From Klebsiella pneumoniae (GTDB lineage: Bacteria > Myxococcota_A > UBA796 > SXON01): DNA of 49,045 nucleotides. Of the stretch, positions 1-49,045 are shown piece after piece (positions within the stretch are counted from its first letter, which is position 1; every line of letters begins with the position of its first letter). The position numbers were made by a program, and so were the translations under genes. A model generated the notes under the pieces. The model did not search any database. It was given only the letters and a program-made list of their open reading frames with translations, and was not told the origin of the DNA. The stretch spans positions 1 to 49,045 of the forward strand of contig CAMBIK010000002.1 in the NCBI GenBank assembly GCA_945867435.1. Direction: 5' to 3'.

Positions 1-304
1 TCAGGATTGGACCGACACTTCCCGGCCTACCGACATGTCGGAGGGCAACCAGGATGACACCTGGATGAGCACCATGGACTACTCCATGGAACCTCTGTAC
101 TGGCCGCTTCCGGCCGCCGTAAACTCTGCCTTTATCGCGGATGATGTGCTCGGCCCCTCGTTGTACTCCCTCTCCTGGGATGTCGAGGACATGGACACCG
201 ATGGCACATGGACCCGCATCCGGGTCCGTTGCACCTACGACGATGCCACCTTCGACACCCGGCACGGCACGACGATCTCCTCCTTCCGCTTTCGGGACGC
301 CTGA
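1..304 (+). CDS. 3' end of a gene entering from upstream; probably a type IV pilus minor pilin (PilV-like) C-terminus
   Basis: Frame 2 is open from nt 2 to TGA 302-304 (track ORF 35-304 is only its ATG-bounded tail). The stop overlaps the ATG of the following prepilin-type gene (ATGA). The family call rests only on its position ahead of pilW/pilX/pilY1-like genes. Confidence 0.5.
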   Translation, partial: QDWTDTSRPTDMSEGNQDDTWMSTMDYSMEPLYWPLPAAVNSAFIADDVLGPSLYSLSWDVEDMDTDGTWTRIRVRCTYDDATFDTRHGTTISSFRFRDA

Positions 305-1380
305 TGCGCCGCCGCGGCTTCACCCTCACCGAGCTGATGATCGCGCTGGCGATCGGGACCTTCGTGGTGGGCGCGCTCTATTCCTTGTTCACCGTGCAGC
401 TCAAGCAGTTCGTCTACCAGGACCTGCAGATGGAGATGCATCAGAACATTCGGTTGGCGATGGATATTCTCACGCGGACCGGGCGGACCGCCGGCTTGGG
501 AACCACCGGCCGAGTCTCGGGCGCGCTCGGCTACAGCTCTGGCAGCGCCGCCGACGCCGCGACCCTGCCGGCGGTCATCTCGTACAACAACACGGGCCCG
601 AACTCGTCAGATGCGATCACGATCGTGTCCCAGGACCCGAACCTGATCATGTTCGCCGACCCTGATTCGCTACGTCAATGCAGCGATACCACCGTGGTGT
701 TCGATCTCGATCGTCCAGGGTATGCCGACAAGGTGGGCGAGCTGGTGCTGAACGAGTACCTGCTGTGCAGCGACCTTTCAAACCCGACGCAGAAGCGTTC
801 GTTGCTGTGGCCGATGGCCAGCGACGGGGATGCGTCCACGGGGCAGGTCACCGTGAACGACGGCACCACCAACTACAGCGACTTCCTGGATGCTTGTCCC
901 TTGGGCGAGAACATGCCGGTGGCGATGCAGTGTTCCCGCGGTGAAGTGGTCACCTTTTACATCGACGCGGATGACAGCGACGGTGTGGGCTCCGGCTCGT
1001 CGGAACACCCTGTGCTGATGATGGATCTCGACTTTGAATCCCCCGATGACGATGACGTGCCGGTGGTCGACAACGTGGAGGACATGCAGGTTCAATACTG
1101 CTTCTTCGGCGGCGATTGCAGCAGCACCACCAGCACCGGGTGGGGGGATACGGTCGATTCCTACTCCGACACCGACAACGGCAATGACCCGGATGACCTG
1201 TACATGATCCGGTTCACCCTGGTGATTCGGTCGGGTCGCGAAGACATGAACGACATGTTTCCGGGCGCGCCGTTGGCGGTGGCGGGCAACACGCCTTCCT
1301 CCACGGCGGATCACTACTATCGACAGGTTCTTTCCTCCGAGGTGACCGTGCGCAACATGCGGATGCTCTCATGGCTGTAG
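304..1380 (+). CDS. pilW: Type IV pilus minor pilin/assembly protein, PilW-like (prepilin N-terminal cleavage/methylation domain)
   Basis: ATG 304 gives MRRRGFTLTELMIALAIGTFVVGALYSLF, a G/FTLxE prepilin peptidase site with Glu+5 and a hydrophobic helix. The track start at 208 is rejected because that segment is Arg/His-rich and overlaps the upstream gene. Size (~358 aa) and gene order fit PilW. Confidence 0.8.
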   Translation: MRRRGFTLTELMIALAIGTFVVGALYSLFTVQLKQFVYQDLQMEMHQNIRLAMDILTRTGRTAGLGTTGRVSGALGYSSGSAADAATLPAVISYNNTGPNSSDAITIVSQDPNLIMFADPDSLRQCSDTTVVFDLDRPGYADKVGELVLNEYLLCSDLSNPTQKRSLLWPMASDGDASTGQVTVNDGTTNYSDFLDACPLGENMPVAMQCSRGEVVTFYIDADDSDGVGSGSSEHPVLMMDLDFESPDDDDVPVVDNVEDMQVQYCFFGGDCSSTTSTGWGDTVDSYSDTDNGNDPDDLYMIRFTLVIRSGREDMNDMFPGAPLAVAGNTPSSTADHYYRQVLSSEVTVRNMRMLSWL

Positions 1381-1895
1381 GCACCTCCCGTCGCGGCTAC
1401 GCGATGCTCGTCGCCCTGATCCTCATCGCCATCATCACGATCATCGGCGCCACATCGCTCAGCATCGCTGGCGTTGATCAACGTGTGGCGAACTATACGC
1501 GACGGCATTCGGCGGTCACCAGCGCGGCCGATGCGGGTGGCGAACATGCGAGGTTCCAGCTAATGTATTCCCTCCCGGTCGACGAAGGTTGGGACACCGG
1601 GTCTCCCGCCACCTTCGTGGAAGAAGTCGAAAGCGAGGACTGGTTCGAAGGCGAAACCACCGCGCTCCCGCTGGGCACCTACGATGTCACAGCTGTGTTC
1701 GCGAAGTGTGGTTCGCCCCCCAAGGGCTACAGCACGGAGGAAGGCAATCAGGGATTCCGGTCGGACTACTGGGAGATGGATTCGCACTCGTGGTTCGAAT
1801 CGACCGCCTCGGCGGATGCGCAGGTCAACCCTTCAGAAGCCCGAGTCGCGACCATGCTCCGCAAGGTCATGCGCGGCTCGTGCAAGGTCCGGTGA
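1371..1895 (+). CDS. pilX: Type IV pilus minor pilin, PilX-like
   Basis: ATG 1371 overlaps the pilW end by 10 nt. The N-terminus RRGYAMLVALILIAIITIIGATSLS is a PilX_N-type hydrophobic segment. The protein is 174 aa and sits between pilW-like and pilY1-like genes. Confidence 0.7.
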   Translation: MAVGTSRRGYAMLVALILIAIITIIGATSLSIAGVDQRVANYTRRHSAVTSAADAGGEHARFQLMYSLPVDEGWDTGSPATFVEEVESEDWFEGETTALPLGTYDVTAVFAKCGSPPKGYSTEEGNQGFRSDYWEMDSHSWFESTASADAQVNPSEARVATMLRKVMRGSCKVR

Positions 1896-1899
1896 ACCC

Positions 1900-4800
1900 A
1901 TGAACACGTCCTTCCTTTCCACGGCCGCGCTGCTGCTGCTTGCGTTCCCCGGCGCGGCGCAGGCCGGCGCGGGCGGCTCGGCCACCGTGTCCGAGGCGCT
2001 CTCCACCAAGCAGGCCGTTCCGCCTGCCATCCTGTTTGTGATCGATCGGTCCGTCGATATGGATTCGCCCTGCTTTTCGGGCAGCACCACGACCTGCTTG
2101 GAAGATGCGGTCGATCTCGTGCGGCAGATGTCTCGGCATTACGACGAAGTGAAGTTTGGCGTGGTGGGAACGGCAGACGATGCCTCCACCCGCGACTACT
2201 ACCCCATCGCCCCGGTGGGCAGCACCTACTCGCAAATCTCGGCCGCTCTCACGACTTTGACCGCTTCCACGGGCTCTACCCGGAACCTAAGCGAGACCCT
2301 CGATAACGTCAGCAGCAGCTACCTCAAGTTGACTGCCGCCGAGGACTGGGTGGATGACGACGCCGATGGCTTCGACGGCGATTGGGATGAATCCCCCTAT
2401 TCCTACTACTGTTCTTCGGTCTACATCGTGGTGCTGACCTCGGGCCGGCCCACCGACGATGACGAAGCAGATTCGTCCGCGGCGTCAGCGGCCCCACTTA
2501 GCGACATCCTGTGCGACGCCTCCGGGTACGTCGGCACCGTGGTCCTCGACACCTACTGTCGGTACGACAACGTCGTGACCCACATGTACAACACCGACCA
2601 CAGCTCGCTCACAGACACCCAGCGAGCTCCGGTCTCCACCATCGCGCTCGGCATGGACCCCTCCAGCAGCACCGACGACTCCATCGCCGACGCGGTTTTC
2701 GCAAGCGCCTCTGACAACACGGACAGCGAGGGCCTCTACACCAACGCGACCACGAAAGACGAGGCGGTGAGCGCGATGCTCACGGTGCTCGCCGATTTGA
2801 TGTCAGGCGTGTATGCTCGGTCGAACCCGGTCATTGCCCAGAACGGCGAATACCTCCTCTACACCTACTACGAGCTGACCGGGGACAATCCCCTCGCCGA
2901 GGGTCACGTCCTCGCCTACGAGATCGACAGCGATCCGACCAGCTCCACCTACGGCGAAATCATCTACTATGCCGGTGATCCGTACGACGACTACCTCGGC
3001 GCGGTCTGGGATGGCGGCTGGCTGTTGTACTCCCGCATTGCCGATGCCGCCGAGCTCAACAACGACGACATGGACGGCTTCAACCAGCGCGACATCTACT
3101 TCTACGACAGCACATTTGCGTCCTACATGACCGGCGATGCGGCCCAACGGCGTCTCAGCTTCGACCAGGAGATGGTGGACCAAGTGGGCACCAACGTGCC
3201 GGTGAGCCTCATCCTCGACGATGCGGTGGATGGCGCGGGTGCCCTTTCATCCCCTGAGTACGACCTGAACCGCGATGACGCCGTGAACGCCGACGACGTG
3301 CAGACCCTGGTCGACTTCACTCGCGGCGTGTCGTCCACGCAGTTCCGCTACCTCGACCTCGAGCGCGGTCGGTGGAAGCTGCAGGATTCTCCGTACAGCG
3401 CGCCTACCGTCGTGACCAGGCGCAGCGAAACCTATTCGAACAGCACCTCCTACCGGACCTTCCTCGACCTGCTCGAAGTCGAGGAGATGCCCGATCTGGT
3501 GCTCATCGCGGCGAACGATGGCCTGCTTCACGCATTCGCCCTCACCGACGACGAAAATACCCCGACAGACGACGAGTCCGGCGAGGAGCTGTGGGCCTGG
3601 GTGCCCGACACGCTCATCCTGCGTGAGCGTGGGAACGCTTGGTCCAACGGCCTGATCGACTCGATGTTGTACGGTCGCACCTACTTGTTCGACGGAACCC
3701 CCGTTGTGGAGGATGTGTGGATCGATGCCGACGAAGACGGCGTGAAGGATTGCGGGGTTGATCTTGATGTCTGCGAGTGGCGCCGCGTGCTGGTGGTGCA
3801 GCAGAGCTTCGGCGGTTCGCGCACCCTGGCGTTGGATATTACCTATACCGATGCTCCACAGTTCTTGTGGGAACAGACCAACACCAGCGACTACTCGGCC
3901 ATGGGCTACACCACGAGCCGTCCCAGCATCTTCAACGTGTACGACTACACGAATTCCACGAGCCCCACCGACCGGTGGGTGGCGTTCTGGGGCGGTGGTC
4001 GCGCCGCGAACTACGACTCAGGGACCACGAACTACTACGATTCGGTCGAAGCGAACCTCTACATGTGGGCGATGCAGGACTCGGCATTCTCGTCGAGCGC
4101 GACCCAGTTCTCGGTGACGGGAGACAACATCGGGTCCGAACACCCGGACTACGCTTCGGCCAGTGCCAGTCTCGACCTCGATTCGGATGGCCGGCTTGAG
4201 TACACCTACATCTCCGCGCCGCCCGCCGTGGTCGACGTAGACTCCGACGGCGATGCCGACGTGGCGTATTTCCCGGTCACGCTCGCCTACGACCCCGACT
4301 ACGGTCCGGGCTCCACGAGCGGGACTCCCGGTCAGTCGTACATTTACAAGGCGTTGATCGATCAGACCGACCCTGACGACCTTGAATGGTGTGAATTCTA
4401 CGACCCGGTCGTGGGCGCGGAACCGACCAGCACGACCGACACCGGCACCGTGAGCACGGGGTCTGCGGTGGCCTACGGCAGTCGTCCGGAAATCTACTAC
4501 TCGATTACCACCTCCTGGATGACTAACGGGCACCTTGGCGTGTACTGGGGAAGCGGCTCGCCTTTCGAGTCCAACACCGACAGCACACGCGGGGTTTTCT
4601 TCTTCATGAAGGACACCGACCCTTCCACCTGCACCACGGCAAAGGCGCTCACCTGTGGCACGGAAGAAGGTGGCTTCTACCAACTTGAATCGGGAGAGAG
4701 GCTGACCAGCGATCCCCTCGTGTACGGGGGCAACGTGTACTTTGCGACCTACACGCCGAACGCGGACGTGTGTACGCAGGGGGAGGGCCGAATCTACGGC

Positions 4801-5022
4801 TTGAACTATGAGGATTGCGGCCCAGGGCTGGATACGACCGGCGATGGCGCGGCCACCACAGCGGACGACGACTACATCGCCGCCACCGGGTTTGTGTCGA
4901 ACGTGGCCGTAGGCAGCAACGGCAAGCTCTACTACGCCGCCGGAACCGACCTCGTCGTCATCGATTCCGTGACCGACGCCTTTGCAGGAACGGCCATGGT
5001 CGGCTGGATGGAGATGTACTGA
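1900..5022 (+). CDS. pilY1: PilY1-like type IV pilus tip-associated adhesin/assembly protein (vWA-like N-terminal region, C-terminal PilY1 propeller-type region)
   Basis: ATG 1900, 4 nt after the pilX stop, gives the signal peptide MNTSFLSTAALLLLAFPGAAQA. Motifs: ILFVIDRSVDMDS (vWA/MIDAS-like), LIAANDGLLHAF (PilY1-type), and DVDSDGDAD (4234-4260, DxDxDGxxD Ca-site type). The track start at 1684 is rejected because that segment is Arg-rich and overlaps pilX. Confidence 0.85.
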   Translation: MNTSFLSTAALLLLAFPGAAQAGAGGSATVSEALSTKQAVPPAILFVIDRSVDMDSPCFSGSTTTCLEDAVDLVRQMSRHYDEVKFGVVGTADDASTRDYYPIAPVGSTYSQISAALTTLTASTGSTRNLSETLDNVSSSYLKLTAAEDWVDDDADGFDGDWDESPYSYYCSSVYIVVLTSGRPTDDDEADSSAASAAPLSDILCDASGYVGTVVLDTYCRYDNVVTHMYNTDHSSLTDTQRAPVSTIALGMDPSSSTDDSIADAVFASASDNTDSEGLYTNATTKDEAVSAMLTVLADLMSGVYARSNPVIAQNGEYLLYTYYELTGDNPLAEGHVLAYEIDSDPTSSTYGEIIYYAGDPYDDYLGAVWDGGWLLYSRIADAAELNNDDMDGFNQRDIYFYDSTFASYMTGDAAQRRLSFDQEMVDQVGTNVPVSLILDDAVDGAGALSSPEYDLNRDDAVNADDVQTLVDFTRGVSSTQFRYLDLERGRWKLQDSPYSAPTVVTRRSETYSNSTSYRTFLDLLEVEEMPDLVLIAANDGLLHAFALTDDENTPTDDESGEELWAWVPDTLILRERGNAWSNGLIDSMLYGRTYLFDGTPVVEDVWIDADEDGVKDCGVDLDVCEWRRVLVVQQSFGGSRTLALDITYTDAPQFLWEQTNTSDYSAMGYTTSRPSIFNVYDYTNSTSPTDRWVAFWGGGRAANYDSGTTNYYDSVEANLYMWAMQDSAFSSSATQFSVTGDNIGSEHPDYASASASLDLDSDGRLEYTYISAPPAVVDVDSDGDADVAYFPVTLAYDPDYGPGSTSGTPGQSYIYKALIDQTDPDDLEWCEFYDPVVGAEPTSTTDTGTVSTGSAVAYGSRPEIYYSITTSWMTNGHLGVYWGSGSPFESNTDSTRGVFFFMKDTDPSTCTTAKALTCGTEEGGFYQLESGERLTSDPLVYGGNVYFATYTPNADVCTQGEGRIYGLNYEDCGPGLDTTGDGAATTADDDYIAATGFVSNVAVGSNGKLYYAAGTDLVVIDSVTDAFAGTAMVGWMEMY

Positions 5023-5032
5023 ACCGACGTGT

Positions 5033-5052
5033 TCGGCGGTGACCCCCGCCGA
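5033..5052. terminator. GC-rich hairpin between convergent pilY1 and PP2C genes (possible bidirectional terminator)
   Basis: TCGGCGG (5033-5039) pairs with CCGCCGA (5046-5052) around the 6-nt loop TGACCC. There is no U-tract, so terminator function is inference only. Confidence 0.2.
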
Positions 5053-5055
5053 CCG

Positions 5056-5841
5056 TCAGCTCACCTCATCGACCCGAGCGATGACGGTGGTGATGTTGTC
5101 GTCCCCGCCACGGTCGCACGCGAGCTTTACCAGGTGCCGGCACGCTTCCTGCGGGGACATCGAGCGGACCGATTCACCCAGGTCTGCAGGTTCCACGAGG
5201 TTGGAGAGCCCATCGCTGCACAGGACGAACTTGTCACCGCGGCGGATCGCTCGCACCTGAATGTCGACATCTACGTCTTCAAGGTAGCCTAAGGAGCGCG
5301 TGATTACGTTCTTCAGCTTGTGGGTCTTGGCCTGATCGGGCGTGAGCAACCCGGCCCGGATGCGTTCGTTCACCAGCGAGTGGTCCTCGGTGAGCTGTTC
5401 GATCCGCCCGTCGCGAACGAGGTAGCCCCGGCTATCGCCCACATGGGCGACATAGGCGTTGTTGCGGTCGAAGAGCAGCACGAGACAAGTGGTGCCCATG
5501 CCTTGGTACTCGGGCTCGGCAGCGGCCTTTTCGAAGATCCGCTTGCCCGCGAGTCGCACGGCATACCGAAGCCGTTCGCGCGCGAACTCCACATCACCCT
5601 CGGCGCGGGCGGCTTCGACCTCCGGCGTCGTGACCGGCCCCGAAAGGACTTCTTCTACGGTATTCACCGCGATGGCACTGGCGAATTCGCCGCCGGCGTG
5701 TCCGCCCATACCATCGCAGACGACGAACAACGACAGCTCGTCATTGATGAGGTAGTTATCCTCGTTGTTCGTTCGCTTTACGCCAACATCCGTGATTCCG
5801 CAGGAGGTGATGCGCATGGGGTGGTGGTGCCAGTAGCGCAC
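5056..5841 (-). CDS. PPM/PP2C-family Ser/Thr protein phosphatase
   Basis: Motifs GITDVGVKRTNNEDN, VVCDGMGGHAGGE, VLCSDGLSN and GGDDNITTV. The GTG at 5841 is preceded by AAGGGGG; an alternative ATG at 5817 gives MRITSCGITD. Confidence 0.9.
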   Translation of the reverse strand: MRYWHHHPMRITSCGITDVGVKRTNNEDNYLINDELSLFVVCDGMGGHAGGEFASAIAVNTVEEVLSGPVTTPEVEAARAEGDVEFARERLRYAVRLAGKRIFEKAAAEPEYQGMGTTCLVLLFDRNNAYVAHVGDSRGYLVRDGRIEQLTEDHSLVNERIRAGLLTPDQAKTHKLKNVITRSLGYLEDVDVDIQVRAIRRGDKFVLCSDGLSNLVEPADLGESVRSMSPQEACRHLVKLACDRGGDDNITTVIARVDEVS

Positions 5842-5874
5842 TGGCCCCCTTTTCGCAAAACTCAGCAGGTGACT

Positions 5875-6681
5875 TTATGCGCCCTCGAATCCCGGGGCGG
5901 CCGCAGCGATGCGTCGCCAACCGGCGAGGTTGACTTGCTCGGCCCGGGCACCGGGGTCGATGCCGGCTGCCACACACAGGGCCATGGCCCCTTCGCGACC
6001 GAGACTGGAGCCGAAGGCGTTGGTCAGGGTCTTTCGCCGGGCCGAGAAGCCGAGGCGAACGATGCGGTCGAAGCCTTCGCCAGTCGGGCCGCCAAAGTCT
6101 GGGCTCGAATGCGGCGTGAACCCCACGACCGCGCTGTGGACCTTGGGTGCCGGATGGAAGGCGCCTGGCGGCAGGGAGACCAATCGTTCCACCGCAGCTC
6201 GCGCCTGAATTTGCACGGACAGCGAGCCGTAAACCTTCGATCCGCTATCGGATTCGATGCGGTCGGCGACCTCGCGCTGAAACATCAACGCCATCGGCAC
6301 CCGCAGGCCCAGCAGGCGCAGGCAGAGCGGCGTGGCGATGTTGTAGGGGAGGTTGGCCACCACGCGGTCTACGGTGGGAAGAGCGATCCGGAGGGCATCC
6401 CCCTGGATGAGCTCCACGTCGGGCACGACCTCGGGCAGGGCCGCGGCGAGGTCGCGGTCCAGCTCGATCGCGACGATGGTGGCACCCGCGCGAGCGAGCG
6501 AAGCCGTGAGGACACCCAGGCCCGGCCCGATCTCCAGGACCCGTTCTCCGGGGCGCACGCCGGCCCGCAGTACAATCGTATCAGCCAGCGCGTCTGAAAC
6601 GAGGAAGTTTTGCCCGAAGCGACGGCGCGCGCGGCCCTCGAGGTCTCGAAGTCGCTGCGCGGGGTGCAGGGTGAACGTCAT
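5875..6681 (-). CDS. rsmA: 16S rRNA (adenine1518/1519-N6)-dimethyltransferase RsmA/KsgA
   Basis: ATG 6681 gives MTFTLHP. Motifs: RFGQNFL, VLEIGPGLGVLT (SAM site), NLPYNI. The ATG overlaps the tsaD stop (ATGA, 6678-6681). The track start at 6792 is rejected because that segment is Arg/Gly/Pro-rich. Confidence 0.92.
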   Translation of the reverse strand: MTFTLHPAQRLRDLEGRARRRFGQNFLVSDALADTIVLRAGVRPGERVLEIGPGLGVLTASLARAGATIVAIELDRDLAAALPEVVPDVELIQGDALRIALPTVDRVVANLPYNIATPLCLRLLGLRVPMALMFQREVADRIESDSGSKVYGSLSVQIQARAAVERLVSLPPGAFHPAPKVHSAVVGFTPHSSPDFGGPTGEGFDRIVRLGFSARRKTLTNAFGSSLGREGAMALCVAAGIDPGARAEQVNLAGWRRIAAAAPGFEGA

Positions 6682-7664
6682 GCGCCGACCTCCCATCGGG
6701 CGCGGGCCGAGCGGTCGAGCGGCCACGGTGCCTCGCCTTGGGCCCACCGGGCCGCGGCCACATGGCCGATCATTGCGGCGTTGTCGGTGCAACGAGATTT
6801 CGGCGGCAAGAAAACCTCCAAGCCTGTATCGACCAGGGCCCGGCGAATGTGTTCGTTGGCTGCGGCGCCGCCCCCGATGGCGAGCCGCCTCAGACCCGTT
6901 TGGGCGACCCCCTGCTTCACCCGGTCCACCAGGTAGCGCGCGACCGTGTCTTGAAAGGAGGCCGCGACATCCGCCGGGGAGGTCTCCGGGTGGCGGTCAA
7001 TCCATGTGCGGACGGCGGTTTTCAGGCCGGAGAAGCTCAGGTCCATCGGCCGAGCAGCGGGGCGGGGAAGCGGAAACGCCACCGCGCGCGGGTTGCCTGA
7101 CTTCGCCAGAGCTTCGATGGCCGGACCGCCGGGGTAGCCCAGACCGAGCATCCTTGCGACCTTGTCGAAAGCCTCGCCCACGGCGTCGTCTGTGGTTGCG
7201 CACACCGCCCGGTAGTCTGCCATCTTCCTGGCTTCATAGAGTGTCGTATGACCGCCGGAGATCACCAGGGAGAGGAAGGGAAAGACCGGGGAGGGGTCGT
7301 CGAGCTGGGCGCTCAGCAGGTGGCCTTCCAGGTGGTTCACGCCAAAATACGGCACCCCCCAGCCGACGGCCGCCGCCTTGCCGAACGAGAGCCCCACCAG
7401 CACCGCGCCGATGAGCCCCGGACCGGCGGTGGCCGCCACGAGATCAGGTCGGTCCAACCCGGCCTCCATGAGCGCGGCGCGCACGGTCGGCACCATCTGT
7501 TCGGCGTGCGCACGCGACGCGATCTCGGGCACGACCCCGCCGTAGCGTGCGTGCATCGCCTGGGAGTGCACGACGTCTGCGAGGATGCGGGTGCGGCCCT
7601 GCTCATGCCTCACCACGGCCACGGCGGTCTCGTCACAGCTGGTTTCAATGGCAAGAACGTTCAC
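6678..7664 (-). CDS. tsaD: tRNA N6-adenosine threonylcarbamoyltransferase TsaD (Kae1/Gcp)
   Basis: GTG 7664 gives (M)NVLAIETSCDETAVAVV. Motifs: YGGVVPEIASRAH, NHLEGHLL. The upstream part of the track ORF (to 7958) overlaps the haem gene and is Arg-rich. Confidence 0.92.
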   Translation of the reverse strand: MNVLAIETSCDETAVAVVRHEQGRTRILADVVHSQAMHARYGGVVPEIASRAHAEQMVPTVRAALMEAGLDRPDLVAATAGPGLIGAVLVGLSFGKAAAVGWGVPYFGVNHLEGHLLSAQLDDPSPVFPFLSLVISGGHTTLYEARKMADYRAVCATTDDAVGEAFDKVARMLGLGYPGGPAIEALAKSGNPRAVAFPLPRPAARPMDLSFSGLKTAVRTWIDRHPETSPADVAASFQDTVARYLVDRVKQGVAQTGLRRLAIGGGAAANEHIRRALVDTGLEVFLPPKSRCTDNAAMIGHVAAARWAQGEAPWPLDRSARARWEVGA

Positions 7665-7671
7665 GGTGCGA

Positions 7672-9210
7672 TCAATGCTGCACGCGAAGCCGGTAGGTGG
7701 CTTCGTTAAAACGGCCGCCATCCTGCCGCGAATCGTGGCATTGGATGCACTGGGTGGTCGGCGGCGAGCGCACCATGTGTGCGGCAGTCGGCTGCGCCAC
7801 ATGATCGCGACCCGCTCCGTGGCAACTTTCACAGCCGACATCGGCCAGCCCGTGCAGGTCGCGCGGGTCGTGCGGACCCTCCTCGCTCTTGGCCCCCGTG
7901 ACATGGCAGCCGAAGCAATCGCGGTCGAACTGCCGTTCATCTGCCACCAAGGCCGCATAAGCTCGTGCGTGCCCGGTGGTGGACCACTGGCGATACGCCT
8001 CGACGTGACAGCCCTGACAAATGGCGTTGCCTACGAAGGGGCCCATCCCGACGATGCCGCCCGCCGTGGGAAGGGGCGTGGCGTCCGTTTGGGCCGGCTC
8101 GCCGGTAGCGTCGGTTCCCGGGTTTCCGGTGAAGGCGGCCTTGAATGCGGCGACGAGGGCCTGGGTTGGGGCGTGTTCGCCGGCCTCCGTTCCCAGGGAG
8201 CGCAGCTGGTTCCGGACGGTGCCGTGGAGCCCCGGTACCGCCAGCGAAGCTTCGAGCGCCGCCCGGGCTGTGGCCGCCTTGCCCGTCCAAAATTCTTCTT
8301 GGCGGGTGAGCCGTTCGATCGACTTCGGGTTGTCTGCCGCGGCCTTGCGAGCCGCGAGATCCTTCAGCTTGGCATCGGCGGCATCGACGTCGGAAGCGTG
8401 GGACGCCCCTTCACCGGAATCCCGCCAGCTGATTGCGCCCGGAGTCAGCGCCACATCGAGGAGTCCGAGCAGGCGGCCCCGGGAGCCGGAGCTGAGCGCG
8501 AGCCCACCGTTAGCCATCGGTGCGGGGTTGAGCAGACCTTCGATGGAGTCGCTGCGCACCATGAAGTCAACGCCGGTCGCGCGCTTGGCGAGGTCCAAGT
8601 CCCTCCCGCGTTCGAGGTCGGCCAGCACGACGACAACCACGTCGTCTCGGATGACCGATTCGAGCACTTGGCCGGGATCCCGAACCGTGCATCCCTCAAG
8701 CTTGAGGCTCGGGCTAGCGATCCCGAAAACCTTGATTTTTACTCCACCCTTTTCGAACTCCCGGACCGTGGGCCAGGGGAGCGGGTCGGCACAGTCCATG
8801 TTGCTCACGACGTAAGGCAGCGAATGGGCGGCACCGTTCTGCTCGACAAAGGCCCGACCCAACGCAAAGTCGCCTCGACCGGGGAGCATGGCGTCGATGC
8901 CGCCCAGGGCGAACGCCTCGGCGATCAGCTGGGCTTTGGCCTCTTTCTCCAGCCGCTCGTCTTCGCCGAGGGTGTGGCTGCGCCGGAACGCGTGCCCCGC
9001 ATCCACCACAAGCAGGTCACCGCGAGGGAACGTGGCCAGAACTGAGTTTCTCCGGGACAGACCGCCCTGGGGGTGCTTGGGTCAGCCACAGGGTTCGATC
9101 TCGCCATCCACCGCGCCCTGATAGGCGAGGGTGAAGGCGGGCGACGTGGACGAAGTCGCTACCGGTTCGGTCGTTGTAGAACAGGCGGAGAGCAGCGCGG
9201 CCAGGATCAT
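7672..9210 (-). CDS. Lipoprotein with a degenerate metallophosphoesterase/5'-nucleotidase-like domain and a C-terminal tetrahaem cytochrome c domain. It is full length only if the in-frame TGA at 9082-9084 is decoded (candidate selenocysteine)
   Basis: The track ORF 7672-9009 (GTG start) has four CxxCH sites (CQGCH, CFGCH, CESCH, CIQCH) but no signal peptide. In the same frame upstream, ATG 9210 overlaps the DUF4340 gene stop (ATGA). It encodes MILAALLSAC (lipobox LSAC) ...GAVDGEIEPCG, then TGA, then PKHPQGGLSRR...DLLVVDAGHAF. G/C3 bias is continuous across the TGA. The conservative alternative is 7672-9009 alone. Confidence 0.6.
9052..9070 (-). promoter_or_regulatory. Candidate bacterial SECIS-like hairpin downstream of the in-frame UGA
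   Basis: RNA with U of UGA numbered +1: UGACCCAAGCACCCCCAGGGCGGUCUGUCCCGG. C15,C16 pair with G33,G32. A17 is unpaired. G18-G20 pair with C31-C29. The apical loop contains G22 G23 U24 C25 U26. The 2 bp / bulge at +17 / stem / GGUC-loop geometry matches what I recall for E. coli fdhF. Confidence 0.5.
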
Positions 9211-10760
9211 GGTGCGCTTCCCGTTTTCGGTGATTCCTGTTTCCGTTTTTCGATACGCTCCTGGCGCTCCCGTTCCCGCTCCGCGCGTGTCTCGGCATCG
9301 ATCCTCGCCTTACGCTCCTCCTCTTCGGCCTCCCCGCGAGCGTGGCGTCCATGTTCGCGATGCAGGTCCTTCAGCACATCGATGAGTCCATCTTCCACGA
9401 TGTACACCTCGGGGTGCCCCATGTGGCGTGCGTACCATCGGGCGTGCTCTCGCCCTTCTTCATCCACCTTGGGGGCGGCCGCCTTCCCCAGCACGATTGT
9501 GGCGGTGCGGGCGTCGGCGTCCACCATCGCCACGCGGGCAATCGGGTGGTCAAAACCGTAGTCGGCGTCGGATGTCACGGTCGAGGTCACGAACTCGTCG
9601 CTCTCGATGTCGGCGGCCCTGCCCGCCACGCGGCGCGGGGTGCTGCCCGGGACGATGACGCCATCGTTCCACTGCCATTCGTCGGCCGCGTGAAGCACGG
9701 TCACGCTGCCGGCGAGCGCGGCATCATCGGGGTCGAGAGGGAAAAACTCGCTGGTGAGCGAGGTGAGCTTGTTCTGGTCCATCCTTGCGAACTGCCGGAG
9801 GCGGAACTCGGCGGGATCGCGCAGGTAGTCGTCGAGGAACACGTCGCGCACGAGGTACACAAACGGTTCGCCCACCAGCCGCGCGTAGGCCAAGGGGTAT
9901 TCGCCATCCTTCTCGCCGGAGTCTTTGCCGAGCTCCAGACCGAGGGGCTCCCGGCCACCCGAGAACGTGATGGTGATGGTGGCGCGTGGTGCGGCAAGGC
10001 CGAAGGTGTCCACATCCGCAGGTGTGCTCTCGACAAAGCGGATGGCCTTCATCGCGCTCACTCGGCCGAGCAGGCCGCGCACTTCCATGTCGGCAGCCGC
10101 AAAGGCCACGGGTTCCAGCAGATCCCAGAACCGTTCGCCGGCACGCTGAATCTTGAGCCGCTTTCCTCCAGGTAGAACGGCGGCAATGCCATCCACATCC
10201 TTCGAGTCGAAGCTGGCGAAGCGCCGCTCGCGGAACTCGTTGAGCTCCAGGGAGTAGTAGTCGACCGCGGACTTCTTCACGGTGAAGATCGCTTCGTCGC
10301 CCGTGCGTTGGATGTAGAAGCTGACGCCCGAAGGATTGGGATCTCCGGCGTCGAAGTCGAGGACTTGCCCGTCCCTCAGCGTTAGCTTCACATGGATCGC
10401 GTTGGGGCCGAGGCCGTAGAGAGCGCCCTCGTCGGCTTCGTCCACCACCGAGGCGCGGGAAACGAGGTCGTGAAGCTGGTGTTTGACCCGGTTCACCATC
10501 TGCCGGCTGGCGCGCATCTCGGTGCCTTCGATCCACCAGCTGTCGGGGCGTTCGACCAGCGAGATGGTGCCGTCGGGCCGGGTGACATCGATCCTCAGGA
10601 GGTCGGCCTTTTCGAACGTGAACAGGGCCACGCCCTCGACTTTCTTGAGTTCAGCCTTGCGTTGCAGCGGCGTGAGCTCGGTCGGCTTCAGCGAAAAGTA
10701 GCCAGCGACCAGCAAGAGCAGGGCCACCAGCGCGATCAGGGTGCTGCGGAACGGCTTCAT
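9207..10760 (-). CDS. DUF4340-like membrane-anchored protein (accessory to GldG-type ABC systems) with a charged E/R/K-rich C-terminal tail
   Basis: ATG 10760 gives MKPFRSTLIALVALLLLVAGYF (N-terminal TM). The pattern ...LFTFEKADLLRIDVTRPDGTISLVERPDSWWIEG... is typical of DUF4340. The tail reads EAEEEERKARIDAETRAERERERQERIEKRKQE. It lies 2 nt downstream of the GldG-like gene. Confidence 0.75.
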   Translation of the reverse strand: MKPFRSTLIALVALLLLVAGYFSLKPTELTPLQRKAELKKVEGVALFTFEKADLLRIDVTRPDGTISLVERPDSWWIEGTEMRASRQMVNRVKHQLHDLVSRASVVDEADEGALYGLGPNAIHVKLTLRDGQVLDFDAGDPNPSGVSFYIQRTGDEAIFTVKKSAVDYYSLELNEFRERRFASFDSKDVDGIAAVLPGGKRLKIQRAGERFWDLLEPVAFAAADMEVRGLLGRVSAMKAIRFVESTPADVDTFGLAAPRATITITFSGGREPLGLELGKDSGEKDGEYPLAYARLVGEPFVYLVRDVFLDDYLRDPAEFRLRQFARMDQNKLTSLTSEFFPLDPDDAALAGSVTVLHAADEWQWNDGVIVPGSTPRRVAGRAADIESDEFVTSTVTSDADYGFDHPIARVAMVDADARTATIVLGKAAAPKVDEEGREHARWYARHMGHPEVYIVEDGLIDVLKDLHREHGRHARGEAEEEERKARIDAETRAERERERQERIEKRKQESPKTGSAP

Positions 10761-10762
10761 GG

Positions 10763-12220
10763 CTACGCCCCCCGCCGAGAGGCCCACACGGCCGCGCCAA
10801 GGAGCAGCACCGACATCGGACCGATGCCGATCGCGAGCCAGCGAATCTGCTCGCCATCTTCGGCCGTCAGCGCCAGCCTTCGCACCGAAGCCGGGCGCCC
10901 CACGACGGAGATCCGTTCTTCATCGCCCACCAGCCAGCGAAAGCTGTTGAGAATAAAGCTGGCATTTCCTGGTCCTTCGCCGAGCAGCGAGTTTGTGAAC
11001 ACGTCGGCATCGCCGACCAGCAGCACGCGGGCTGCCCCGTTGGTGACCAGCCCGGAGTCGCGCGACACGTCGAGCGCGACCGCCATGGTGGCCGGACCCG
11101 CGCCGTCGATGTCGGGTTCGAACTGCGCCTGGCCGTTCTTGATCTCGCCGCCCCTGTCGATCCAGCCATCGCGACTGGTCTCCAACACGATGGTGCTGCG
11201 CACGCCCTCCATCGCGGGCACGGAGGTTTGGACCGGCGCGATGCCGCTGAGCACCGTGACCAGGCTGTCTTCAGCGAGATCCTTGGTGATCGGGTGGGAC
11301 TTGTACCGCGGCACAGGGCGATCGGGGTAGGGGAAAACCAGCAGCTTGTCGAGAACCCGACCGCTCGGCACCGCCACGCCCAACCGCGCGAACAGGTTCG
11401 GCACTGGAGAGTCGGGGTCTACCGCCAACAGGACCGCGCCGCCCCCGCTCAGGTAGGCGAGGAGCAGATCCTCCTCCAGGGCGGGGATGGGCACCTTGGG
11501 GCGCAATACGGCTACGGCCGCGGCGTCGTCTGGCACCCGGGGAACCGCCATGTCGCGCTGGCGCATGAAGTCGAGTCGCTTGAGCTCGTAGTCGTCCTGC
11601 GCGAGCACCGCGGCCGCTTCAGAGAGACCTCCGAGGTCGTGGTTTTCGGGATCGAGCTCGCCGTGGCCCACCAGCGCGTACACGACGCGCTTGTTTTCCG
11701 CCATCAGCTGCGAGAACGCACGGTTTACCGCCTGTTCCCCCAGGAATTCCAAGTGGCGCGCTTCGGCTTTCCCCACGCGCTTGAACAGCTCGCGGTCCTT
11801 GATGTCGACCCGCGCCGCGCCGCGCTGCACCACGACGGTGCTGTAGTCGGTGACCCCGAGCTTCTCGGCCGTAAGGCGGTCTTTGTCGAAATCGATGAGG
11901 TGCACGTCGACCATCTGGGAGTTGTAGTCCAGCTCCTCCAGCAAATCCTCGAGGGCGCGGTCCTTGAAGTAGGTCTCCTTTTTCCCCCGCTGGCCGCTGA
12001 ACGCCGTGACCGTCACGCGGGCCCCCCCTTGATCCAGCAGGGCGAGCTTGGTGCGAGTGTCGGCCAGGAGCACGGAGCCCTGGTCGGCGCTCAGGTCGGC
12101 GCGCACGCGTCGAAGGTCGGCCAGAAGGTACCCCACGCAGGCACAAGCGAGGACGAACGCGCTTACGAGCAGCGCGTTGCTTCCCGCCGCCAACCGCCGT
12201 TGTGATTGTTTTAGCGCCAT
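10763..12220 (-). CDS. GldG-like auxiliary component of an ABC-2 transporter (ABC_transp_aux family)
   Basis: It has an N-terminal TM (ALLVSAFVLACACVGYLL) and a C-terminal TM (IRWLAIGIGPMSVLLLGAAVW). The central region reads VTVTAFSGQRGKKETYFKDRALEDLLEELDYNSQMVDVHLIDFDKD, typical of GldG-like proteins. It overlaps the permease gene end by 10 nt. Confidence 0.8.
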   Translation of the reverse strand: MALKQSQRRLAAGSNALLVSAFVLACACVGYLLADLRRVRADLSADQGSVLLADTRTKLALLDQGGARVTVTAFSGQRGKKETYFKDRALEDLLEELDYNSQMVDVHLIDFDKDRLTAEKLGVTDYSTVVVQRGAARVDIKDRELFKRVGKAEARHLEFLGEQAVNRAFSQLMAENKRVVYALVGHGELDPENHDLGGLSEAAAVLAQDDYELKRLDFMRQRDMAVPRVPDDAAAVAVLRPKVPIPALEEDLLLAYLSGGGAVLLAVDPDSPVPNLFARLGVAVPSGRVLDKLLVFPYPDRPVPRYKSHPITKDLAEDSLVTVLSGIAPVQTSVPAMEGVRSTIVLETSRDGWIDRGGEIKNGQAQFEPDIDGAGPATMAVALDVSRDSGLVTNGAARVLLVGDADVFTNSLLGEGPGNASFILNSFRWLVGDEERISVVGRPASVRRLALTAEDGEQIRWLAIGIGPMSVLLLGAAVWASRRGA

Positions 12221-12921
12221 CGACGCGACTCAAGCGAACGGGTGGTGAGGAACAGGAAGCAGAAGGCCATCGCGAGGAAATAGTAGATGTCGGCGCTGTC
12301 GAGGATCCCGCGGCCGAACGAGTCGAGATGGAGAAGCACGCCGAAGGGCTGCAGGCGGGCGCCCCACTCGTCTCCTACCAGCGCTTCCGCGCGGGAGACA
12401 AGCCAGAAGGGCAGCAGGATCAGGATTCCGCTGAGCCCCGCGGCCAGCTGGTCGTCCCAGAGCGATGAGGTGAACAGGCCGGCTGCGCAGAATGCGCCGG
12501 CCGCAAGGAACAACCCCAGGTAGGTGGTGGTGACCACTCCCCAGTCTGGATCGCCGTAGTAGGCGAGGATCAAGGGGAGCACACCGGTGCCCACGAACAT
12601 CAGGAGGCAGAGCGTAAGCGAAGCCAACCATTTGCCGATCACCATGGCGAACGGCGAGATGGGCGAGGTCAGCAGCATCTCGAGGGTGCCCTGCCGACGT
12701 TCTTCCGCGAAGTGGCGCATGGTCAACATCGGGAGGATGAAGAGCTCGGCGATCGCGAGGTTGCTGGAGAGGACACGCAGGCTCGCTTCCCCGGTAAGCG
12801 TAATGCCGAGGTAGAAGAATAATCCGCTTAGAAACATGAATACGGCGAGGAATGCGTAGGCCGTGGGGTTTACGGCGTACACGCGCATCTCCTTCTTCCA
12901 GATGGTGAAGACGGCGGTCAT
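12211..12921 (-). CDS. ABC-2 family transporter permease (GldF-like)
   Basis: MTAVFTIWKKEMRVYAVNPTAYAFLAVFMFLSGLFFY followed by about 6 hydrophobic segments. The ATG overlaps the ATPase stop (12918-12921). Confidence 0.85.
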   Translation of the reverse strand: MTAVFTIWKKEMRVYAVNPTAYAFLAVFMFLSGLFFYLGITLTGEASLRVLSSNLAIAELFILPMLTMRHFAEERRQGTLEMLLTSPISPFAMVIGKWLASLTLCLLMFVGTGVLPLILAYYGDPDWGVVTTTYLGLFLAAGAFCAAGLFTSSLWDDQLAAGLSGILILLPFWLVSRAEALVGDEWGARLQPFGVLLHLDSFGRGILDSADIYYFLAMAFCFLFLTTRSLESRRWR

Positions 12922-13847
12922 GAGGCTTCTCCTTCCCGACCCACGATCGCGATGAACGCATCTTCAAGGGTGGGCATGCGGCGTTCCAGGGCGCGAAGCT
13001 GCCACGACCCTGCGGCGGCGTTCGCGGCCAGCATCTCGCGGGGGTCGCCCGAGGCGCGCACCCTCCAGGCCTCCCATCCATCCACATTACCCATCGGTTC
13101 CACCACTTCGACCCCCGGCAGCTTTCCGAGCTGCGGACCAGCGATTCCGCGAACCTCGACGTAGGTCCAGGCGCCGCCGGGGGCGGAGGCGCGGAGCTCG
13201 GCGATGGTGCCGTTCGCCACCAGCTTGCCCCGGTTGATGACCACGGCACGGGGGCATAGCGCTTCGACTTCGGAGAGGATGTGTGTGCTGAGGATCACGG
13301 TGTGCGTGCCCGCCAGGGAGAGGATCAAGTCGCGAATCCCTCCGACCTGGGCGGGGTCGAGTCCGGAGGTGGGCTCGTCGAGGATGAGCACCGGCGGATC
13401 GTGGAGGATCGCCTGAGCGAAGCCCACGCGCTGCCGGTAGCCTTTGGAGAGCGAGCCGAGCAAGCGCCCCTCCCAGCCGCGCAACCCGACACGTTCCATC
13501 GTTTCGCCGATTCGCACGGAGCGAATCGCGCGGGGAATGGACCGGAGCTCGGCGCAGAACTGCAGGTAGGAACCGACGCTGAGTTCGGGGTAGAGTGGAG
13601 GTGTTTCCGGCAGATATCCCACCCGTTCGCGCACGGCGTAGGGCTCGTCGAACACATCAAAGCCGGCCACGAGAACCTCGCCCTCCGTGGCCGGGATGAA
13701 CCCGGTGAGGATGCGCATGGTGGTGGTCTTGCCGGCACCGTTTGGGCCCAGAAAGCCCATGATTTCGCCTTTGGGGACGGAAAACGTCACATCGTCCAGG
13801 ACGAGGCGGGAACCATAGGCCTTCCTCAGGCCGCGGACTTCAATCAT
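12918..13847 (-). CDS. ABC transporter ATP-binding protein (GldA-like)
   Basis: ATG 13847 gives MIEVRGLRKAYG. Motifs: Walker A GPNGAGKTT, signature LSKGYRQR, Walker B LILDEPTSGLD. The track start at 14108 is rejected because that extension lacks coding-like composition. Confidence 0.92.
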   Translation of the reverse strand: MIEVRGLRKAYGSRLVLDDVTFSVPKGEIMGFLGPNGAGKTTTMRILTGFIPATEGEVLVAGFDVFDEPYAVRERVGYLPETPPLYPELSVGSYLQFCAELRSIPRAIRSVRIGETMERVGLRGWEGRLLGSLSKGYRQRVGFAQAILHDPPVLILDEPTSGLDPAQVGGIRDLILSLAGTHTVILSTHILSEVEALCPRAVVINRGKLVANGTIAELRASAPGGAWTYVEVRGIAGPQLGKLPGVEVVEPMGNVDGWEAWRVRASGDPREMLAANAAAGSWQLRALERRMPTLEDAFIAIVGREGEAS

Positions 13848-13869
13848 CGGTCGGCTGGTTAACCGACCG
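13848..13869. promoter_or_regulatory. Inverted repeat filling the 25-bp divergent spacer (candidate operator)
   Basis: CGGTCGG (13848-13854) - CTGGTTAA - CCGACCG (13863-13869), with 7-bp perfect arms. An internal GGTTAACC palindrome lies at 13857-13864. It sits between ATG 13847 (minus) and ATG 13873 (plus). Confidence 0.35.
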
Positions 13870-13872
13870 GGT

Positions 13873-14385
13873 ATGTGGATGTTGTTCGTGGTCCTCGCGA
13901 TTGCAAACCCCGTCGAGAGGGTGCTGTTCGTAGTGGGCGATCGCATCGTTACCCAGAGCGATGTCGCCTTCGAGTTGTTTTTTATCGGCCACGATCGCAG
14001 CCCTTTACCCTCGTTCGCAGCCGACGCGGGCCCCGTGGCCGAGCGGCTTCGGGACATCGCCGCGGTGCGGCAGCTGGCGGGTGACACGTCTGTGTTCAGT
14101 CCGAACAATGCTGAGGTGCGGGCTCGTGCTCACGCATTTCTCACCCAGTGGCCGCGCCCTGACGATGGTCTTGCCGCCCTCGAGGCGTGGGGCATGGATG
14201 AGGCGGCTTTCCTTGGCTTTGTTTACAGTCGGCTCGTGGTCGAGAACTGTGTCGTGCGTAGCGTGCCGTTGCCCGAAGCCCCGGAGGTCGAGGCCGAGCG
14301 GCTCGCCTGGCTGGCCCGCTACGACGTGTGGGTGGCTGGGGTTCGCCAGCGGGCGACCATCCGGGAGCCGAGGGGCGCGAAGTGA
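13873..14385 (+). CDS. Hypothetical exported/membrane-anchored protein (weak SurA N-terminal-like resemblance)
   Basis: The 170-aa ORF has good G/C3. The N-terminus MWMLFVVLAIANPVERVLFVVGDRIVTQSDV is hydrophobic. I recognise no firm family. Confidence 0.5.
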   Translation: MWMLFVVLAIANPVERVLFVVGDRIVTQSDVAFELFFIGHDRSPLPSFAADAGPVAERLRDIAAVRQLAGDTSVFSPNNAEVRARAHAFLTQWPRPDDGLAALEAWGMDEAAFLGFVYSRLVVENCVVRSVPLPEAPEVEAERLAWLARYDVWVAGVRQRATIREPRGAK

Positions 14386-14542
14386 TCTTTACGCATGGCG
14401 CTTTCTGCGCCTCCCAAGTCCATGAAACGTCCGGGCACCATTGGGCAGGCCCCTTGGGGTCGATCTGCGGCTGGGCGGGAAGGGGACAGCGATACGCCCG
14501 GCGCGTGAGTGGAAGGGGCGGCCAGCCCCTTTGTCCCGTACC

Positions 14543-15013
14543 ATGATGGACGTGCGCGACCTCGGCGCCGCCGACCTTGACCGACTGGTCGAACTCGAGG
14601 GGGCGTCCCTCGGCGTGGATGCGTGGACAAGGGGGATGATCGAAGAGGAGTTCGGCAGGCCTGGAGGACTTTTTCTTGGCCTTGGACAACCGCTTCAGGG
14701 TTTTGTGTGTGCGTGGGTGGTGTTCGACGAACTGCACTTGCTCCAGATTGCGGTGGCACCTGCTGCCCGGCGTGCTGGGCTCGGCTCGTTGCTTCATGCC
14801 GCTCTTCTGGACCGGTGCCGCGGGCGCGCCTCGGCCGGCTGGTTGGAGGTGCGCGCCGACAACGAAGCAGCCTGCGGGTTGTACTCACGCCTGGGCTGGA
14901 TGCCGGTGGGACGCCGTCCTCGCTACTACGCGGATGGCGAGGATGCGCTCGTGTTCCGGCTGGACCCGCTCTTTAATCAAAAGGGGGAAGGGGCTCGCCG
15001 CCCCTTCCCCTAA
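14543..15013 (+). CDS. rimI: GNAT acetyltransferase, ribosomal-protein-alanine N-acetyltransferase RimI-like
   Basis: ATG 14543 gives MMDVRDLGAADLDRLVELE. GNAT motif A: LLQIAVAPAARRAGLGSLL. RimI-type C-terminus: EVRADNEAACGLYSRLGW...RYYADGEDALVF. Confidence 0.8.
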   Translation: MMDVRDLGAADLDRLVELEGASLGVDAWTRGMIEEEFGRPGGLFLGLGQPLQGFVCAWVVFDELHLLQIAVAPAARRAGLGSLLHAALLDRCRGRASAGWLEVRADNEAACGLYSRLGWMPVGRRPRYYADGEDALVFRLDPLFNQKGEGARRPFP

Positions 15014-15078
15014 CGCGCCATTTCCTCCGGCCTCCAAGCTTTGCTTTCCGGCCTGGCGTGTCGCTGTCCCCATCCCGC

Positions 15079-15109
15079 CCAGCCGCAGAGCGGCCCCACC
15101 GGCGGCTGG
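15079..15109. terminator. GC-rich hairpin between convergent rimI and zinc-ribbon genes
   Basis: CCAGCCGC (15079-15086) pairs with GCGGCTGG (15102-15109) around a 15-nt loop. There is no U-tract, so function is inferred only. Confidence 0.15.
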
Positions 15110-15116
15110 AGTCGCT

Positions 15117-16052
15117 CTATTGCGGGGCGAAACGGTAGGTCTTTGCCACGGGGAACTCCTTGGCGATGCGTTCGAAGCGCCAGGAGCTGACATTGCGCTT
15201 GATGCACGCCTCGAACGCCTCTTTGCTTTCGTCGAGGCCCTTAATCTTCAGGGCAAAGATGGTTCCCTCGGTACCAATCGTGAAGGTCACTCGCCATGCA
15301 CCGGCAAAGGCGGGATTCTCCTTGAGCTGCTGCTGTGCGCAAGTGTCGATCTGCGGCTGGTACGCCCCGGTGACCCTCTTGGCCATCACCGTGATCTCGT
15401 CGTCGGTCTCCAGCACCGCGCTGCTTTTGCGCTTGATGGCGATGTCGACCCCGCCGAGGGGCGAGAGGATCGGCGTTCCTGCACCTAGCCCGACCTTGAT
15501 GTCTTCCATGGGACGACTCGGCACATATTTGAGGCTGGTCGAGACGGTTCCGGACTCCTTTGCCGACGCGACATTCTCGCCGCCTTCCCCGGCGAAAAAG
15601 TCTGTCTCGTTGCGAGTTGGGCTCTTGGACCCAGACTTGGCATTTCGGGTGGGCGCGGTCGCCACGGCGGCTGCGGCTGCAACCGGGGGCGGTGGAGCCA
15701 CCGCCGCGGCGATCATGCCATCCTTGGGTGCCATGTAGGCGTCGTCTAGCTCATACACCAGAGCCTCAGCATCCTGTTGCATCTGCCACCAGCCTGCGCC
15801 ACCCAGCGCCGCGGCCACGCATACGCCGGCCAAGGCCAGCAGCATGTTGCGCGACTGCCCCCGCTTGGCTTGCTGCATCGCCTCGGCTTTCTGGCGCATG
15901 CGCGCCTGAAGTCCGGGATCCGTGGGCGCCTCTTCTCCGGGAATTTCCAGCAGGCAGTGCGGGCAATTCCCACCGCACCGGATCAGGTCGGCAGACACGG
16001 TGCCTTTGCAATAAGGGCAATGGGAGGTCGAGGCGGAGCCGGGTGCGTTCAT
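15117..16052 (-). CDS. Zinc-ribbon / single-TM protein with an AgmX/PglI-type (TonB-C-like) C-terminal domain
   Basis: ATG 16052 gives MNAPGSASTSHCPYCKGTVSADLIRCGGNCPHC (CxxC...CxxC). TM: LLALAGVCVAAALGGAGWW. C-terminus: CAQQQLKENPAFAGAWRVTFTIGTEGTIFALKIKGLDESKEAFEACIKRNVSSWRF. An alternative TTG start lies at 16091. Confidence 0.7.
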   Translation of the reverse strand: MNAPGSASTSHCPYCKGTVSADLIRCGGNCPHCLLEIPGEEAPTDPGLQARMRQKAEAMQQAKRGQSRNMLLALAGVCVAAALGGAGWWQMQQDAEALVYELDDAYMAPKDGMIAAAVAPPPPVAAAAAVATAPTRNAKSGSKSPTRNETDFFAGEGGENVASAKESGTVSTSLKYVPSRPMEDIKVGLGAGTPILSPLGGVDIAIKRKSSAVLETDDEITVMAKRVTGAYQPQIDTCAQQQLKENPAFAGAWRVTFTIGTEGTIFALKIKGLDESKEAFEACIKRNVSSWRFERIAKEFPVAKTYRFAPQ

Positions 16053-16095
16053 GCGGCAGGGAGGGTAACGACCCGGTACCGTTCCGCGCAAGCGC

Positions 16096-16971
16096 TCAGC
16101 GAGGTCCTGACACGTTCTCTCCCACCCATTCCGACATGCCGCCGAGCACGTTGTGGATGTGAGTGGCGCCGATGCTGGTCATGAACTCGGCCGCCGACGC
16201 GCTCCGGCCCCCACCCTGACAGACAAAGATCAGGTGCGTGGTCTGGGCAAGCTCGGCGTAGCGGTGGGGAAGCTCGTCGACCGGGATGTGCCGCGCCAGG
16301 GGGGACCGGCCCCCCGAGAACTCCTTCAGAGTGCGAACATCGACCAGAATGTAGGGAGAATCCGCCTCATTCAGCAGCGCGAGAGCTTCCGTGCTGGTCA
16401 CGTCTTTCACGCCGGCCGAGGGGGCACCGGGGGTGCGAAGCTGGCCATCGCCGTGGCTGTTGGTGGAAGGGGCTGGCCCGGCGGGGGGAGGCGGTTCCCG
16501 GCCTTCGATGCCCGACACGATGTCCAGCAGGCGGTCCACTCCCGGGAGGGATCGCTCGTTGAACCGCACGGTGCCGTCTTTTCCGATAATGACGACCTGA
16601 TCGCGGCAGGATGCCCGCAGTCGACCCGAGGCGCGGTATCCGCGCGCTGCCATCGCGAACGGGTCGTAGAGCAAGAATGTTTCCACGCCGAGCTGCTGCC
16701 GCCACGCCCGGAGCGCATCGGTTCGAGACGTGTGTACGCCGAACAAGGCACAATCGAGGGCCTCAAAGCGGCTGCGCTCCCGATCCAGGCGCTGGAGCCA
16801 TTCGCCCGTGCCCTCGTTGAGCGAGCGCATGAACACGAGCATCACATGAAGGTTTCCCTTGAAGTCGGGCAGCTTGATCCACGTGCCGTCGTCGGCCGTG
16901 AGGGACAGCAGGGTCGCCGGGCTGCCGACGGGCAGCGGCTTCCAACGGATGAGATCGAGGAGGCTGGGCAT
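16096..16971 (-). CDS. Fusion of an AhpC/TSA (peroxiredoxin/BCP)-like thioredoxin-fold domain lacking the peroxidatic Cys and a rhodanese domain
   Basis: The N-terminal half follows the Prx pattern (LPDFKGNLHVMLVFMRSLNEGTGEW...FGVHTS...FLLYDP...VVIIGKDGTV), but EGTG occupies the usual T/S-x-x-C position. The C-terminal half has the rhodanese active-site loop FVCQGGGRSASAA. Confidence 0.75.
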   Translation of the reverse strand: MPSLLDLIRWKPLPVGSPATLLSLTADDGTWIKLPDFKGNLHVMLVFMRSLNEGTGEWLQRLDRERSRFEALDCALFGVHTSRTDALRAWRQQLGVETFLLYDPFAMAARGYRASGRLRASCRDQVVIIGKDGTVRFNERSLPGVDRLLDIVSGIEGREPPPPAGPAPSTNSHGDGQLRTPGAPSAGVKDVTSTEALALLNEADSPYILVDVRTLKEFSGGRSPLARHIPVDELPHRYAELAQTTHLIFVCQGGGRSASAAEFMTSIGATHIHNVLGGMSEWVGENVSGPR

Positions 16972-17007
16972 GGTCCGCCACCTATCCTGTTGGCCGCCGG
17001 TCCGAAC

Positions 17008-19047
17008 CTACTCCAGTGCGTGTCGCGCTTCGTCCCTGCGCCGCAGGGCTTCCAGAAGCAGGGACTCGGCCTGCCCGTGGATGTTGTCAGCGCCGCCATC
17101 CTCAAACCGAACCTCGAACCGGCCATCGCCGAGTACGGCGAGGGAGTACAGAGCTTCTTCCCCGGTGCGCCGCCCATGCTGCGCCGCCACGATTTGCCCA
17201 CCCCGCACCTGCACGGTGCCCGGGTCGGGGGTGCCCGTGACCAAAACCAGCGCGGTCTTTCCCCCCAACGTGAGGGTCTGGAGGAGGTCCACCAGGCTCA
17301 GATCGCTCAGCGTGCCTGTGATGCCCACGCTGGATGTGGGTCGTCGGGCGAGAGCCCTCCGCAATTTGGCGACGACCACGTCCGGATGGATGGGCTTTTC
17401 CAGGACATCCTCGGCGCCGGCTTCCAAGCCTCGAGCCACGTCTTTCGGGCCGCCGCCCTTGTCGGTGAGGAGCAGGACCGGGATGTTTCGGGTGAGGTCG
17501 TTGCGCCGCAGTTCCAGCAGCAGGGAGAGCCCATCTTTCTTCGGCAGCCGGAGGTTGGCGACGATGGCTGCGGGCACGAGGTTTCGAGCCAGTTGAGCGG
17601 CTTGTTCGCCATCTGCGGCGACCAGCACATCGAAGCCCGCCGCGCTCAGGCGGGATTCAAGCACGGTGAGCACCGCGGCTTCCCTCTCCGCGAGGATCAC
17701 CGAGGAACTGGCGCCGCCACCTGCGGCTACCTGATGGCGAAGGCCCTGACGGCGCAGCACATGAGCGAGGCTGCGCAGCACCCGTGCGTCGTGGCGTGTG
17801 GCATCCGCGCCGAGAGCTTCCACGGGGTCGCCCCCATCCACAACCGAGGCGCGCACCGCTGAGCGCGCGGTGTACAGGACTTCCACCCGCATGTCGCGTC
17901 CCGGCCCCTCCTGCGCCTGAAGTCGGCGTTCTACGCCGGCGAACAGGCCTTCCATGTCCCACGGTGGGTCGAACTGTCGCAAGACGGTCATGGCGAGGGC
18001 GAAGCGGCGACCTTCGTCGCGGCTGTCCATCATGCCGGAGATGAGGCTAAGTTCATCAATGTCGGCGAAAAGTGCGGCGATATTCACAGCGTCGCGATCT
18101 TCCGGTCGCAAATCCATTTCTTCAGCCAGGGCATTGGCTAGCCGCGTGACACGCCGCACCCGTGCCCGCGCTTCCATCTGGCGCCCTTCCCCCGCGAGGA
18201 GAAGAAACTCGGTGAGCTGGAGGAAGAACGCGCGTGCGCGGTCGTCGGCCACGGCGCTTCGCCCGGTGAGACCGAAAGAATCGAGCGGACAGAGCCTCAG
18301 CCCCGCGCACGCCCGGCGCCATGAAGTCAGGAAAGGTTCCAACTGGCGGGCATGGACGCGCCGGTAGAAAACGCGCACGGGGCGGTCTTGACTGAGCATC
18401 GCCCCCACGGCTTCGGGATCGGCCACGACTTCGGCTTCCCCACCTTCCAGGGCGTCGAGCTGACGCATCGTCGCGGCCATCGCTGCGTCGGGTTCGACGA
18501 GGATCGTGAGCGTGAGGGCGGGGTTCACTTCCCTCAGGTCTGAGATGCGAGCGAGCGACCCCTCCTTGCTGCCCGCAGCGGTCGACTGAGGCACCAGGCG
18601 TTCCACAAGCCGCTGCAGTGCGCTGCGCGAGGCGATGAACAGACGCAGACGCGAGGCCTGGGTGGCGGCTTGCACCTGCCGTAGCGCGGGAATGTCGGTG
18701 GGGTCGGCGGTCAGAAGCGAGAGGACCCGCTTCTCGGGTTCCAGAAACGTGGGCACCAACAGCCTTTCGCGCATCAACTGCGGATTCACCAGCGCCAGCA
18801 CCTCGGGGGAGATCTGAAGCTTGTCCACCCGATCGTCGGGCACCAGATTCAACCTGAATTGCTGCGCGAGCGCACGGCTCAGGCTCGCGTCATCCATCAA
18901 TCCGAGTTGAAGAGCGACTTCCCCGAACGGCAATCCCATGGATTCTGGGGTTGCCATCTGTGCAAGCACCCTTGCCTGGTCCTCAGGAGTGAGGAGGCCC
19001 AACGAGATGCAGATCTCACCCAGCAGACTGTGGCTCATCCCGCCCAT
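17008..19047 (-). CDS. Multidomain signalling protein: T2SSE_N/MshEN-like N-terminus, degenerate HD-GYP-like region, pseudo-receiver domain, C-terminal DUF4388
   Basis: N-terminus: LLGEICISLGLLTPEDQARVLAQ and PFGEVALQLGLMDDASLSRALAQQ (GspE-N/MshEN-type tandem motifs). HD-like: RVTRLANALAEEMDL...AALFADIDE, with HD replaced by AD. Receiver: ...AAIVANLRLPKKDG...VLLLTDK...LEKP, with Asn (17554-17556) at the phospho-Asp position. DUF4388: GTLSDLSLVDLLQTLTLGGKTALVLV. The start is ATG 19047 or 19038. Confidence 0.75.
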   Translation of the reverse strand: MGGMSHSLLGEICISLGLLTPEDQARVLAQMATPESMGLPFGEVALQLGLMDDASLSRALAQQFRLNLVPDDRVDKLQISPEVLALVNPQLMRERLLVPTFLEPEKRVLSLLTADPTDIPALRQVQAATQASRLRLFIASRSALQRLVERLVPQSTAAGSKEGSLARISDLREVNPALTLTILVEPDAAMAATMRQLDALEGGEAEVVADPEAVGAMLSQDRPVRVFYRRVHARQLEPFLTSWRRACAGLRLCPLDSFGLTGRSAVADDRARAFFLQLTEFLLLAGEGRQMEARARVRRVTRLANALAEEMDLRPEDRDAVNIAALFADIDELSLISGMMDSRDEGRRFALAMTVLRQFDPPWDMEGLFAGVERRLQAQEGPGRDMRVEVLYTARSAVRASVVDGGDPVEALGADATRHDARVLRSLAHVLRRQGLRHQVAAGGGASSSVILAEREAAVLTVLESRLSAAGFDVLVAADGEQAAQLARNLVPAAIVANLRLPKKDGLSLLLELRRNDLTRNIPVLLLTDKGGGPKDVARGLEAGAEDVLEKPIHPDVVVAKLRRALARRPTSSVGITGTLSDLSLVDLLQTLTLGGKTALVLVTGTPDPGTVQVRGGQIVAAQHGRRTGEEALYSLAVLGDGRFEVRFEDGGADNIHGQAESLLLEALRRRDEARHALE

Positions 19048-19077
19048 CGTATTCTGATCCGGAATAGGTTGTGCGAC

Positions 19078-20838
19078 ATGGCGGGTGAGGACGGCGACCA
19101 GACGAACGAAGTCAGCACGCGTGCCGAGGCGGCCGCCTCGGCCCGGCTTCGCGAAGCCTTCCTGGCCCTTGTGCGTGGTGCCAAGGCGGAACGCATGTAC
19201 TTGGGTAGCGCCGCCACCGAAATGAACGCGGCACATGCCCGGTTTCATCTTGCGTTTCTACGGGGTGTGCGGGAAGCTCTCGAGGAACTGCCCGTGTTGA
19301 TTCTCGTGGTGTCGCCGGCCGGCATTCAGCTCGGGAACTTCGTCGTGCTCGAGGCGACCGACAGCCGGGGAGACGTGGTCGAGTCACTCTTTTCCGCTGG
19401 GTTGCGTCGGTTCTACATCGAGGTGGGTGCGGCGGACGAAGAACTCGCGGCGATGGGACGCTTGCTGCTGACTCCCTGGGGAACCATGGGGGACGAAGAC
19501 GAGGACCTCTCCGCTGCGGTTTGGCACGCCGACTTCGCGCACGTCTATTTCGATGTCATGGATGCCCTGGCTGATCGCGAGAACGAGGAGGTGGGTGACA
19601 GCCCGATCGTTCGTGAATTGGCTGGGTTGGTCCTCGAACTGAACGCCCAGGCAAAAGGGTCCGCCGATGGCGAGCTGGCGCGGTTGCGTCAGGACGAGCT
19701 CGCCGTTTTCTTGGGGGTCAAGGACACTGTGGAGTTTCGGACGGTAGGCAGGGAGGATGCCCGAGTTCGGCTTGAAGGCAATTTTAGTTCGCAGCTGGCC
19801 GGCGAGCTTCAGGCCTTGCGGGAAGATCGCGACATGGCGACCTCCGACGTGGTGGGTCTGCTCGCCACCTGCATCAACGCGGCGGTGGAGTCCGACCGAG
19901 CCCGAATGATCGGCGAAGCATGGTTCACCTTCGTGGTCAATGCGGCGCTCGTCCAACGGGGGACCAGCGCGCTCATCCTGCGAACGGCGGAGCTGCTCGA
20001 TGAGGACCTTACGCCCAATCTGGCGCATCGCGACATCGTCCGGGCCGCTTCGGGCATGCTGGCTCAGGAGCCTACTCGGGGTCGCCTGGTGAGGCTGTTC
20101 GCCACGAGCGAACAGAAAGAGGTGACTGGCTTGGCCTTCACCCTGTTCAACCTGCTGCCCGGGGAGGCCGAAGCGGTCACCCTCGCCGATGTTTTGCCGG
20201 TCTGGGCGACTCGGGTTCTCGCCGACACGCTGCTGCTTCGCTGCGTTGCCGAATCGGTTGCGGCGGTAGAACTTGCGACCCGCTTCATGGCCCTTTCCGA
20301 GCGCGGCGGCATCCTGTTGGGCCTGATGATGGCCGCGCGTCACAGCGATCCCCGGCTCATCGAGCCGCTGCTTGGGCATGTGGGCGATGCCACCGAGGAG
20401 GTGCGCGAGGCCGCACTGGTCGCCCTTCGCCAATATCAAACGCCCCGGATCCGCGAGGCCGTCCGCACGGCGCTTGGCGATTCCACCGAACGGGTGCGGG
20501 TGGAGGCGCTCCGCTACTGTGTCGCGTACCGCGACGTGGGTGCGTTCCCCCTGCTTGAAACGCGGATCGACAGCACAGAGGTCGGGTCGGCCAGCGACGC
20601 CGAACTGCGCGCACTTTGCATTGCGATCGGTAGAATTCATGGTGCACAGTCGCTTCCTCTCCTGTCCGCCCTGGCGCAGGGCGCGCACCCGGCCCGCCAC
20701 CCGCAGTTGCCTCGCTTCGCACTGCATGGCATGCGGGCGGTGAATTCCGACGCTGCGCGCACCGCCATGACCCGGGCGGCCCGCCTCGTTCCCGCGCTTG
20801 CCGCCGAGGTCGATGCGTTGATGCAGGTTCAGCGATGA
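19078..20838 (+). CDS. HEAT-repeat protein with a large uncharacterised N-terminal region
   Basis: C-terminal HEAT/PBS-lyase-like repeats: EVREAALVALRQYQTPRIREAVRTALGDSTERVRVEALRYCV. The ATG 19078 start is preferred; later ATGs at 19195 and 19222 are possible. The stop overlaps the next ATG (ATGA, 20835-20838). Confidence 0.7.
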   Translation: MAGEDGDQTNEVSTRAEAAASARLREAFLALVRGAKAERMYLGSAATEMNAAHARFHLAFLRGVREALEELPVLILVVSPAGIQLGNFVVLEATDSRGDVVESLFSAGLRRFYIEVGAADEELAAMGRLLLTPWGTMGDEDEDLSAAVWHADFAHVYFDVMDALADRENEEVGDSPIVRELAGLVLELNAQAKGSADGELARLRQDELAVFLGVKDTVEFRTVGREDARVRLEGNFSSQLAGELQALREDRDMATSDVVGLLATCINAAVESDRARMIGEAWFTFVVNAALVQRGTSALILRTAELLDEDLTPNLAHRDIVRAASGMLAQEPTRGRLVRLFATSEQKEVTGLAFTLFNLLPGEAEAVTLADVLPVWATRVLADTLLLRCVAESVAAVELATRFMALSERGGILLGLMMAARHSDPRLIEPLLGHVGDATEEVREAALVALRQYQTPRIREAVRTALGDSTERVRVEALRYCVAYRDVGAFPLLETRIDSTEVGSASDAELRALCIAIGRIHGAQSLPLLSALAQGAHPARHPQLPRFALHGMRAVNSDAARTAMTRAARLVPALAAEVDALMQVQR

Positions 20839-22187
20839 GCGGAGGCATGCCCGATTCCCGTCTTCTTTCGCGCCATCTCGGCGCCATTACCCGTGCCATC
20901 CGCATTCACGACGTGTCCAACCAGGCCGTGTCCAGGCTCATCGGGTGGAGCGCCCGCGATCTCACGAAGCTGTCGGCCGACTCCATGGACGCCCGCGTGG
21001 AGGTGGATGTGGCGGGCGTGCTGGTGGTGAACAACATCCCCCAACGGCTAAACCGGGAGAATCGTACGCAGCTGCTGCCGTTGGCAGCGATGCTTCGTAA
21101 GGTGGATGCCGGTGGCTTCGCAATTTCAGGTCCGGTTTCGCCGGGCCAACTGCTCGCCCTGTTCAGCGCGATTCACGATGCGGTTCCCGGGAAGTCTCGT
21201 GCCGCCGTTCAGAGCCTGATCGATGGCGGGGCCGTGTCTCCGCTGCAGTTAATCGGCCCTCGGGTGCTGATCTCCGGGATGGTGGGCGGCCCGGGAGACG
21301 CCGTCCGGCTCGCCGCGTCCGAGTCGCTTCAGGCCTACATCCGGGCAAACCTCGCGGTGCACACGGCGTTGGCCGAAGGCGTGCTAACGCGCATTCCTCC
21401 GGCCGTTTTCCGGTCTGTGCAGGCGCTCGCCGATCTGGCGGACACGGACATCCGCATGCACCTCGCGCTCACCTGCCTCAAGGCGGATGTGGACTACGAG
21501 ATCCGCCATCCGGTGCACAGCATGATCCTGGCGATGGCGCTCGGGGCACGGCTTGGGCTCCCGCGCGTCCTTTTGGTCGAGCTCGGGCTGGCCGCGCTCT
21601 TGGCGGCCACGCTACCCGCCGACGCCGACGCCGACGATATCCTCAGCTTGGTCGTGTCGATGATCCAGGGTCCCCGCCTCTCCCTTTCGCGCGCGCGCCG
21701 GATGCTGGCCCTGTTTGATGTTCGCGCCGGGTTCGACCGTACCGGGCCTCCGCACCTGCCGCTCGACTCTCCGCCTCACCTCTTCGCGCGTCTCGTCGCG
21801 ATTGCGGTCGCGTTCGATGCGCTCACGACCGCCCATGGCGACAGTCCGGGGCTGCTTGCCGACGAGGCCCTGGCGCAGATGGGGGAGGCCAGCGGGATTG
21901 GCTTCGACCCGGAACTGCTGAGCCTTTTTGCGTTGGTGATCGGTCGCTATCCGTTGGGCACGGCGCTCCTGCTGAACACCGGGGAAGTGGGCATCGTGGT
22001 GCACACCCAGAGCGACCCGGCGCTGGCCAATCGTCCCCTCGTCCGAATCGTTCGGGATGCGGCGGGCAGGGACCTCGCGAACGGTGTATTGGTAGATCTA
22101 GCTGATCCAACGTGTGGAAGTACGGTCACGGTTCGTGTGGATGCGCACGTGTTGGGCATCGACGCCGCCCGCGCGATTTTCTCATGA
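20835..22187 (+). CDS. HD-GYP-like protein with degenerate metal site (DUF3391-type architecture)
   Basis: HPVHSMILAMALGARLGL...LGLAALLAATLP stands where LHDIGK is expected. RLVAIAVAFDALTT is retained. The C-terminus GRYPLGTALLLNTGEVGIVV is typical of this architecture. It has ATGA overlaps at both ends. Confidence 0.7.
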   Translation: MSGGMPDSRLLSRHLGAITRAIRIHDVSNQAVSRLIGWSARDLTKLSADSMDARVEVDVAGVLVVNNIPQRLNRENRTQLLPLAAMLRKVDAGGFAISGPVSPGQLLALFSAIHDAVPGKSRAAVQSLIDGGAVSPLQLIGPRVLISGMVGGPGDAVRLAASESLQAYIRANLAVHTALAEGVLTRIPPAVFRSVQALADLADTDIRMHLALTCLKADVDYEIRHPVHSMILAMALGARLGLPRVLLVELGLAALLAATLPADADADDILSLVVSMIQGPRLSLSRARRMLALFDVRAGFDRTGPPHLPLDSPPHLFARLVAIAVAFDALTTAHGDSPGLLADEALAQMGEASGIGFDPELLSLFALVIGRYPLGTALLLNTGEVGIVVHTQSDPALANRPLVRIVRDAAGRDLANGVLVDLADPTCGSTVTVRVDAHVLGIDAARAIFS

Positions 22188-23008
22188 CCCCGTGCGTACC
22201 CACCGCGGAGGGATCCCTTCGCGCCATCCTGGCGGACATGGGCTCGGTCCTCGTGGCCTTTTCGGGCGGGGTTGATTCCTGCCTGCTCCTCGCGGTCGCC
22301 GTGGAGGTTTTGGGCACCCGAGCGGCGGCCTTCACAGCCGCCAGCGCGACCCTGGTGGAATCTGAACGGGATGGGGCGGTGGCGGTGGCGGCGGCGCTCG
22401 GTGCCCGGCACATCCTCGCGGATTCGCACGAGCTTGAAAGGGAAGCTTACCGCGCGAACGCCGGTGACCGCTGCTACCACTGCAAGACCGAGTTGTTTGA
22501 CCTGGCGCGACTGGCGGCCGCCCGCGAGGGCTTCGCCTGGGTCGCGGATGGCACGATCGTGGATGATCTGCGCGAGCATCGGCCTGGTTTGGCGGCTGCC
22601 AGCGAGCACCAGGTTCGTCACCCGCTGGTCGAGGCCGGGTTCGACAAGTCCATGGTCCGTGAGGAGGCGCGCCGTCGCGGCCTGCCCGTGTGGGACAAGC
22701 CGGCCGCGCCGTGCCTGGGAAGTCGCTTCGCTGTGGGAACCCGCGTGTCGTCCGAGCGGCTGGCGCGGGTGGCCTCGATGGAACGCACGCTCCGCGGCCT
22801 GGGGTTTGCAGTGGTCCGCGTCCGGGTGCGCGATGTGGGAGGAGTGGAGCGCGCCAGCATCGAAGTCGGGCCCAGCGAGTTGTGGCGGTTGGAGGATCCC
22901 AGGCTGCGTGTGCAGATCGAGGAAGCGGCAGAAAAGTTAGCCTTCAAGCGTATTTTTATCGACCCAGCGGGTTACCGTCGCGGAAGCGTTTCGATGGCGG
23001 TGCCGTGA
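22184..23008 (+). CDS. larE: LarE-like PP-loop ATP pyrophosphatase (TIGR00268-type sulfur transferase family)
   Basis: PP-loop VAFSGGVDS. CYHCK (Cys codons 22472-22474 and 22481-22483). PAAPCLGSRF (Cys codon 22712-22714, residue 177). ATG 22184 overlaps the upstream TGA. Confidence 0.85.
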   Translation: MTPCVPTAEGSLRAILADMGSVLVAFSGGVDSCLLLAVAVEVLGTRAAAFTAASATLVESERDGAVAVAAALGARHILADSHELEREAYRANAGDRCYHCKTELFDLARLAAAREGFAWVADGTIVDDLREHRPGLAAASEHQVRHPLVEAGFDKSMVREEARRRGLPVWDKPAAPCLGSRFAVGTRVSSERLARVASMERTLRGLGFAVVRVRVRDVGGVERASIEVGPSELWRLEDPRLRVQIEEAAEKLAFKRIFIDPAGYRRGSVSMAVP

Positions 23009-23868
23009 GCGAAGCAGGGGTGCAGGTTCACGAGTTGGGACCCCAAGATCTGCCCGCGGCACCCGCGGTCCGTCGGCGCGTGGTCGCAGAGCTGCTGGTG
23101 CTTTGGCTGGCCACCTTGTTTGCCATTCGGGCCGTTGTGAGCGTTCAGGCTCTCGGCCTGCCCGACGTGGTCCTGGCGCTCGTGCCCTTCCTCTTCATCT
23201 ACGCGCCGGTGTGGCTGTGTTCGTGGCGCGGGGTGGACAGCTACGCCTACAAGATCGCCATTCCCGCCTTCGGGGATTTCGCGGCGTGGGGGAGGGCGGC
23301 GCGCCTCTGCGCGGTGGTGATCGCCCTCATCCTCATCCCATGGCTGGTCGGCTACCATTTGTACCAGAACGCGGCTCGCGCGCTGATCGACTCCGTGGGG
23401 CCGATTGACAGCTTCGCCAAGGGGAAAGGTGTCTTTCTTGGGGTGATGGGAGGGGACATCGACGTGCTGGGCCCGGACCCTTGGTTCACCCTGACTCAAA
23501 CGGTGGTTCCGTCGTGGAAGGTGCCGAAGGAAGCGTGGCTGTTGGTGCCGTACCACCTCTTTTTTGTCGCCATTCCAGAGGAGTTCTTCTATCGGGGCTA
23601 CGTGCAGACACGCCTCAACGAGGTTTTCCCGAGGCGTTGGCGCGTTTTCGGCACGCATGTGGGGCCGGGCTTGATCATCGGGTGCCTGATCTTCGCGTTC
23701 GGGCACTCCCTCGTCACGATTCAATGGTGGCACTTCGCCACGTTTTTCCCCGGCCTCGTGTTCGGCTGGATGCGTGAACGCACGGGCGGCCCCGTCGCGG
23801 GAGCCCTTTTCCACGCCTGGAGTAACGTCACCGTTACGTGGTTGAACGCGCTTTACGGGGTGGGCTGA
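23005..23868 (+). CDS. CPBP-family (CAAX-type) intramembrane glutamic endopeptidase
   Basis: GTG 23005 overlaps the larE stop (GTGA). Multiple TM segments. Motifs: IPEEFFYRGY (EExxxR), FAFGHS (FxxxH), FHAWSN (HxxxN). Confidence 0.8.
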   Translation: MSEAGVQVHELGPQDLPAAPAVRRRVVAELLVLWLATLFAIRAVVSVQALGLPDVVLALVPFLFIYAPVWLCSWRGVDSYAYKIAIPAFGDFAAWGRAARLCAVVIALILIPWLVGYHLYQNAARALIDSVGPIDSFAKGKGVFLGVMGGDIDVLGPDPWFTLTQTVVPSWKVPKEAWLLVPYHLFFVAIPEEFFYRGYVQTRLNEVFPRRWRVFGTHVGPGLIIGCLIFAFGHSLVTIQWWHFATFFPGLVFGWMRERTGGPVAGALFHAWSNVTVTWLNALYGVG

Positions 23869-23874
23869 CTGGCT

Positions 23875-25797
23875 TCACCGAGTGAGGAGCTGCAGTCCAC
23901 GGCGGCGCGCCTCAACTTCGGAGGTGCGGAAGTCGGGAGCGAGATCGCGCAGCTCTTCTAGAAGCCGCAGGGCAGGTCGGTGTTTTTGTGTGGCGGTGTA
24001 GAGTCCGCACAGCTCGAACAGCGCCTCGGGGTAGTCGGCATCCGTCTCGGCCGCATCGTCGGTCGCGCTCCGCAGCACGTCCAACGCGCCGGACACGTCG
24101 TTGAGGGCGCGACGCGCTTGCGCTTCCACCACCCGGGCACCCAGGCCTGGCAACCCGCGCACCAGCTTCAAGGCGGCTTCTCCCTCGCCGACGGCGGCTA
24201 ACGCCCGTGCTTCGGTGAGCGCATCGGAAGGCGCTTCACCATCTTCGTACAACTCATCAGGCTCAATCTCGGCAAATGTGCCTTCGTCGGGTGCTGAGAA
24301 GGTTGGCATGGCGGGCGGGGAACGCTCGGCGGCTCTTGTGGCAGTCCGCAGCGAGGCAATCTTGCCGAGCACGGATTCACTAAGGGGATCCTCGGAGAGC
24401 GCCTCTCGCCAGGCCAGTAGTGCCCCCGGGAGATCGCCGGCAGCGAAACGCCGGTCGCCCTGGGCCTCGAGGCTTGATTCGTCGACGACGTCGCGCCCCT
24501 GGTCGGTGTCGGGGTCGTCATCCACCTCGTCGTCATCCACATCGTGGTCCTTCACGACGTTTTCTGCGGGACCCGCAGACGCAGGGTCCAAGCCGCGCAA
24601 AAGGGACATCCGGTCGAGCACGGCGCTGGCCTCCTCTCCTGCGTGGGGGACCAGTCGTTCCATGCAAACGAGCGCTTCGTTTATCTTGCCTGCGCCGACC
24701 AGCACTTCGGCCATGGCGGCGATCAGCGGCAGCGACCCGTTCGCGGCGGCCAAGCCTGCCGTTACTTCGGCGTCGGCCCGGTCCACGAAGCCGTAACGGA
24801 GCAGCACCTCGGCCCGAGTAAGCACGCGCAGCGTGGCGTCGTCGGTCGGTGCCAGGAATGCCAGCGCGGTGAGCTTCCTCTCCAGGCGTCCCAGCCGGTC
24901 GTCGACTGCGGCGAGCCTGGACCTGACATCCGCGTCGTCGGGCGACAGGAGCGCCGCCCGGCGTAGCGCGTTGGCTTCGCCCTCGTGGTCCATCCGGTCG
25001 GAGCACACCCGCGCGAGCTCCAGAGACACCTTGAGCGCCCTGTCGGCCTGACCCGATCCTTCGAAGGCCCGACTCAGCAGCAGCAAGGTGCGCGGCTCTT
25101 TGGGGCCCGCCATGAACGCTTTCTGCAAGCCTTGAAGTGCCAACTTGTGCTCGCCCTGGGCGATGCGAGATTCGCAGGCATCGAGCAGGAGGCCCACGTC
25201 GTCGGGCATGTGCTTCAGTGCCATCTCGGCCACCCGCCCGACCTCGTCTACCCGTCCGCGACGGCGATATTCTTCCATCACCTCTTTGTAGGTCGCGCCA
25301 GCACCCGCAAAGTCGCCGCCTGCTTCCAGGAGCTCTCCGACACGAAGTCGCAGGGGCAGCTCCGCGGGCGTGATGTCGGCGAGGCGGCGCGCGGGGAGAG
25401 CGGCGAGGAGGGGCTTCCCGAGCCCCATCCAGGCCCGTAGGGCGCCGTCGAAGCAAGCGCGCGCGTCCGAATTGTAGGCTCCCGCGAGGTAGCATTCCCC
25501 GAGGTCGATCTGCAGTTGAGGGTCGTCGGGTCGCAGCGCCACAAGCTGTTTGATCACCGAGACGGCGGCCCGGTGGCTCGATTCCTTGAGCAGGGATTCA
25601 GCCACCTCCCGCAGGTGGCGTTCGGCGTCCTGGTGCTTGCCATTCTTCAGGTAGATTTCGCCTACCTTCTGGCGCACCCGGCGGTCCTTTGGGTCCAACC
25701 TCAGGATGCTGAGGTAGGCCTTTAGCGCCCCTTCGCTGCTGCCCCGGTTGAGATGCTGCAGGGCTTCTTGTTCGAGGCGTTGACGTTCGTTGCTCAT
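23875..25797 (-). CDS. Large TPR-repeat protein
   Basis: The 640-aa protein has repeated TPR-like helical pairs (ALKAYLSILRLDPKDRRVRQKVGEIYLKNGKHQDAERHL...) and an acidic linker (DHDVDDDEVDDDPDTD). Confidence 0.8.
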   Translation of the reverse strand: MSNERQRLEQEALQHLNRGSSEGALKAYLSILRLDPKDRRVRQKVGEIYLKNGKHQDAERHLREVAESLLKESSHRAAVSVIKQLVALRPDDPQLQIDLGECYLAGAYNSDARACFDGALRAWMGLGKPLLAALPARRLADITPAELPLRLRVGELLEAGGDFAGAGATYKEVMEEYRRRGRVDEVGRVAEMALKHMPDDVGLLLDACESRIAQGEHKLALQGLQKAFMAGPKEPRTLLLLSRAFEGSGQADRALKVSLELARVCSDRMDHEGEANALRRAALLSPDDADVRSRLAAVDDRLGRLERKLTALAFLAPTDDATLRVLTRAEVLLRYGFVDRADAEVTAGLAAANGSLPLIAAMAEVLVGAGKINEALVCMERLVPHAGEEASAVLDRMSLLRGLDPASAGPAENVVKDHDVDDDEVDDDPDTDQGRDVVDESSLEAQGDRRFAAGDLPGALLAWREALSEDPLSESVLGKIASLRTATRAAERSPPAMPTFSAPDEGTFAEIEPDELYEDGEAPSDALTEARALAAVGEGEAALKLVRGLPGLGARVVEAQARRALNDVSGALDVLRSATDDAAETDADYPEALFELCGLYTATQKHRPALRLLEELRDLAPDFRTSEVEARRRGLQLLTR

Positions 25798-25801
25798 GGC
25801 C

Positions 25802-27148
25802 TCACCCCGGACGGCTCTTCAGCCAATCATCGATGTAGCGAGTGTGGAAGCGGACGGAGGTGAACGCCGGATCCGACAACAGGAGCTTCTGCAGGGGAAG
25901 CGACGTTCGGATTCCTTCTACCACAACCTCGTCGAGCGCCCCGAGGAGCTTGCGAATGGCCGACTCACGGTCGGGCGCGTACGCGATGATCTTGGCCACC
26001 AGCGAGTCGTAATAGGGCTGCACCATCGCACCCTCGTGCACGGCGCTATCGACGCGGATGCCTGGCCCTCCAGGCGCGTGGTAGCCGGTAATTCTTCCTG
26101 GCGAAGGCGTGAACTTCCAGGGGTCCTCGGCGTTGACGCGGAGCTCGATCGCGTGGCCACGAAGGCGCACTTCGCTTTGCGCGAACGGCATGGGCTCCCC
26201 GGCGGCCAGCCGAATCTGGAGCTGCACCAGGTCGATTCCCGTGACCATTTCGGTGACAGGGTGTTCGACCTGGATGCGGGGGTTTACCTCAAGGAAGTAG
26301 AATTCATCCCCCTCGACGAGAAACTCGCAGGTTCCGACGGTCACATAGCCGGTGGCCGCGACCAGCCTCGCCGCGGCGGCGCGAATCCGGTCCCGCAGGC
26401 CTTCGTCCAGGTTGGGCGCCGGTGCTTCCTCGATGATCTTCTGGTGCCTGCGCTGCATCGAGCAGTCGCGTTCGCCGATGTGCACGGCCGCGCCGAAGCG
26501 ATCCCCGGCGAACTGCACTTCGATGTGGCGCGGCGTGCGCAGAAAGCGTTCCAGGAAAACGGCGCCGGACCCAAACGCAGCCAACGCCTCCGCGGCGGTG
26601 ACCGCGAAAACCTTGCGAAGCGTGTCTTCGTCTTCCACGACGCGCATCCCTTTCCCGCCGCCGCCGGAAGCCGCCTTCAGCATCAGGGGGTAGCCAATCA
26701 CCCGAGCCACCTCGACGCATTCGTCGAGGGTGTCCACCGACCCGTGACTGCCCGGAAGGAGGGGGAGCCCAGCTGCACGTGCTGCGGCCTTGGCGGAAAG
26801 CTTGTCGCCGAATTGCTGGAGGTGTTCGGGCGAGGGGCCGATGAACGTCATGCCGTGGGCGTTGACTGCCTCGGCAAATGTGGCGTTTTCTGCCAGAAAT
26901 CCGTATCCCGGGTGTACCGCATCTGACCGGGTGATGTCGGCGGCCGAGATGACCGCTGGAATGTTCAGGTAGCTCTGGCGCGCCTGGGGCGGTCCGATGC
27001 ACACGCTTTCGTCGGCGAATTTGACGTGCAGCGCGTGGCGGTCGGCTTCGGAGTACACGGCGACCGTGCGAATGTTGAGCTCTCGGCATGCGCGCAGGAT
27101 GCGCATGGCGATCTCGCCACGATTGGCAATCAGGACCTTTCGGAACAC
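25802..27148 (-). CDS. accC: Acetyl-CoA carboxylase biotin carboxylase subunit
   Basis: (M)FRKVLIANRGEIAMRILRACRELNIRTVAVYSEADR from GTG 27148. ATP-grasp motifs. 448 aa. Confidence 0.95.
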   Translation of the reverse strand: MFRKVLIANRGEIAMRILRACRELNIRTVAVYSEADRHALHVKFADESVCIGPPQARQSYLNIPAVISAADITRSDAVHPGYGFLAENATFAEAVNAHGMTFIGPSPEHLQQFGDKLSAKAAARAAGLPLLPGSHGSVDTLDECVEVARVIGYPLMLKAASGGGGKGMRVVEDEDTLRKVFAVTAAEALAAFGSGAVFLERFLRTPRHIEVQFAGDRFGAAVHIGERDCSMQRRHQKIIEEAPAPNLDEGLRDRIRAAAARLVAATGYVTVGTCEFLVEGDEFYFLEVNPRIQVEHPVTEMVTGIDLVQLQIRLAAGEPMPFAQSEVRLRGHAIELRVNAEDPWKFTPSPGRITGYHAPGGPGIRVDSAVHEGAMVQPYYDSLVAKIIAYAPDRESAIRKLLGALDEVVVEGIRTSLPLQKLLLSDPAFTSVRFHTRYIDDWLKSRPG

Positions 27149-27152
27149 GTCA

Positions 27153-27578
27153 TTATCCGGGGGTGAGGCGGAAAAGTTCTTGGCCGAACTGCACGGGCTG
27201 TGCGTTGTCGATCAGAATCTCGGAGACCACGCCGTCCACATCGGATTCGACCTGATTCATCAGTTTCATGGCTTCGACGATGCATACCACCTGCCCTTTT
27301 CGCACCTTGTCACCGACGGCCACATAGGCCGCGACGTCGGGGGAGGGGGATCGGTAGAACGTGCCGACGATGGGCGAGCGGATCACCCGGCCCTCGGCCG
27401 GAGGCTTGGCCGCCGGCGCGGCAGCGGGTGCCGGGGCAGAAGCCACAAGCACGGGCTGGGCAGTCGCGTATCCGCCAAACTTCACGGACATCTTCGCGTT
27501 GTCCTGTTTCCATGTGAATTCGGCCACACCCTGTGACTTCATCAGGCGCAGCAGCGCGCGTACTTCTTTCTGATCCAT
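27153..27578 (-). CDS. accB: Acetyl-CoA carboxylase biotin carboxyl carrier protein
   Basis: ATG 27578 is preceded by GGAG. Ala/Pro linker. Biotinylation motif IVEAMKLMNQV. The track start at 27743 is rejected. Confidence 0.93.
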   Translation of the reverse strand: MDQKEVRALLRLMKSQGVAEFTWKQDNAKMSVKFGGYATAQPVLVASAPAPAAAPAAKPPAEGRVIRSPIVGTFYRSPSPDVAAYVAVGDKVRKGQVVCIVEAMKLMNQVESDVDGVVSEILIDNAQPVQFGQELFRLTPG

Positions 27579-27603
27579 CTTGGCTCCGGGTGGCGGCGGG
27601 AAG

Positions 27604-28026
27604 CTAACCGAGCAGGCCGCGCAGGCCCAACTCGTAGCTGGCGGCGCCGAAGCCTGTGACCACGCCACGCGCCACGTCGGACAGGTAGGACTGGTGCCGG
27701 AACGGTTCGCGGCCGTGGATGTTGCTAAGGTGCACCTCGACAAAGGGCAGTCCGACGGCCAGCAGCGCGTCCCGCAGGACCACCGATGTGTGGGTGAGGC
27801 CCCCAGGATTGATCAGGATGGCGTCGAAGGGCCCCCGAGCGGCGTGGATGGCATCGACGAGCGCGCCCTCGTGATTGCTGTGGAAACTGCTGCACGAGCC
27901 CCCAAGTTGGAGCGCGATCACGGCGAGTTGGGTGTCGATCTCGGCGAGCGTGGTGGTGCCGTAAGTGGCGGGCTCCCGCGTGCCGAGGAGGTTCAGGTTG
28001 GGACCGTGAAGGACGAGAACCCGCAT
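27604..28026 (-). CDS. aroQ: Type II 3-dehydroquinate dehydratase
   Basis: ATG 28026 gives [19 protein letters not shown]. Motifs: [34 protein letters not shown]. Confidence 0.93.
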
Positions 28027-28736
28027 CAGTGGCTCCAAAAGTGGCGTGCCCACGCATCTACGGCACCGTCGCCGCCGGGGACCGGTCCGGCGTGGTCGTC
28101 GAGCAGAGCGATGGTGGTTTCTCCCAGACCGGGGAGACGATGGCGGCGGGGCTCCGGACTCACGTTGCCCAAGCCTTCAAGCCCGCGGGAGAGCTCGATG
28201 AGCCGATCTCGCGCCCGCGTGTCGTGCGGGTTCGCCGCGTAGATGCGCTGCCAAGCGCGGGTGGACCGCGGGAGATCGCCGCGGTCCGCCAAGGAGTCTG
28301 CCCATTCCGAGCGGTCGAAGGGGTCGTTCGGTACGCCGTGCAGGTTTTTCGTGGGCGGGGTGGCGGTGAGCGATAGTGCCTGGAGGACCGGGTCGTGGGG
28401 GGCCACCAGCCGCAATCGCTCCAGGATCGCGGACGCCTCCCGGAAGCGGCCGTCCGCCACCAGCAGCTCGGCCAGGAGCGCCCCCGCGGCCACGTTTTCG
28501 GGGGCGGCGCGGACGACCTCCTCCAAAATGGCCACGCCCAACCCGCGGTTGCCCGCTTCAAGGTGCAGCCGAGCGAGCACGACGTTGGCCGTCGCGTGGT
28601 CGGGGTGATGGCGCAGCCCGGCACGAAGCACGGCGAGGGCCTCCGTTCGCTCACCCGCGCGGCGCAGCGCATCGGCAAGCGGCACGAACGCCAACGAACG
28701 CGGATCGGCCCGCACGCGCTTGCGTAGCGAGGCCAA
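28026..28736 (-). CDS. TPR-repeat protein
   Basis: TPR-like helices: [44 protein letters not shown]... The stop overlaps the aroQ ATG by 1 nt (TGATG). The start is uncertain: TTG 28736 or GTG 28715. The track extension to 29060 is Arg-rich and overlaps the lipoprotein gene. Confidence 0.65.
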
Positions 28737-28762
28737 CTCCGCCGGACGAAAGCTCGGCGTGA

Positions 28763-29356
28763 CTAGGCCCCGTCGGCGCTGGCGGTTGAGACCACCATCG
28801 ACGTGTAGTCGGCGGAGATCGACATCTCGACGCCGAAATCCGTGCCGGAGCCAGGCGTGCTGTCGATGAAGATGTAGAAGTCGACCGTGCCGGTGTTGTC
28901 GGTCACGCCGCGCAGGTAGTTCGGGCGGAATCCGGGAGCACCCTCCTCGTCGGTCGCGAGCTGGTATTCCCCGGTGAGCTCGTAGTATTCGTTGCCATCC
29001 TCGCTGAGGAAGACATCGCACAGTTCCTGGTATTCTTCCTCGCCGGCCCCCTCGGCGCATGCGGTCGCGAAGTCATCGACCGTTTTCACCGATCGCTGGG
29101 GCAGGATGTAGGTGCCCGGCCAATAGCTGTAGATATCCACCGCGATGTTTTCCATCGGGATGCCAGAGCGGTCGAAACGGTCGCTCTGGGTCACATGGGC
29201 CTGATTGTGGAAGAGCAGGCCGTAACCATCTTCTTCCGCACCGACTGCTGCGTTGTAGGTGATGGTGAGGCCTTCGACCGAGCTGGACACCGAGGCATCG
29301 TAGGGCGCGTCAAAAGGTCCTTCTCCGCACGCGAAGAGTCCGAGGAGAAACACCAT
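28763..29356 (-). CDS. Acidic lipoprotein, function unknown (Ig-like beta-rich)
   Basis: ATG 29356 is preceded by GAGGTG. Lipobox: MVFLLGLFAC. The C-terminal motif TDNTGTVDFYIFIDSTPGSGTDFGVEMSIS is shared with the upstream neighbour. Confidence 0.7.
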   Translation of the reverse strand: MVFLLGLFACGEGPFDAPYDASVSSSVEGLTITYNAAVGAEEDGYGLLFHNQAHVTQSDRFDRSGIPMENIAVDIYSYWPGTYILPQRSVKTVDDFATACAEGAGEEEYQELCDVFLSEDGNEYYELTGEYQLATDEEGAPGFRPNYLRGVTDNTGTVDFYIFIDSTPGSGTDFGVEMSISADYTSMVVSTASADGA

Positions 29357-29371
29357 TCAGCACCTCAGGAT

Positions 29372-29848
29372 TTAGTGTACCACAACGGCATCGACCAGTT
29401 CGATGTCGACCGAGGCGACGTCGTCGCCGGAGGAGATGAAGATCGGAACGCTTGAGCCTGAATCTGGGGATAGATCCAAGAATACATCGAACTGTACCTC
29501 GCCATCAGCGCCGGTCAGTTGCTCGAGCCACATGCATGTGGAGCCGGCGCCGCACGGTCCGATCTCGAAAACTTCGTTGGCGCGCACGTCGAGAACCAGG
29601 GTTCCGTGGACCTCGCCGTGAGGCACAAGCTGGGCACCATCCCACCCGCTCAGCACGCCTACCCGGACACCCGCGGCGGGCTGCCCGTCGGGACCGATCA
29701 CCTGCGCGCCCAGGGTGAACCGTCCTCCTACATCGTCCGCCACTGCATAGGCTTCATCCCACGGCTCGGCAATGTCGTCGGAGGGCAGCACCATGGAGCC
29801 GGGTTCGGCTTCCGGAGGGGCGCAGGCAAGCAGCAGAAGGAAACTCAC
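29372..29848 (-). CDS. Acidic lipoprotein, paralogous to the downstream neighbour
   Basis: GTG 29848 overlaps the aroB stop (GTGA) and gives (M)SFLLLLAC (lipobox). C-terminus: TGADGEVQFDVFLDLSPDSGSSVPIFISSG. The track extension to 30589 is Arg-rich and antisense-frame to nothing real. Confidence 0.65.
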   Translation of the reverse strand: MSFLLLLACAPPEAEPGSMVLPSDDIAEPWDEAYAVADDVGGRFTLGAQVIGPDGQPAAGVRVGVLSGWDGAQLVPHGEVHGTLVLDVRANEVFEIGPCGAGSTCMWLEQLTGADGEVQFDVFLDLSPDSGSSVPIFISSGDDVASVDIELVDAVVVH

Positions 29849-30927
29849 GGGGACTTCCTGCCGGCGGCCGCCAGACACGCAAGGTCTGCCTCGGGTACGA
29901 GGCGCACGCGAACATCGCCGGGGGCAACAGGGATCACAAGCTTGACCATACCACGCTCCCGCTTTTTGTCGAATCCCATGGCTTCGATGAGCGCCGGGTC
30001 GGGCAGCTCGTTGGGCGTGTGGACAGGCAGCCCGAGAGAGCGGAAAAGTCGTTCGAGGCGGTCCACAAATCGGGAGTCGACGGGAAATCCCCCTCCCACG
30101 CCAAGGCGCGCCACCGCCATGGTGCCGATGGCTACGGCCGTTCCGTGGGAATAGCGCCCGTAGCCCGCCGTGGACTCGATCGCGTGTCCCAGCGTGTGGC
30201 CGAGGTTCAGGAGCACTCGTTCCCCGTGCTCCGCTGGGTCGCGCTCCACGATTCGCGCCTTCACGGCGATCGACGCAAGGATCGCGGCCGCGAGCGCAGC
30301 CGGCTCGCCGCGGCGCAGGGCTGCGGCCGAGTCCTCCAGTGCCGCCAGGCCCACTTCCCCGGCGAGGATCGCGTGTTTCACGATCTCGCCAAGCCCGCAT
30401 TGCAGCTCGCGCTCGGGAAGCGTGCGCAGCGTGTCGAGCGCGGCCCACACCCCTGCTGGCTGGTAGAAGGCCCCCACGAGGTTTTTGCCTGCCGGCGTGT
30501 TCACGCCCGTTTTGCCGCCGACAGAGGCATCCACCATCGCCAAGAGCGTCGTAGGCACCTGAACGAGAGGGAGCCCCCGCAGCACACAAGCAGCGGAAAA
30601 CCCAGCGAGGTCGCCGATGACGCCCCCACCGAAGGCGAACACCACCGTTCGTCGGTCGGGACGCCCGGCGAGGATCTCGGCCACGACGCGCTGCCAGGAC
30701 TCCAGGGTCTTGTGTTCCTCGCCGTCAGGGACCTCGATCCAGGTGAGGCGAAGCGACTTCAGTTCTTCCGCCAGCGCCGCCCCGTGCAGCGCGCGAACGG
30801 TCGGGTTGGTCACCACCACCCCGCGCTGGGGGTCCAGCTGGCCGGCGAGATGGTCCGCCAGCCCGGCCAGGCTTGGCGAGACTTCCACCGAATAGCCGAG
30901 GGTGAGTGCCAGCGATTGCCTCAACAT
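29845..30927 (-). CDS. aroB: 3-dehydroquinate synthase
   Basis: ATG 30927 gives MLRQSLALTLGY. Motifs: FGGGVIGDLAGF, VQVPTTLLAMVDASVGGKTGVN, LNLGHTLGHAIE. Confidence 0.93.
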   Translation of the reverse strand: MLRQSLALTLGYSVEVSPSLAGLADHLAGQLDPQRGVVVTNPTVRALHGAALAEELKSLRLTWIEVPDGEEHKTLESWQRVVAEILAGRPDRRTVVFAFGGGVIGDLAGFSAACVLRGLPLVQVPTTLLAMVDASVGGKTGVNTPAGKNLVGAFYQPAGVWAALDTLRTLPERELQCGLGEIVKHAILAGEVGLAALEDSAAALRRGEPAALAAAILASIAVKARIVERDPAEHGERVLLNLGHTLGHAIESTAGYGRYSHGTAVAIGTMAVARLGVGGGFPVDSRFVDRLERLFRSLGLPVHTPNELPDPALIEAMGFDKKRERGMVKLVIPVAPGDVRVRLVPEADLACLAAAGRKSP

Positions 30928-31376
30928 CGTTGCAGCACCTGGTCGACAGTCGTTTCCACGCTCGGATGGTCGGTCCAAACGGGGTCGCCATACGCCGCCC
31001 ACAGGGGCGCTCGCTCGTCCAGGCTCCGTTCCCATGAACGAGCCAGAGGCCGCCCGGTGGGGTTCTGAAGCCGGTGCCGCAAGGTTTCCCGGGTTGCCAT
31101 CAGGATGATCACCGTCCACCCCTGGAGCTGTCGCCGGTTCTCCTCGCGCCCCAGGGTTCCTCCTCCCAACGCGATGACGCCGCTGCCTGACACAGCCTTG
31201 GCCAGCGAAGCGGACTCCCGTTCGCGGAAGCCAGCTTCGCCAACCTCGGCGAACAACAGGGGGATGTCTCCAAGCGTGGCGTCCAGGTCCAGAAAGGGAA
31301 CACCTTGCCGAGCCGCCAGCGCCCGCCCAACCGTGCTCTTCCCCGAGGCCATGGGGCCGCCCAGGGCGACCCGCAC
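30921..31376 (-). CDS. aroK: Shikimate kinase
   Basis: GTG 31376, 2 nt after the pilQ stop, gives (M)RVALGGPMASGKSTVGRALA (P-loop). It overlaps the aroB start by 7 nt. Confidence 0.88.
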   Translation of the reverse strand: MRVALGGPMASGKSTVGRALAARQGVPFLDLDATLGDIPLLFAEVGEAGFRERESASLAKAVSGSGVIALGGGTLGREENRRQLQGWTVIILMATRETLRHRLQNPTGRPLARSWERSLDERAPLWAAYGDPVWTDHPSVETTVDQVLQRC

Positions 31377-31378
31377 GC

Positions 31379-33661
31379 TTAGTTCTCCGCGACGATCCGC
31401 GGCGTGATGAACACGAGCATCTCGCTCTGCTTTTCCGTCGAGGAGGAGTTCTTGAACAGGTACCCCAGGAGCGGGATCGACCCCAGTCCCGGCACCCGTT
31501 CGTTCGCTGCAGATTCCTCCGTAGAGTACACGCCGCCGAGCACGGCGGTATCGCCATCCGCCACCAACACCTTGGTCTCGATCTCCTTCTTCGCGATGGC
31601 CGGGCGCCCTTGAACGCTCTGGCTGAAGTCGGGGCGGTTGTTCTTGATCTTCACATCCATCGACACGTTGCCGTCGGTGGTGATGTGGGGCGTGATGTCC
31701 ATCTGCAAGACGGCGTCTACCAGCTGCACTTGCGTACCGCCGTTGGACACGGTTTCGAACGGGATGGCGGCACCCTGGAGGATCTTGGCGGTCGAGTTGT
31801 CCATGACGCTGACGCGCGGACTGGAGACGATCCGACCCCACCCATCCGATTCCAAGGCGCTCAGGCGCGCGTCGAGGTCGATGAGCCCGGGAATGCTACC
31901 CAAGGAGAACGCGAGGGCACCGCTGGAACCTGCGGTTGTGCCCAGGTCGACCAACAGGCTTTCGTTGCCGGGAGAGTAGAACTGAGAGGCGCCCGCCCGA
32001 GTGAGGCCGCCGGAAACGCCGACGGAGTTCGGGAAGAAGGCACCCGTGCTGTACCCGGTCGCGCCGGATGCATCGACACCGCTGCCCCACTGAATGCCCA
32101 ACTGCTTGACGTGCGAGCTGTTGGCCTCGACAAATCGGGCTTCGATCGACACAGAACGGTTCTGGCGGTCCACGCGCTTCAGCAGCTCTCGGATCATCGC
32201 GAGCGTGGGTTCCACGTCTTTGATGATCAGCTGGTTCGAACGGTCGTCCGTTTGGATGGAACCGCGCTCGGTGAGGAAGGCTTCAAGCTGCTTCACGGTA
32301 GCGGCAGCGTTCGCGTAGTTGAGCGGGGCCACATAGATCTGGAGCGGCTCAAGCAGCCCTTCCGCAGTCTGCTTTTCCAAGGCCGCCTGCTGCTCGGACT
32401 TGATGGTTTCGATCGGTGCCACGCGCACGATGTTCCCGAAACGCTGCGCCGCGAGGCCCTTGGACTGCAAGACGGCCGCAAGGGCTTGATCCCAAGGGAC
32501 GTCCTTCAGCTGCACGGTGACCGTGCCCTTGACGTCGTCGCTGGCCACGATGTTCAGTTCGGCGGTGTTCGCGATGAAGCGGAAAACGGCGTGGATGTCG
32601 GCATCTTGAAGATCGATGCTCATCCTCTGGCCCTTGTACCGCGAGGCACCCTGGCCTGGGGCATCGTCGGCGAAGGCCAGCGAGTTCGGGTCTTCCGAAC
32701 CGGCGCCGGCCCCGAAACGAGCCTGGGGGTCGGACGTGCGACCCGAAGCTCCGATGAGCACCTCGCCGCCTGAAGCGTTGCTCAGACCCTGCGTCTCGTT
32801 CGTTTCTGGTGAGGAAGGGGCGGCTTCGGCGCTCTTTTGCACCTGCTCTGCGCGGGCTTGCACCAGCGAAGCGGGGTTGGCGATTTCAATCGTGTACAGG
32901 TCGCCTGCACGCTTCACTTGGTACTCGGCACTTTGCCGAAGGGAAATCTCTACGCGGGTGCCGGCACGAGTCGGGCGCGCCTGCACGCCGATGACCGGGC
33001 TGAAGAAGCGGCTGCTGTCGATCTCGCGGGACAGGGACCCAGGCATGACCGCGCCGGGAAGGTCGACGACGATGCGCGTAGCTGTGGGCTGGGAGACCGC
33101 GGGGGTGACGCCCTGAACGCCAAGGACGACTCGGCTGGTCGATTCGTCGAATGCGAAGTCCAACGTGGTAAGGGCGGGGCCTTCGATGGCGGCCGCAGGA
33201 CCGCTGAGACGCCCGTTGCCGAGCGCACTTGCCAGCGGATCGACCTCGGCCCCGGCGGTAAAGGACACCACCAAGTCAGTGCCGTCCTGACGCAGAGCGT
33301 GCGTGAAGGGGCCGACGAGGTACAGGGTGAGACGTACGACATCCGAACCATCGTTGAAGCTTGATAGTTCTCCACGGGTCACCATGCCGCCCGCGCCGAC
33401 GGTCGCTTCTGGCGCGAGTGCGCTCGCCGGGAAGTCGATCACCAACCGGTCCGGACTCGACGCCTTGAAGGCGCTGTAGGCAGGACTGTCGCCGGAGAGC
33501 GGAATCCGCACTTCCGTGGAGTCGTCGGCACCCGTTACTGCCGCGGTACCGACGGTCGTCGGCGTGGCTGCGAGCGCAGGACCGCCAATGAAGGCCGCCC
33601 AGCACAGCACACCCAGGAGCACGCGTGGCCTCATCATCACTCCGTTGAAAGGTAGCATCAT
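31379..33661 (-). CDS. pilQ: Type IV pilus secretin PilQ (AMIN domains plus secretin)
   Basis: Signal peptide. AMIN-like repeats (RLVIDFPASAL..., RIVVDLPGAV...). C-terminal secretin motif: VLGGVYSTEESAANERVPGLGSIPLLGYLFKNSSSTEKQSEMLVFITPRIV. ATG 33661 overlaps the pilP stop. Confidence 0.95.
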   Translation of the reverse strand: MMLPFNGVMMRPRVLLGVLCWAAFIGGPALAATPTTVGTAAVTGADDSTEVRIPLSGDSPAYSAFKASSPDRLVIDFPASALAPEATVGAGGMVTRGELSSFNDGSDVVRLTLYLVGPFTHALRQDGTDLVVSFTAGAEVDPLASALGNGRLSGPAAAIEGPALTTLDFAFDESTSRVVLGVQGVTPAVSQPTATRIVVDLPGAVMPGSLSREIDSSRFFSPVIGVQARPTRAGTRVEISLRQSAEYQVKRAGDLYTIEIANPASLVQARAEQVQKSAEAAPSSPETNETQGLSNASGGEVLIGASGRTSDPQARFGAGAGSEDPNSLAFADDAPGQGASRYKGQRMSIDLQDADIHAVFRFIANTAELNIVASDDVKGTVTVQLKDVPWDQALAAVLQSKGLAAQRFGNIVRVAPIETIKSEQQAALEKQTAEGLLEPLQIYVAPLNYANAAATVKQLEAFLTERGSIQTDDRSNQLIIKDVEPTLAMIRELLKRVDRQNRSVSIEARFVEANSSHVKQLGIQWGSGVDASGATGYSTGAFFPNSVGVSGGLTRAGASQFYSPGNESLLVDLGTTAGSSGALAFSLGSIPGLIDLDARLSALESDGWGRIVSSPRVSVMDNSTAKILQGAAIPFETVSNGGTQVQLVDAVLQMDITPHITTDGNVSMDVKIKNNRPDFSQSVQGRPAIAKKEIETKVLVADGDTAVLGGVYSTEESAANERVPGLGSIPLLGYLFKNSSSTEKQSEMLVFITPRIVAEN

Positions 33662-34146
33662 TTCTTCCCCGCCCCGGCGAAGCCGATGGACACTGGGTTG
33701 ACCACGAGCTCGCCGTCGAGCATGCGGTATTCTTCTGTGACGATCACCCCGTTTTCAGAGATGGAGGTCACCTTGCCCCAGTTGGTGCCCACGTACGTTC
33801 CTTGACGAGCCACATGGCCGGTTCCCTCGGGATCGACGAGCAGGGCGCGAGGTGCATCGATGTTCCAGATGACGCCGCTGAGCACGAATCGGTCGGTGCC
33901 CCAACGTTGGAGCGGCGGGGCATCCGGCAATACGGCGGTTGCGGAGGCAGCACGCGCCAGGAAGCTGCTGAACGGATCTCGCTTCCCTGCGGGGTTGTAG
34001 AACCATTCTTCGGTGGCTGATGCCGCCGTTTCGGCCGCAGTCGATTTCGGTGCCTTTTGTGGCACCGGCGCGGTGGCCACGCCTGCGTCCAGGGATTCCC
34101 CGCAGGCGCACAGCAGGATCAACACGAGCGACGAGGAGAGCTTCAT
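33658..34146 (-). CDS. pilP: Type IV pilus lipoprotein PilP
   Basis: Lipobox: MKLSSSLVLILLCAC. PilP-type C-terminus: RFVLSGVIWNIDAPRALLVDPEGTGHVARQGTYVG. It sits between pilO and pilQ. Confidence 0.88.
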   Translation of the reverse strand: MKLSSSLVLILLCACGESLDAGVATAPVPQKAPKSTAAETAASATEEWFYNPAGKRDPFSSFLARAASATAVLPDAPPLQRWGTDRFVLSGVIWNIDAPRALLVDPEGTGHVARQGTYVGTNWGKVTSISENGVIVTEEYRMLDGELVVNPVSIGFAGAGKK

Positions 34147-34769
34147 GCGCCCCCCTTGTTCTTCTTCTTGTCGTTCGTTGCCTTCGCCTGTTTGATCTCG
34201 TCTTCGGTCAGGAAGCGGTAGGTCACCACCTTCCCCTCGATGGTAAGTGTGGTTTCGGCACCGGCTTCCTTGGGTTCCACCATCTCAATGTCTTCGACGG
34301 ACACGATGCGGCCCATCTTGCCCACTCGGTCGAAGAAGATCGCAACCTCATGAAAGCCGCCTTCCATCACGATCTGCACCGGCACTTCGGCGTAGTATTC
34401 GCGGGTCAGTTCGGGTAGAGGTTGGAATTTGCGAACTTCAAGTCCAGATTTCCTTGCCAAGGCATCGATTTCGCTCAGCAGTCCGGGGATCTCGCGATCG
34501 TTCGGAAGTTCCTTCAGGGCCTGCTTGAGATCGGCTGTGAGCTGTTCCAGTTCGCTTTCGAACGCACCGCGGTTAGCGGCGCGGGCCTTTACCTCGTCTC
34601 GCTTTACGCGCAGGGAATCGCGCTGAGCGGAGGATGAAGAGATGCTGTCCATCGCAGGTACGATCAGCGAAAAGAACAGCATGACGACGAGGAGCAGGTA
34701 GCTGACCCCGTACACGACCACGCGCTGCGATCGTGGCAGGCGCGCGAGCCGCTCGAGAATTTGGCTCAT
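34143..34769 (-). CDS. pilO: Type IV pilus assembly protein PilO
   Basis: Single TM, then a coiled coil. Motif: IPGLLSEIDALARKSGLEVRKFQPLPE. ATGA overlaps at both ends. Confidence 0.9.
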   Translation of the reverse strand: MSQILERLARLPRSQRVVVYGVSYLLLVVMLFFSLIVPAMDSISSSSAQRDSLRVKRDEVKARAANRGAFESELEQLTADLKQALKELPNDREIPGLLSEIDALARKSGLEVRKFQPLPELTREYYAEVPVQIVMEGGFHEVAIFFDRVGKMGRIVSVEDIEMVEPKEAGAETTLTIEGKVVTYRFLTEDEIKQAKATNDKKKNKGGA

Positions 34770-35491
34770 GGGGTCGCTCCTGCGGCGGGAGGTGCGGCCG
34801 CGGGTGCGGCGGGCGCGGCCGCAGGTACGGCTGCCGGACCCGGCGCGGCTGGGTTGGCCGCCGCCGCGGGTGCAGGAAGGGCAGCACCGGCGGGAGCCGC
34901 TGCCCCGGCGGGAGCCGGCAAGTCAGGTGTTTTGGCGGCTCGAGCGATTCGCCGCGCGGTGAGCGAGAATTTCTTCAGCACGACCGTCGCGCTTCCTTGC
35001 TTGATGTCCAGCGCCTCGATGTCCTGCAGGTACACCTGTTCGACGTAGTCGCTGGCTTCTAGCGCCCGGAGGAACTGGCTGATCACTTCGTTGCTGACCG
35101 CGACCCCCACGATGTTCATGGCACCGCCATGTTCACGGACTTCGGTGAGCTGCAGTTTTTCGGGAGCGGCCAACGCCAGCTCATCGAGCATGTGGGCCGG
35201 ACCGGACTTCCGTGAGCGGAGGTCGTCGATGACCGCGAGCTTCCTTTCCAGCTCTGCCTTGAACTTCTCCATTTCGTCGACGCGCTGCACGTCCTCTGCG
35301 AGCTTGGAGATTTCGGCGTTAAGAGTTTCGTTGTCGGACTTGACCTTGGACAGGCGGATGCCGAGCCCCGCCCAAACGACCAAGCAGCCGCCCAGGATGA
35401 TCGCGCCGAACAGGCCCGCGAGAACGGCCTCTCTGCGCAGCGACTCTGCCTTCCGGGTCTGCCGGACGGGAAGAAGATTTATTCTGATCAT
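34766..35491 (-). CDS. pilN: Type IV pilus assembly protein PilN with an Ala/Pro-rich C-terminal tail
   Basis: ATG 35491 overlaps the pilM stop and gives MIRINLLPVRQTRK. TM: AVLAGLFGAIILGG. The tail runs PAPAGAAAPAGAALPAPAAAANPAAPGPAAVPAAAPAAPAAAPPAAG. Confidence 0.9.
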   Translation of the reverse strand: MIRINLLPVRQTRKAESLRREAVLAGLFGAIILGGCLVVWAGLGIRLSKVKSDNETLNAEISKLAEDVQRVDEMEKFKAELERKLAVIDDLRSRKSGPAHMLDELALAAPEKLQLTEVREHGGAMNIVGVAVSNEVISQFLRALEASDYVEQVYLQDIEALDIKQGSATVVLKKFSLTARRIARAAKTPDLPAPAGAAAPAGAALPAPAAAANPAAPGPAAVPAAAPAAPAAAPPAAGATP

Positions 35492-36585
35492 TTGTCGTCT
35501 CCCCGACGCAGACCGAGGCCGACCGCGATCGCCGCCTGGCCGGCTACGTCGTGCAGGAAGCGGGGATTGAAGGCCCGCTCGTCGACTGAGATCCGACGGA
35601 AGGGATCCACAAGGGTGACTTGAGCGTTGCACACGCGTTCGATGGCTGTAGCCAACCCTGGCGTGCGCGCCGCACCGCCCGACAGGTAGACCCCCCCTAG
35701 CGGAGTGCCGCCCGAAGTGGAGAGGAAGAAGTCGAGTGAGCGATGGATCTCGGTGGCGATGTTGTCGGACACGCCGGACAGGACGCGTTCCACTTCTTCG
35801 GGCACCACGGCTGCGCGGTCGCGCTCGTTGCCGCCTACCTTCAGCGCCTCCGCCTCTTCAAAGCTCACGTTGAGCGTCCGTTGAATCTCTTCCGTGTACA
35901 GGCGGCCACCCATGCCCACGTCGCGCGTGAAGGCACTGGTGCCCCCTCGAAGTACGTTGATGTTCACGCTGGCGGCACCCACATTGACCAGCGCCACCGG
36001 CTGGGGGCCGACGTCGTAGTTCAGGGTGAACATGTTCTCCAAGGCGAACGCGGCCACATCGATCACAGCGGGGCGGAGCCCGGCCTCAAACAAGAGCGCG
36101 CTGTATTCGTTGATCAAGTCCTTCCGCGCCGCCACCAGCAAGACTTCCATCTGCCCGGCTTCATCTGCGTGCTGGCTAAGGATGTGAACATCAATGTTCA
36201 CGTCGTTTACATCGAAGGGGATGTACTGTTCCGCCTCCCATGTGATGGATTCCTCGAGTTCATCCCGCGACATTTGCGGCAGGGGGATGCGCTTGATGAT
36301 CACGGAGTTGCCGGACACGGCCACGCACGCATCCTTCGTCTTGACCTTGTGCCGAGCCAGAAGCTCCCGGATGGTCGCCACGATGGCGCTCGTGTTCATG
36401 AAGGCTCCGTCTACAACGGCTTCGGGCGGCAAAGGAGCCGCACCAAAGTGTTTTAGACGATACTTCCCGGATTTCTCGAGTTCGAGTTCAAGCAGCTTGA
36501 CGTGGCTGGAGCCGATATCAAGCGCAACAGCGCTACGGGAACGGGCGAGCAAAGCCAACGGGTGAATCCTTCGAGGCGTGGCCAT
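35488..36585 (-). CDS. pilM: Type IV pilus assembly ATPase-like protein PilM (actin-like fold)
   Basis: VALDIGSSHVKLLELE. 365 aa. It is the first gene of the pilMNOPQ order. Confidence 0.93.
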   Translation of the reverse strand: MATPRRIHPLALLARSRSAVALDIGSSHVKLLELELEKSGKYRLKHFGAAPLPPEAVVDGAFMNTSAIVATIRELLARHKVKTKDACVAVSGNSVIIKRIPLPQMSRDELEESITWEAEQYIPFDVNDVNIDVHILSQHADEAGQMEVLLVAARKDLINEYSALLFEAGLRPAVIDVAAFALENMFTLNYDVGPQPVALVNVGAASVNINVLRGGTSAFTRDVGMGGRLYTEEIQRTLNVSFEEAEALKVGGNERDRAAVVPEEVERVLSGVSDNIATEIHRSLDFFLSTSGGTPLGGVYLSGGAARTPGLATAIERVCNAQVTLVDPFRRISVDERAFNPRFLHDVAGQAAIAVGLGLRRGDDK

Positions 36586-36632
36586 GCTACCAGAATGCGG
36601 GGGCTGTGGTCAACGCGGCGGAGCGATGGGGT

Positions 36633-39464
36633 ATGGAGGTCGGCGTGAGGATGACTGTCGGACCTGCTGTCGCCACCGCAAGCGCGGCCCTCGCGGTCGG
36701 TGCAGCGATGGGGCTGGCAGCACGCCTCGGCGGTACGCTTTGGGCGAGTGCGCCGGTGCCGGCGCTGATCTCGGCGGCCCTTGCCCTGGTCGTTGTCAGC
36801 GCGGTTCCGACCCGAGGCGCTCGCTGGAGCTTCGCCGCTCTTGGTGTGGGTATTTCCGCCTTTATGGCGGCACTTCCAACGGTGGTCGAGCCTGGCGTGA
36901 ACCTGGAGTTGGCGGCGAAACTGGCGCCCTGCTTGGCCGGGTTGGGGGCGGGACTGGTGTGTGCTCCAGCCGCTCCCGCGCTGGCGCGGTTTGCGGCCCC
37001 TTGTTCGCTCCTGGCTGCATTTGGATGGGCTGCGGCGATGGCCAGCCCGGTAGCCGTCGGCGGGGCGCTCTTGACACTCGGGGTCGTAATTGCGTCCCGC
37101 GTGGAGCCAACGCTGAGAAGTTTAGGGCTGCGCCGGACGATGATTTCTGTTTTCCCTGCGCTGTTCTGTGCCATGCTCGGCGGAGTTGTAGCAGCGCTTT
37201 TCCTGGTGCTCCGGCCCGCTCACGGACCTGTACCATCATCGACAATTCTGTTGGTTTTAGGCTCTATTATCGCTACAGGCGCACCCCGTTCCGGGTGGCT
37301 TGCGTTCGCCGGCATCGGGGTGGCGGGGGCTGCGGCGGCTTCGGCTCTCACGAGCAGCGGGTGGTTGCCTGCATCGGCGTTGTTTCTTGCGCTGGGCGCG
37401 GCCCCGGTCCTTTGCGCACGCGCAGTAGGGGTCGGTTTAGAAGCATGCTTTTTACCAGTTCTCGCCGTTCTGTTCGCACTCCCTCTGGCGCGCGCCATGC
37501 CAAAGGATTGGCAGGCCCACGGAGCCCGAGCGGAAGCAGCCCTGCCTGCAGAGGCTTCGTTGCGCGACCGGATCGGCACCCTTCGCTCCGGCGCGCCGCT
37601 GCGAACCTCGTGGGGATGGTGGGGCGCCAGCCAGGTGTGGGGCTCCCCCGGGGTCGGCCTGGTGGAGTTGGATGGGTCGGTGGCCGGGAGTTCAGGGCGC
37701 GCCCGCGCCGCGGAGCGGCTGGGGGGAACGCTGGCCGGTTGCGCCGCCTCCGGACTTGCGCGCGGGCCGGGAGACAGGAGTGCGCGTGTTGTGGGGGACG
37801 ACTTCGGGCGCGTTGCCGTTTCATTGCGCGAACAGGGTTTCGGAAGGATCGATGTGGCGATGCCTGACGCGGCGCTGGCAGACGTGCTCGCTACTGCCGA
37901 CGAGGGCGCACGCCGGGCCTGGCTCTCGACGGAAGCACGGCTGCTGCGTGTGCCGCCTCGCGCCCTCCTGCGCGCTCGGGGAGAGGTAGATGCGGTGGTG
38001 GAGGTCGTTCGGGTGGGGTGGCACGACGGGCGGACGGCGTGGCCGACATCGTGGCACATTGAGGCGGCAGCGAAGCATGTGGCGAAGGGGGGGACCCATG
38101 TGCTGGTGCTCCCTGGCGTAGGGGTGGATGCGTCGGTGATCGCTGGCGCGGTGCGGCAGTTTGGGGAGGTGTGGCCGGTGGTGGGGGTGTTCGCGGCACC
38201 TCAGGGCGCAGAGCACCTCATCCTGGTCGGCTCGACGCTGGCCATCCCCTGGTCGGGGGTGGAGCGATGCCACGCGTCCGCGGCGTGGTTGAGGGGCGAT
38301 GGCGTGGCAAGCGCCCTCGATCTCGGCAGCCTCGCGTTGGGGGACCACCACATGGCTCGGGCGATCGAATCCCACGCGGTTCCCGGCGTAGGGCTGCCTT
38401 CGGAGCCGGCTTTGCTCCCCGTGGCTGGCTTGCTCAGCGACGCCAACGAGAGCGAGCACGTCTTCGGGGGGAACGTTCCTGCCTCGCTCGTCGAGCGCCA
38501 GACTACGCGCCGCTCGGCGATGGCGGTGCTGCTCGCGGGTGCCGGCGGCGATGTGCGCGCCGCGGTGGAGCGTGCTCGTGAGTTGGCCGACCAGCCGGGA
38601 GCCGGTGCCGCCATCGATCCGGTGATCGCTCCGATGCTCGACCGAGCGCGGGCGGCCGCCACCGCGGCGCGGGCCGAGGGTTCGGACTCCCCGAGATGGG
38701 CGGAGGCCGACGCATCCATCGAAGCCGCTCTGCTGATGAACCCGGCCTCCGCTGCGGCGCGGTGCCTGCGCGGCGACATCGCGATGCTGAGGCGCCGGGT
38801 GGACGAAGCGGCCCGCTGGTACGGGGAGTGCGCCGACCGCGAGCCGGAGAGCGCGGCCCCGTGGGAGGGGCTGGCGCGAGCCCGCATGATCCAAGGCGAT
38901 GAGGAGGCTGCGGAAGAGGCGTTCCGGGCGGCCGTGAGGGTCGCGCCTGCTTCGTGGCCGGCTGCGTTGAACCTCGGCGTTTTTCTACGAGGACGCGGGG
39001 AGGTCGAGGAAGCGGAAACCTGGCTTCGTCGGGCGGAGGAACGATCGGCCACCTCCACCGAGACCGGGCGAACGCGGCCTCATTTGGCCCTCGCCATGCT
39101 CTATCTTCAGACCTCGAGGCCGATGCTTGCCCTCGCGGAGGCGCGGCGTGCGGAAGTCGACGAGAGTACGGCTGACTCGGCGTACTGGACCGCCGCAGCT
39201 CAATACGAATTGCAGGCATGGTCCGAGTCTGAAGCCGGTTTTCGGCTCGCGCTGGCGCGGCGTGCTGGCTTCGTCGAGGCCCAGAACGGGCTGGGGTTGT
39301 GTCTGGCGCGCCGGCATGATTACGGCGGCGCGGCTTCGGCCTTTCGCGACGTTCTCGCCCGCGATCCGAAGAATTCCGTGGCGCGGGAAAAGCTGGACTT
39401 GTTGAGGCCGATCCTTGGGAAGCAAGAGGCCGCGGTTCCGGGCCCTGCGCCGGAAGAGCGATAA
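36633..39464 (+). CDS. Polytopic membrane protein with a cytoplasmic/periplasmic middle region (possibly spermidine-synthase-like, degenerate) and C-terminal TPR repeats
   Basis: The first ~300 aa form Ala/Gly/Leu-rich TM segments. The C-terminal ~300 aa are TPR-like (ALLMNPASAAARCLRGDIAMLRRRVDEAARWYGECADREPESAAP...). The start is uncertain: GTG 36606, ATG 36633 or ATG 36651. The competing frame 36578-37867 is rejected because it is Arg/Cys/Gly-rich. Confidence 0.65.
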   Translation: MEVGVRMTVGPAVATASAALAVGAAMGLAARLGGTLWASAPVPALISAALALVVVSAVPTRGARWSFAALGVGISAFMAALPTVVEPGVNLELAAKLAPCLAGLGAGLVCAPAAPALARFAAPCSLLAAFGWAAAMASPVAVGGALLTLGVVIASRVEPTLRSLGLRRTMISVFPALFCAMLGGVVAALFLVLRPAHGPVPSSTILLVLGSIIATGAPRSGWLAFAGIGVAGAAAASALTSSGWLPASALFLALGAAPVLCARAVGVGLEACFLPVLAVLFALPLARAMPKDWQAHGARAEAALPAEASLRDRIGTLRSGAPLRTSWGWWGASQVWGSPGVGLVELDGSVAGSSGRARAAERLGGTLAGCAASGLARGPGDRSARVVGDDFGRVAVSLREQGFGRIDVAMPDAALADVLATADEGARRAWLSTEARLLRVPPRALLRARGEVDAVVEVVRVGWHDGRTAWPTSWHIEAAAKHVAKGGTHVLVLPGVGVDASVIAGAVRQFGEVWPVVGVFAAPQGAEHLILVGSTLAIPWSGVERCHASAAWLRGDGVASALDLGSLALGDHHMARAIESHAVPGVGLPSEPALLPVAGLLSDANESEHVFGGNVPASLVERQTTRRSAMAVLLAGAGGDVRAAVERARELADQPGAGAAIDPVIAPMLDRARAAATAARAEGSDSPRWAEADASIEAALLMNPASAAARCLRGDIAMLRRRVDEAARWYGECADREPESAAPWEGLARARMIQGDEEAAEEAFRAAVRVAPASWPAALNLGVFLRGRGEVEEAETWLRRAEERSATSTETGRTRPHLALAMLYLQTSRPMLALAEARRAEVDESTADSAYWTAAAQYELQAWSESEAGFRLALARRAGFVEAQNGLGLCLARRHDYGGAASAFRDVLARDPKNSVAREKLDLLRPILGKQEAAVPGPAPEER

Positions 39465-39542
39465 GCGGCTGCCCTCGCCGGCAGGAGGCGGCGCGTTGGG
39501 GTCCAAGGCGTTATCCGCCGCCCCTTCCGAGCCACGTCGTCC

Positions 39543-42500
39543 ATGATCACTGACCTCATCCGCCGCGTCATCGGGTCCCCCGCCGAGCGGCTCATCAAGA
39601 AGATGCAGCCGAACGTGGTGCGCATCAACGATCTGGAAGCGCGGTTCAAGCCGATGACCGACGAGGCGCTGCGAGCGTGCACGGCCGAGTTCAAGGCGAG
39701 GATCGAGAACGGTCAACCGCTGGATGAACTGCTTCCCGAGGCGTTCGCGGTGGTGCGCGAGGCCGGGCGCCGCACGATGGAGATGCGCCACTTCGACGTG
39801 CAGTTGATCGGCGGTCAGGTGCTTCACCGCGGCATGGTCTCCGAGATGCGGACTGGCGAGGGTAAGACCCTGGTCGCCACCCTTCCGGTCTACCTGAACG
39901 CGCTTAGCGGAAAGGGCGTCCACGTCGTGACCGTGAACGACTACCTTGCGAATCGCGACGCGGAGTGGATGGGAAGGATCTACGGTGCGCTCGGGCTTTC
40001 GGTGGGTACCGTGCTGAGCGCAGTTCGCGACGAGGCGTCGAAGCGGGCTGGCTACGGGTGCGACATCACCTACGGGACCAACAACGAGTACGGCTTCGAC
40101 TATCTGCGCGACAACATGAAGTTCTCGATCGAGCAGTATGTCCAGCGTGGGCACCACTTTGCCATCGTTGACGAGGTCGATTCCATCCTCATCGACGAGG
40201 CGAGAACCCCGCTGATCATCTCGGGTCCCACGGACGATACGGTCGACAAGTACGAGTTGGTCGACAGTGTGATCGGTGTGCTTCAGCGCGAGCTGGACTT
40301 CGTGGTGGAGGAAAAGCAGCGCCAGGTAAGCCTCACCGACGAAGGGGTGGACAAGCTGGAGTCCCGCTTGGGCATCGACAACATGTACGACCCCCACAAC
40401 ATGGAGGTCTTGCATCATGTAAGCCAGGCCTTGAAGGCGCACTACCTGTTCAAACGGGACAAGGACTATGTGGTTCAGCACGACCCGCGCTCGGGGGACA
40501 GCAAGCTCAAGGTCGTGATCGTGGACGAACACACGGGCCGCCTGATGTACGGTCGTCGCTGGTCCGACGGCCTTCATCAGGCCGTCGAGGCCAAGGAGCG
40601 CGTGACGGTTGAGGCGGAAAGCCAGACCTACGCCACGATCACCTTCCAGAATTACTTCAGGATGTACAAGAAGCTGGCCGGCATGACCGGCACGGCTGAG
40701 ACCGAGGCCGAGGAATTCGCCAAGATCTACAACCTCACCGTGGTTCCGATTCCGACCAACCGCACGGTGGCGCGGACCGACCAGCACGACATCGTCTACA
40801 AGTCGCAGGCTGAGAAGTTCAAGCGGGTCATGACCGAGCTGGAGGATTGCCACAAGCGCGGCCAGCCGGTGCTCGTGGGCACCACCAGCGTGGAGAAGTC
40901 CGAGCTGGTGCATCGCCTTCTCGAAAAGCGCGGCATCCCGCACGAGGTTCTCAACGCCAAGCAGCACGACCGGGAGGCGCTGATCATCGCGCAGGCCGGG
41001 CGCCGATGTGCGGTCACGATCTCGACCAACATGGCGGGGCGTGGCACCGACATCAAGCTGGGCGGGGATCCGGAAGGGCTCTCACGACTCGAACTCATCG
41101 ACCGGCGCACGAAGGGGGAAGAGGTGGAAGGCCTCTGGCCGCTTGAGTTGGAAGAGGCCGCGAAGCTGAAGGGCGCCCCTCCTCCCGGCCCCGACATTAC
41201 CCACCCCGAGTACCTCGCCACCCTCGCCCGGCATCGGCTGGAGTGTGAGGCGGAAAGGGAAGAAGTGCTTAAGGTGGGGGGCCTCCACATCCTCGGCACC
41301 GAGCGGCACGAGTCCCGACGTATTGACAACCAGCTTCGCGGGCGGTCCGGACGCCAGGGCGACCCGGGGTCTTCGCGGTTCTTCCTCTCGCTCGAAGATG
41401 ACTTGCTCCGCTTGTTCGGCTCTGACCGCACCGTGGTGTGGATGGAACGCATGGGCATGAAAGACGATGAGGCCATCGAACATCGCTGGGTCACAGGATC
41501 AATCGAGAACGCACAAAAGAAGGTTGAAGGCAACAACTTCAACATGCGGAAGAATCTACTTGAGTACGACGATGTCATGAACCTTCAGCGCAAGGCGGTC
41601 TACGAGCTGCGCCGGCGCGCGTTGCAGGGCGACAACATCCGCGGCATGATGCTGGAGAGCATTCGCGCGCTTGTGGACGATCTCGTTGGCGAGTTCCTGC
41701 CCCCAGGCTCCAAACACGCCGAGTGGAACACCTCGAAGTTCGTGGCGCGCTCGCAGGAGATTTTTGGGATCGTGTGGGAACAAACCCCTGAAGCCCTGCG
41801 GGAAGATGCCCGCCTTGAGCTCGCGGACCGTTTGCTTGCGAGTGCCACGGCCGCCTACGAGGCCCAGGAAGCGGCGATCGGCGCGGAGACGCTTCACCTC
41901 GCGGAACGCCAGGTGCTCTTGCAGCTTGCCGACCAGTTCTGGAAGGACCATCTGCTCGCGATGGACCGACTTCGCGACGGTGTTTCCCTGCGCGGCTACG
42001 GGCAGAAGAACCCCCTTCTTGAGTACAAGAAGGAAGGGTTCCACATGTTCCAGCTGATGCAGTCGTTGCGCGATGAGGCGGTCATCCAGCGCACGCTTCG
42101 GCTAGACCAGGACATGGCGGACCGGTTCGCTGCCGCGGCACGACCGCGGGTTCGGATCACGGCGGAAGACGTGGAACGCCAGATGGCAATGCAACGAGCG
42201 CGGTCGGAGGCCCAGGCCGCCGCTGCAATCGCGGCGCAGCCCGAGTTCTCCCCGCTCCCGGCGGCTCCGACCCGTGCGGCCCCTCGGGCCCCCCAAGCGG
42301 GTGCCGAAGCGAGGCTGGTCGCGTTCCAACTCGGGATCAGCCGGAACGATCCCTGCCCCTGCGGCAGCGGCCAGAAGTACAAGAAGTGCTGTTTCGACGC
42401 GAACGCGGAGCCGCCGCCGGCGGCCAGCGCGCTCGGGGACCTGGCCGCCGCCGCAGCAGCGATTGGGGTCAGCGCGCCGGCGGAGGCTCAGGAAGGCGGG

Positions 42501-42665
42501 GGCGCTCCGGAAGCGTCGGAGCCTGAGGACTCGGCGTTTTCCGGCGGCGGCTGGATGCCGGACGACGTGGGCGTCCTGGGCGGAGCGGCGGAAGCCGAGA
42601 GCGAAGCCGCGGCGTTGCCTGAGGCGCCGCCAGAGGGCGAGAAGGAACCGGAAGGAACGGTTTAG
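39543..42665 (+). CDS. secA: Preprotein translocase ATPase SecA, with a ~90-aa acidic Ala-rich extension after the C-terminal zinc finger
   Basis: MITDLIRRVIGSPAERLIKK...MRTGEGKTLVATLP (Walker A), DEVDSILIDEARTPLIISG. Zinc finger CPCGSGQKYKKCC at 42354-42392, followed by a tail to 42662. Confidence 0.97.
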   Translation: MITDLIRRVIGSPAERLIKKMQPNVVRINDLEARFKPMTDEALRACTAEFKARIENGQPLDELLPEAFAVVREAGRRTMEMRHFDVQLIGGQVLHRGMVSEMRTGEGKTLVATLPVYLNALSGKGVHVVTVNDYLANRDAEWMGRIYGALGLSVGTVLSAVRDEASKRAGYGCDITYGTNNEYGFDYLRDNMKFSIEQYVQRGHHFAIVDEVDSILIDEARTPLIISGPTDDTVDKYELVDSVIGVLQRELDFVVEEKQRQVSLTDEGVDKLESRLGIDNMYDPHNMEVLHHVSQALKAHYLFKRDKDYVVQHDPRSGDSKLKVVIVDEHTGRLMYGRRWSDGLHQAVEAKERVTVEAESQTYATITFQNYFRMYKKLAGMTGTAETEAEEFAKIYNLTVVPIPTNRTVARTDQHDIVYKSQAEKFKRVMTELEDCHKRGQPVLVGTTSVEKSELVHRLLEKRGIPHEVLNAKQHDREALIIAQAGRRCAVTISTNMAGRGTDIKLGGDPEGLSRLELIDRRTKGEEVEGLWPLELEEAAKLKGAPPPGPDITHPEYLATLARHRLECEAEREEVLKVGGLHILGTERHESRRIDNQLRGRSGRQGDPGSSRFFLSLEDDLLRLFGSDRTVVWMERMGMKDDEAIEHRWVTGSIENAQKKVEGNNFNMRKNLLEYDDVMNLQRKAVYELRRRALQGDNIRGMMLESIRALVDDLVGEFLPPGSKHAEWNTSKFVARSQEIFGIVWEQTPEALREDARLELADRLLASATAAYEAQEAAIGAETLHLAERQVLLQLADQFWKDHLLAMDRLRDGVSLRGYGQKNPLLEYKKEGFHMFQLMQSLRDEAVIQRTLRLDQDMADRFAAAARPRVRITAEDVERQMAMQRARSEAQAAAAIAAQPEFSPLPAAPTRAAPRAPQAGAEARLVAFQLGISRNDPCPCGSGQKYKKCCFDANAEPPPAASALGDLAAAAAAIGVSAPAEAQEGGGAPEASEPEDSAFSGGGWMPDDVGVLGGAAEAESEAAALPEAPPEGEKEPEGTV

Positions 42666-42678
42666 CGAAGGGGCCGCG

Positions 42679-42957
42679 CTACCCCGCCTTGGCCGCCAGG
42701 GTGACCAGCACGACCATCGCCACGCCCCAGCCGCGACGATGGTGAGGAGCGAAGTGATGCCCACGTCCACCCGCGAATCGACCACGGCCGGGCTCAGGAG
42801 GAACATCAGGGCGGCGCGCACGATCACACACGCCGCCGGGAGGAAGAGCTTGGCGGCGTAGGCGACCAGGGGCCGGACGATCGGCACAGAGAGGGTGGCC
42901 CGCGAGCGCGGGACCAAAACAGGACCTGAGAAACGCCAAGAAGAAGGGGAGGGCCAT
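42679..42957 (-). pseudogene. Small (~90 aa) hydrophobic membrane-protein gene whose coding signal changes frame (sequencing indel, pseudogene or recoding)
   Basis: The frame-A ORF (ATG 42957 to TAG 42679) looks coding only at its ends (MALPFFLAFLRSCF..., ...VAMVVLVTLAAKAG). Between ~42729 and ~42915 the +1 frame carries the G/C3 bias and TM-like sequence (ATLSVPIVRPLVAYAAKLFLPAACVIVRAALMFLLSPAVVDSRVDVGITSLLTIVAAGA). The switch points lie at homopolymers 42916-42919 and 42725-42728. Confidence 0.4.
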
Positions 42958-43010
42958 GGCGGCGAGCCCACATCATTTCGCTGGGGGAATGGCAAATGAG
43001 CCGCCAGCGT

Positions 43011-43886
43011 TCACAAACCCCGCGACCACTCCGGGCGCAGGGGAATCTTCCCGGCCAGCGCGGCGTCGAGCGCGGCCACCATCTGGGTTCGGGCTGCTGG
43101 CAGGGTGCCGGCCAGCGGCAGATAGTTGCTGGCGTGGTTGGTTCGGAAAACCGCGTGAGTGGGGTTGGCTTCGGCCAGGAAGGTGCGCAGCTCGCGGAGG
43201 AGCCCAGGCACTTCGGGCAAGACGAAGCCGCCGCGCTCGTGGAGTCGAGCCAGCGGCGTTCCCGGCACCACAGTGAGCGTCAACGCTGAGAGGAAGGCCG
43301 GGTCCATCGCGGTGGCCAGTGCCGCGGAGGCGGAGGCGTGCTCGTGGCTGCGGGCCACGCCGCCGGCGCCCAGCAGGAAGATCACCGACAGCTCGATTCC
43401 GGCTGCGTGGGCCTTCTGTGCCGCCTCCACATGCTCTGCTGCTGTGGAGCCCTTGGCGATGCGGCGGAGGGTGGGGTCATCCCCCGACTCAGGCCCGATG
43501 TACAGGCGGGAGAGTCCGAGGGAGCGAAGGGTGGCGAGCTCTGCAGGGGACTTCTCCAGGATGTTCCGCGCCATCGCGTAGGCGCTCACTCGGCGCAGGT
43601 TGGGGAACAGTGAACTGACCTCTCGCAGGATCGGCTCCCAGGCTTCCAGGGGCAAGACCAGGGCATCGCCGTCTGCAACGAAGATCTTCTCCACGCAGGT
43701 CCCAAACCGAGGGGCCAATGCTCGGAGATCCTCGATGCATTCCGAAACCGGCCGCGCGCGCATTACGGGCTTGTCTCGGTACATGTCGCAATAGGTGCAT
43801 CGGTTCCATGAACAGCCGATCGTGGCCTGGAGGATCAACGCATTGGCTTCGGATGGTGGGCGATAAAGCTTGCCGACATAGCGCAT
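43011..43886 (-). CDS. Radical SAM protein (Elp3-type domain), cluster motif CX4CX2C
   Basis: MRYVGKLYRPPSEANALILQATIGCSWNRCTYCDMY (Cys codons within 43788-43814). TIM-barrel-like remainder: FVADGDAL, YIGPESGDD, VIFLLGAGG. Confidence 0.8.
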   Translation of the reverse strand: MRYVGKLYRPPSEANALILQATIGCSWNRCTYCDMYRDKPVMRARPVSECIEDLRALAPRFGTCVEKIFVADGDALVLPLEAWEPILREVSSLFPNLRRVSAYAMARNILEKSPAELATLRSLGLSRLYIGPESGDDPTLRRIAKGSTAAEHVEAAQKAHAAGIELSVIFLLGAGGVARSHEHASASAALATAMDPAFLSALTLTVVPGTPLARLHERGGFVLPEVPGLLRELRTFLAEANPTHAVFRTNHASNYLPLAGTLPAARTQMVAALDAALAGKIPLRPEWSRGL

Positions 43887-43975
43887 GAGGGTGAGGCTCT
43901 AACTCCGTCACCCTCGATGCCAGGAGCCAGCGGACCGGACGGCGCTGAACCGTTACGATAAGGTATGGCCAGCCC

Positions 43976-44005
43976 TTGACCCGAAGCACGAACGGGGCGT
44001 AGCCT
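43976..44005 (+). promoter_or_regulatory. Candidate sigma70-type promoter for the 44026 gene
   Basis: TTGACC (43976-43981), an 18-nt spacer, then TAGCCT (44000-44005), 20 nt upstream of ATG 44026. This is a sequence match only. Confidence 0.3.
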
Positions 44006-44025
44006 CAACTCAACCAGAGATTCTC

Positions 44026-44595
44026 ATGAACACCGAAGCCCTCGAGACCCCTGCACGCGAGCCTACGGGGTTCGACCTGGTTTCTGCGACAGAGTCCGGT
44101 GCATTTTTCACGGACGCGCTCGCCCCGGTGCTTCGTGTCGTCGCTTTTCTTGGCTTTGTCCCTGTCCTGGCCGCACTCGTGGCCGCTGGCCAGGTTGGAC
44201 CCGATGCCTCCTCGGTGCCGATGATGGTCGTGGCGATCATGTGCGCTTTGGCCGGGTGGCTGGGGTTGAAGGTGCTGTTCGCCCGCGCCGGCCGGCTGGA
44301 GAAAATCACTGGGGAGCGCTTCCCGGTAGCCTTGGTGGTTCGTGAGTGTGTACGCGCGTTCGCCGAGGTCGTCTTCGTATGGTCGATGACCGTGGGCACG
44401 GTCGGGTGGATGGCCATGGTGTGGGAAACAGGCAGGGTCGATGTCGCAAGCACATGGGTCGGCCTGGCGACCGCAGGCGGGATCGCGATCGGCGGGGGGG
44501 TCTTTCTGATCGCCGCGCACCTTTGGACCGAAATCGCTGCGGCCATTACCGTGATTGCGAGCAAGACCTCGGGCGCGGCAGCAGCCGAGCCGTAG
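44026..44595 (+). CDS. Hypothetical integral membrane protein (about 4 TM segments)
   Basis: The 189-aa ORF has good G/C3. Hydrophobic segments: VLRVVAFLGFVPVLAALVAAG, MMVVAIMCALAGWLGLKVLF, FAEVVFVWSMTVGTVGWMAMVW, GLATAGGIAIGGGVFLIAAHLW. Confidence 0.65.
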   Translation: MNTEALETPAREPTGFDLVSATESGAFFTDALAPVLRVVAFLGFVPVLAALVAAGQVGPDASSVPMMVVAIMCALAGWLGLKVLFARAGRLEKITGERFPVALVVRECVRAFAEVVFVWSMTVGTVGWMAMVWETGRVDVASTWVGLATAGGIAIGGGVFLIAAHLWTEIAAAITVIASKTSGAAAAEP

Positions 44596-44671
44596 TCACG
44601 GGGTACGCCGCCCGGTCACGCCGCGCTCGTCGGGACTGCCGGGATAAGGGCTATCGCCGAATCGAGGTTCC

Positions 44672-46252
44672 ATGCGCACCACCGTTCTCCTCCTCCTCCT
44701 AGCCGGTTGTGGCGAAAACCTCCTGACGTACGGCAAGGACGCTGAGGCCCCCTCGATCGAGGTGAGCGCGACGTTTCTCACCTTCGACGTCGCGGGGAGC
44801 CAAACGATCACCGTGGCGAGCGCGGGAGACGTGCCTCTGGAACTTTCCTCGATCACGCTGCGGAGCGGCGGCGCGTTCACGCTCACCAGCACGGGCGGTC
44901 TCCCCGGCGGGCTGGCGCCTGGCGAAACGGCGGATCTGGTGATTACATGGGCGCCTGAAGTCGAGGAAACGGCGGATTGGCTGGACATTGTCAGCGACGA
45001 CCCCGACTCGCCACTGGTTCCGGTCCAGCTTGAGGGTGCGGCGGACAGCAACGACACCGGCGAAGTCACCGCTGTGGCGGCGGCAACGCTCGACCCTGCC
45101 AAGGCGAGCCTGGAGGCGGTGGTGGGTGAGACGGTAACGGCTGCATTCACGCTCCAAAATACCGGTGAAACGGTGATCGTGGTGAACGCCAGCGTCGCTG
45201 GCAACGGCTTTGCGCTCACGACACCGGCGTCGTGGCCCGCATCGGTCGAGGTGGGGGGATCGCTCGAACTGGACGTGTCGTTCACGCCCGACTCGACGGG
45301 CGCTTTCGTGGGCCAGTTGGATGTGGAAGTGTTGGATCTCCCAGCGATGAGCGCGGGGTTGGTTGGGACCGGCCTCGCACCGGACGCCGACTTCGTACCC
45401 GTGGCGTACACATGGGCTGGGGCGGCTCAGTCATTCATCGTGCCTACCGGCGTTTATTCGGTGACCGTTGAGGCCTGGGGTGCCGGTGGCGGCGCTGGTT
45501 CCTACACCGGTGCCTACGCCGGCGGCGGCGGCGGCGGCGCCTACGCGACGACGGTCTTGGCCGTGACCCCTGGGGAGGTTTTGACGATCCGCCCAGGAGA
45601 AGGAGGACCCCAGCCGGGCGGCGGCGGGGGCGCGACCTTGGTTTGGGACGATGCAAGCGACCTCGTGCTGGTCGCCGGCGCGGGGGGCGGCGGCGGCACG
45701 GATGGGGGTTCCAGGCTCTCGGGCAGCGGGGATGGCGGCGCGGGCGGCGCGGGCACGGGCGGGACGGGGAACACGCAGTTCGACAGCTATTGGGGCTCCG
45801 CCGCGGGCGGGCAGGGGGGAGCGGCGGCAGCAGGCGGCGCGGGGGGCTCCGCGGTTCTGGGGGCGGCGAGCGGGCCCGCGTGCACGGGCGGTACGGGGGG
45901 GCTGCAAGCGGGCGGCGGCGGGGCGACGGGTTCCTCGTCTTGCACGGTCGGTACAGCCGCGAACGCGGACAGTGCCGGCGTCGGCAGCAGCAACGGCGCG
46001 GGCGGGGGGGGCGGCTCGGGGTGGTACGGCGGTGGCGGTGGCGCTTCGATCTACACTTACTTTGGGGGCGGCGGCGGCGGTGGATCCAGCTCCTGCCCAA
46101 CCGGAACGGTCTCGGCGGGGGCCGGCGGAACGCCCGGTGGAACCAGCAGCTCGGCGTGGGACGGCGCGGCCGGAGCCGGCGGCGTTCCAGGAACTTGGCC
46201 CGCGACTCCCTCTACGGACGGGGCGCCCGGCCGGGTGGTGGTCGGGCCGTGA
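44672..46252 (+). CDS. Lipoprotein with two Ig-like (choice-of-anchor-D/ASH-like) modules and a C-terminal glycine-rich domain
   Basis: GAGG lies 4-5 nt before ATG 44672. Lipobox: MRTTVLLLLLAGC. Ig-like modules: ...LTFDVAGSQTITVASAGDVPLELSSITL...LAPGETADLVITWAP... and a second copy. The Gly-rich region starts at YTWAGAAQSFIVPTGVYSVTVEAWGAGGGAG. Confidence 0.8.
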   Translation: MRTTVLLLLLAGCGENLLTYGKDAEAPSIEVSATFLTFDVAGSQTITVASAGDVPLELSSITLRSGGAFTLTSTGGLPGGLAPGETADLVITWAPEVEETADWLDIVSDDPDSPLVPVQLEGAADSNDTGEVTAVAAATLDPAKASLEAVVGETVTAAFTLQNTGETVIVVNASVAGNGFALTTPASWPASVEVGGSLELDVSFTPDSTGAFVGQLDVEVLDLPAMSAGLVGTGLAPDADFVPVAYTWAGAAQSFIVPTGVYSVTVEAWGAGGGAGSYTGAYAGGGGGGAYATTVLAVTPGEVLTIRPGEGGPQPGGGGGATLVWDDASDLVLVAGAGGGGGTDGGSRLSGSGDGGAGGAGTGGTGNTQFDSYWGSAAGGQGGAAAAGGAGGSAVLGAASGPACTGGTGGLQAGGGGATGSSSCTVGTAANADSAGVGSSNGAGGGGGSGWYGGGGGASIYTYFGGGGGGGSSSCPTGTVSAGAGGTPGGTSSSAWDGAAGAGGVPGTWPATPSTDGAPGRVVVGP

Positions 46253-48075
46253 TCTTGCTGTGGGCGATGGCGTGCGCGCCCCCGGATTCCGCCGCTCCGG
46301 GGGACACGCAGTCCGCATCGGAGACCGGGGCTCCGCTCCAAGCCGACTTGCTGCTTTGGAACGCCACCGTGATTGACGAGTCGGGTCGTCGCGAACACGT
46401 CGCCGTGCTCATCGACGGCGACTCCATCAGCGCTGTAGTTCCCGCGGGAGACGCGCTTCCGGAAGGCGCGTTCGACGCAACGGGGCGCTTTGTCGTACCG
46501 GGCTTGGTCGATAGTCATGTACACCTCGCCCACAGCGGCACGCTCGAGGCCGTCGGGGACACCCTGGACAACAATCTCCGGGCTCAGACCCTGTCGGGGA
46601 TCACCCAGGTTGTGGATCTGGGCGGTCCGCGCTCGCTGTTTGACTTGCGCGATCGGCTTGACCTCGCAGGCGGACCGACGCCGAGAATCTGGGCGACGGG
46701 CCCGTTCCTGACCACGGCGGCCTCCCACCCCTGCGAGAGCGCTCCGAACGCGGACCTGTGCGTGTTTGTGGATACGCCTGAATCCGGCACGGTCGAAACC
46801 GCTGCGCTCGCGACCGCTGGCGCCGATGGCATCAAGATCGCCCTCGCCGACGCCGGGTTCTCCCGATGGGGCCCGACACCCCGACTGGACCTGGACGTGC
46901 TCTCGGCGATCACAGCAGGGTCCCTCCCGGTTTGGGCCCATGTGGACACCCAAACCGACGCCGTCGATGCCGTCGCCAACGGTGCGCTCCTGCTCGGGCA
47001 CCCGCCGTTCGACGCACCGCTCGATGAAGCAGGCGCTGCCTTGCTTGCGGAGGCCGAGGCCGTCGCAACTACCGTGTCTGCCTTCGCGAACGTAGGGCGC
47101 CTACTGGATGGGTCCCTGGACCCTCAAGACCCAAGTCTGGAGCTCACGGACGGCCAGCGGGCGAGCTGGCAGCGCGTGGCCGATTCCCCGGGTACGCTGT
47201 TGCCAGGCTGGGCTGAAGCGAACCTAGAATGGATGGAATCAGCGCGTGGGAGTTTGGCGTCCTTGGAGATTGCGGAGGTGCTCGTCGTGCCGGGCAGCGA
47301 CGCCGGGTACTATTTTGTGCCGCACGGTCGTGGGCTCCACGACGAGCTGCAGGAGCTGGTCGCGCTGGGCCTCGACCCGCGCACGGTCCTTGTCCGCGCA
47401 ACGTTCGCAGCACGACAGGTCCTTGGCCTCCCCGGGGGGCGCATTGCGGCTGGCGAACCGGCCGATTTGTTGCTGCTGGCGGAGGATCCCGACCTGAACA
47501 TCGGGGCGCTTTCGCGACCGGACAGAGTGGTTTTGCGAGGCCGAGCGTGGACGGCTGACACGATCCGGAGCGCCGACTTGCTCCCCGATGGCGCTTCGGA
47601 GGGTGGGGACGCCTGCCTGGAGCACGCCGACTGTTCGACGGGCGCTTGCGATGCGTTGTCCCACGCCTGCGCAGGTTCCTGCGCCGTGCCCTACGAAACC
47701 GTGGATACGTCGTGTGGTTCAACCGCGTGGTGCATGCCTGCTGATGCCGCCACGGATGCGCAGGGCGTGTGTCGCGAAGAGGAACTGTGTAGCCTTGAAG
47801 AGCAGGATTGCGGTCCCGAACCTTACGATCGCGCTTGTCTCCCGTACGATGAGGACACCAACGCGTGCTGGTACGCCGGCCCGCGAGTTGTGGGTCAGAC
47901 GTGCGCGACCACCACCGAATCCACGTCGTGTGAAGCCGGGCTCTACTGTTCCCCGGTGGACGCCCACTGTTACGCGCTCTGCCTGCCCGAGGGCCCGGAG
48001 AGCTGCGCTCGGCCATCGAGGTGTGTCGTGATTCCCAAGGCGGATGGCTCGCAGTGGTTCGGGCTTTGCTTGTGA
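46249..48075 (+). CDS. Amidohydrolase-family metallo-hydrolase lipoprotein with a C-terminal Cys-rich domain
   Basis: GTG 46249 overlaps the upstream TGA (GTGA) and gives (M)ILLWAMAC. Motifs: VVPGLVDSHVHLAH (HxH metal motif), VVPGSDAGY. The last ~170 aa carry about 20 Cys in repeated D/E-x-x-C...G...C patterns. The track start at 45643 is rejected because that segment is Arg/Gly-rich and overlaps the previous gene. Confidence 0.8.
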   Translation: MILLWAMACAPPDSAAPGDTQSASETGAPLQADLLLWNATVIDESGRREHVAVLIDGDSISAVVPAGDALPEGAFDATGRFVVPGLVDSHVHLAHSGTLEAVGDTLDNNLRAQTLSGITQVVDLGGPRSLFDLRDRLDLAGGPTPRIWATGPFLTTAASHPCESAPNADLCVFVDTPESGTVETAALATAGADGIKIALADAGFSRWGPTPRLDLDVLSAITAGSLPVWAHVDTQTDAVDAVANGALLLGHPPFDAPLDEAGAALLAEAEAVATTVSAFANVGRLLDGSLDPQDPSLELTDGQRASWQRVADSPGTLLPGWAEANLEWMESARGSLASLEIAEVLVVPGSDAGYYFVPHGRGLHDELQELVALGLDPRTVLVRATFAARQVLGLPGGRIAAGEPADLLLLAEDPDLNIGALSRPDRVVLRGRAWTADTIRSADLLPDGASEGGDACLEHADCSTGACDALSHACAGSCAVPYETVDTSCGSTAWCMPADAATDAQGVCREEELCSLEEQDCGPEPYDRACLPYDEDTNACWYAGPRVVGQTCATTTESTSCEAGLYCSPVDAHCYALCLPEGPESCARPSRCVVIPKADGSQWFGLCL

Positions 48076-48271
48076 GGGGGCTAAGGATCGGCCGGACCGC
48101 GTAAATCGGTATCCACCCACCAAACCCCATCTCCCCTGCGGCTTGGCTTCGTCGTTCGCGGCGTGGGTCTCGTGGGCTTGTGAGACTACGACCCCGACGC
48201 GCAACGGGTGGTTTACGGGCGTTGGAATCCGCTCGACCGGCACCCGTCGATGGAGGAGAACGCTTAGACAA

Positions 48272-48304
48272 TAGGGAGTGCGGTGTTGCGCCGGTGACTC
48301 CCTA
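48272..48304 (-). terminator. Possible intrinsic terminator of the small minus-strand gene
   Basis: On the minus strand, TAGGGAGT (starting with the TAG stop) pairs with ACTCCCTA over 8 bp around a 17-nt loop. It is followed by UUGUCU. Confidence 0.3.
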
Positions 48305-48493
48305 CCGATCCTCCCCCGGCTTCTTCTCGATGCGCCCTTCGCGTTCCATCTCTTCGTAGAGGTTTCGCTTCGGTTCGCTGAACTTGTTGGGCGCGTCCGA
48401 GGAGGTGTCGCCAAGGTTGGAGACGATCTTCTCGCCGTACCGGCTCATGAGCTTTTCCTTTAATCCGCGAAGCACGTTTCGTCCGATGCCCAT
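48302..48493 (-). CDS. Small (63 aa) charged hypothetical protein
   Basis: ATG 48493 is preceded by GGAGG at 5-nt spacing. Sequence: MGIGRNVLRGLKEKLMSRYGEKIVSNLGDTSSDAPNKFSEPKRNLYEEMEREGRIEKKPGEDR. The longer track ORF (to 48793) is rejected because its extension is non-coding-like and overlaps the plus-strand ORF. Confidence 0.6.
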   Translation of the reverse strand: MGIGRNVLRGLKEKLMSRYGEKIVSNLGDTSSDAPNKFSEPKRNLYEEMEREGRIEKKPGEDR

Positions 48494-48590
48494 TTCGCCT
48501 CCGACCGTGATGTGGACTCTACTTTCGGAACCGCCCGCGGGCAACGGCGGGTTCCCGATCGCGGGGCATGCGATACACTGGGAGGGTTGC

Positions 48591-49045
48591 ATGCCGCTTG
48601 CCTCTCCGGTCCAGTCCCCGCAAGCCCACCTTTGGGTGCGGCGTTCCAACGCAGACGATGGGCTGTTTACGGTGCGGTTCGAGGTGACGAGCGGGAAGGG
48701 GACGCTCCGGATCGAACGTCCGGGGATGCAGGTCACCCCCCCGGCCCGTCCGAACGGCATCGAGGAGCGGCTCACTGCGAAGGAATTGCTCAAAGCAAAG
48801 TTCGTCGTGACTTGTGACGACGGAGGGGCGAAACAGGTTCACACCTTCGAACGGCTCGTGGGCCCCGGTCTCGACCACCTGGAGTTGGAACGCTGGCACG
48901 AGATCGTCGTGGGCACCGACGGAGTGCTGCGCTTCGCCGACCTCGTGGTTCCCCCGCCGCCGCCTGCTCCCGCCTCGACCCGCGGCGAGGTTCCTCGCCT
49001 CGTCCTGCTCTCTCTCCCATTGCCCGACAGTGTCGGTCGGGGCGA
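48591..49045 (+). CDS. 5' part of a hypothetical protein gene running out of the window (absent from the ORF track because it has no stop in the window)
   Basis: ATG 48591 is preceded by GGGAGGG at 5-nt spacing. The frame is open to nt 49045 with high G/C3: MPLASPVQSPQAHLWVRRSNADDGLFTVRFEVTSGKGTLRIERPGMQVTPP...VVPPPPPAPAS... An alternative in-frame ATG lies at 48510. Confidence 0.6.
   Translation, partial: MPLASPVQSPQAHLWVRRSNADDGLFTVRFEVTSGKGTLRIERPGMQVTPPARPNGIEERLTAKELLKAKFVVTCDDGGAKQVHTFERLVGPGLDHLELERWHEIVVGTDGVLRFADLVVPPPPPAPASTRGEVPRLVLLSLPLPDSVGRG

Follow-up and report, generated by a model that had tools for sequence, protein, structure and literature searches.

Described relatives of the locus

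The UshA-like proteins of COG0737 with the motif CxU are a listed selenoprotein family ('COG0737 UshA-like'; Zhang & Gladyshev 2008, PMC2398784; reviews PMC9312934, PMC13188914). The NCBIfam model NF041198.1 ('UshA_like_PCGU', UshA-like (seleno)protein) is characterized by a P-C-G-U or P-C-G-C motif near the N-terminus, and its core members combine this motif with a UshA/SoxB-like domain and a C-terminal tetrahaem domain; the family includes Sec as well as Cys forms. Further systems relevant for comparison are UshA, CD73 and SoxB for the N-terminal domain, cytochrome c554 of Nitrosomonas europaea (PF13435) for the C-terminal domain and the SECIS element of Escherichia coli fdhF (formate dehydrogenase H) for the decoding signal.

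A DNA stretch of 49,045 nucleotides (hereafter the window) was used for the analysis. Gene callers had placed two separate ORFs in the region of interest, one of 42 aa (9082-9210) and one of 445 aa (7672-9009). Our analysis indicates that both are almost certainly parts of a single gene for a 512-residue haem-carrying lipoprotein, split by the callers at an in-frame TGA that is a selenocysteine codon. We estimate a probability of about 0.92 that a single minus-strand gene spans 9210-7672 and that its product is a periplasmic lipoprotein belonging to the UshA-like CxU selenoprotein family. Since this family has already been catalogued, the result is a corrected annotation of a divergent branch and not a new discovery. 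The features of the gene are as follows.

7672..9210, minus strand: complete CDS for the UshA-like selenoprotein (512 residues, with Sec as residue 43 and the stop at 7674-7672), superseding both called ORFs (basis: translation, NF041198 match, conservation of the frame before and after the TGA in orthologues)
9181..9210, minus strand: predicted short lipoprotein signal peptide, MILAALLSA followed by C, with lipobox L-S-A-C; Cys10 (9183-9181) is the predicted lipidation site (basis: sequence, homologues)
9082..9090, minus strand: Cys41-Gly42-Sec43 (TGT GGC TGA), with TGA 9084-9082 as the Sec codon (basis: TGA column)
9052..9070, minus strand: bacterial SECIS hairpin (predicted), spanning nt 15-33 with the U of UGA as nt 1
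8416..9138 (approximate), minus strand: UshA/SoxB-type domain with calcineurin-like phosphoesterase fold, residues ~25-265 (basis: AF2 model and Foldseek, profile against PDB, SoxB model match)
7675..8031, minus strand: cytochrome c554-like tetrahaem domain, residues 394-512 (basis: PF13435, PDB 1bvb, invariant CxxCH columns)

Gene model and reading frame

Re-reading of the sequence reproduced all coordinates, on the minus strand, of an earlier sequence-only reading that had proposed a selenocysteine gene here. As described in that reading, the upstream DUF4340 ORF of 526 codons ends in a TGA (9209-9207) that overlaps the ATG at 9210-9208 (ATGA), and this overlap is conserved in orthologues. 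From the ATG, 42 codons (MILAALLSACSTTT...GEIEPCG) lead to TGA 9084-9082, beyond which the frame remains open for 469 further codons up to TGA 7674-7672, giving a total of 512 residues plus the stop. The G/C third-position bias reported on both sides of the TGA was also found, with GC3 values of 0.76 upstream, 0.71 from the TGA to GTG 9009 and 0.78 in the remainder of the ORF. No alternative ATG, GTG or TTG start lies upstream of ATG 9210 before an in-frame stop is reached, and a weak GGGAAG occurs 8-13 nt 5' of ATG 9210, a small correction to the earlier reading. A scan of the window for further TGA-interrupted ORFs with high GC3 on both sides returned only noise at 65.6% GC, and the gene described here itself fell under the threshold of that scan.

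The lipobox pattern [LVI][ASTVI][GAS]C is represented by L-S-A-C at residues 7-10, but only nine residues precede the cysteine and none of them is basic; with no K or R after the ATG, the n-region of the leader is atypically short. A lipobox (hydrophobic residues followed by [AG]C) was found in all full-length homologues.

The automatic gene calls agree with a different view, in which the TGA is a real stop and the locus yields two products, a 42-aa lipopeptide and a cytochrome initiated separately at or near GTG 9009. This view is very improbable. GTG 9009 is internal to the 512-residue frame and lies in the middle of a conserved domain, and the observation that nothing resembling a Shine-Dalgarno sequence precedes it was borne out. 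A protein starting there would lose strand 1, the CGU loop and helix 1 of the fold, and, as pointed out previously, it would carry four haem-attachment sites (CxxCH) with no signal peptide for export. Furthermore, the stretch of 24 codons from the TGA to GTG 9009 is coding and conserved, and Cys-form homologues are single polypeptides.

The splitting of the gene is systematic. In a library of 1.8 billion proteins, the 150 nearest cluster representatives start just after the TGA column in approximately 145 cases. Of the five close relatives examined, four have a short orphan ORF (39-44 aa) called 5' of the cytochrome ORF. In the fifth, L162 (MAG GCA_014191855.1), the short ORF is uncalled and the same TGA is present. 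The practical value of the corrected annotation is one gene at 9210-7672 in place of a 42-aa orphan and a leaderless 445-aa 'cytochrome'.

Proposed selenocysteine and cysteine at the TGA column

A total of 72 loci with the exact spacing C-G-x, five amino acids and G-G were examined for the codon at the TGA column. TGA was found in 28 loci and TGC or TGT in 44, the classic Sec/Cys pair that the sequence-only reading had suggested. The E-P-C-G-TGA at 9096-9082 aligned with PCGC or PCG-TGA in the 72 loci, and in homologues with an intact N-terminus the cysteine is placed exactly at the TGA column. Examples of the Cys form are P0052 (GEIEPCGCPKRPLGGLARRN), P0059-63, P0066, P0121, P0171 and P0191-193. 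The motif ...EPCGC..., which had been cited in the sequence-only reading, is therefore real, as these homologues carry cysteine at this position.

The 28 TGA loci were independently assembled, represent several phyla and show conservation of the frame on either side of the codon. Because the order conserved peptide, TGA, conserved peptide recurs in 27 loci other than the one analysed here, the arrangement is more than chance. The TGA is retained at the same column in orthologues at 69%, 58% and 48% identity, and the 20 codons before it show protein-level conservation with synonymous changes (orthologues at 36-69% identity). In the scans of genome and metagenome collections, relatives among the matches listed had at most 38% identity; closer orthologues were added individually. 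Analysis of the N-terminal domain revealed C-x-[C/U] as its only invariant candidate catalytic motif. All of the refutation tests that were run on the selenocysteine interpretation came out in its favour.

Predicted SECIS hairpin

In the SECIS element of E. coli fdhF, G23, U24 and the bulged U17 have roles in SelB binding. The bacterial SECIS model describes a loop of 3-9 nt that has G at its first two positions, four or more base pairs in the upper stem and a spacing of 16-37 nt (PMC13188914). The hairpin predicted in the window fits this model, with a 5-nt loop (GGUCU), an upper stem of 4 bp with 2 bp past a mismatch, and 18 nt from the UGA to the loop. In this hairpin nt 15-16 pair with 32-33 and nt 18-21 with 27-30; the A17/C31 mismatch is a feature of the window clade, and the apical loop G22-G-U-C-U26 corresponds to 9063-9059.

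Comparison with the real fdhF sequence revealed the hexamer GGUCUG at nt 22-27 from the U of UGA in both, together with a short upper stem closing the loop and an unpaired nt 17. Unlike the fdhF element, the window hairpin has an unrelated stem sequence, a mismatch (A17 opposite C31) in place of the bulge, a loop closed by C21-G27 and not by A-U, and no long lower helix; the two proteins are unrelated. The same GGUCU-loop hairpin occurs in the core family members L009 and L013.

The loop sequence separates the two forms of the family. GGTCT was present at nt 22-26 in 22 of 28 Sec genes and in none of 44 Cys genes (Fisher p = 2e-13). Among genes with the GGL motif, the Gly-Leu codons are GGTCTG in 20/26 Sec genes against 0/24 Cys genes. 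The fdhF-type apical loop is encoded by the conserved Gly-Gly-Leu of the UshA fold, and the codons GGC GGU CUG are fixed in Sec forms, while Cys forms use them freely. In the stem, 88.7% of cells are paired, compared with 79.3% in shuffles (0 of 500 shuffles reached the observed value) and 29-54% with the partner strand slid. Compensatory changes were observed at pair 16-32 (CG to UA, six sequences) and at pair 17-31 (UA to GC, two sequences).

Folding energy was rejected as a discriminator of the SECIS element; only position, loop sequence and covariation discriminate. The window hairpin is weak (-7.4 kcal/mol) and no stabler than shuffled sequence (z = +0.43), and across the family Sec genes are indistinguishable from Cys genes in the predicted folding energy downstream of the codon (MFE of nt 10-48; Mann-Whitney p = 0.87).

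Decoding of the UGA

In the 49-kb window, which is the whole contig, no homologues of selA, selB or selD were found (tblastn at 1e-3, E. coli SelA, SelB and SelD queries). ARAGORN found no tRNA-Sec or any other tRNA in the same 49 kb, and an Rfam gathering scan of it gave no match. The host presumably possesses the Sec-decoding machinery.

This lack of decoding genes in the window, together with the unremarkable thermodynamics of the hairpin, is what could be cited for read-through of the UGA by other means, that is by near-cognate tRNA-Trp or by insertion of Cys, with a full-length protein that is not a selenoprotein. Such read-through is no more probable than the two-product view: cysteine occupies this position in all non-TGA homologues, as is characteristic of a Sec site, only TGA forms have the fdhF-type GGUCU loop at canonical distance, and NCBIfam curates the family as selenoprotein under NF041198. 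The window is a single metagenome contig, but a sequencing or assembly error or a recent nonsense mutation (a pseudogene, or really TGC/TGT) is the least probable explanation and effectively refuted by conservation of the TGA, with the same column in 27 independent assemblies including the three orthologues above, flanks under purifying selection, a hairpin co-occurring with the TGA and the orphan ORF at the same place in four of five close relatives.

Recoding of the UGA as selenocysteine is strongly supported by the sequence comparisons. The UGA at 9084-9082 would not act as a stop, and a short hairpin starting 14 nt after it would expose the GGUCU loop. The distance of G23 and U24 from the UGA equals that in the fdhF element. 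The hairpin would recruit SelB with GTP and Sec-tRNA(Sec), and Sec would be inserted at residue 43 in Pro-Cys-Gly-Sec.

Two further observations concern the coding environment. TGA is an ordinary stop in 9 of the 15 neighbouring genes; the genome is therefore not TGA-recoded, and an alternative genetic code with TGA as a sense codon genome-wide was rejected. When the E. coli SelA, SelB and SelD queries were searched by tblastn against the window and about 160 loci (1.97 Mb), the sole match was a SelA gene in L030, which adjoins a Cys-form gene and is uninformative.

Domain architecture and family placement

Foldseek analysis of the AF2 model of the Cys homologue P0052 identified UshA, CD73 and SoxB at E-values of 3e-13 to 1e-11; the CGC loop of the model is of low confidence. 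A family profile matched PDB sequences of 5'-nucleotidase, YfkN and SoxB structures (E 1e-14 to 1e-22), and the window protein alone gave a weak match to a SoxB model (residues 61-260, E 2e-4). The N-terminal fold is shared with UshA, CD73 and SoxB (profile matches at 1e-14 to 4e-21), and the conserved landmarks 'LEP' and 'GG.aRR' near the motif I loop are retained. In contrast to UshA and SoxB, the metal ligands are lost in the window protein: VDGE, DAGH and GRGDF occur where DxH, GD and GNH[DE] are expected (DxH to D-G-E, GD to G-H, GNHE to G-R-G-D), and the motifs of a dimetal phosphoesterase are not present. Alignments of 17 and of 54 members showed no invariant histidine or aspartic acid in the N-terminal domain. 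Unlike in UshA, the C-terminal substrate-binding domain gives way here to long helices and the tetrahaem domain. Since the metal ligands are not kept and the substrate-binding domain is replaced, the window protein is unlikely to be a phosphoesterase, and the presence of the UshA/SoxB fold would not warrant filing it as one.

The C-terminal part contains four CxxCH motifs, at residues 398-402, 432-436, 460-464 and 488-492 (8019-8005, 7917-7903, 7833-7819 and 7749-7735). The domain containing them matched PF13435 (E 4e-13) and cytochrome c554 (PDB 1bvb, E 3e-20). It resembles cytochrome c554 in its four CxxCH sites but is no free soluble carrier of electrons: it forms part of a lipoprotein, fused to a UshA-like selenocysteine domain.

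The window protein matched NF041198 at E 2.4e-71 (240.9 bits) in one end-to-end stretch, with residues 8-497 aligned to positions 6-513 of the 519-position model. Close to its N-terminus lies the P-C-G-U motif of this model, and the protein shares with 'COG0737 UshA-like' CxU proteins a UGA aligned with cysteine in homologues and homology to UshA/5'-nucleotidase. The score falls short of the curated equivalog cutoff of 275 bits, so the protein is not an equivalog by the NCBI criterion and represents a divergent Myxococcota-type branch. Among relatives, L162 (246.9) and L004 (235.4) are also under the cutoff, L001 (308.9) passes it, and the core members L013 and L009 score 638 and 657. Because the branch lies just under the cutoff, annotation using it would leave the branch unnamed. 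Identity to core Desulfobulbia-type members is about 25%. The window protein has a lipobox, unlike L009 and L013, in which no lipobox cysteine precedes the mature region. Overall, the family is a widespread haem-linked selenoprotein.

Possible function

The lipobox would direct the protein to the Sec translocon, Cys10 would be lipidated, and periplasmic attachment of the four c-type haems would be the task of the Ccm system. The N-terminal domain, a 5'-nucleotidase/SoxB fold, no longer has the DxH, GD and GNHE metal-ligand motifs. Cys-Gly-Sec would occupy the strand 1-helix 1 loop, the place at which a dimetal centre is normally bound by motif I. As Cys-x-Sec is the only invariant reactive motif in this domain, we infer that it is most likely a selenol/thiol (selenenylsulfide) redox or ligand-binding site, with electrons passing via the c554-like tetrahaem domain.

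A more specific proposal is doubtful: that the Myxococcota-type branch is a functionally distinct periplasmic selenoenzyme, with the Cys-Gly-Sec dyad in the former dimetal site wired to the four c-type haems. The dyad would serve either as a catalytic selenolate, with a substrate containing sulfur, selenium or a metalloid, or as an axial selenolate ligand of one of the haems, and the translationally coupled ABC-2/GldG-like/DUF4340 system would be the partner. The ligand variant has room, since only two to three invariant histidines outside the CxxCH motifs (H414 and H470, with H512 in part of the family) are possible distal ligands for four haems. Any defined chemistry would be new, because no experimental study of any member of the UshA-like CxU family was found in the literature searched.

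Gene neighbourhood

The genes adjoining the selenoprotein gene are listed below.

9207..13847, minus strand: upstream co-oriented genes with overlapping ends (basis: gene calls, Pfam), namely the following four
12918..13847, minus strand: ABC ATPase
12211..12921, minus strand: ABC-2 permease
10763..12220, minus strand: ABC_transp_aux/GldG-like protein
9207..10760, minus strand: DUF4340 protein
6678..7721, minus strand: tsaD; 50 nt at its called start are shared with the 3' end of the selenoprotein gene

The four upstream genes and the selenoprotein gene probably form one operon. The upstream gene order is identical in orthologues down to 48% identity, and 10 Myxococcota-type loci, with identities as low as 36%, have homologues of the upstream ORFs. 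This setting was not seen beside core members of the family. No neighbour gene common across phyla was found, the one cross-phylum cluster being a generic ABC ATPase. Neighbours are clade-specific: an uncharacterised 655-aa ORF in Planctomycetota, Armatimonadota and Scalindua-type loci, an AAA+ ATPase ORF with a Walker A motif in Desulfobulbia, and ABC-2/GldG/DUF4340 genes in the Myxococcota type. Past tsaD, the operon in the window runs on into rsmA and a PP2C phosphatase gene.

Gene model

Analysis of the minus strand revealed a real selenoprotein gene that is mis-called by annotation. Its parts are listed below.

9210-9208, minus strand: start codon ATG, overlapping the stop codon (TGA, 9209-9207) of the DUF4340 ORF upstream, which has 526 codons
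From 9210, minus strand: N-terminal segment before the TGA, encoding MILAALLSACSTTTEPVATSSTSPAFTLAYQGAVDGEIEPCG
9084-9082, minus strand: in-frame TGA, directly after this segment
Beyond 9084-9082, minus strand: 469 more codons in the same frame, to the TGA at 7674-7672

The ORF reported by gene callers (GTG 9009 to 7672, 445 aa) lies wholly within the longer frame from ATG 9210. GC at the third codon position was found to be 0.76 upstream of the TGA, 0.71 from the TGA to GTG 9009 and 0.78 thereafter, and four CxxCH motifs occur at residues 398-402, 432-436, 460-464 and 488-492. The sequence-only reading had described a frame joined across the TGA, and every element of that description (coordinates, frame, third-position GC and CxxCH motifs) was found to be correct. 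Overall, a single ORF of 512 residues is strongly supported. The called start of tsaD (7721) overlaps the final 50 nt of the gene (7672-7721); this start may be mis-called, since the junction varies among orthologues, from overlaps of 50, 4 and 1 nt to a gap of 25 nt.

Cysteine and selenocysteine at the TGA column

A total of 72 proteins were found using the read-through product as query. Almost all close homologues among them cover just 79-91% of the query and start right after the TGA column, many opening with MGGLSRRN. The few reaching further upstream (P0052, P0059, P0060, P0061-63 and P0066) have cysteine at this column, as had been predicted for a selenoprotein; three of them read as follows around it.

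P0052: GEIEPCGCPKRPLGGLARRN
P0059: IEPCGCRKDMLGG
P0060: YERCGCPVHPLGGLARR

When 1.84 billion cluster representatives were searched exhaustively with phmmer, 148 clusters reached E <= 1e-30. Of the 150 top-ranking representatives, nearly all begin at their own residue 1-12, aligned to post-TGA query positions 6-67; an upstream extension is present in only five of these 150, all five with cysteine at the column (CGC or CSC). Some 145 of the 150 nearest representatives in this 1.84-billion-protein library are N-terminally truncated gene calls starting just past the TGA column; across the family's Sec branch, annotating the gene as split or short is a systematic error.

At the DNA level, about 160 loci were gathered from collection scans and single look-ups, and codons were counted only in loci with the exact spacing C-G-x, five amino acids, G-G. 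Among the loci listed with this spacing, the third codon of C-G-x is TGA in 28 and TGC/TGT in 44. The orthologues L162, L163 and L164 (69%, 58% and 48% identity) all show GEIEPCG-TGA-P[KR]HPQGGLSRRN. TGA forms also occur in groups that include the following.

Marine Myxococcota-type MAGs: L001-L007, L082
Desulfobulbia-type MAGs: L009-L013, L020, L021, L089, L092
Blastocatellia-type loci: L019, L031, L078
Krumholzibacteriia and Eisenbacteria: single loci

The 20 codons preceding the TGA show protein-level conservation with synonymous differences. TGA is the normal stop in nine of 15 neighbouring genes, and therefore the genome is not TGA-recoded. Judged from these sequences, TGA versus TGC/TGT at this column is a textbook Sec/Cys pair, which rules out both a sequencing error and a recent pseudogene. 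Reading of UGA 9084-9082 as a sense codon for selenocysteine is strongly supported, and the selenocysteine interpretation first made from sequence draws its support from this pair together with a Sec-specific SECIS.

In an Acidobacteriota MAG, the Cys-form (TGT) family gene of locus L030 has a SelA homologue (11287-12618, minus strand in the locus; 43% identity to the E. coli protein) some 4.3 kb downstream; therefore a Sec-capable genome keeps the Cys form. The taxonomic labels of four MAGs whose contigs (L002, L004, L005 and L022) contain the family gene or the Myxococcota-type operon look unreliable ('uncultured Enterobacterales', 'Alphaproteobacteria bacterium ... MYXO-46', 'Cognaticolwellia sp.' and 'Enterobacteriaceae').

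SECIS elements

The mRNA from the UGA reads U1GA CCC AAG CAC CCC CAG GGC GGU CUG UCC CGG, numbered from the U of UGA.

9070-9052, minus strand: predicted SECIS hairpin, pairs C15-G33, C16-G32, G18-C30, G19-C29, G20-U28 and C21-G27
9068/9054: mismatch A17/C31 within the predicted stem
Apical loop: G22-G-U-C-U26

Of the 28 Sec genes, 22 have GGTCT at nt 22-26, against none of the 44 Cys genes (Fisher p = 2e-13). Where Gly-Gly-Leu is encoded at this site, the Gly-Leu codons are GGTCTG in 20/26 Sec versus 0/24 Cys genes. Across 19 aligned Sec genes, 88.7% of cells in the 7-bp helix are paired, compared with 79.3% in a shuffle control (0/500 reach 88.7%), and pairing drops to 29-54% when the partner strand is slid along the helix. 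Two pairs show compensatory double changes: 16-32 (C-G to U-A in six sequences) and 17-31 (U-A to G-C in two), the latter made via arginine codon choice, AGG versus CGN. The E. coli K-12 fdhF sequence reads TGACACGGCCCATCGGTTGCAGGTCTGCACC and has the identical hexamer GGTCTG at the identical position, nt 22-27. In the window clade (the window, L002 and L162-L164), Gln CAG replaces the Leu CUG or Arg CGG of relatives, producing the A17/C31 mismatch, which falls where fdhF has its bulged U17.

The hairpin agrees with reported bSECIS constraints: a loop 3-9 nt long with G in its first two positions, at least 4 bp in the upper stem, and spacing of 16-37 nt (PMC13188914). Its predicted stability (-7.4 kcal/mol) is not above that of dinucleotide shuffles (z = +0.43), and overall predicted stability 3' of the codon fails to distinguish Sec genes from Cys genes (p = 0.87). 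What carries the case is position, loop identity, Sec-specificity and covariation. Together these strongly support a short fdhF-like SECIS directing selenocysteine at UGA 9084-9082.

The GGUCU loop is absent in six Sec loci from other phyla, namely Blastocatellia-type, Krumholzibacteriia, Eisenbacteria and one Myxococcales MAG.

L019 10049-10110, L031 2814-2875, L078 10049-10110
L033 1103-1165, L064 4853-4915, L068 10046-10110

In these loci a G+C-rich stem of 7-10 bp, differing from locus to locus, closes a triloop (GGC or GGA) at nt 32-34 after the UGA, seemingly a second type of SECIS in the same protein family.

Family, fold and proposed mechanism

Residues 8-497 match positions 6-513 of 519 in NCBIfam NF041198.1 ('UshA_like_PCGU, UshA-like (seleno)protein') at E 2.4e-71 and 240.9 bits, below the 275-bit curated cutoff. 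On the same model, Sec loci of the Desulfobulbia type reach 638-657 bits, L001 309, and L004, L162, L019 and L064 235-263. 'COG0737, UshA-like' was listed as a CxU selenoprotein with 76 Sec sequences and 92 Cys homologues in GOS data (PMC2398784), and was carried forward in 2022 and 2026 reviews. The protein falls just short of the NCBIfam cutoff and is a divergent, Myxococcota-type branch of a selenoprotein family catalogued since 2008. What is gained is a corrected gene model, evidence that mis-annotation is systematic, and a description of the SECIS.

Pfam matched only Cytochrome_C554 (residues 398-465), and a match to cytochrome c554 (1bvb, E 3e-20) was obtained for the C-terminal domain. 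An AlphaFold2 model of P0052, the closest full-length Cys homologue (pLDDT 86, pTM 0.85), best matched E. coli UshA, human CD73 and SoxB in the PDB (E 3e-13 to 1e-11). Profile alignment to T. thermophilus 5'-nucleotidase placed 'LVHTNDTHAHLEPV...GGVARR' opposite 'lvvasdlsgeiepCGCkkkelGGlarr', and the CxC/U motif therefore sits in the strand 1-helix 1 loop, which in the UshA-type fold normally carries motif I (DxH). The phosphoesterase GD and GNHE motifs are not kept, the window having DAGH and GRGDF, and no invariant His or Asp was found in the UshA-like domain among aligned family members.

The protein would be exported via the Sec translocon, lipidated at Cys10 (lipobox L-S-A-C) and fitted with haem in the periplasm. 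Cys41-Gly-Sec43 may be the reactive centre, as a selenenylsulfide redox pair or ligand site, with the remodelled phosphoesterase fold exchanging electrons with four haems. Only nine residues precede the Cys in the putative signal peptide, an unusually short stretch, and no basic residue follows Met; despite this, orthologues share the overlapping start and have a lipobox.

Gene neighbourhood

Within the Myxococcota-type clade, the gene always comes next after the ABC ATPase/ABC-2 permease/GldG-like/DUF4340 set, which it overlaps by 4 nt, with tsaD, rsmA and a PP2C gene coming after it; no neighbour shared across phyla was found among the loci compared. The window is the entire contig ERZ27280301:k141_945131, in which no tRNA, Rfam family match or SelA/SelB/SelD homologue was found. 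Sec machinery is probably encoded elsewhere in the organism, since the TGA and SECIS are conserved across relatives.

Upstream of the selenoprotein gene, a fused AhpC/TSA peroxiredoxin-rhodanese gene (16096-16971, minus strand, 291 aa) has no in-frame TGA and occupies the same place in all orthologous contigs examined. The plus-strand genes at 304-5022 (a PilW/N-methyl pseudopilin gene, a 174-aa ORF and a 1040-aa protein with no Pfam match) are conserved across the orthologous contigs; they may form a minor-pilin/tip-protein set of a type IV pilus.

Follow-up and report, generated by a model that had tools for sequence, protein, structure and literature searches.

We identify the hairpin on the minus strand of the 49,045-nt stretch of DNA analyzed here (the window), 3′ of an in-frame UGA, as very probably a bacterial selenocysteine insertion sequence (bSECIS), judging by its sequence and by its conservation among orthologues. 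Both the type of signal and the selenoprotein family concerned are already known. The minus strand reads UGACCCAAGCACCCCCAGGGCGGUCUGUCCCGGAG, and positions preceded by a plus sign are counted from the U of the UGA (9084); the features of the locus are collected in Table 1. It is the comparison with orthologues that raises the signal far beyond chance, unlike the window alone.

Table 1. Coordinates in the window of the predicted selenoprotein gene and of the features within it
Feature	Position	Strand	Basis
Predicted selenoprotein gene, 512 codons plus stop, complete	7672..9210	-	ATG 9210 to stop 7672, translation
ATG start and lipoprotein-like signal sequence MILAALLSAC, with the lipobox LSAC	9181..9210	-	Inspection of sequence
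Four CxxCH heme-binding motifs (CQGCH, CFGCH, CESCH, CIQCH)	7735..8019	-	Invariant C/H columns in alignment
In-frame UGA, codon 43, predicted to be read as selenocysteine	9082..9084	-	Aligned with second Cys of P-C-G-C
Putative SECIS hairpin, +15..+33	9052..9070	-	Folding, orthologue pairing, covariance model
Invariant core GGGCGGUCUGUCC, +18..+30: G18 (last base of codon +5), then GGC GGU CUG UCC	9055..9067	-	Orthologue conservation
Apical loop G22 G23 U24 C25 U26	9059..9063	-	Sequence; G23/U24 are SelB determinants in E. coli fdhF (PMC8659212)

The TGA at 9084-9082 is the only one in frame between the ATG and the stop of the gene. Because TGA otherwise ends genes normally in the window, a reassigned genetic code is excluded. 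The product would be a 512-residue periplasmic lipoprotein that carries a C-G-U motif in an N-terminal UshA-like domain and four c-type hemes in a C-terminal cytochrome c554-like domain (Pfam Cytochrome_C554, E 4e-13). It matches a COG0737_UshA selenoprotein of the GOS collection over 243 amino acids (BLASTP E 1e-15), and a search of PDB sequences returned matches only to c554, NrfB and 6i5b. The UshA/SoxB-like fold was modelled on a Cys-containing homologue (P0050) standing in for the window protein; a Foldseek search with this AF2 model (pLDDT 86) gave E. coli UshA and SoxB as the best matches, with E values of about 1e-13. Upstream lies the DUF4340 gene, whose stop overlaps the ATG in a 4-nt ATGA; the overlap is kept in the orthologous contigs, where a 39-44 aa ORF is called separately. 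The operon, consisting of an ABC transporter, DUF4340, the selenoprotein gene and TsaD, is conserved.

By its sequence, the window protein is a member of the UshA-like (COG0737) CxU family, a known family of selenoproteins (Zhang & Gladyshev 2008, PMC2398784; review PMC9312934). The GOS members of this family read DPCGUKxNPLGGLxRR (for example, ...DPCGUKKNPLGGLSRK...), and the window protein shares with the family the PCGU-x5-GGL-x-RR ... DAG block, the predicted UshA/SoxB-like fold and the many Cys homologues. The window copy is distinguished by its origin in an uncultured Myxococcota-like metagenome-assembled genome (MAG), the C-terminal four-heme c554-like domain, the lipoprotein signal and the conserved operon; in the parts of the family descriptions consulted (PMC2398784; PMC9312934), the heme domain and the operon receive no mention. 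The protein also resembles Geobacter MccSep (PMC13510729) in being a periplasmic c-type multiheme protein with one selenocysteine (Sec) and a local G-U-P motif, the UGA being followed by a SECIS-like hairpin. In MccSep, however, the Sec lies close to the C-terminus (..IPDGUPTPNR) and is preceded by five hemes, and there is no UshA-like domain, whereas in the window protein Sec would be residue 43, upstream of the four hemes. This difference in architecture (four CxxCH and Sec at 43 as opposed to five CxxCH and Sec near the C-terminus) rules out membership in MccSep.

Examined in the window alone, the hairpin lies where it was originally predicted, at 9070..9052, with the loop GGUCU at 9063..9059 and the UGA in frame. 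The original prediction offered two folds, both including C15-G33 and C16-G32. The one that was given as an alternative (G18-C30, G19-C29, G20-U28 and C21-G27, with A17 opposite C31 in a 1x1 mismatch) is the favored one, at -5.9 kcal/mol and a pair probability of about 0.94, compared to -3.5 kcal/mol and 0.05 for the G18-C31 register. The latter, with a bulged A17, is ruled out both by energy and by the A at position 31 in L164. The stem thus defined comprises 6 bp and one mismatch in the window and 4-7 contiguous bp in orthologues, and the hairpin fits the general rule for bacterial SECIS elements, whose stems measure 6-8 bp and whose loops carry a G some 20 nt away from the UGA (PMC4605307).

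The predicted stability of the hairpin depends on context. Folding of 9040-9090 (51 nt), which had been proposed as a check, gave a minimum-free-energy (MFE) structure that lacks the hairpin, but it is present in the MFE structure of 9020-9110 (91 nt) and dominates the ensemble of +4..+45 (P 0.83-0.90). It disappears once +46..+60 are included and is weak, with pair probabilities of at most 0.07, when upstream sequence is included as well. The z-scores of the folds of 9040-9090 and 9020-9110 against shuffled sequences are positive (+0.85 to +1.15), so that the region shows no gain in stability over random sequence; the minimal hairpin of E. coli fdhF itself attains merely -4.2 kcal/mol. By chance, one would expect 0.9 occurrences of TGA-N18-GGTCT per window, and the probability of GGU CUN given Gly-Leu is about 0.12 by the codon usage of the window. 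Because Gly-Gly-Leu is a conserved protein motif and the folding is context-dependent, the window by itself is only suggestive. The earlier argument, that a match of this kind would have no other use within coding sequence, is wrong in that form: the codons GGU CUG specify Gly-Leu within a Gly-Gly-Leu that is found family-wide, Cys forms included. The evidence accordingly rests on frozen synonymous sites rather than on the match itself.

Such evidence comes from 26 distinct orthologues whose codon here is TGA, with no instance of TAA or TAG, and 93 homologues with Cys (CGC motif) in the same column; in alignments of full-length homologues, the UGA falls at the second Cys of PCGC. By their record titles, the TGA forms come from Myxococcota, Desulfobulbia, Oligoflexia and Acidobacteriota MAGs, along with a few other, probably mis-binned, labels; the nucleotide comparison was made without P0002 (an 85%-identical orthologue) and P0009. 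The nonamer GGCGGTCTG is present in 25 of the 26 Sec forms as opposed to one of the 93 Cys forms (Fisher p = 2e-23, kinship not being corrected for), and a 5-nt loop closed by at least 4 contiguous bp in 25/26 and 4/93, respectively. In the closest syntenic Cys orthologue (L170), which reads TGT ... GGT GGA CTG GCG, both loop and stem are lost. The predicted absence of the hairpin from Cys orthologues is thus borne out.

Among the TGA forms, 25 of 26 carry the core GGGCGGUCUGYCC unchanged, and GGUCU occupies +22..+26 in the window and in the same number of orthologues. Codons +6 to +9 are fixed as GGC (26/26), GGT (25/26), CTG (26/26) and then TCC or CCC, whereas the invariant upstream residues G-7, P-3, C-2 and G-1 are each spelled by 2-4 codons; synonymous sites are frozen solely in the codons of the hairpin core. 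The outer pairs 15-33 (CG 7, UG 4, GC 3), 16-32 (CG 18, UA 6, UG 1) and 17-31 (UA 14, GC 3) covary, so conservation and covariation in orthologues that keep TGA, which had also been predicted, are both observed. Altogether, 86.8% of the stem cells are paired, compared to 77.3% after shuffling (0 of 500 shuffles reach 86.8%) and 29-54% in slid registers, kinship again not being corrected for. A covariance model built from 25 TGA-form hairpins scores the site at 9052-9070 at 56.9 bits. The model finds no second SECIS in the window, the next match being out of frame at 11.8 bits (E 0.28), and in 0.95 Mb of related loci it matches nothing besides TGA forms, from which we gain specificity and no new genes.

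The best reference for these features is the minimal element of E. coli fdhF, which spans nt 15-31, begins 11 nt from the UGA and has a bulged U17 and the loop nucleotides G23/U24 (PMC8659212). The fdhF sequence quoted in the original prediction is exact, being matched at 100% in 5412 of the 5426 E. coli genomes under the gene name fdhF, and PMC8659212 confirms its numbering. As in fdhF, 11 nt separate the in-frame UGA from the stem, which begins at +15; G22 G23 U24 C25 U26 stand in the same register, so that the claimed identity of the loop and of its distance from the UGA holds; and the UGA is followed by C. The loop encodes Gly-Leu in both genes by a common GGU CUG, which forms the 7th and 8th codons after the UGA rather than codons 8-9 as first counted. 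The resemblance to fdhF geometry is partial, with loop and spacing in agreement. In E. coli fdhF, U17 is bulged and A21 pairs with U26 to close a GGUC tetraloop, whereas in the window C21-G27 closes a GGUCU pentaloop and +17 is an A opposite C31. An unpaired +17, as an A.C or A.A mismatch and not as a bulge, is restricted to the clade of the window; position 17 is paired with 31 in 17 of the 26 orthologues, and a bulged +17 is therefore not a feature of the family. The lower helix of the 40-nt E. coli SECIS, in which the UGA pairs with +41..+46, is not conserved either: it is present in some orthologues, and with only 46% of cells paired we dismissed it as a family feature. The bulged U17 is an E. 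coli-specific SelB determinant and not universal among bacterial SECIS elements. The family consensus is nearer to the Moorella thermoacetica fdhA SECIS, which lies in a different gene and has a different stem sequence, than to fdhF. In its complex with SelB WH3/4 (PDB 1WSU), the Moorella element presumably forms an uninterrupted stem with a GGUCU-type loop, the G and U of which are read by SelB. The structure is cited in PMC4605307.

These comparisons bear on the possibility that the UGA is recoded as Sec while GGGCGGUCUGYCC serves another RNA role, such as a pause or the binding of another factor, the true SECIS being elsewhere or not needed. The weakness of the hairpin, which is not the MFE structure in several contexts, the missing U17 bulge that E. 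coli requires, and the BSepDB figure of 12.6% for bacterial selenoprotein genes in which a canonical SECIS is missing (PMC13326102) would all be compatible with this possibility. We nevertheless consider it highly unlikely, given that the loop sequence and distance are those of an experimentally defined element, that the motif is tied strictly to TGA forms, and that covariation keeps the very helix that puts GGUCU in the loop; besides the poorly paired lower helix, no other conserved structure was seen.

Under the SECIS interpretation, a ribosome arriving at the UGA would encounter, 11 nt downstream, a stem-loop whose GGUCU would be offered to SelB, at the winged-helix domains of its C-terminus, with G22/G23/U24 placed some 20 nt away from the UGA. 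Tethered in this way at the A site, SelB.GTP.Sec-tRNA(Sec) would outcompete RF2 and would thus insert Sec; both SelB binding and Sec insertion are predictions from sequence. The RNA signal would be overwritten on codons +5..+10, across the Gly-Gly-Leu of the family, and selection on it would be seen as the frozen synonymous sites together with amino acid changes that preserve pairing, namely Ser/Pro at +9 and Leu/Arg/Gln at +5 combined with Arg/Lys at +10. Within the 49 kb window, ARAGORN detected neither tRNA-Sec nor any other tRNA, and Pfam annotation of approximately 30 of its ORFs revealed no selA, selB or selD. Rfam searches gave nothing relevant, either across the whole window at the gathering threshold or in 8900-9250 by E-value. 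A scan of the window for other in-frame TGA candidates yielded mostly off-frame noise, and its GC3 filter passed over the site at codon 43.

That the TGA is a true stop, which would leave a 42-aa peptide and a separate downstream cytochrome gene, or else reflects a pseudogene or an assembly error, appears extremely unlikely. Automatic annotation does split the locus in this manner, into ORFs of 39-44 aa and 395-450 aa, in every public record that we retrieved. Yet the same codon is TGA in 26 independent, divergent assemblies, never another stop, in a column that is a conserved Cys in 93 homologues, and the family has been on record as selenoproteins since 2008. A true stop would also leave the signal peptide and PCG, half of the motif, on one side and the remainder of the domain on the other; no signal peptide is present in the shortened ORFs, although c-type cytochromes need export.

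Among stop contexts, UGA-C is the one most prone to leakage in E. coli. Read-through without SelB, by a near-cognate Trp or Cys tRNA and with a hairpin that merely slows termination, might draw on the base after the UGA (C in 19 of 26 forms, A in 7) and on the ability of downstream hairpins to boost read-through in other systems, but it has as negligible a probability as a true stop, because such stimulators need no invariant GGUCU loop at a fixed distance matching the SelB determinants, alternation of Cys and TGA is a signature of Sec, and the family is known from Sec-utilizing taxa.

Two further interpretations, taken jointly, are speculative and in our estimate unlikely to hold, without being far-fetched. 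The first is that Gly-Gly-Leu was pre-adapted for the Sec signal. This motif stands five codons past the presumed catalytic Cys across homologues, at the start of a helix in the model, and already spells GGN-GGN-CUN; only synonymous changes would be needed to obtain GGUCU at the canonical distance. Pre-adaptation of this kind could explain the ready switching between Cys and Sec among the sampled Myxococcota, Desulfobulbia, Oligoflexia and Acidobacteriota. The second is that the protein represents a new type of selenium-dependent enzyme. C-G-U would lie near the presumed position of the first metal-binding motif (D-x-H) of the UshA/SoxB-like domain, this domain is combined with four hemes, and the conserved operon includes an ABC exporter. 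In parallel to the recently described MccSep, the protein could be a periplasmic redox enzyme that depends on selenium and has a sulfur or selenium compound as its substrate.

All retrieved public records mis-annotate the gene as a short ORF and a 'cytochrome' cut short at the N-terminus, and recognition of the SECIS gives the protein back its signal peptide together with C-G-U, which presumably forms the catalytic site. E. coli and lineages labelled Myxococcota, Desulfobulbia and Oligoflexia have the GGUCU loop at +22..+26 in common, which suggests that the code by which SelB recognizes its target is widely conserved and may aid heterologous expression. The family also offers a clean case in which a conserved protein motif doubles as an RNA signal, as shown by the frozen synonymous sites and not by the motif as such.

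Frozen synonymous sites and covariation, rather than the bare loop match, indicate that the hairpin following the in-frame TGA is very probably a bona fide bacterial SECIS element. On the minus strand, the site reads GAA CCC TGT GGC TGA CCC AAG CAC CCC CAG GGC GGT CTG TCC CGG AGA AAC. TGA is the terminator of about half of the 34 candidate ORFs selected in the window, so the code in use is the standard one. The product starts with a lipoprotein-like signal, MILAALLSAC, would continue as GEIEPCG[U]PKHPQGGLSRR, and carries in its C-terminal part four CxxCH motifs matching Pfam Cytochrome_C554.

Coordinates of the predicted selenoprotein gene and its hairpin (position +n, with the U of the UGA as +1, is window position 9085 - n)
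Feature	Window position	Position from UGA	Strand	Remark
Selenoprotein ORF	ATG 9210 to stop at 7672		minus	frame open downstream of the TGA to 7672
In-frame TGA	9084-9082		minus	codon 43 counted from ATG 9210
Hairpin	9070-9052	+15..+33	minus	
GGUCU loop	9063-9059	+22..+26	minus	

The resemblance to E. coli fdhF that underlay the original prediction is real. In 5412 of 5426 complete E. coli genomes, the quoted fdhF string TGACACGGCCCATCGGTTGCAGGTCTGCACC (31 nt) has a 100% match under fdhF, and its numbering agrees with the published minimal SECIS (nt 15-31, 11 nt from the UGA, with U17 bulged and G23 and U24 as the SelB loop determinants; PMC8659212). Both genes share the loop letters, the spacing from the UGA and the reading register; in each, GGU CUG makes up the 7th and 8th codons after the UGA. 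Within the window, such a match is only suggestive of a SECIS: TGA-N18-GGTCT is expected 0.9 times, and at least one match occurred in 55 of 100 shuffles. The assertion that such a match is unlikely to have another role within a coding region is wrong as stated, given that Gly-Gly-Leu is conserved across the whole protein family, Cys forms included. By window codon usage, the probability of GGT CTN given Gly-Leu is 0.12, and that of GGC GGT CTG TCC given GGLS is 0.008.

A protein search yielded 72 homologues. The close ones are almost all N-terminally truncated, starting just past the TGA site (many at 'MGGL..RR'), and distant full-length ones contain C-G-C, the second Cys of which aligns with the window TGA. 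Homologous DNA drawn from GTDB genomes, metagenomes and source contigs comprised 26 distinct sequences in which the Sec codon is a stop, TGA in every one, and 93 distinct sequences with Cys at the same codon. The TGA forms, labeled as Myxococcota, Desulfobulbia, Desulfurivibrionaceae, Oligoflexia and Acidobacteriota MAGs, with a few others that are probably mis-binned, are down to 23-26% identical to the window protein. Nevertheless, the spacing from U to GG is exactly five codons in all 26, and in 25 GGC GGT CTG is followed by TCC or CCC. The GGC GGT CTG nonamer is present in 25 of the 26 Sec forms compared to 1 of the 93 Cys forms (Fisher p = 2e-23, uncorrected for phylogeny). Among the Sec forms, no variation is tolerated at the synonymous sites of codons +6 to +9, which are frozen; those of the invariant residues just upstream vary, with four codons each for Gly at -7 and Pro at -3, two for Cys at -2 and three for Gly at -1. 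As anticipated, at least 4 contiguous base pairs close a 5-nt loop in 25 of 26 TGA forms and in only 4 of 93 Cys forms. The nearest Cys orthologue, locus L170 (protein P0050), has the same synteny and reads TGT ... GGT GGA CTG GCG, so that loop and stem are both lost. The sole Cys form with the nonamer, L070 from a Thermoguttaceae MAG, has a 7-residue spacer and thus a different distance, and does not match the covariance model of TGA-form hairpins; it shows how often the bare nonamer arises by chance.

In the 26-sequence alignment of TGA forms (A3), pairing in the 7-bp helix amounts to 86.8%, a level reached by 0 of 500 shuffles, compared with 77.3% after shuffling and 29-54% for slid registers. 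Pair 16-32 is CG in 18 sequences, UA in 6 and UG in 1; pair 15-33 is CG in 7, UG in 4 and GC in 3; pair 17-31 is UA in 14, GC in 3 and unpaired in 9; and the inner four pairs are invariant except for G20-U/C28. Pairing is kept through residue changes at codon +9, where Ser and Pro both yield YCC, and at +5/+10, where Leu, Arg or Gln at +5 shifts jointly with Arg or Lys at +10. The covariance model built from the TGA-form hairpins has its sole match in the window at this site (56.9 bits; next best 11.8 bits), and over 0.95 Mb of related loci it matches TGA forms exclusively.

The fdhF-like geometry was upheld only in part. With positions 17 and 31 paired in 17 of 26 orthologues, the unpaired +17 is not a family feature; it is confined to the clade of the window, where CAG (Gln) places A17 opposite C31 or, in locus L164, A31. 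Whereas fdhF has a tetraloop closed by A21-U26, the window has a pentaloop closed by C21-G27. The family consensus is an unbroken stem of 6-7 bp capped by a GGUCU loop, in line with what is generally described for bacterial SECIS elements (6-8 bp stem and a conserved loop G some 20 nt from the UGA; PMC4605307). A lower helix around the UGA, comparable to that of the 40-nt E. coli SECIS, forms in some orthologues between UGACCG and a CGGUCA lying about 40 nt farther downstream (loci L004, L005, L008, L163 and L164, +1..+46); as a family feature it was rejected, being unconserved with 46% of cells paired. The only TGA form lacking the GGUCU core, L051 (Acidobacteriota MAG, 3043-3082), reads GGC GGG CTG GCC CGG CGG GCC GGC and scores only 15 bits. 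It probably relies on a different hairpin: RNAfold gives a 9-bp GC-rich stem with a GGC triloop farther downstream, at +23..+43, which may be a lineage-specific SECIS variant.

Folding gave a mixed picture. The hairpin is absent from the minimum-free-energy (MFE) structure of 9040-9090, the segment proposed for folding, and is present in both the MFE and the centroid of 9020-9110; Z-scores of both folds against dinucleotide shuffles are positive. The hairpin is the MFE structure (-7.4 kcal/mol, pair probabilities 0.83-0.98) in windows that are local or downstream-only, from +4..+45 down to +14..+34. Its probability is about 0.4 once the UGA is inside the folding window, about zero once +46..+60 is added, and at most 0.07 with upstream sequence too. 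Its absence from longer-window MFEs is due to competition, when +46..+60 is included, from a local helix, CCGGAG...CUCAGUUCUGG (minus strand 9033-9054, about +31..+52), which ties up the 3' arm of the stem. Of the two registers originally considered, the alternative is favored (-5.9 kcal/mol) over that with bulged A17 (-3.5 kcal/mol); it pairs C15-G33, C16-G32, G18-C30, G19-C29, G20-U28 and C21-G27, with A17 opposite C31 in a 1x1 internal loop. The fdhF minimal hairpin itself reaches only -4.2 kcal/mol, and weak stability is therefore no argument against function.

The SECIS mechanism and the selenoprotein family are both already known. The window protein belongs to the 'UshA-like (COG0737), CxU' family, of which Zhang & Gladyshev 2008 catalogued 76 Sec and 92 Cys representatives in GOS (PMC2398784), and which a 2022 review lists again (PMC9312934). 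The supplementary sequences of the 2008 study read ...GQLDPCGUKKNPLGGLSRK...ILDAGD, and one of these aligned with the window protein in BLASTP at E = 1e-15 over 243 residues. In its AlphaFold model (pLDDT 86), the Cys homologue P0050 matches UshA, the E. coli 5'-nucleotidase, and SoxB (E ~1e-13), and several homologues bear the JGI label '5'-nucleotidase family'. In this model, GGL opens helix 49-62. The C-G-C loop and the following residues are the least confident (residues 31-50, block pLDDT 57-61, with residues 42-44 below 50), perhaps because the site binds a metal, heme or substrate absent from the model. Identity with MccSep, the five-heme Geobacter selenoenzyme, was rejected because its Sec lies near the C-terminus (PMC13510729).

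The gene order ABC_tran, ABC2_membrane, ABC_transp_aux (GldG-like), DUF4340, selenoprotein, TsaD, RsmA, PP2C (window 5056-14108, minus) is conserved in homologous loci L161-L170, the Cys orthologue included. The stop of DUF4340 overlaps the selenoprotein ATG as ATGA, which suggests translational coupling to the ABC-transporter genes. The distant homologue P0064 (681 aa) has redoxin/AhpC-TSA domains in place of the UshA-like one, fused to the c554-like heme domain; the heme module apparently has more than one kind of thiol or selenol redox partner. Elsewhere, the window encodes an AhpC/TSA peroxiredoxin-like domain fused to a rhodanese domain (16096-16971, minus), a fusion that recurs on the contig carrying the 85% orthologue; selenoprotein families are known for each of the two domain types. 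Type IV pilus genes (PilW-like, PilQ secretin, PilP, PilM) and SecA lie at 208-1380, 31379-36585 and 39543-42665, which fits the Myxococcota-like origin to which records of the closest homologues point.

In the public homologues P0001-P0049 and their source contigs, all gene callers give an ORF of 39-44 aa that stops at the TGA, plus a 'cytochrome' truncated at its N-terminus that begins at an internal Met or Val, often a Met replacing Gln/Leu at codon +5. These split calls are a systematic mis-annotation of the selenoprotein gene in public data, which is worth keeping from this analysis together with the UshA-like, four-heme architecture of this uncharacterised selenoprotein and the overprinting of the predicted SelB loop on the conserved Gly-Gly-Leu motif.
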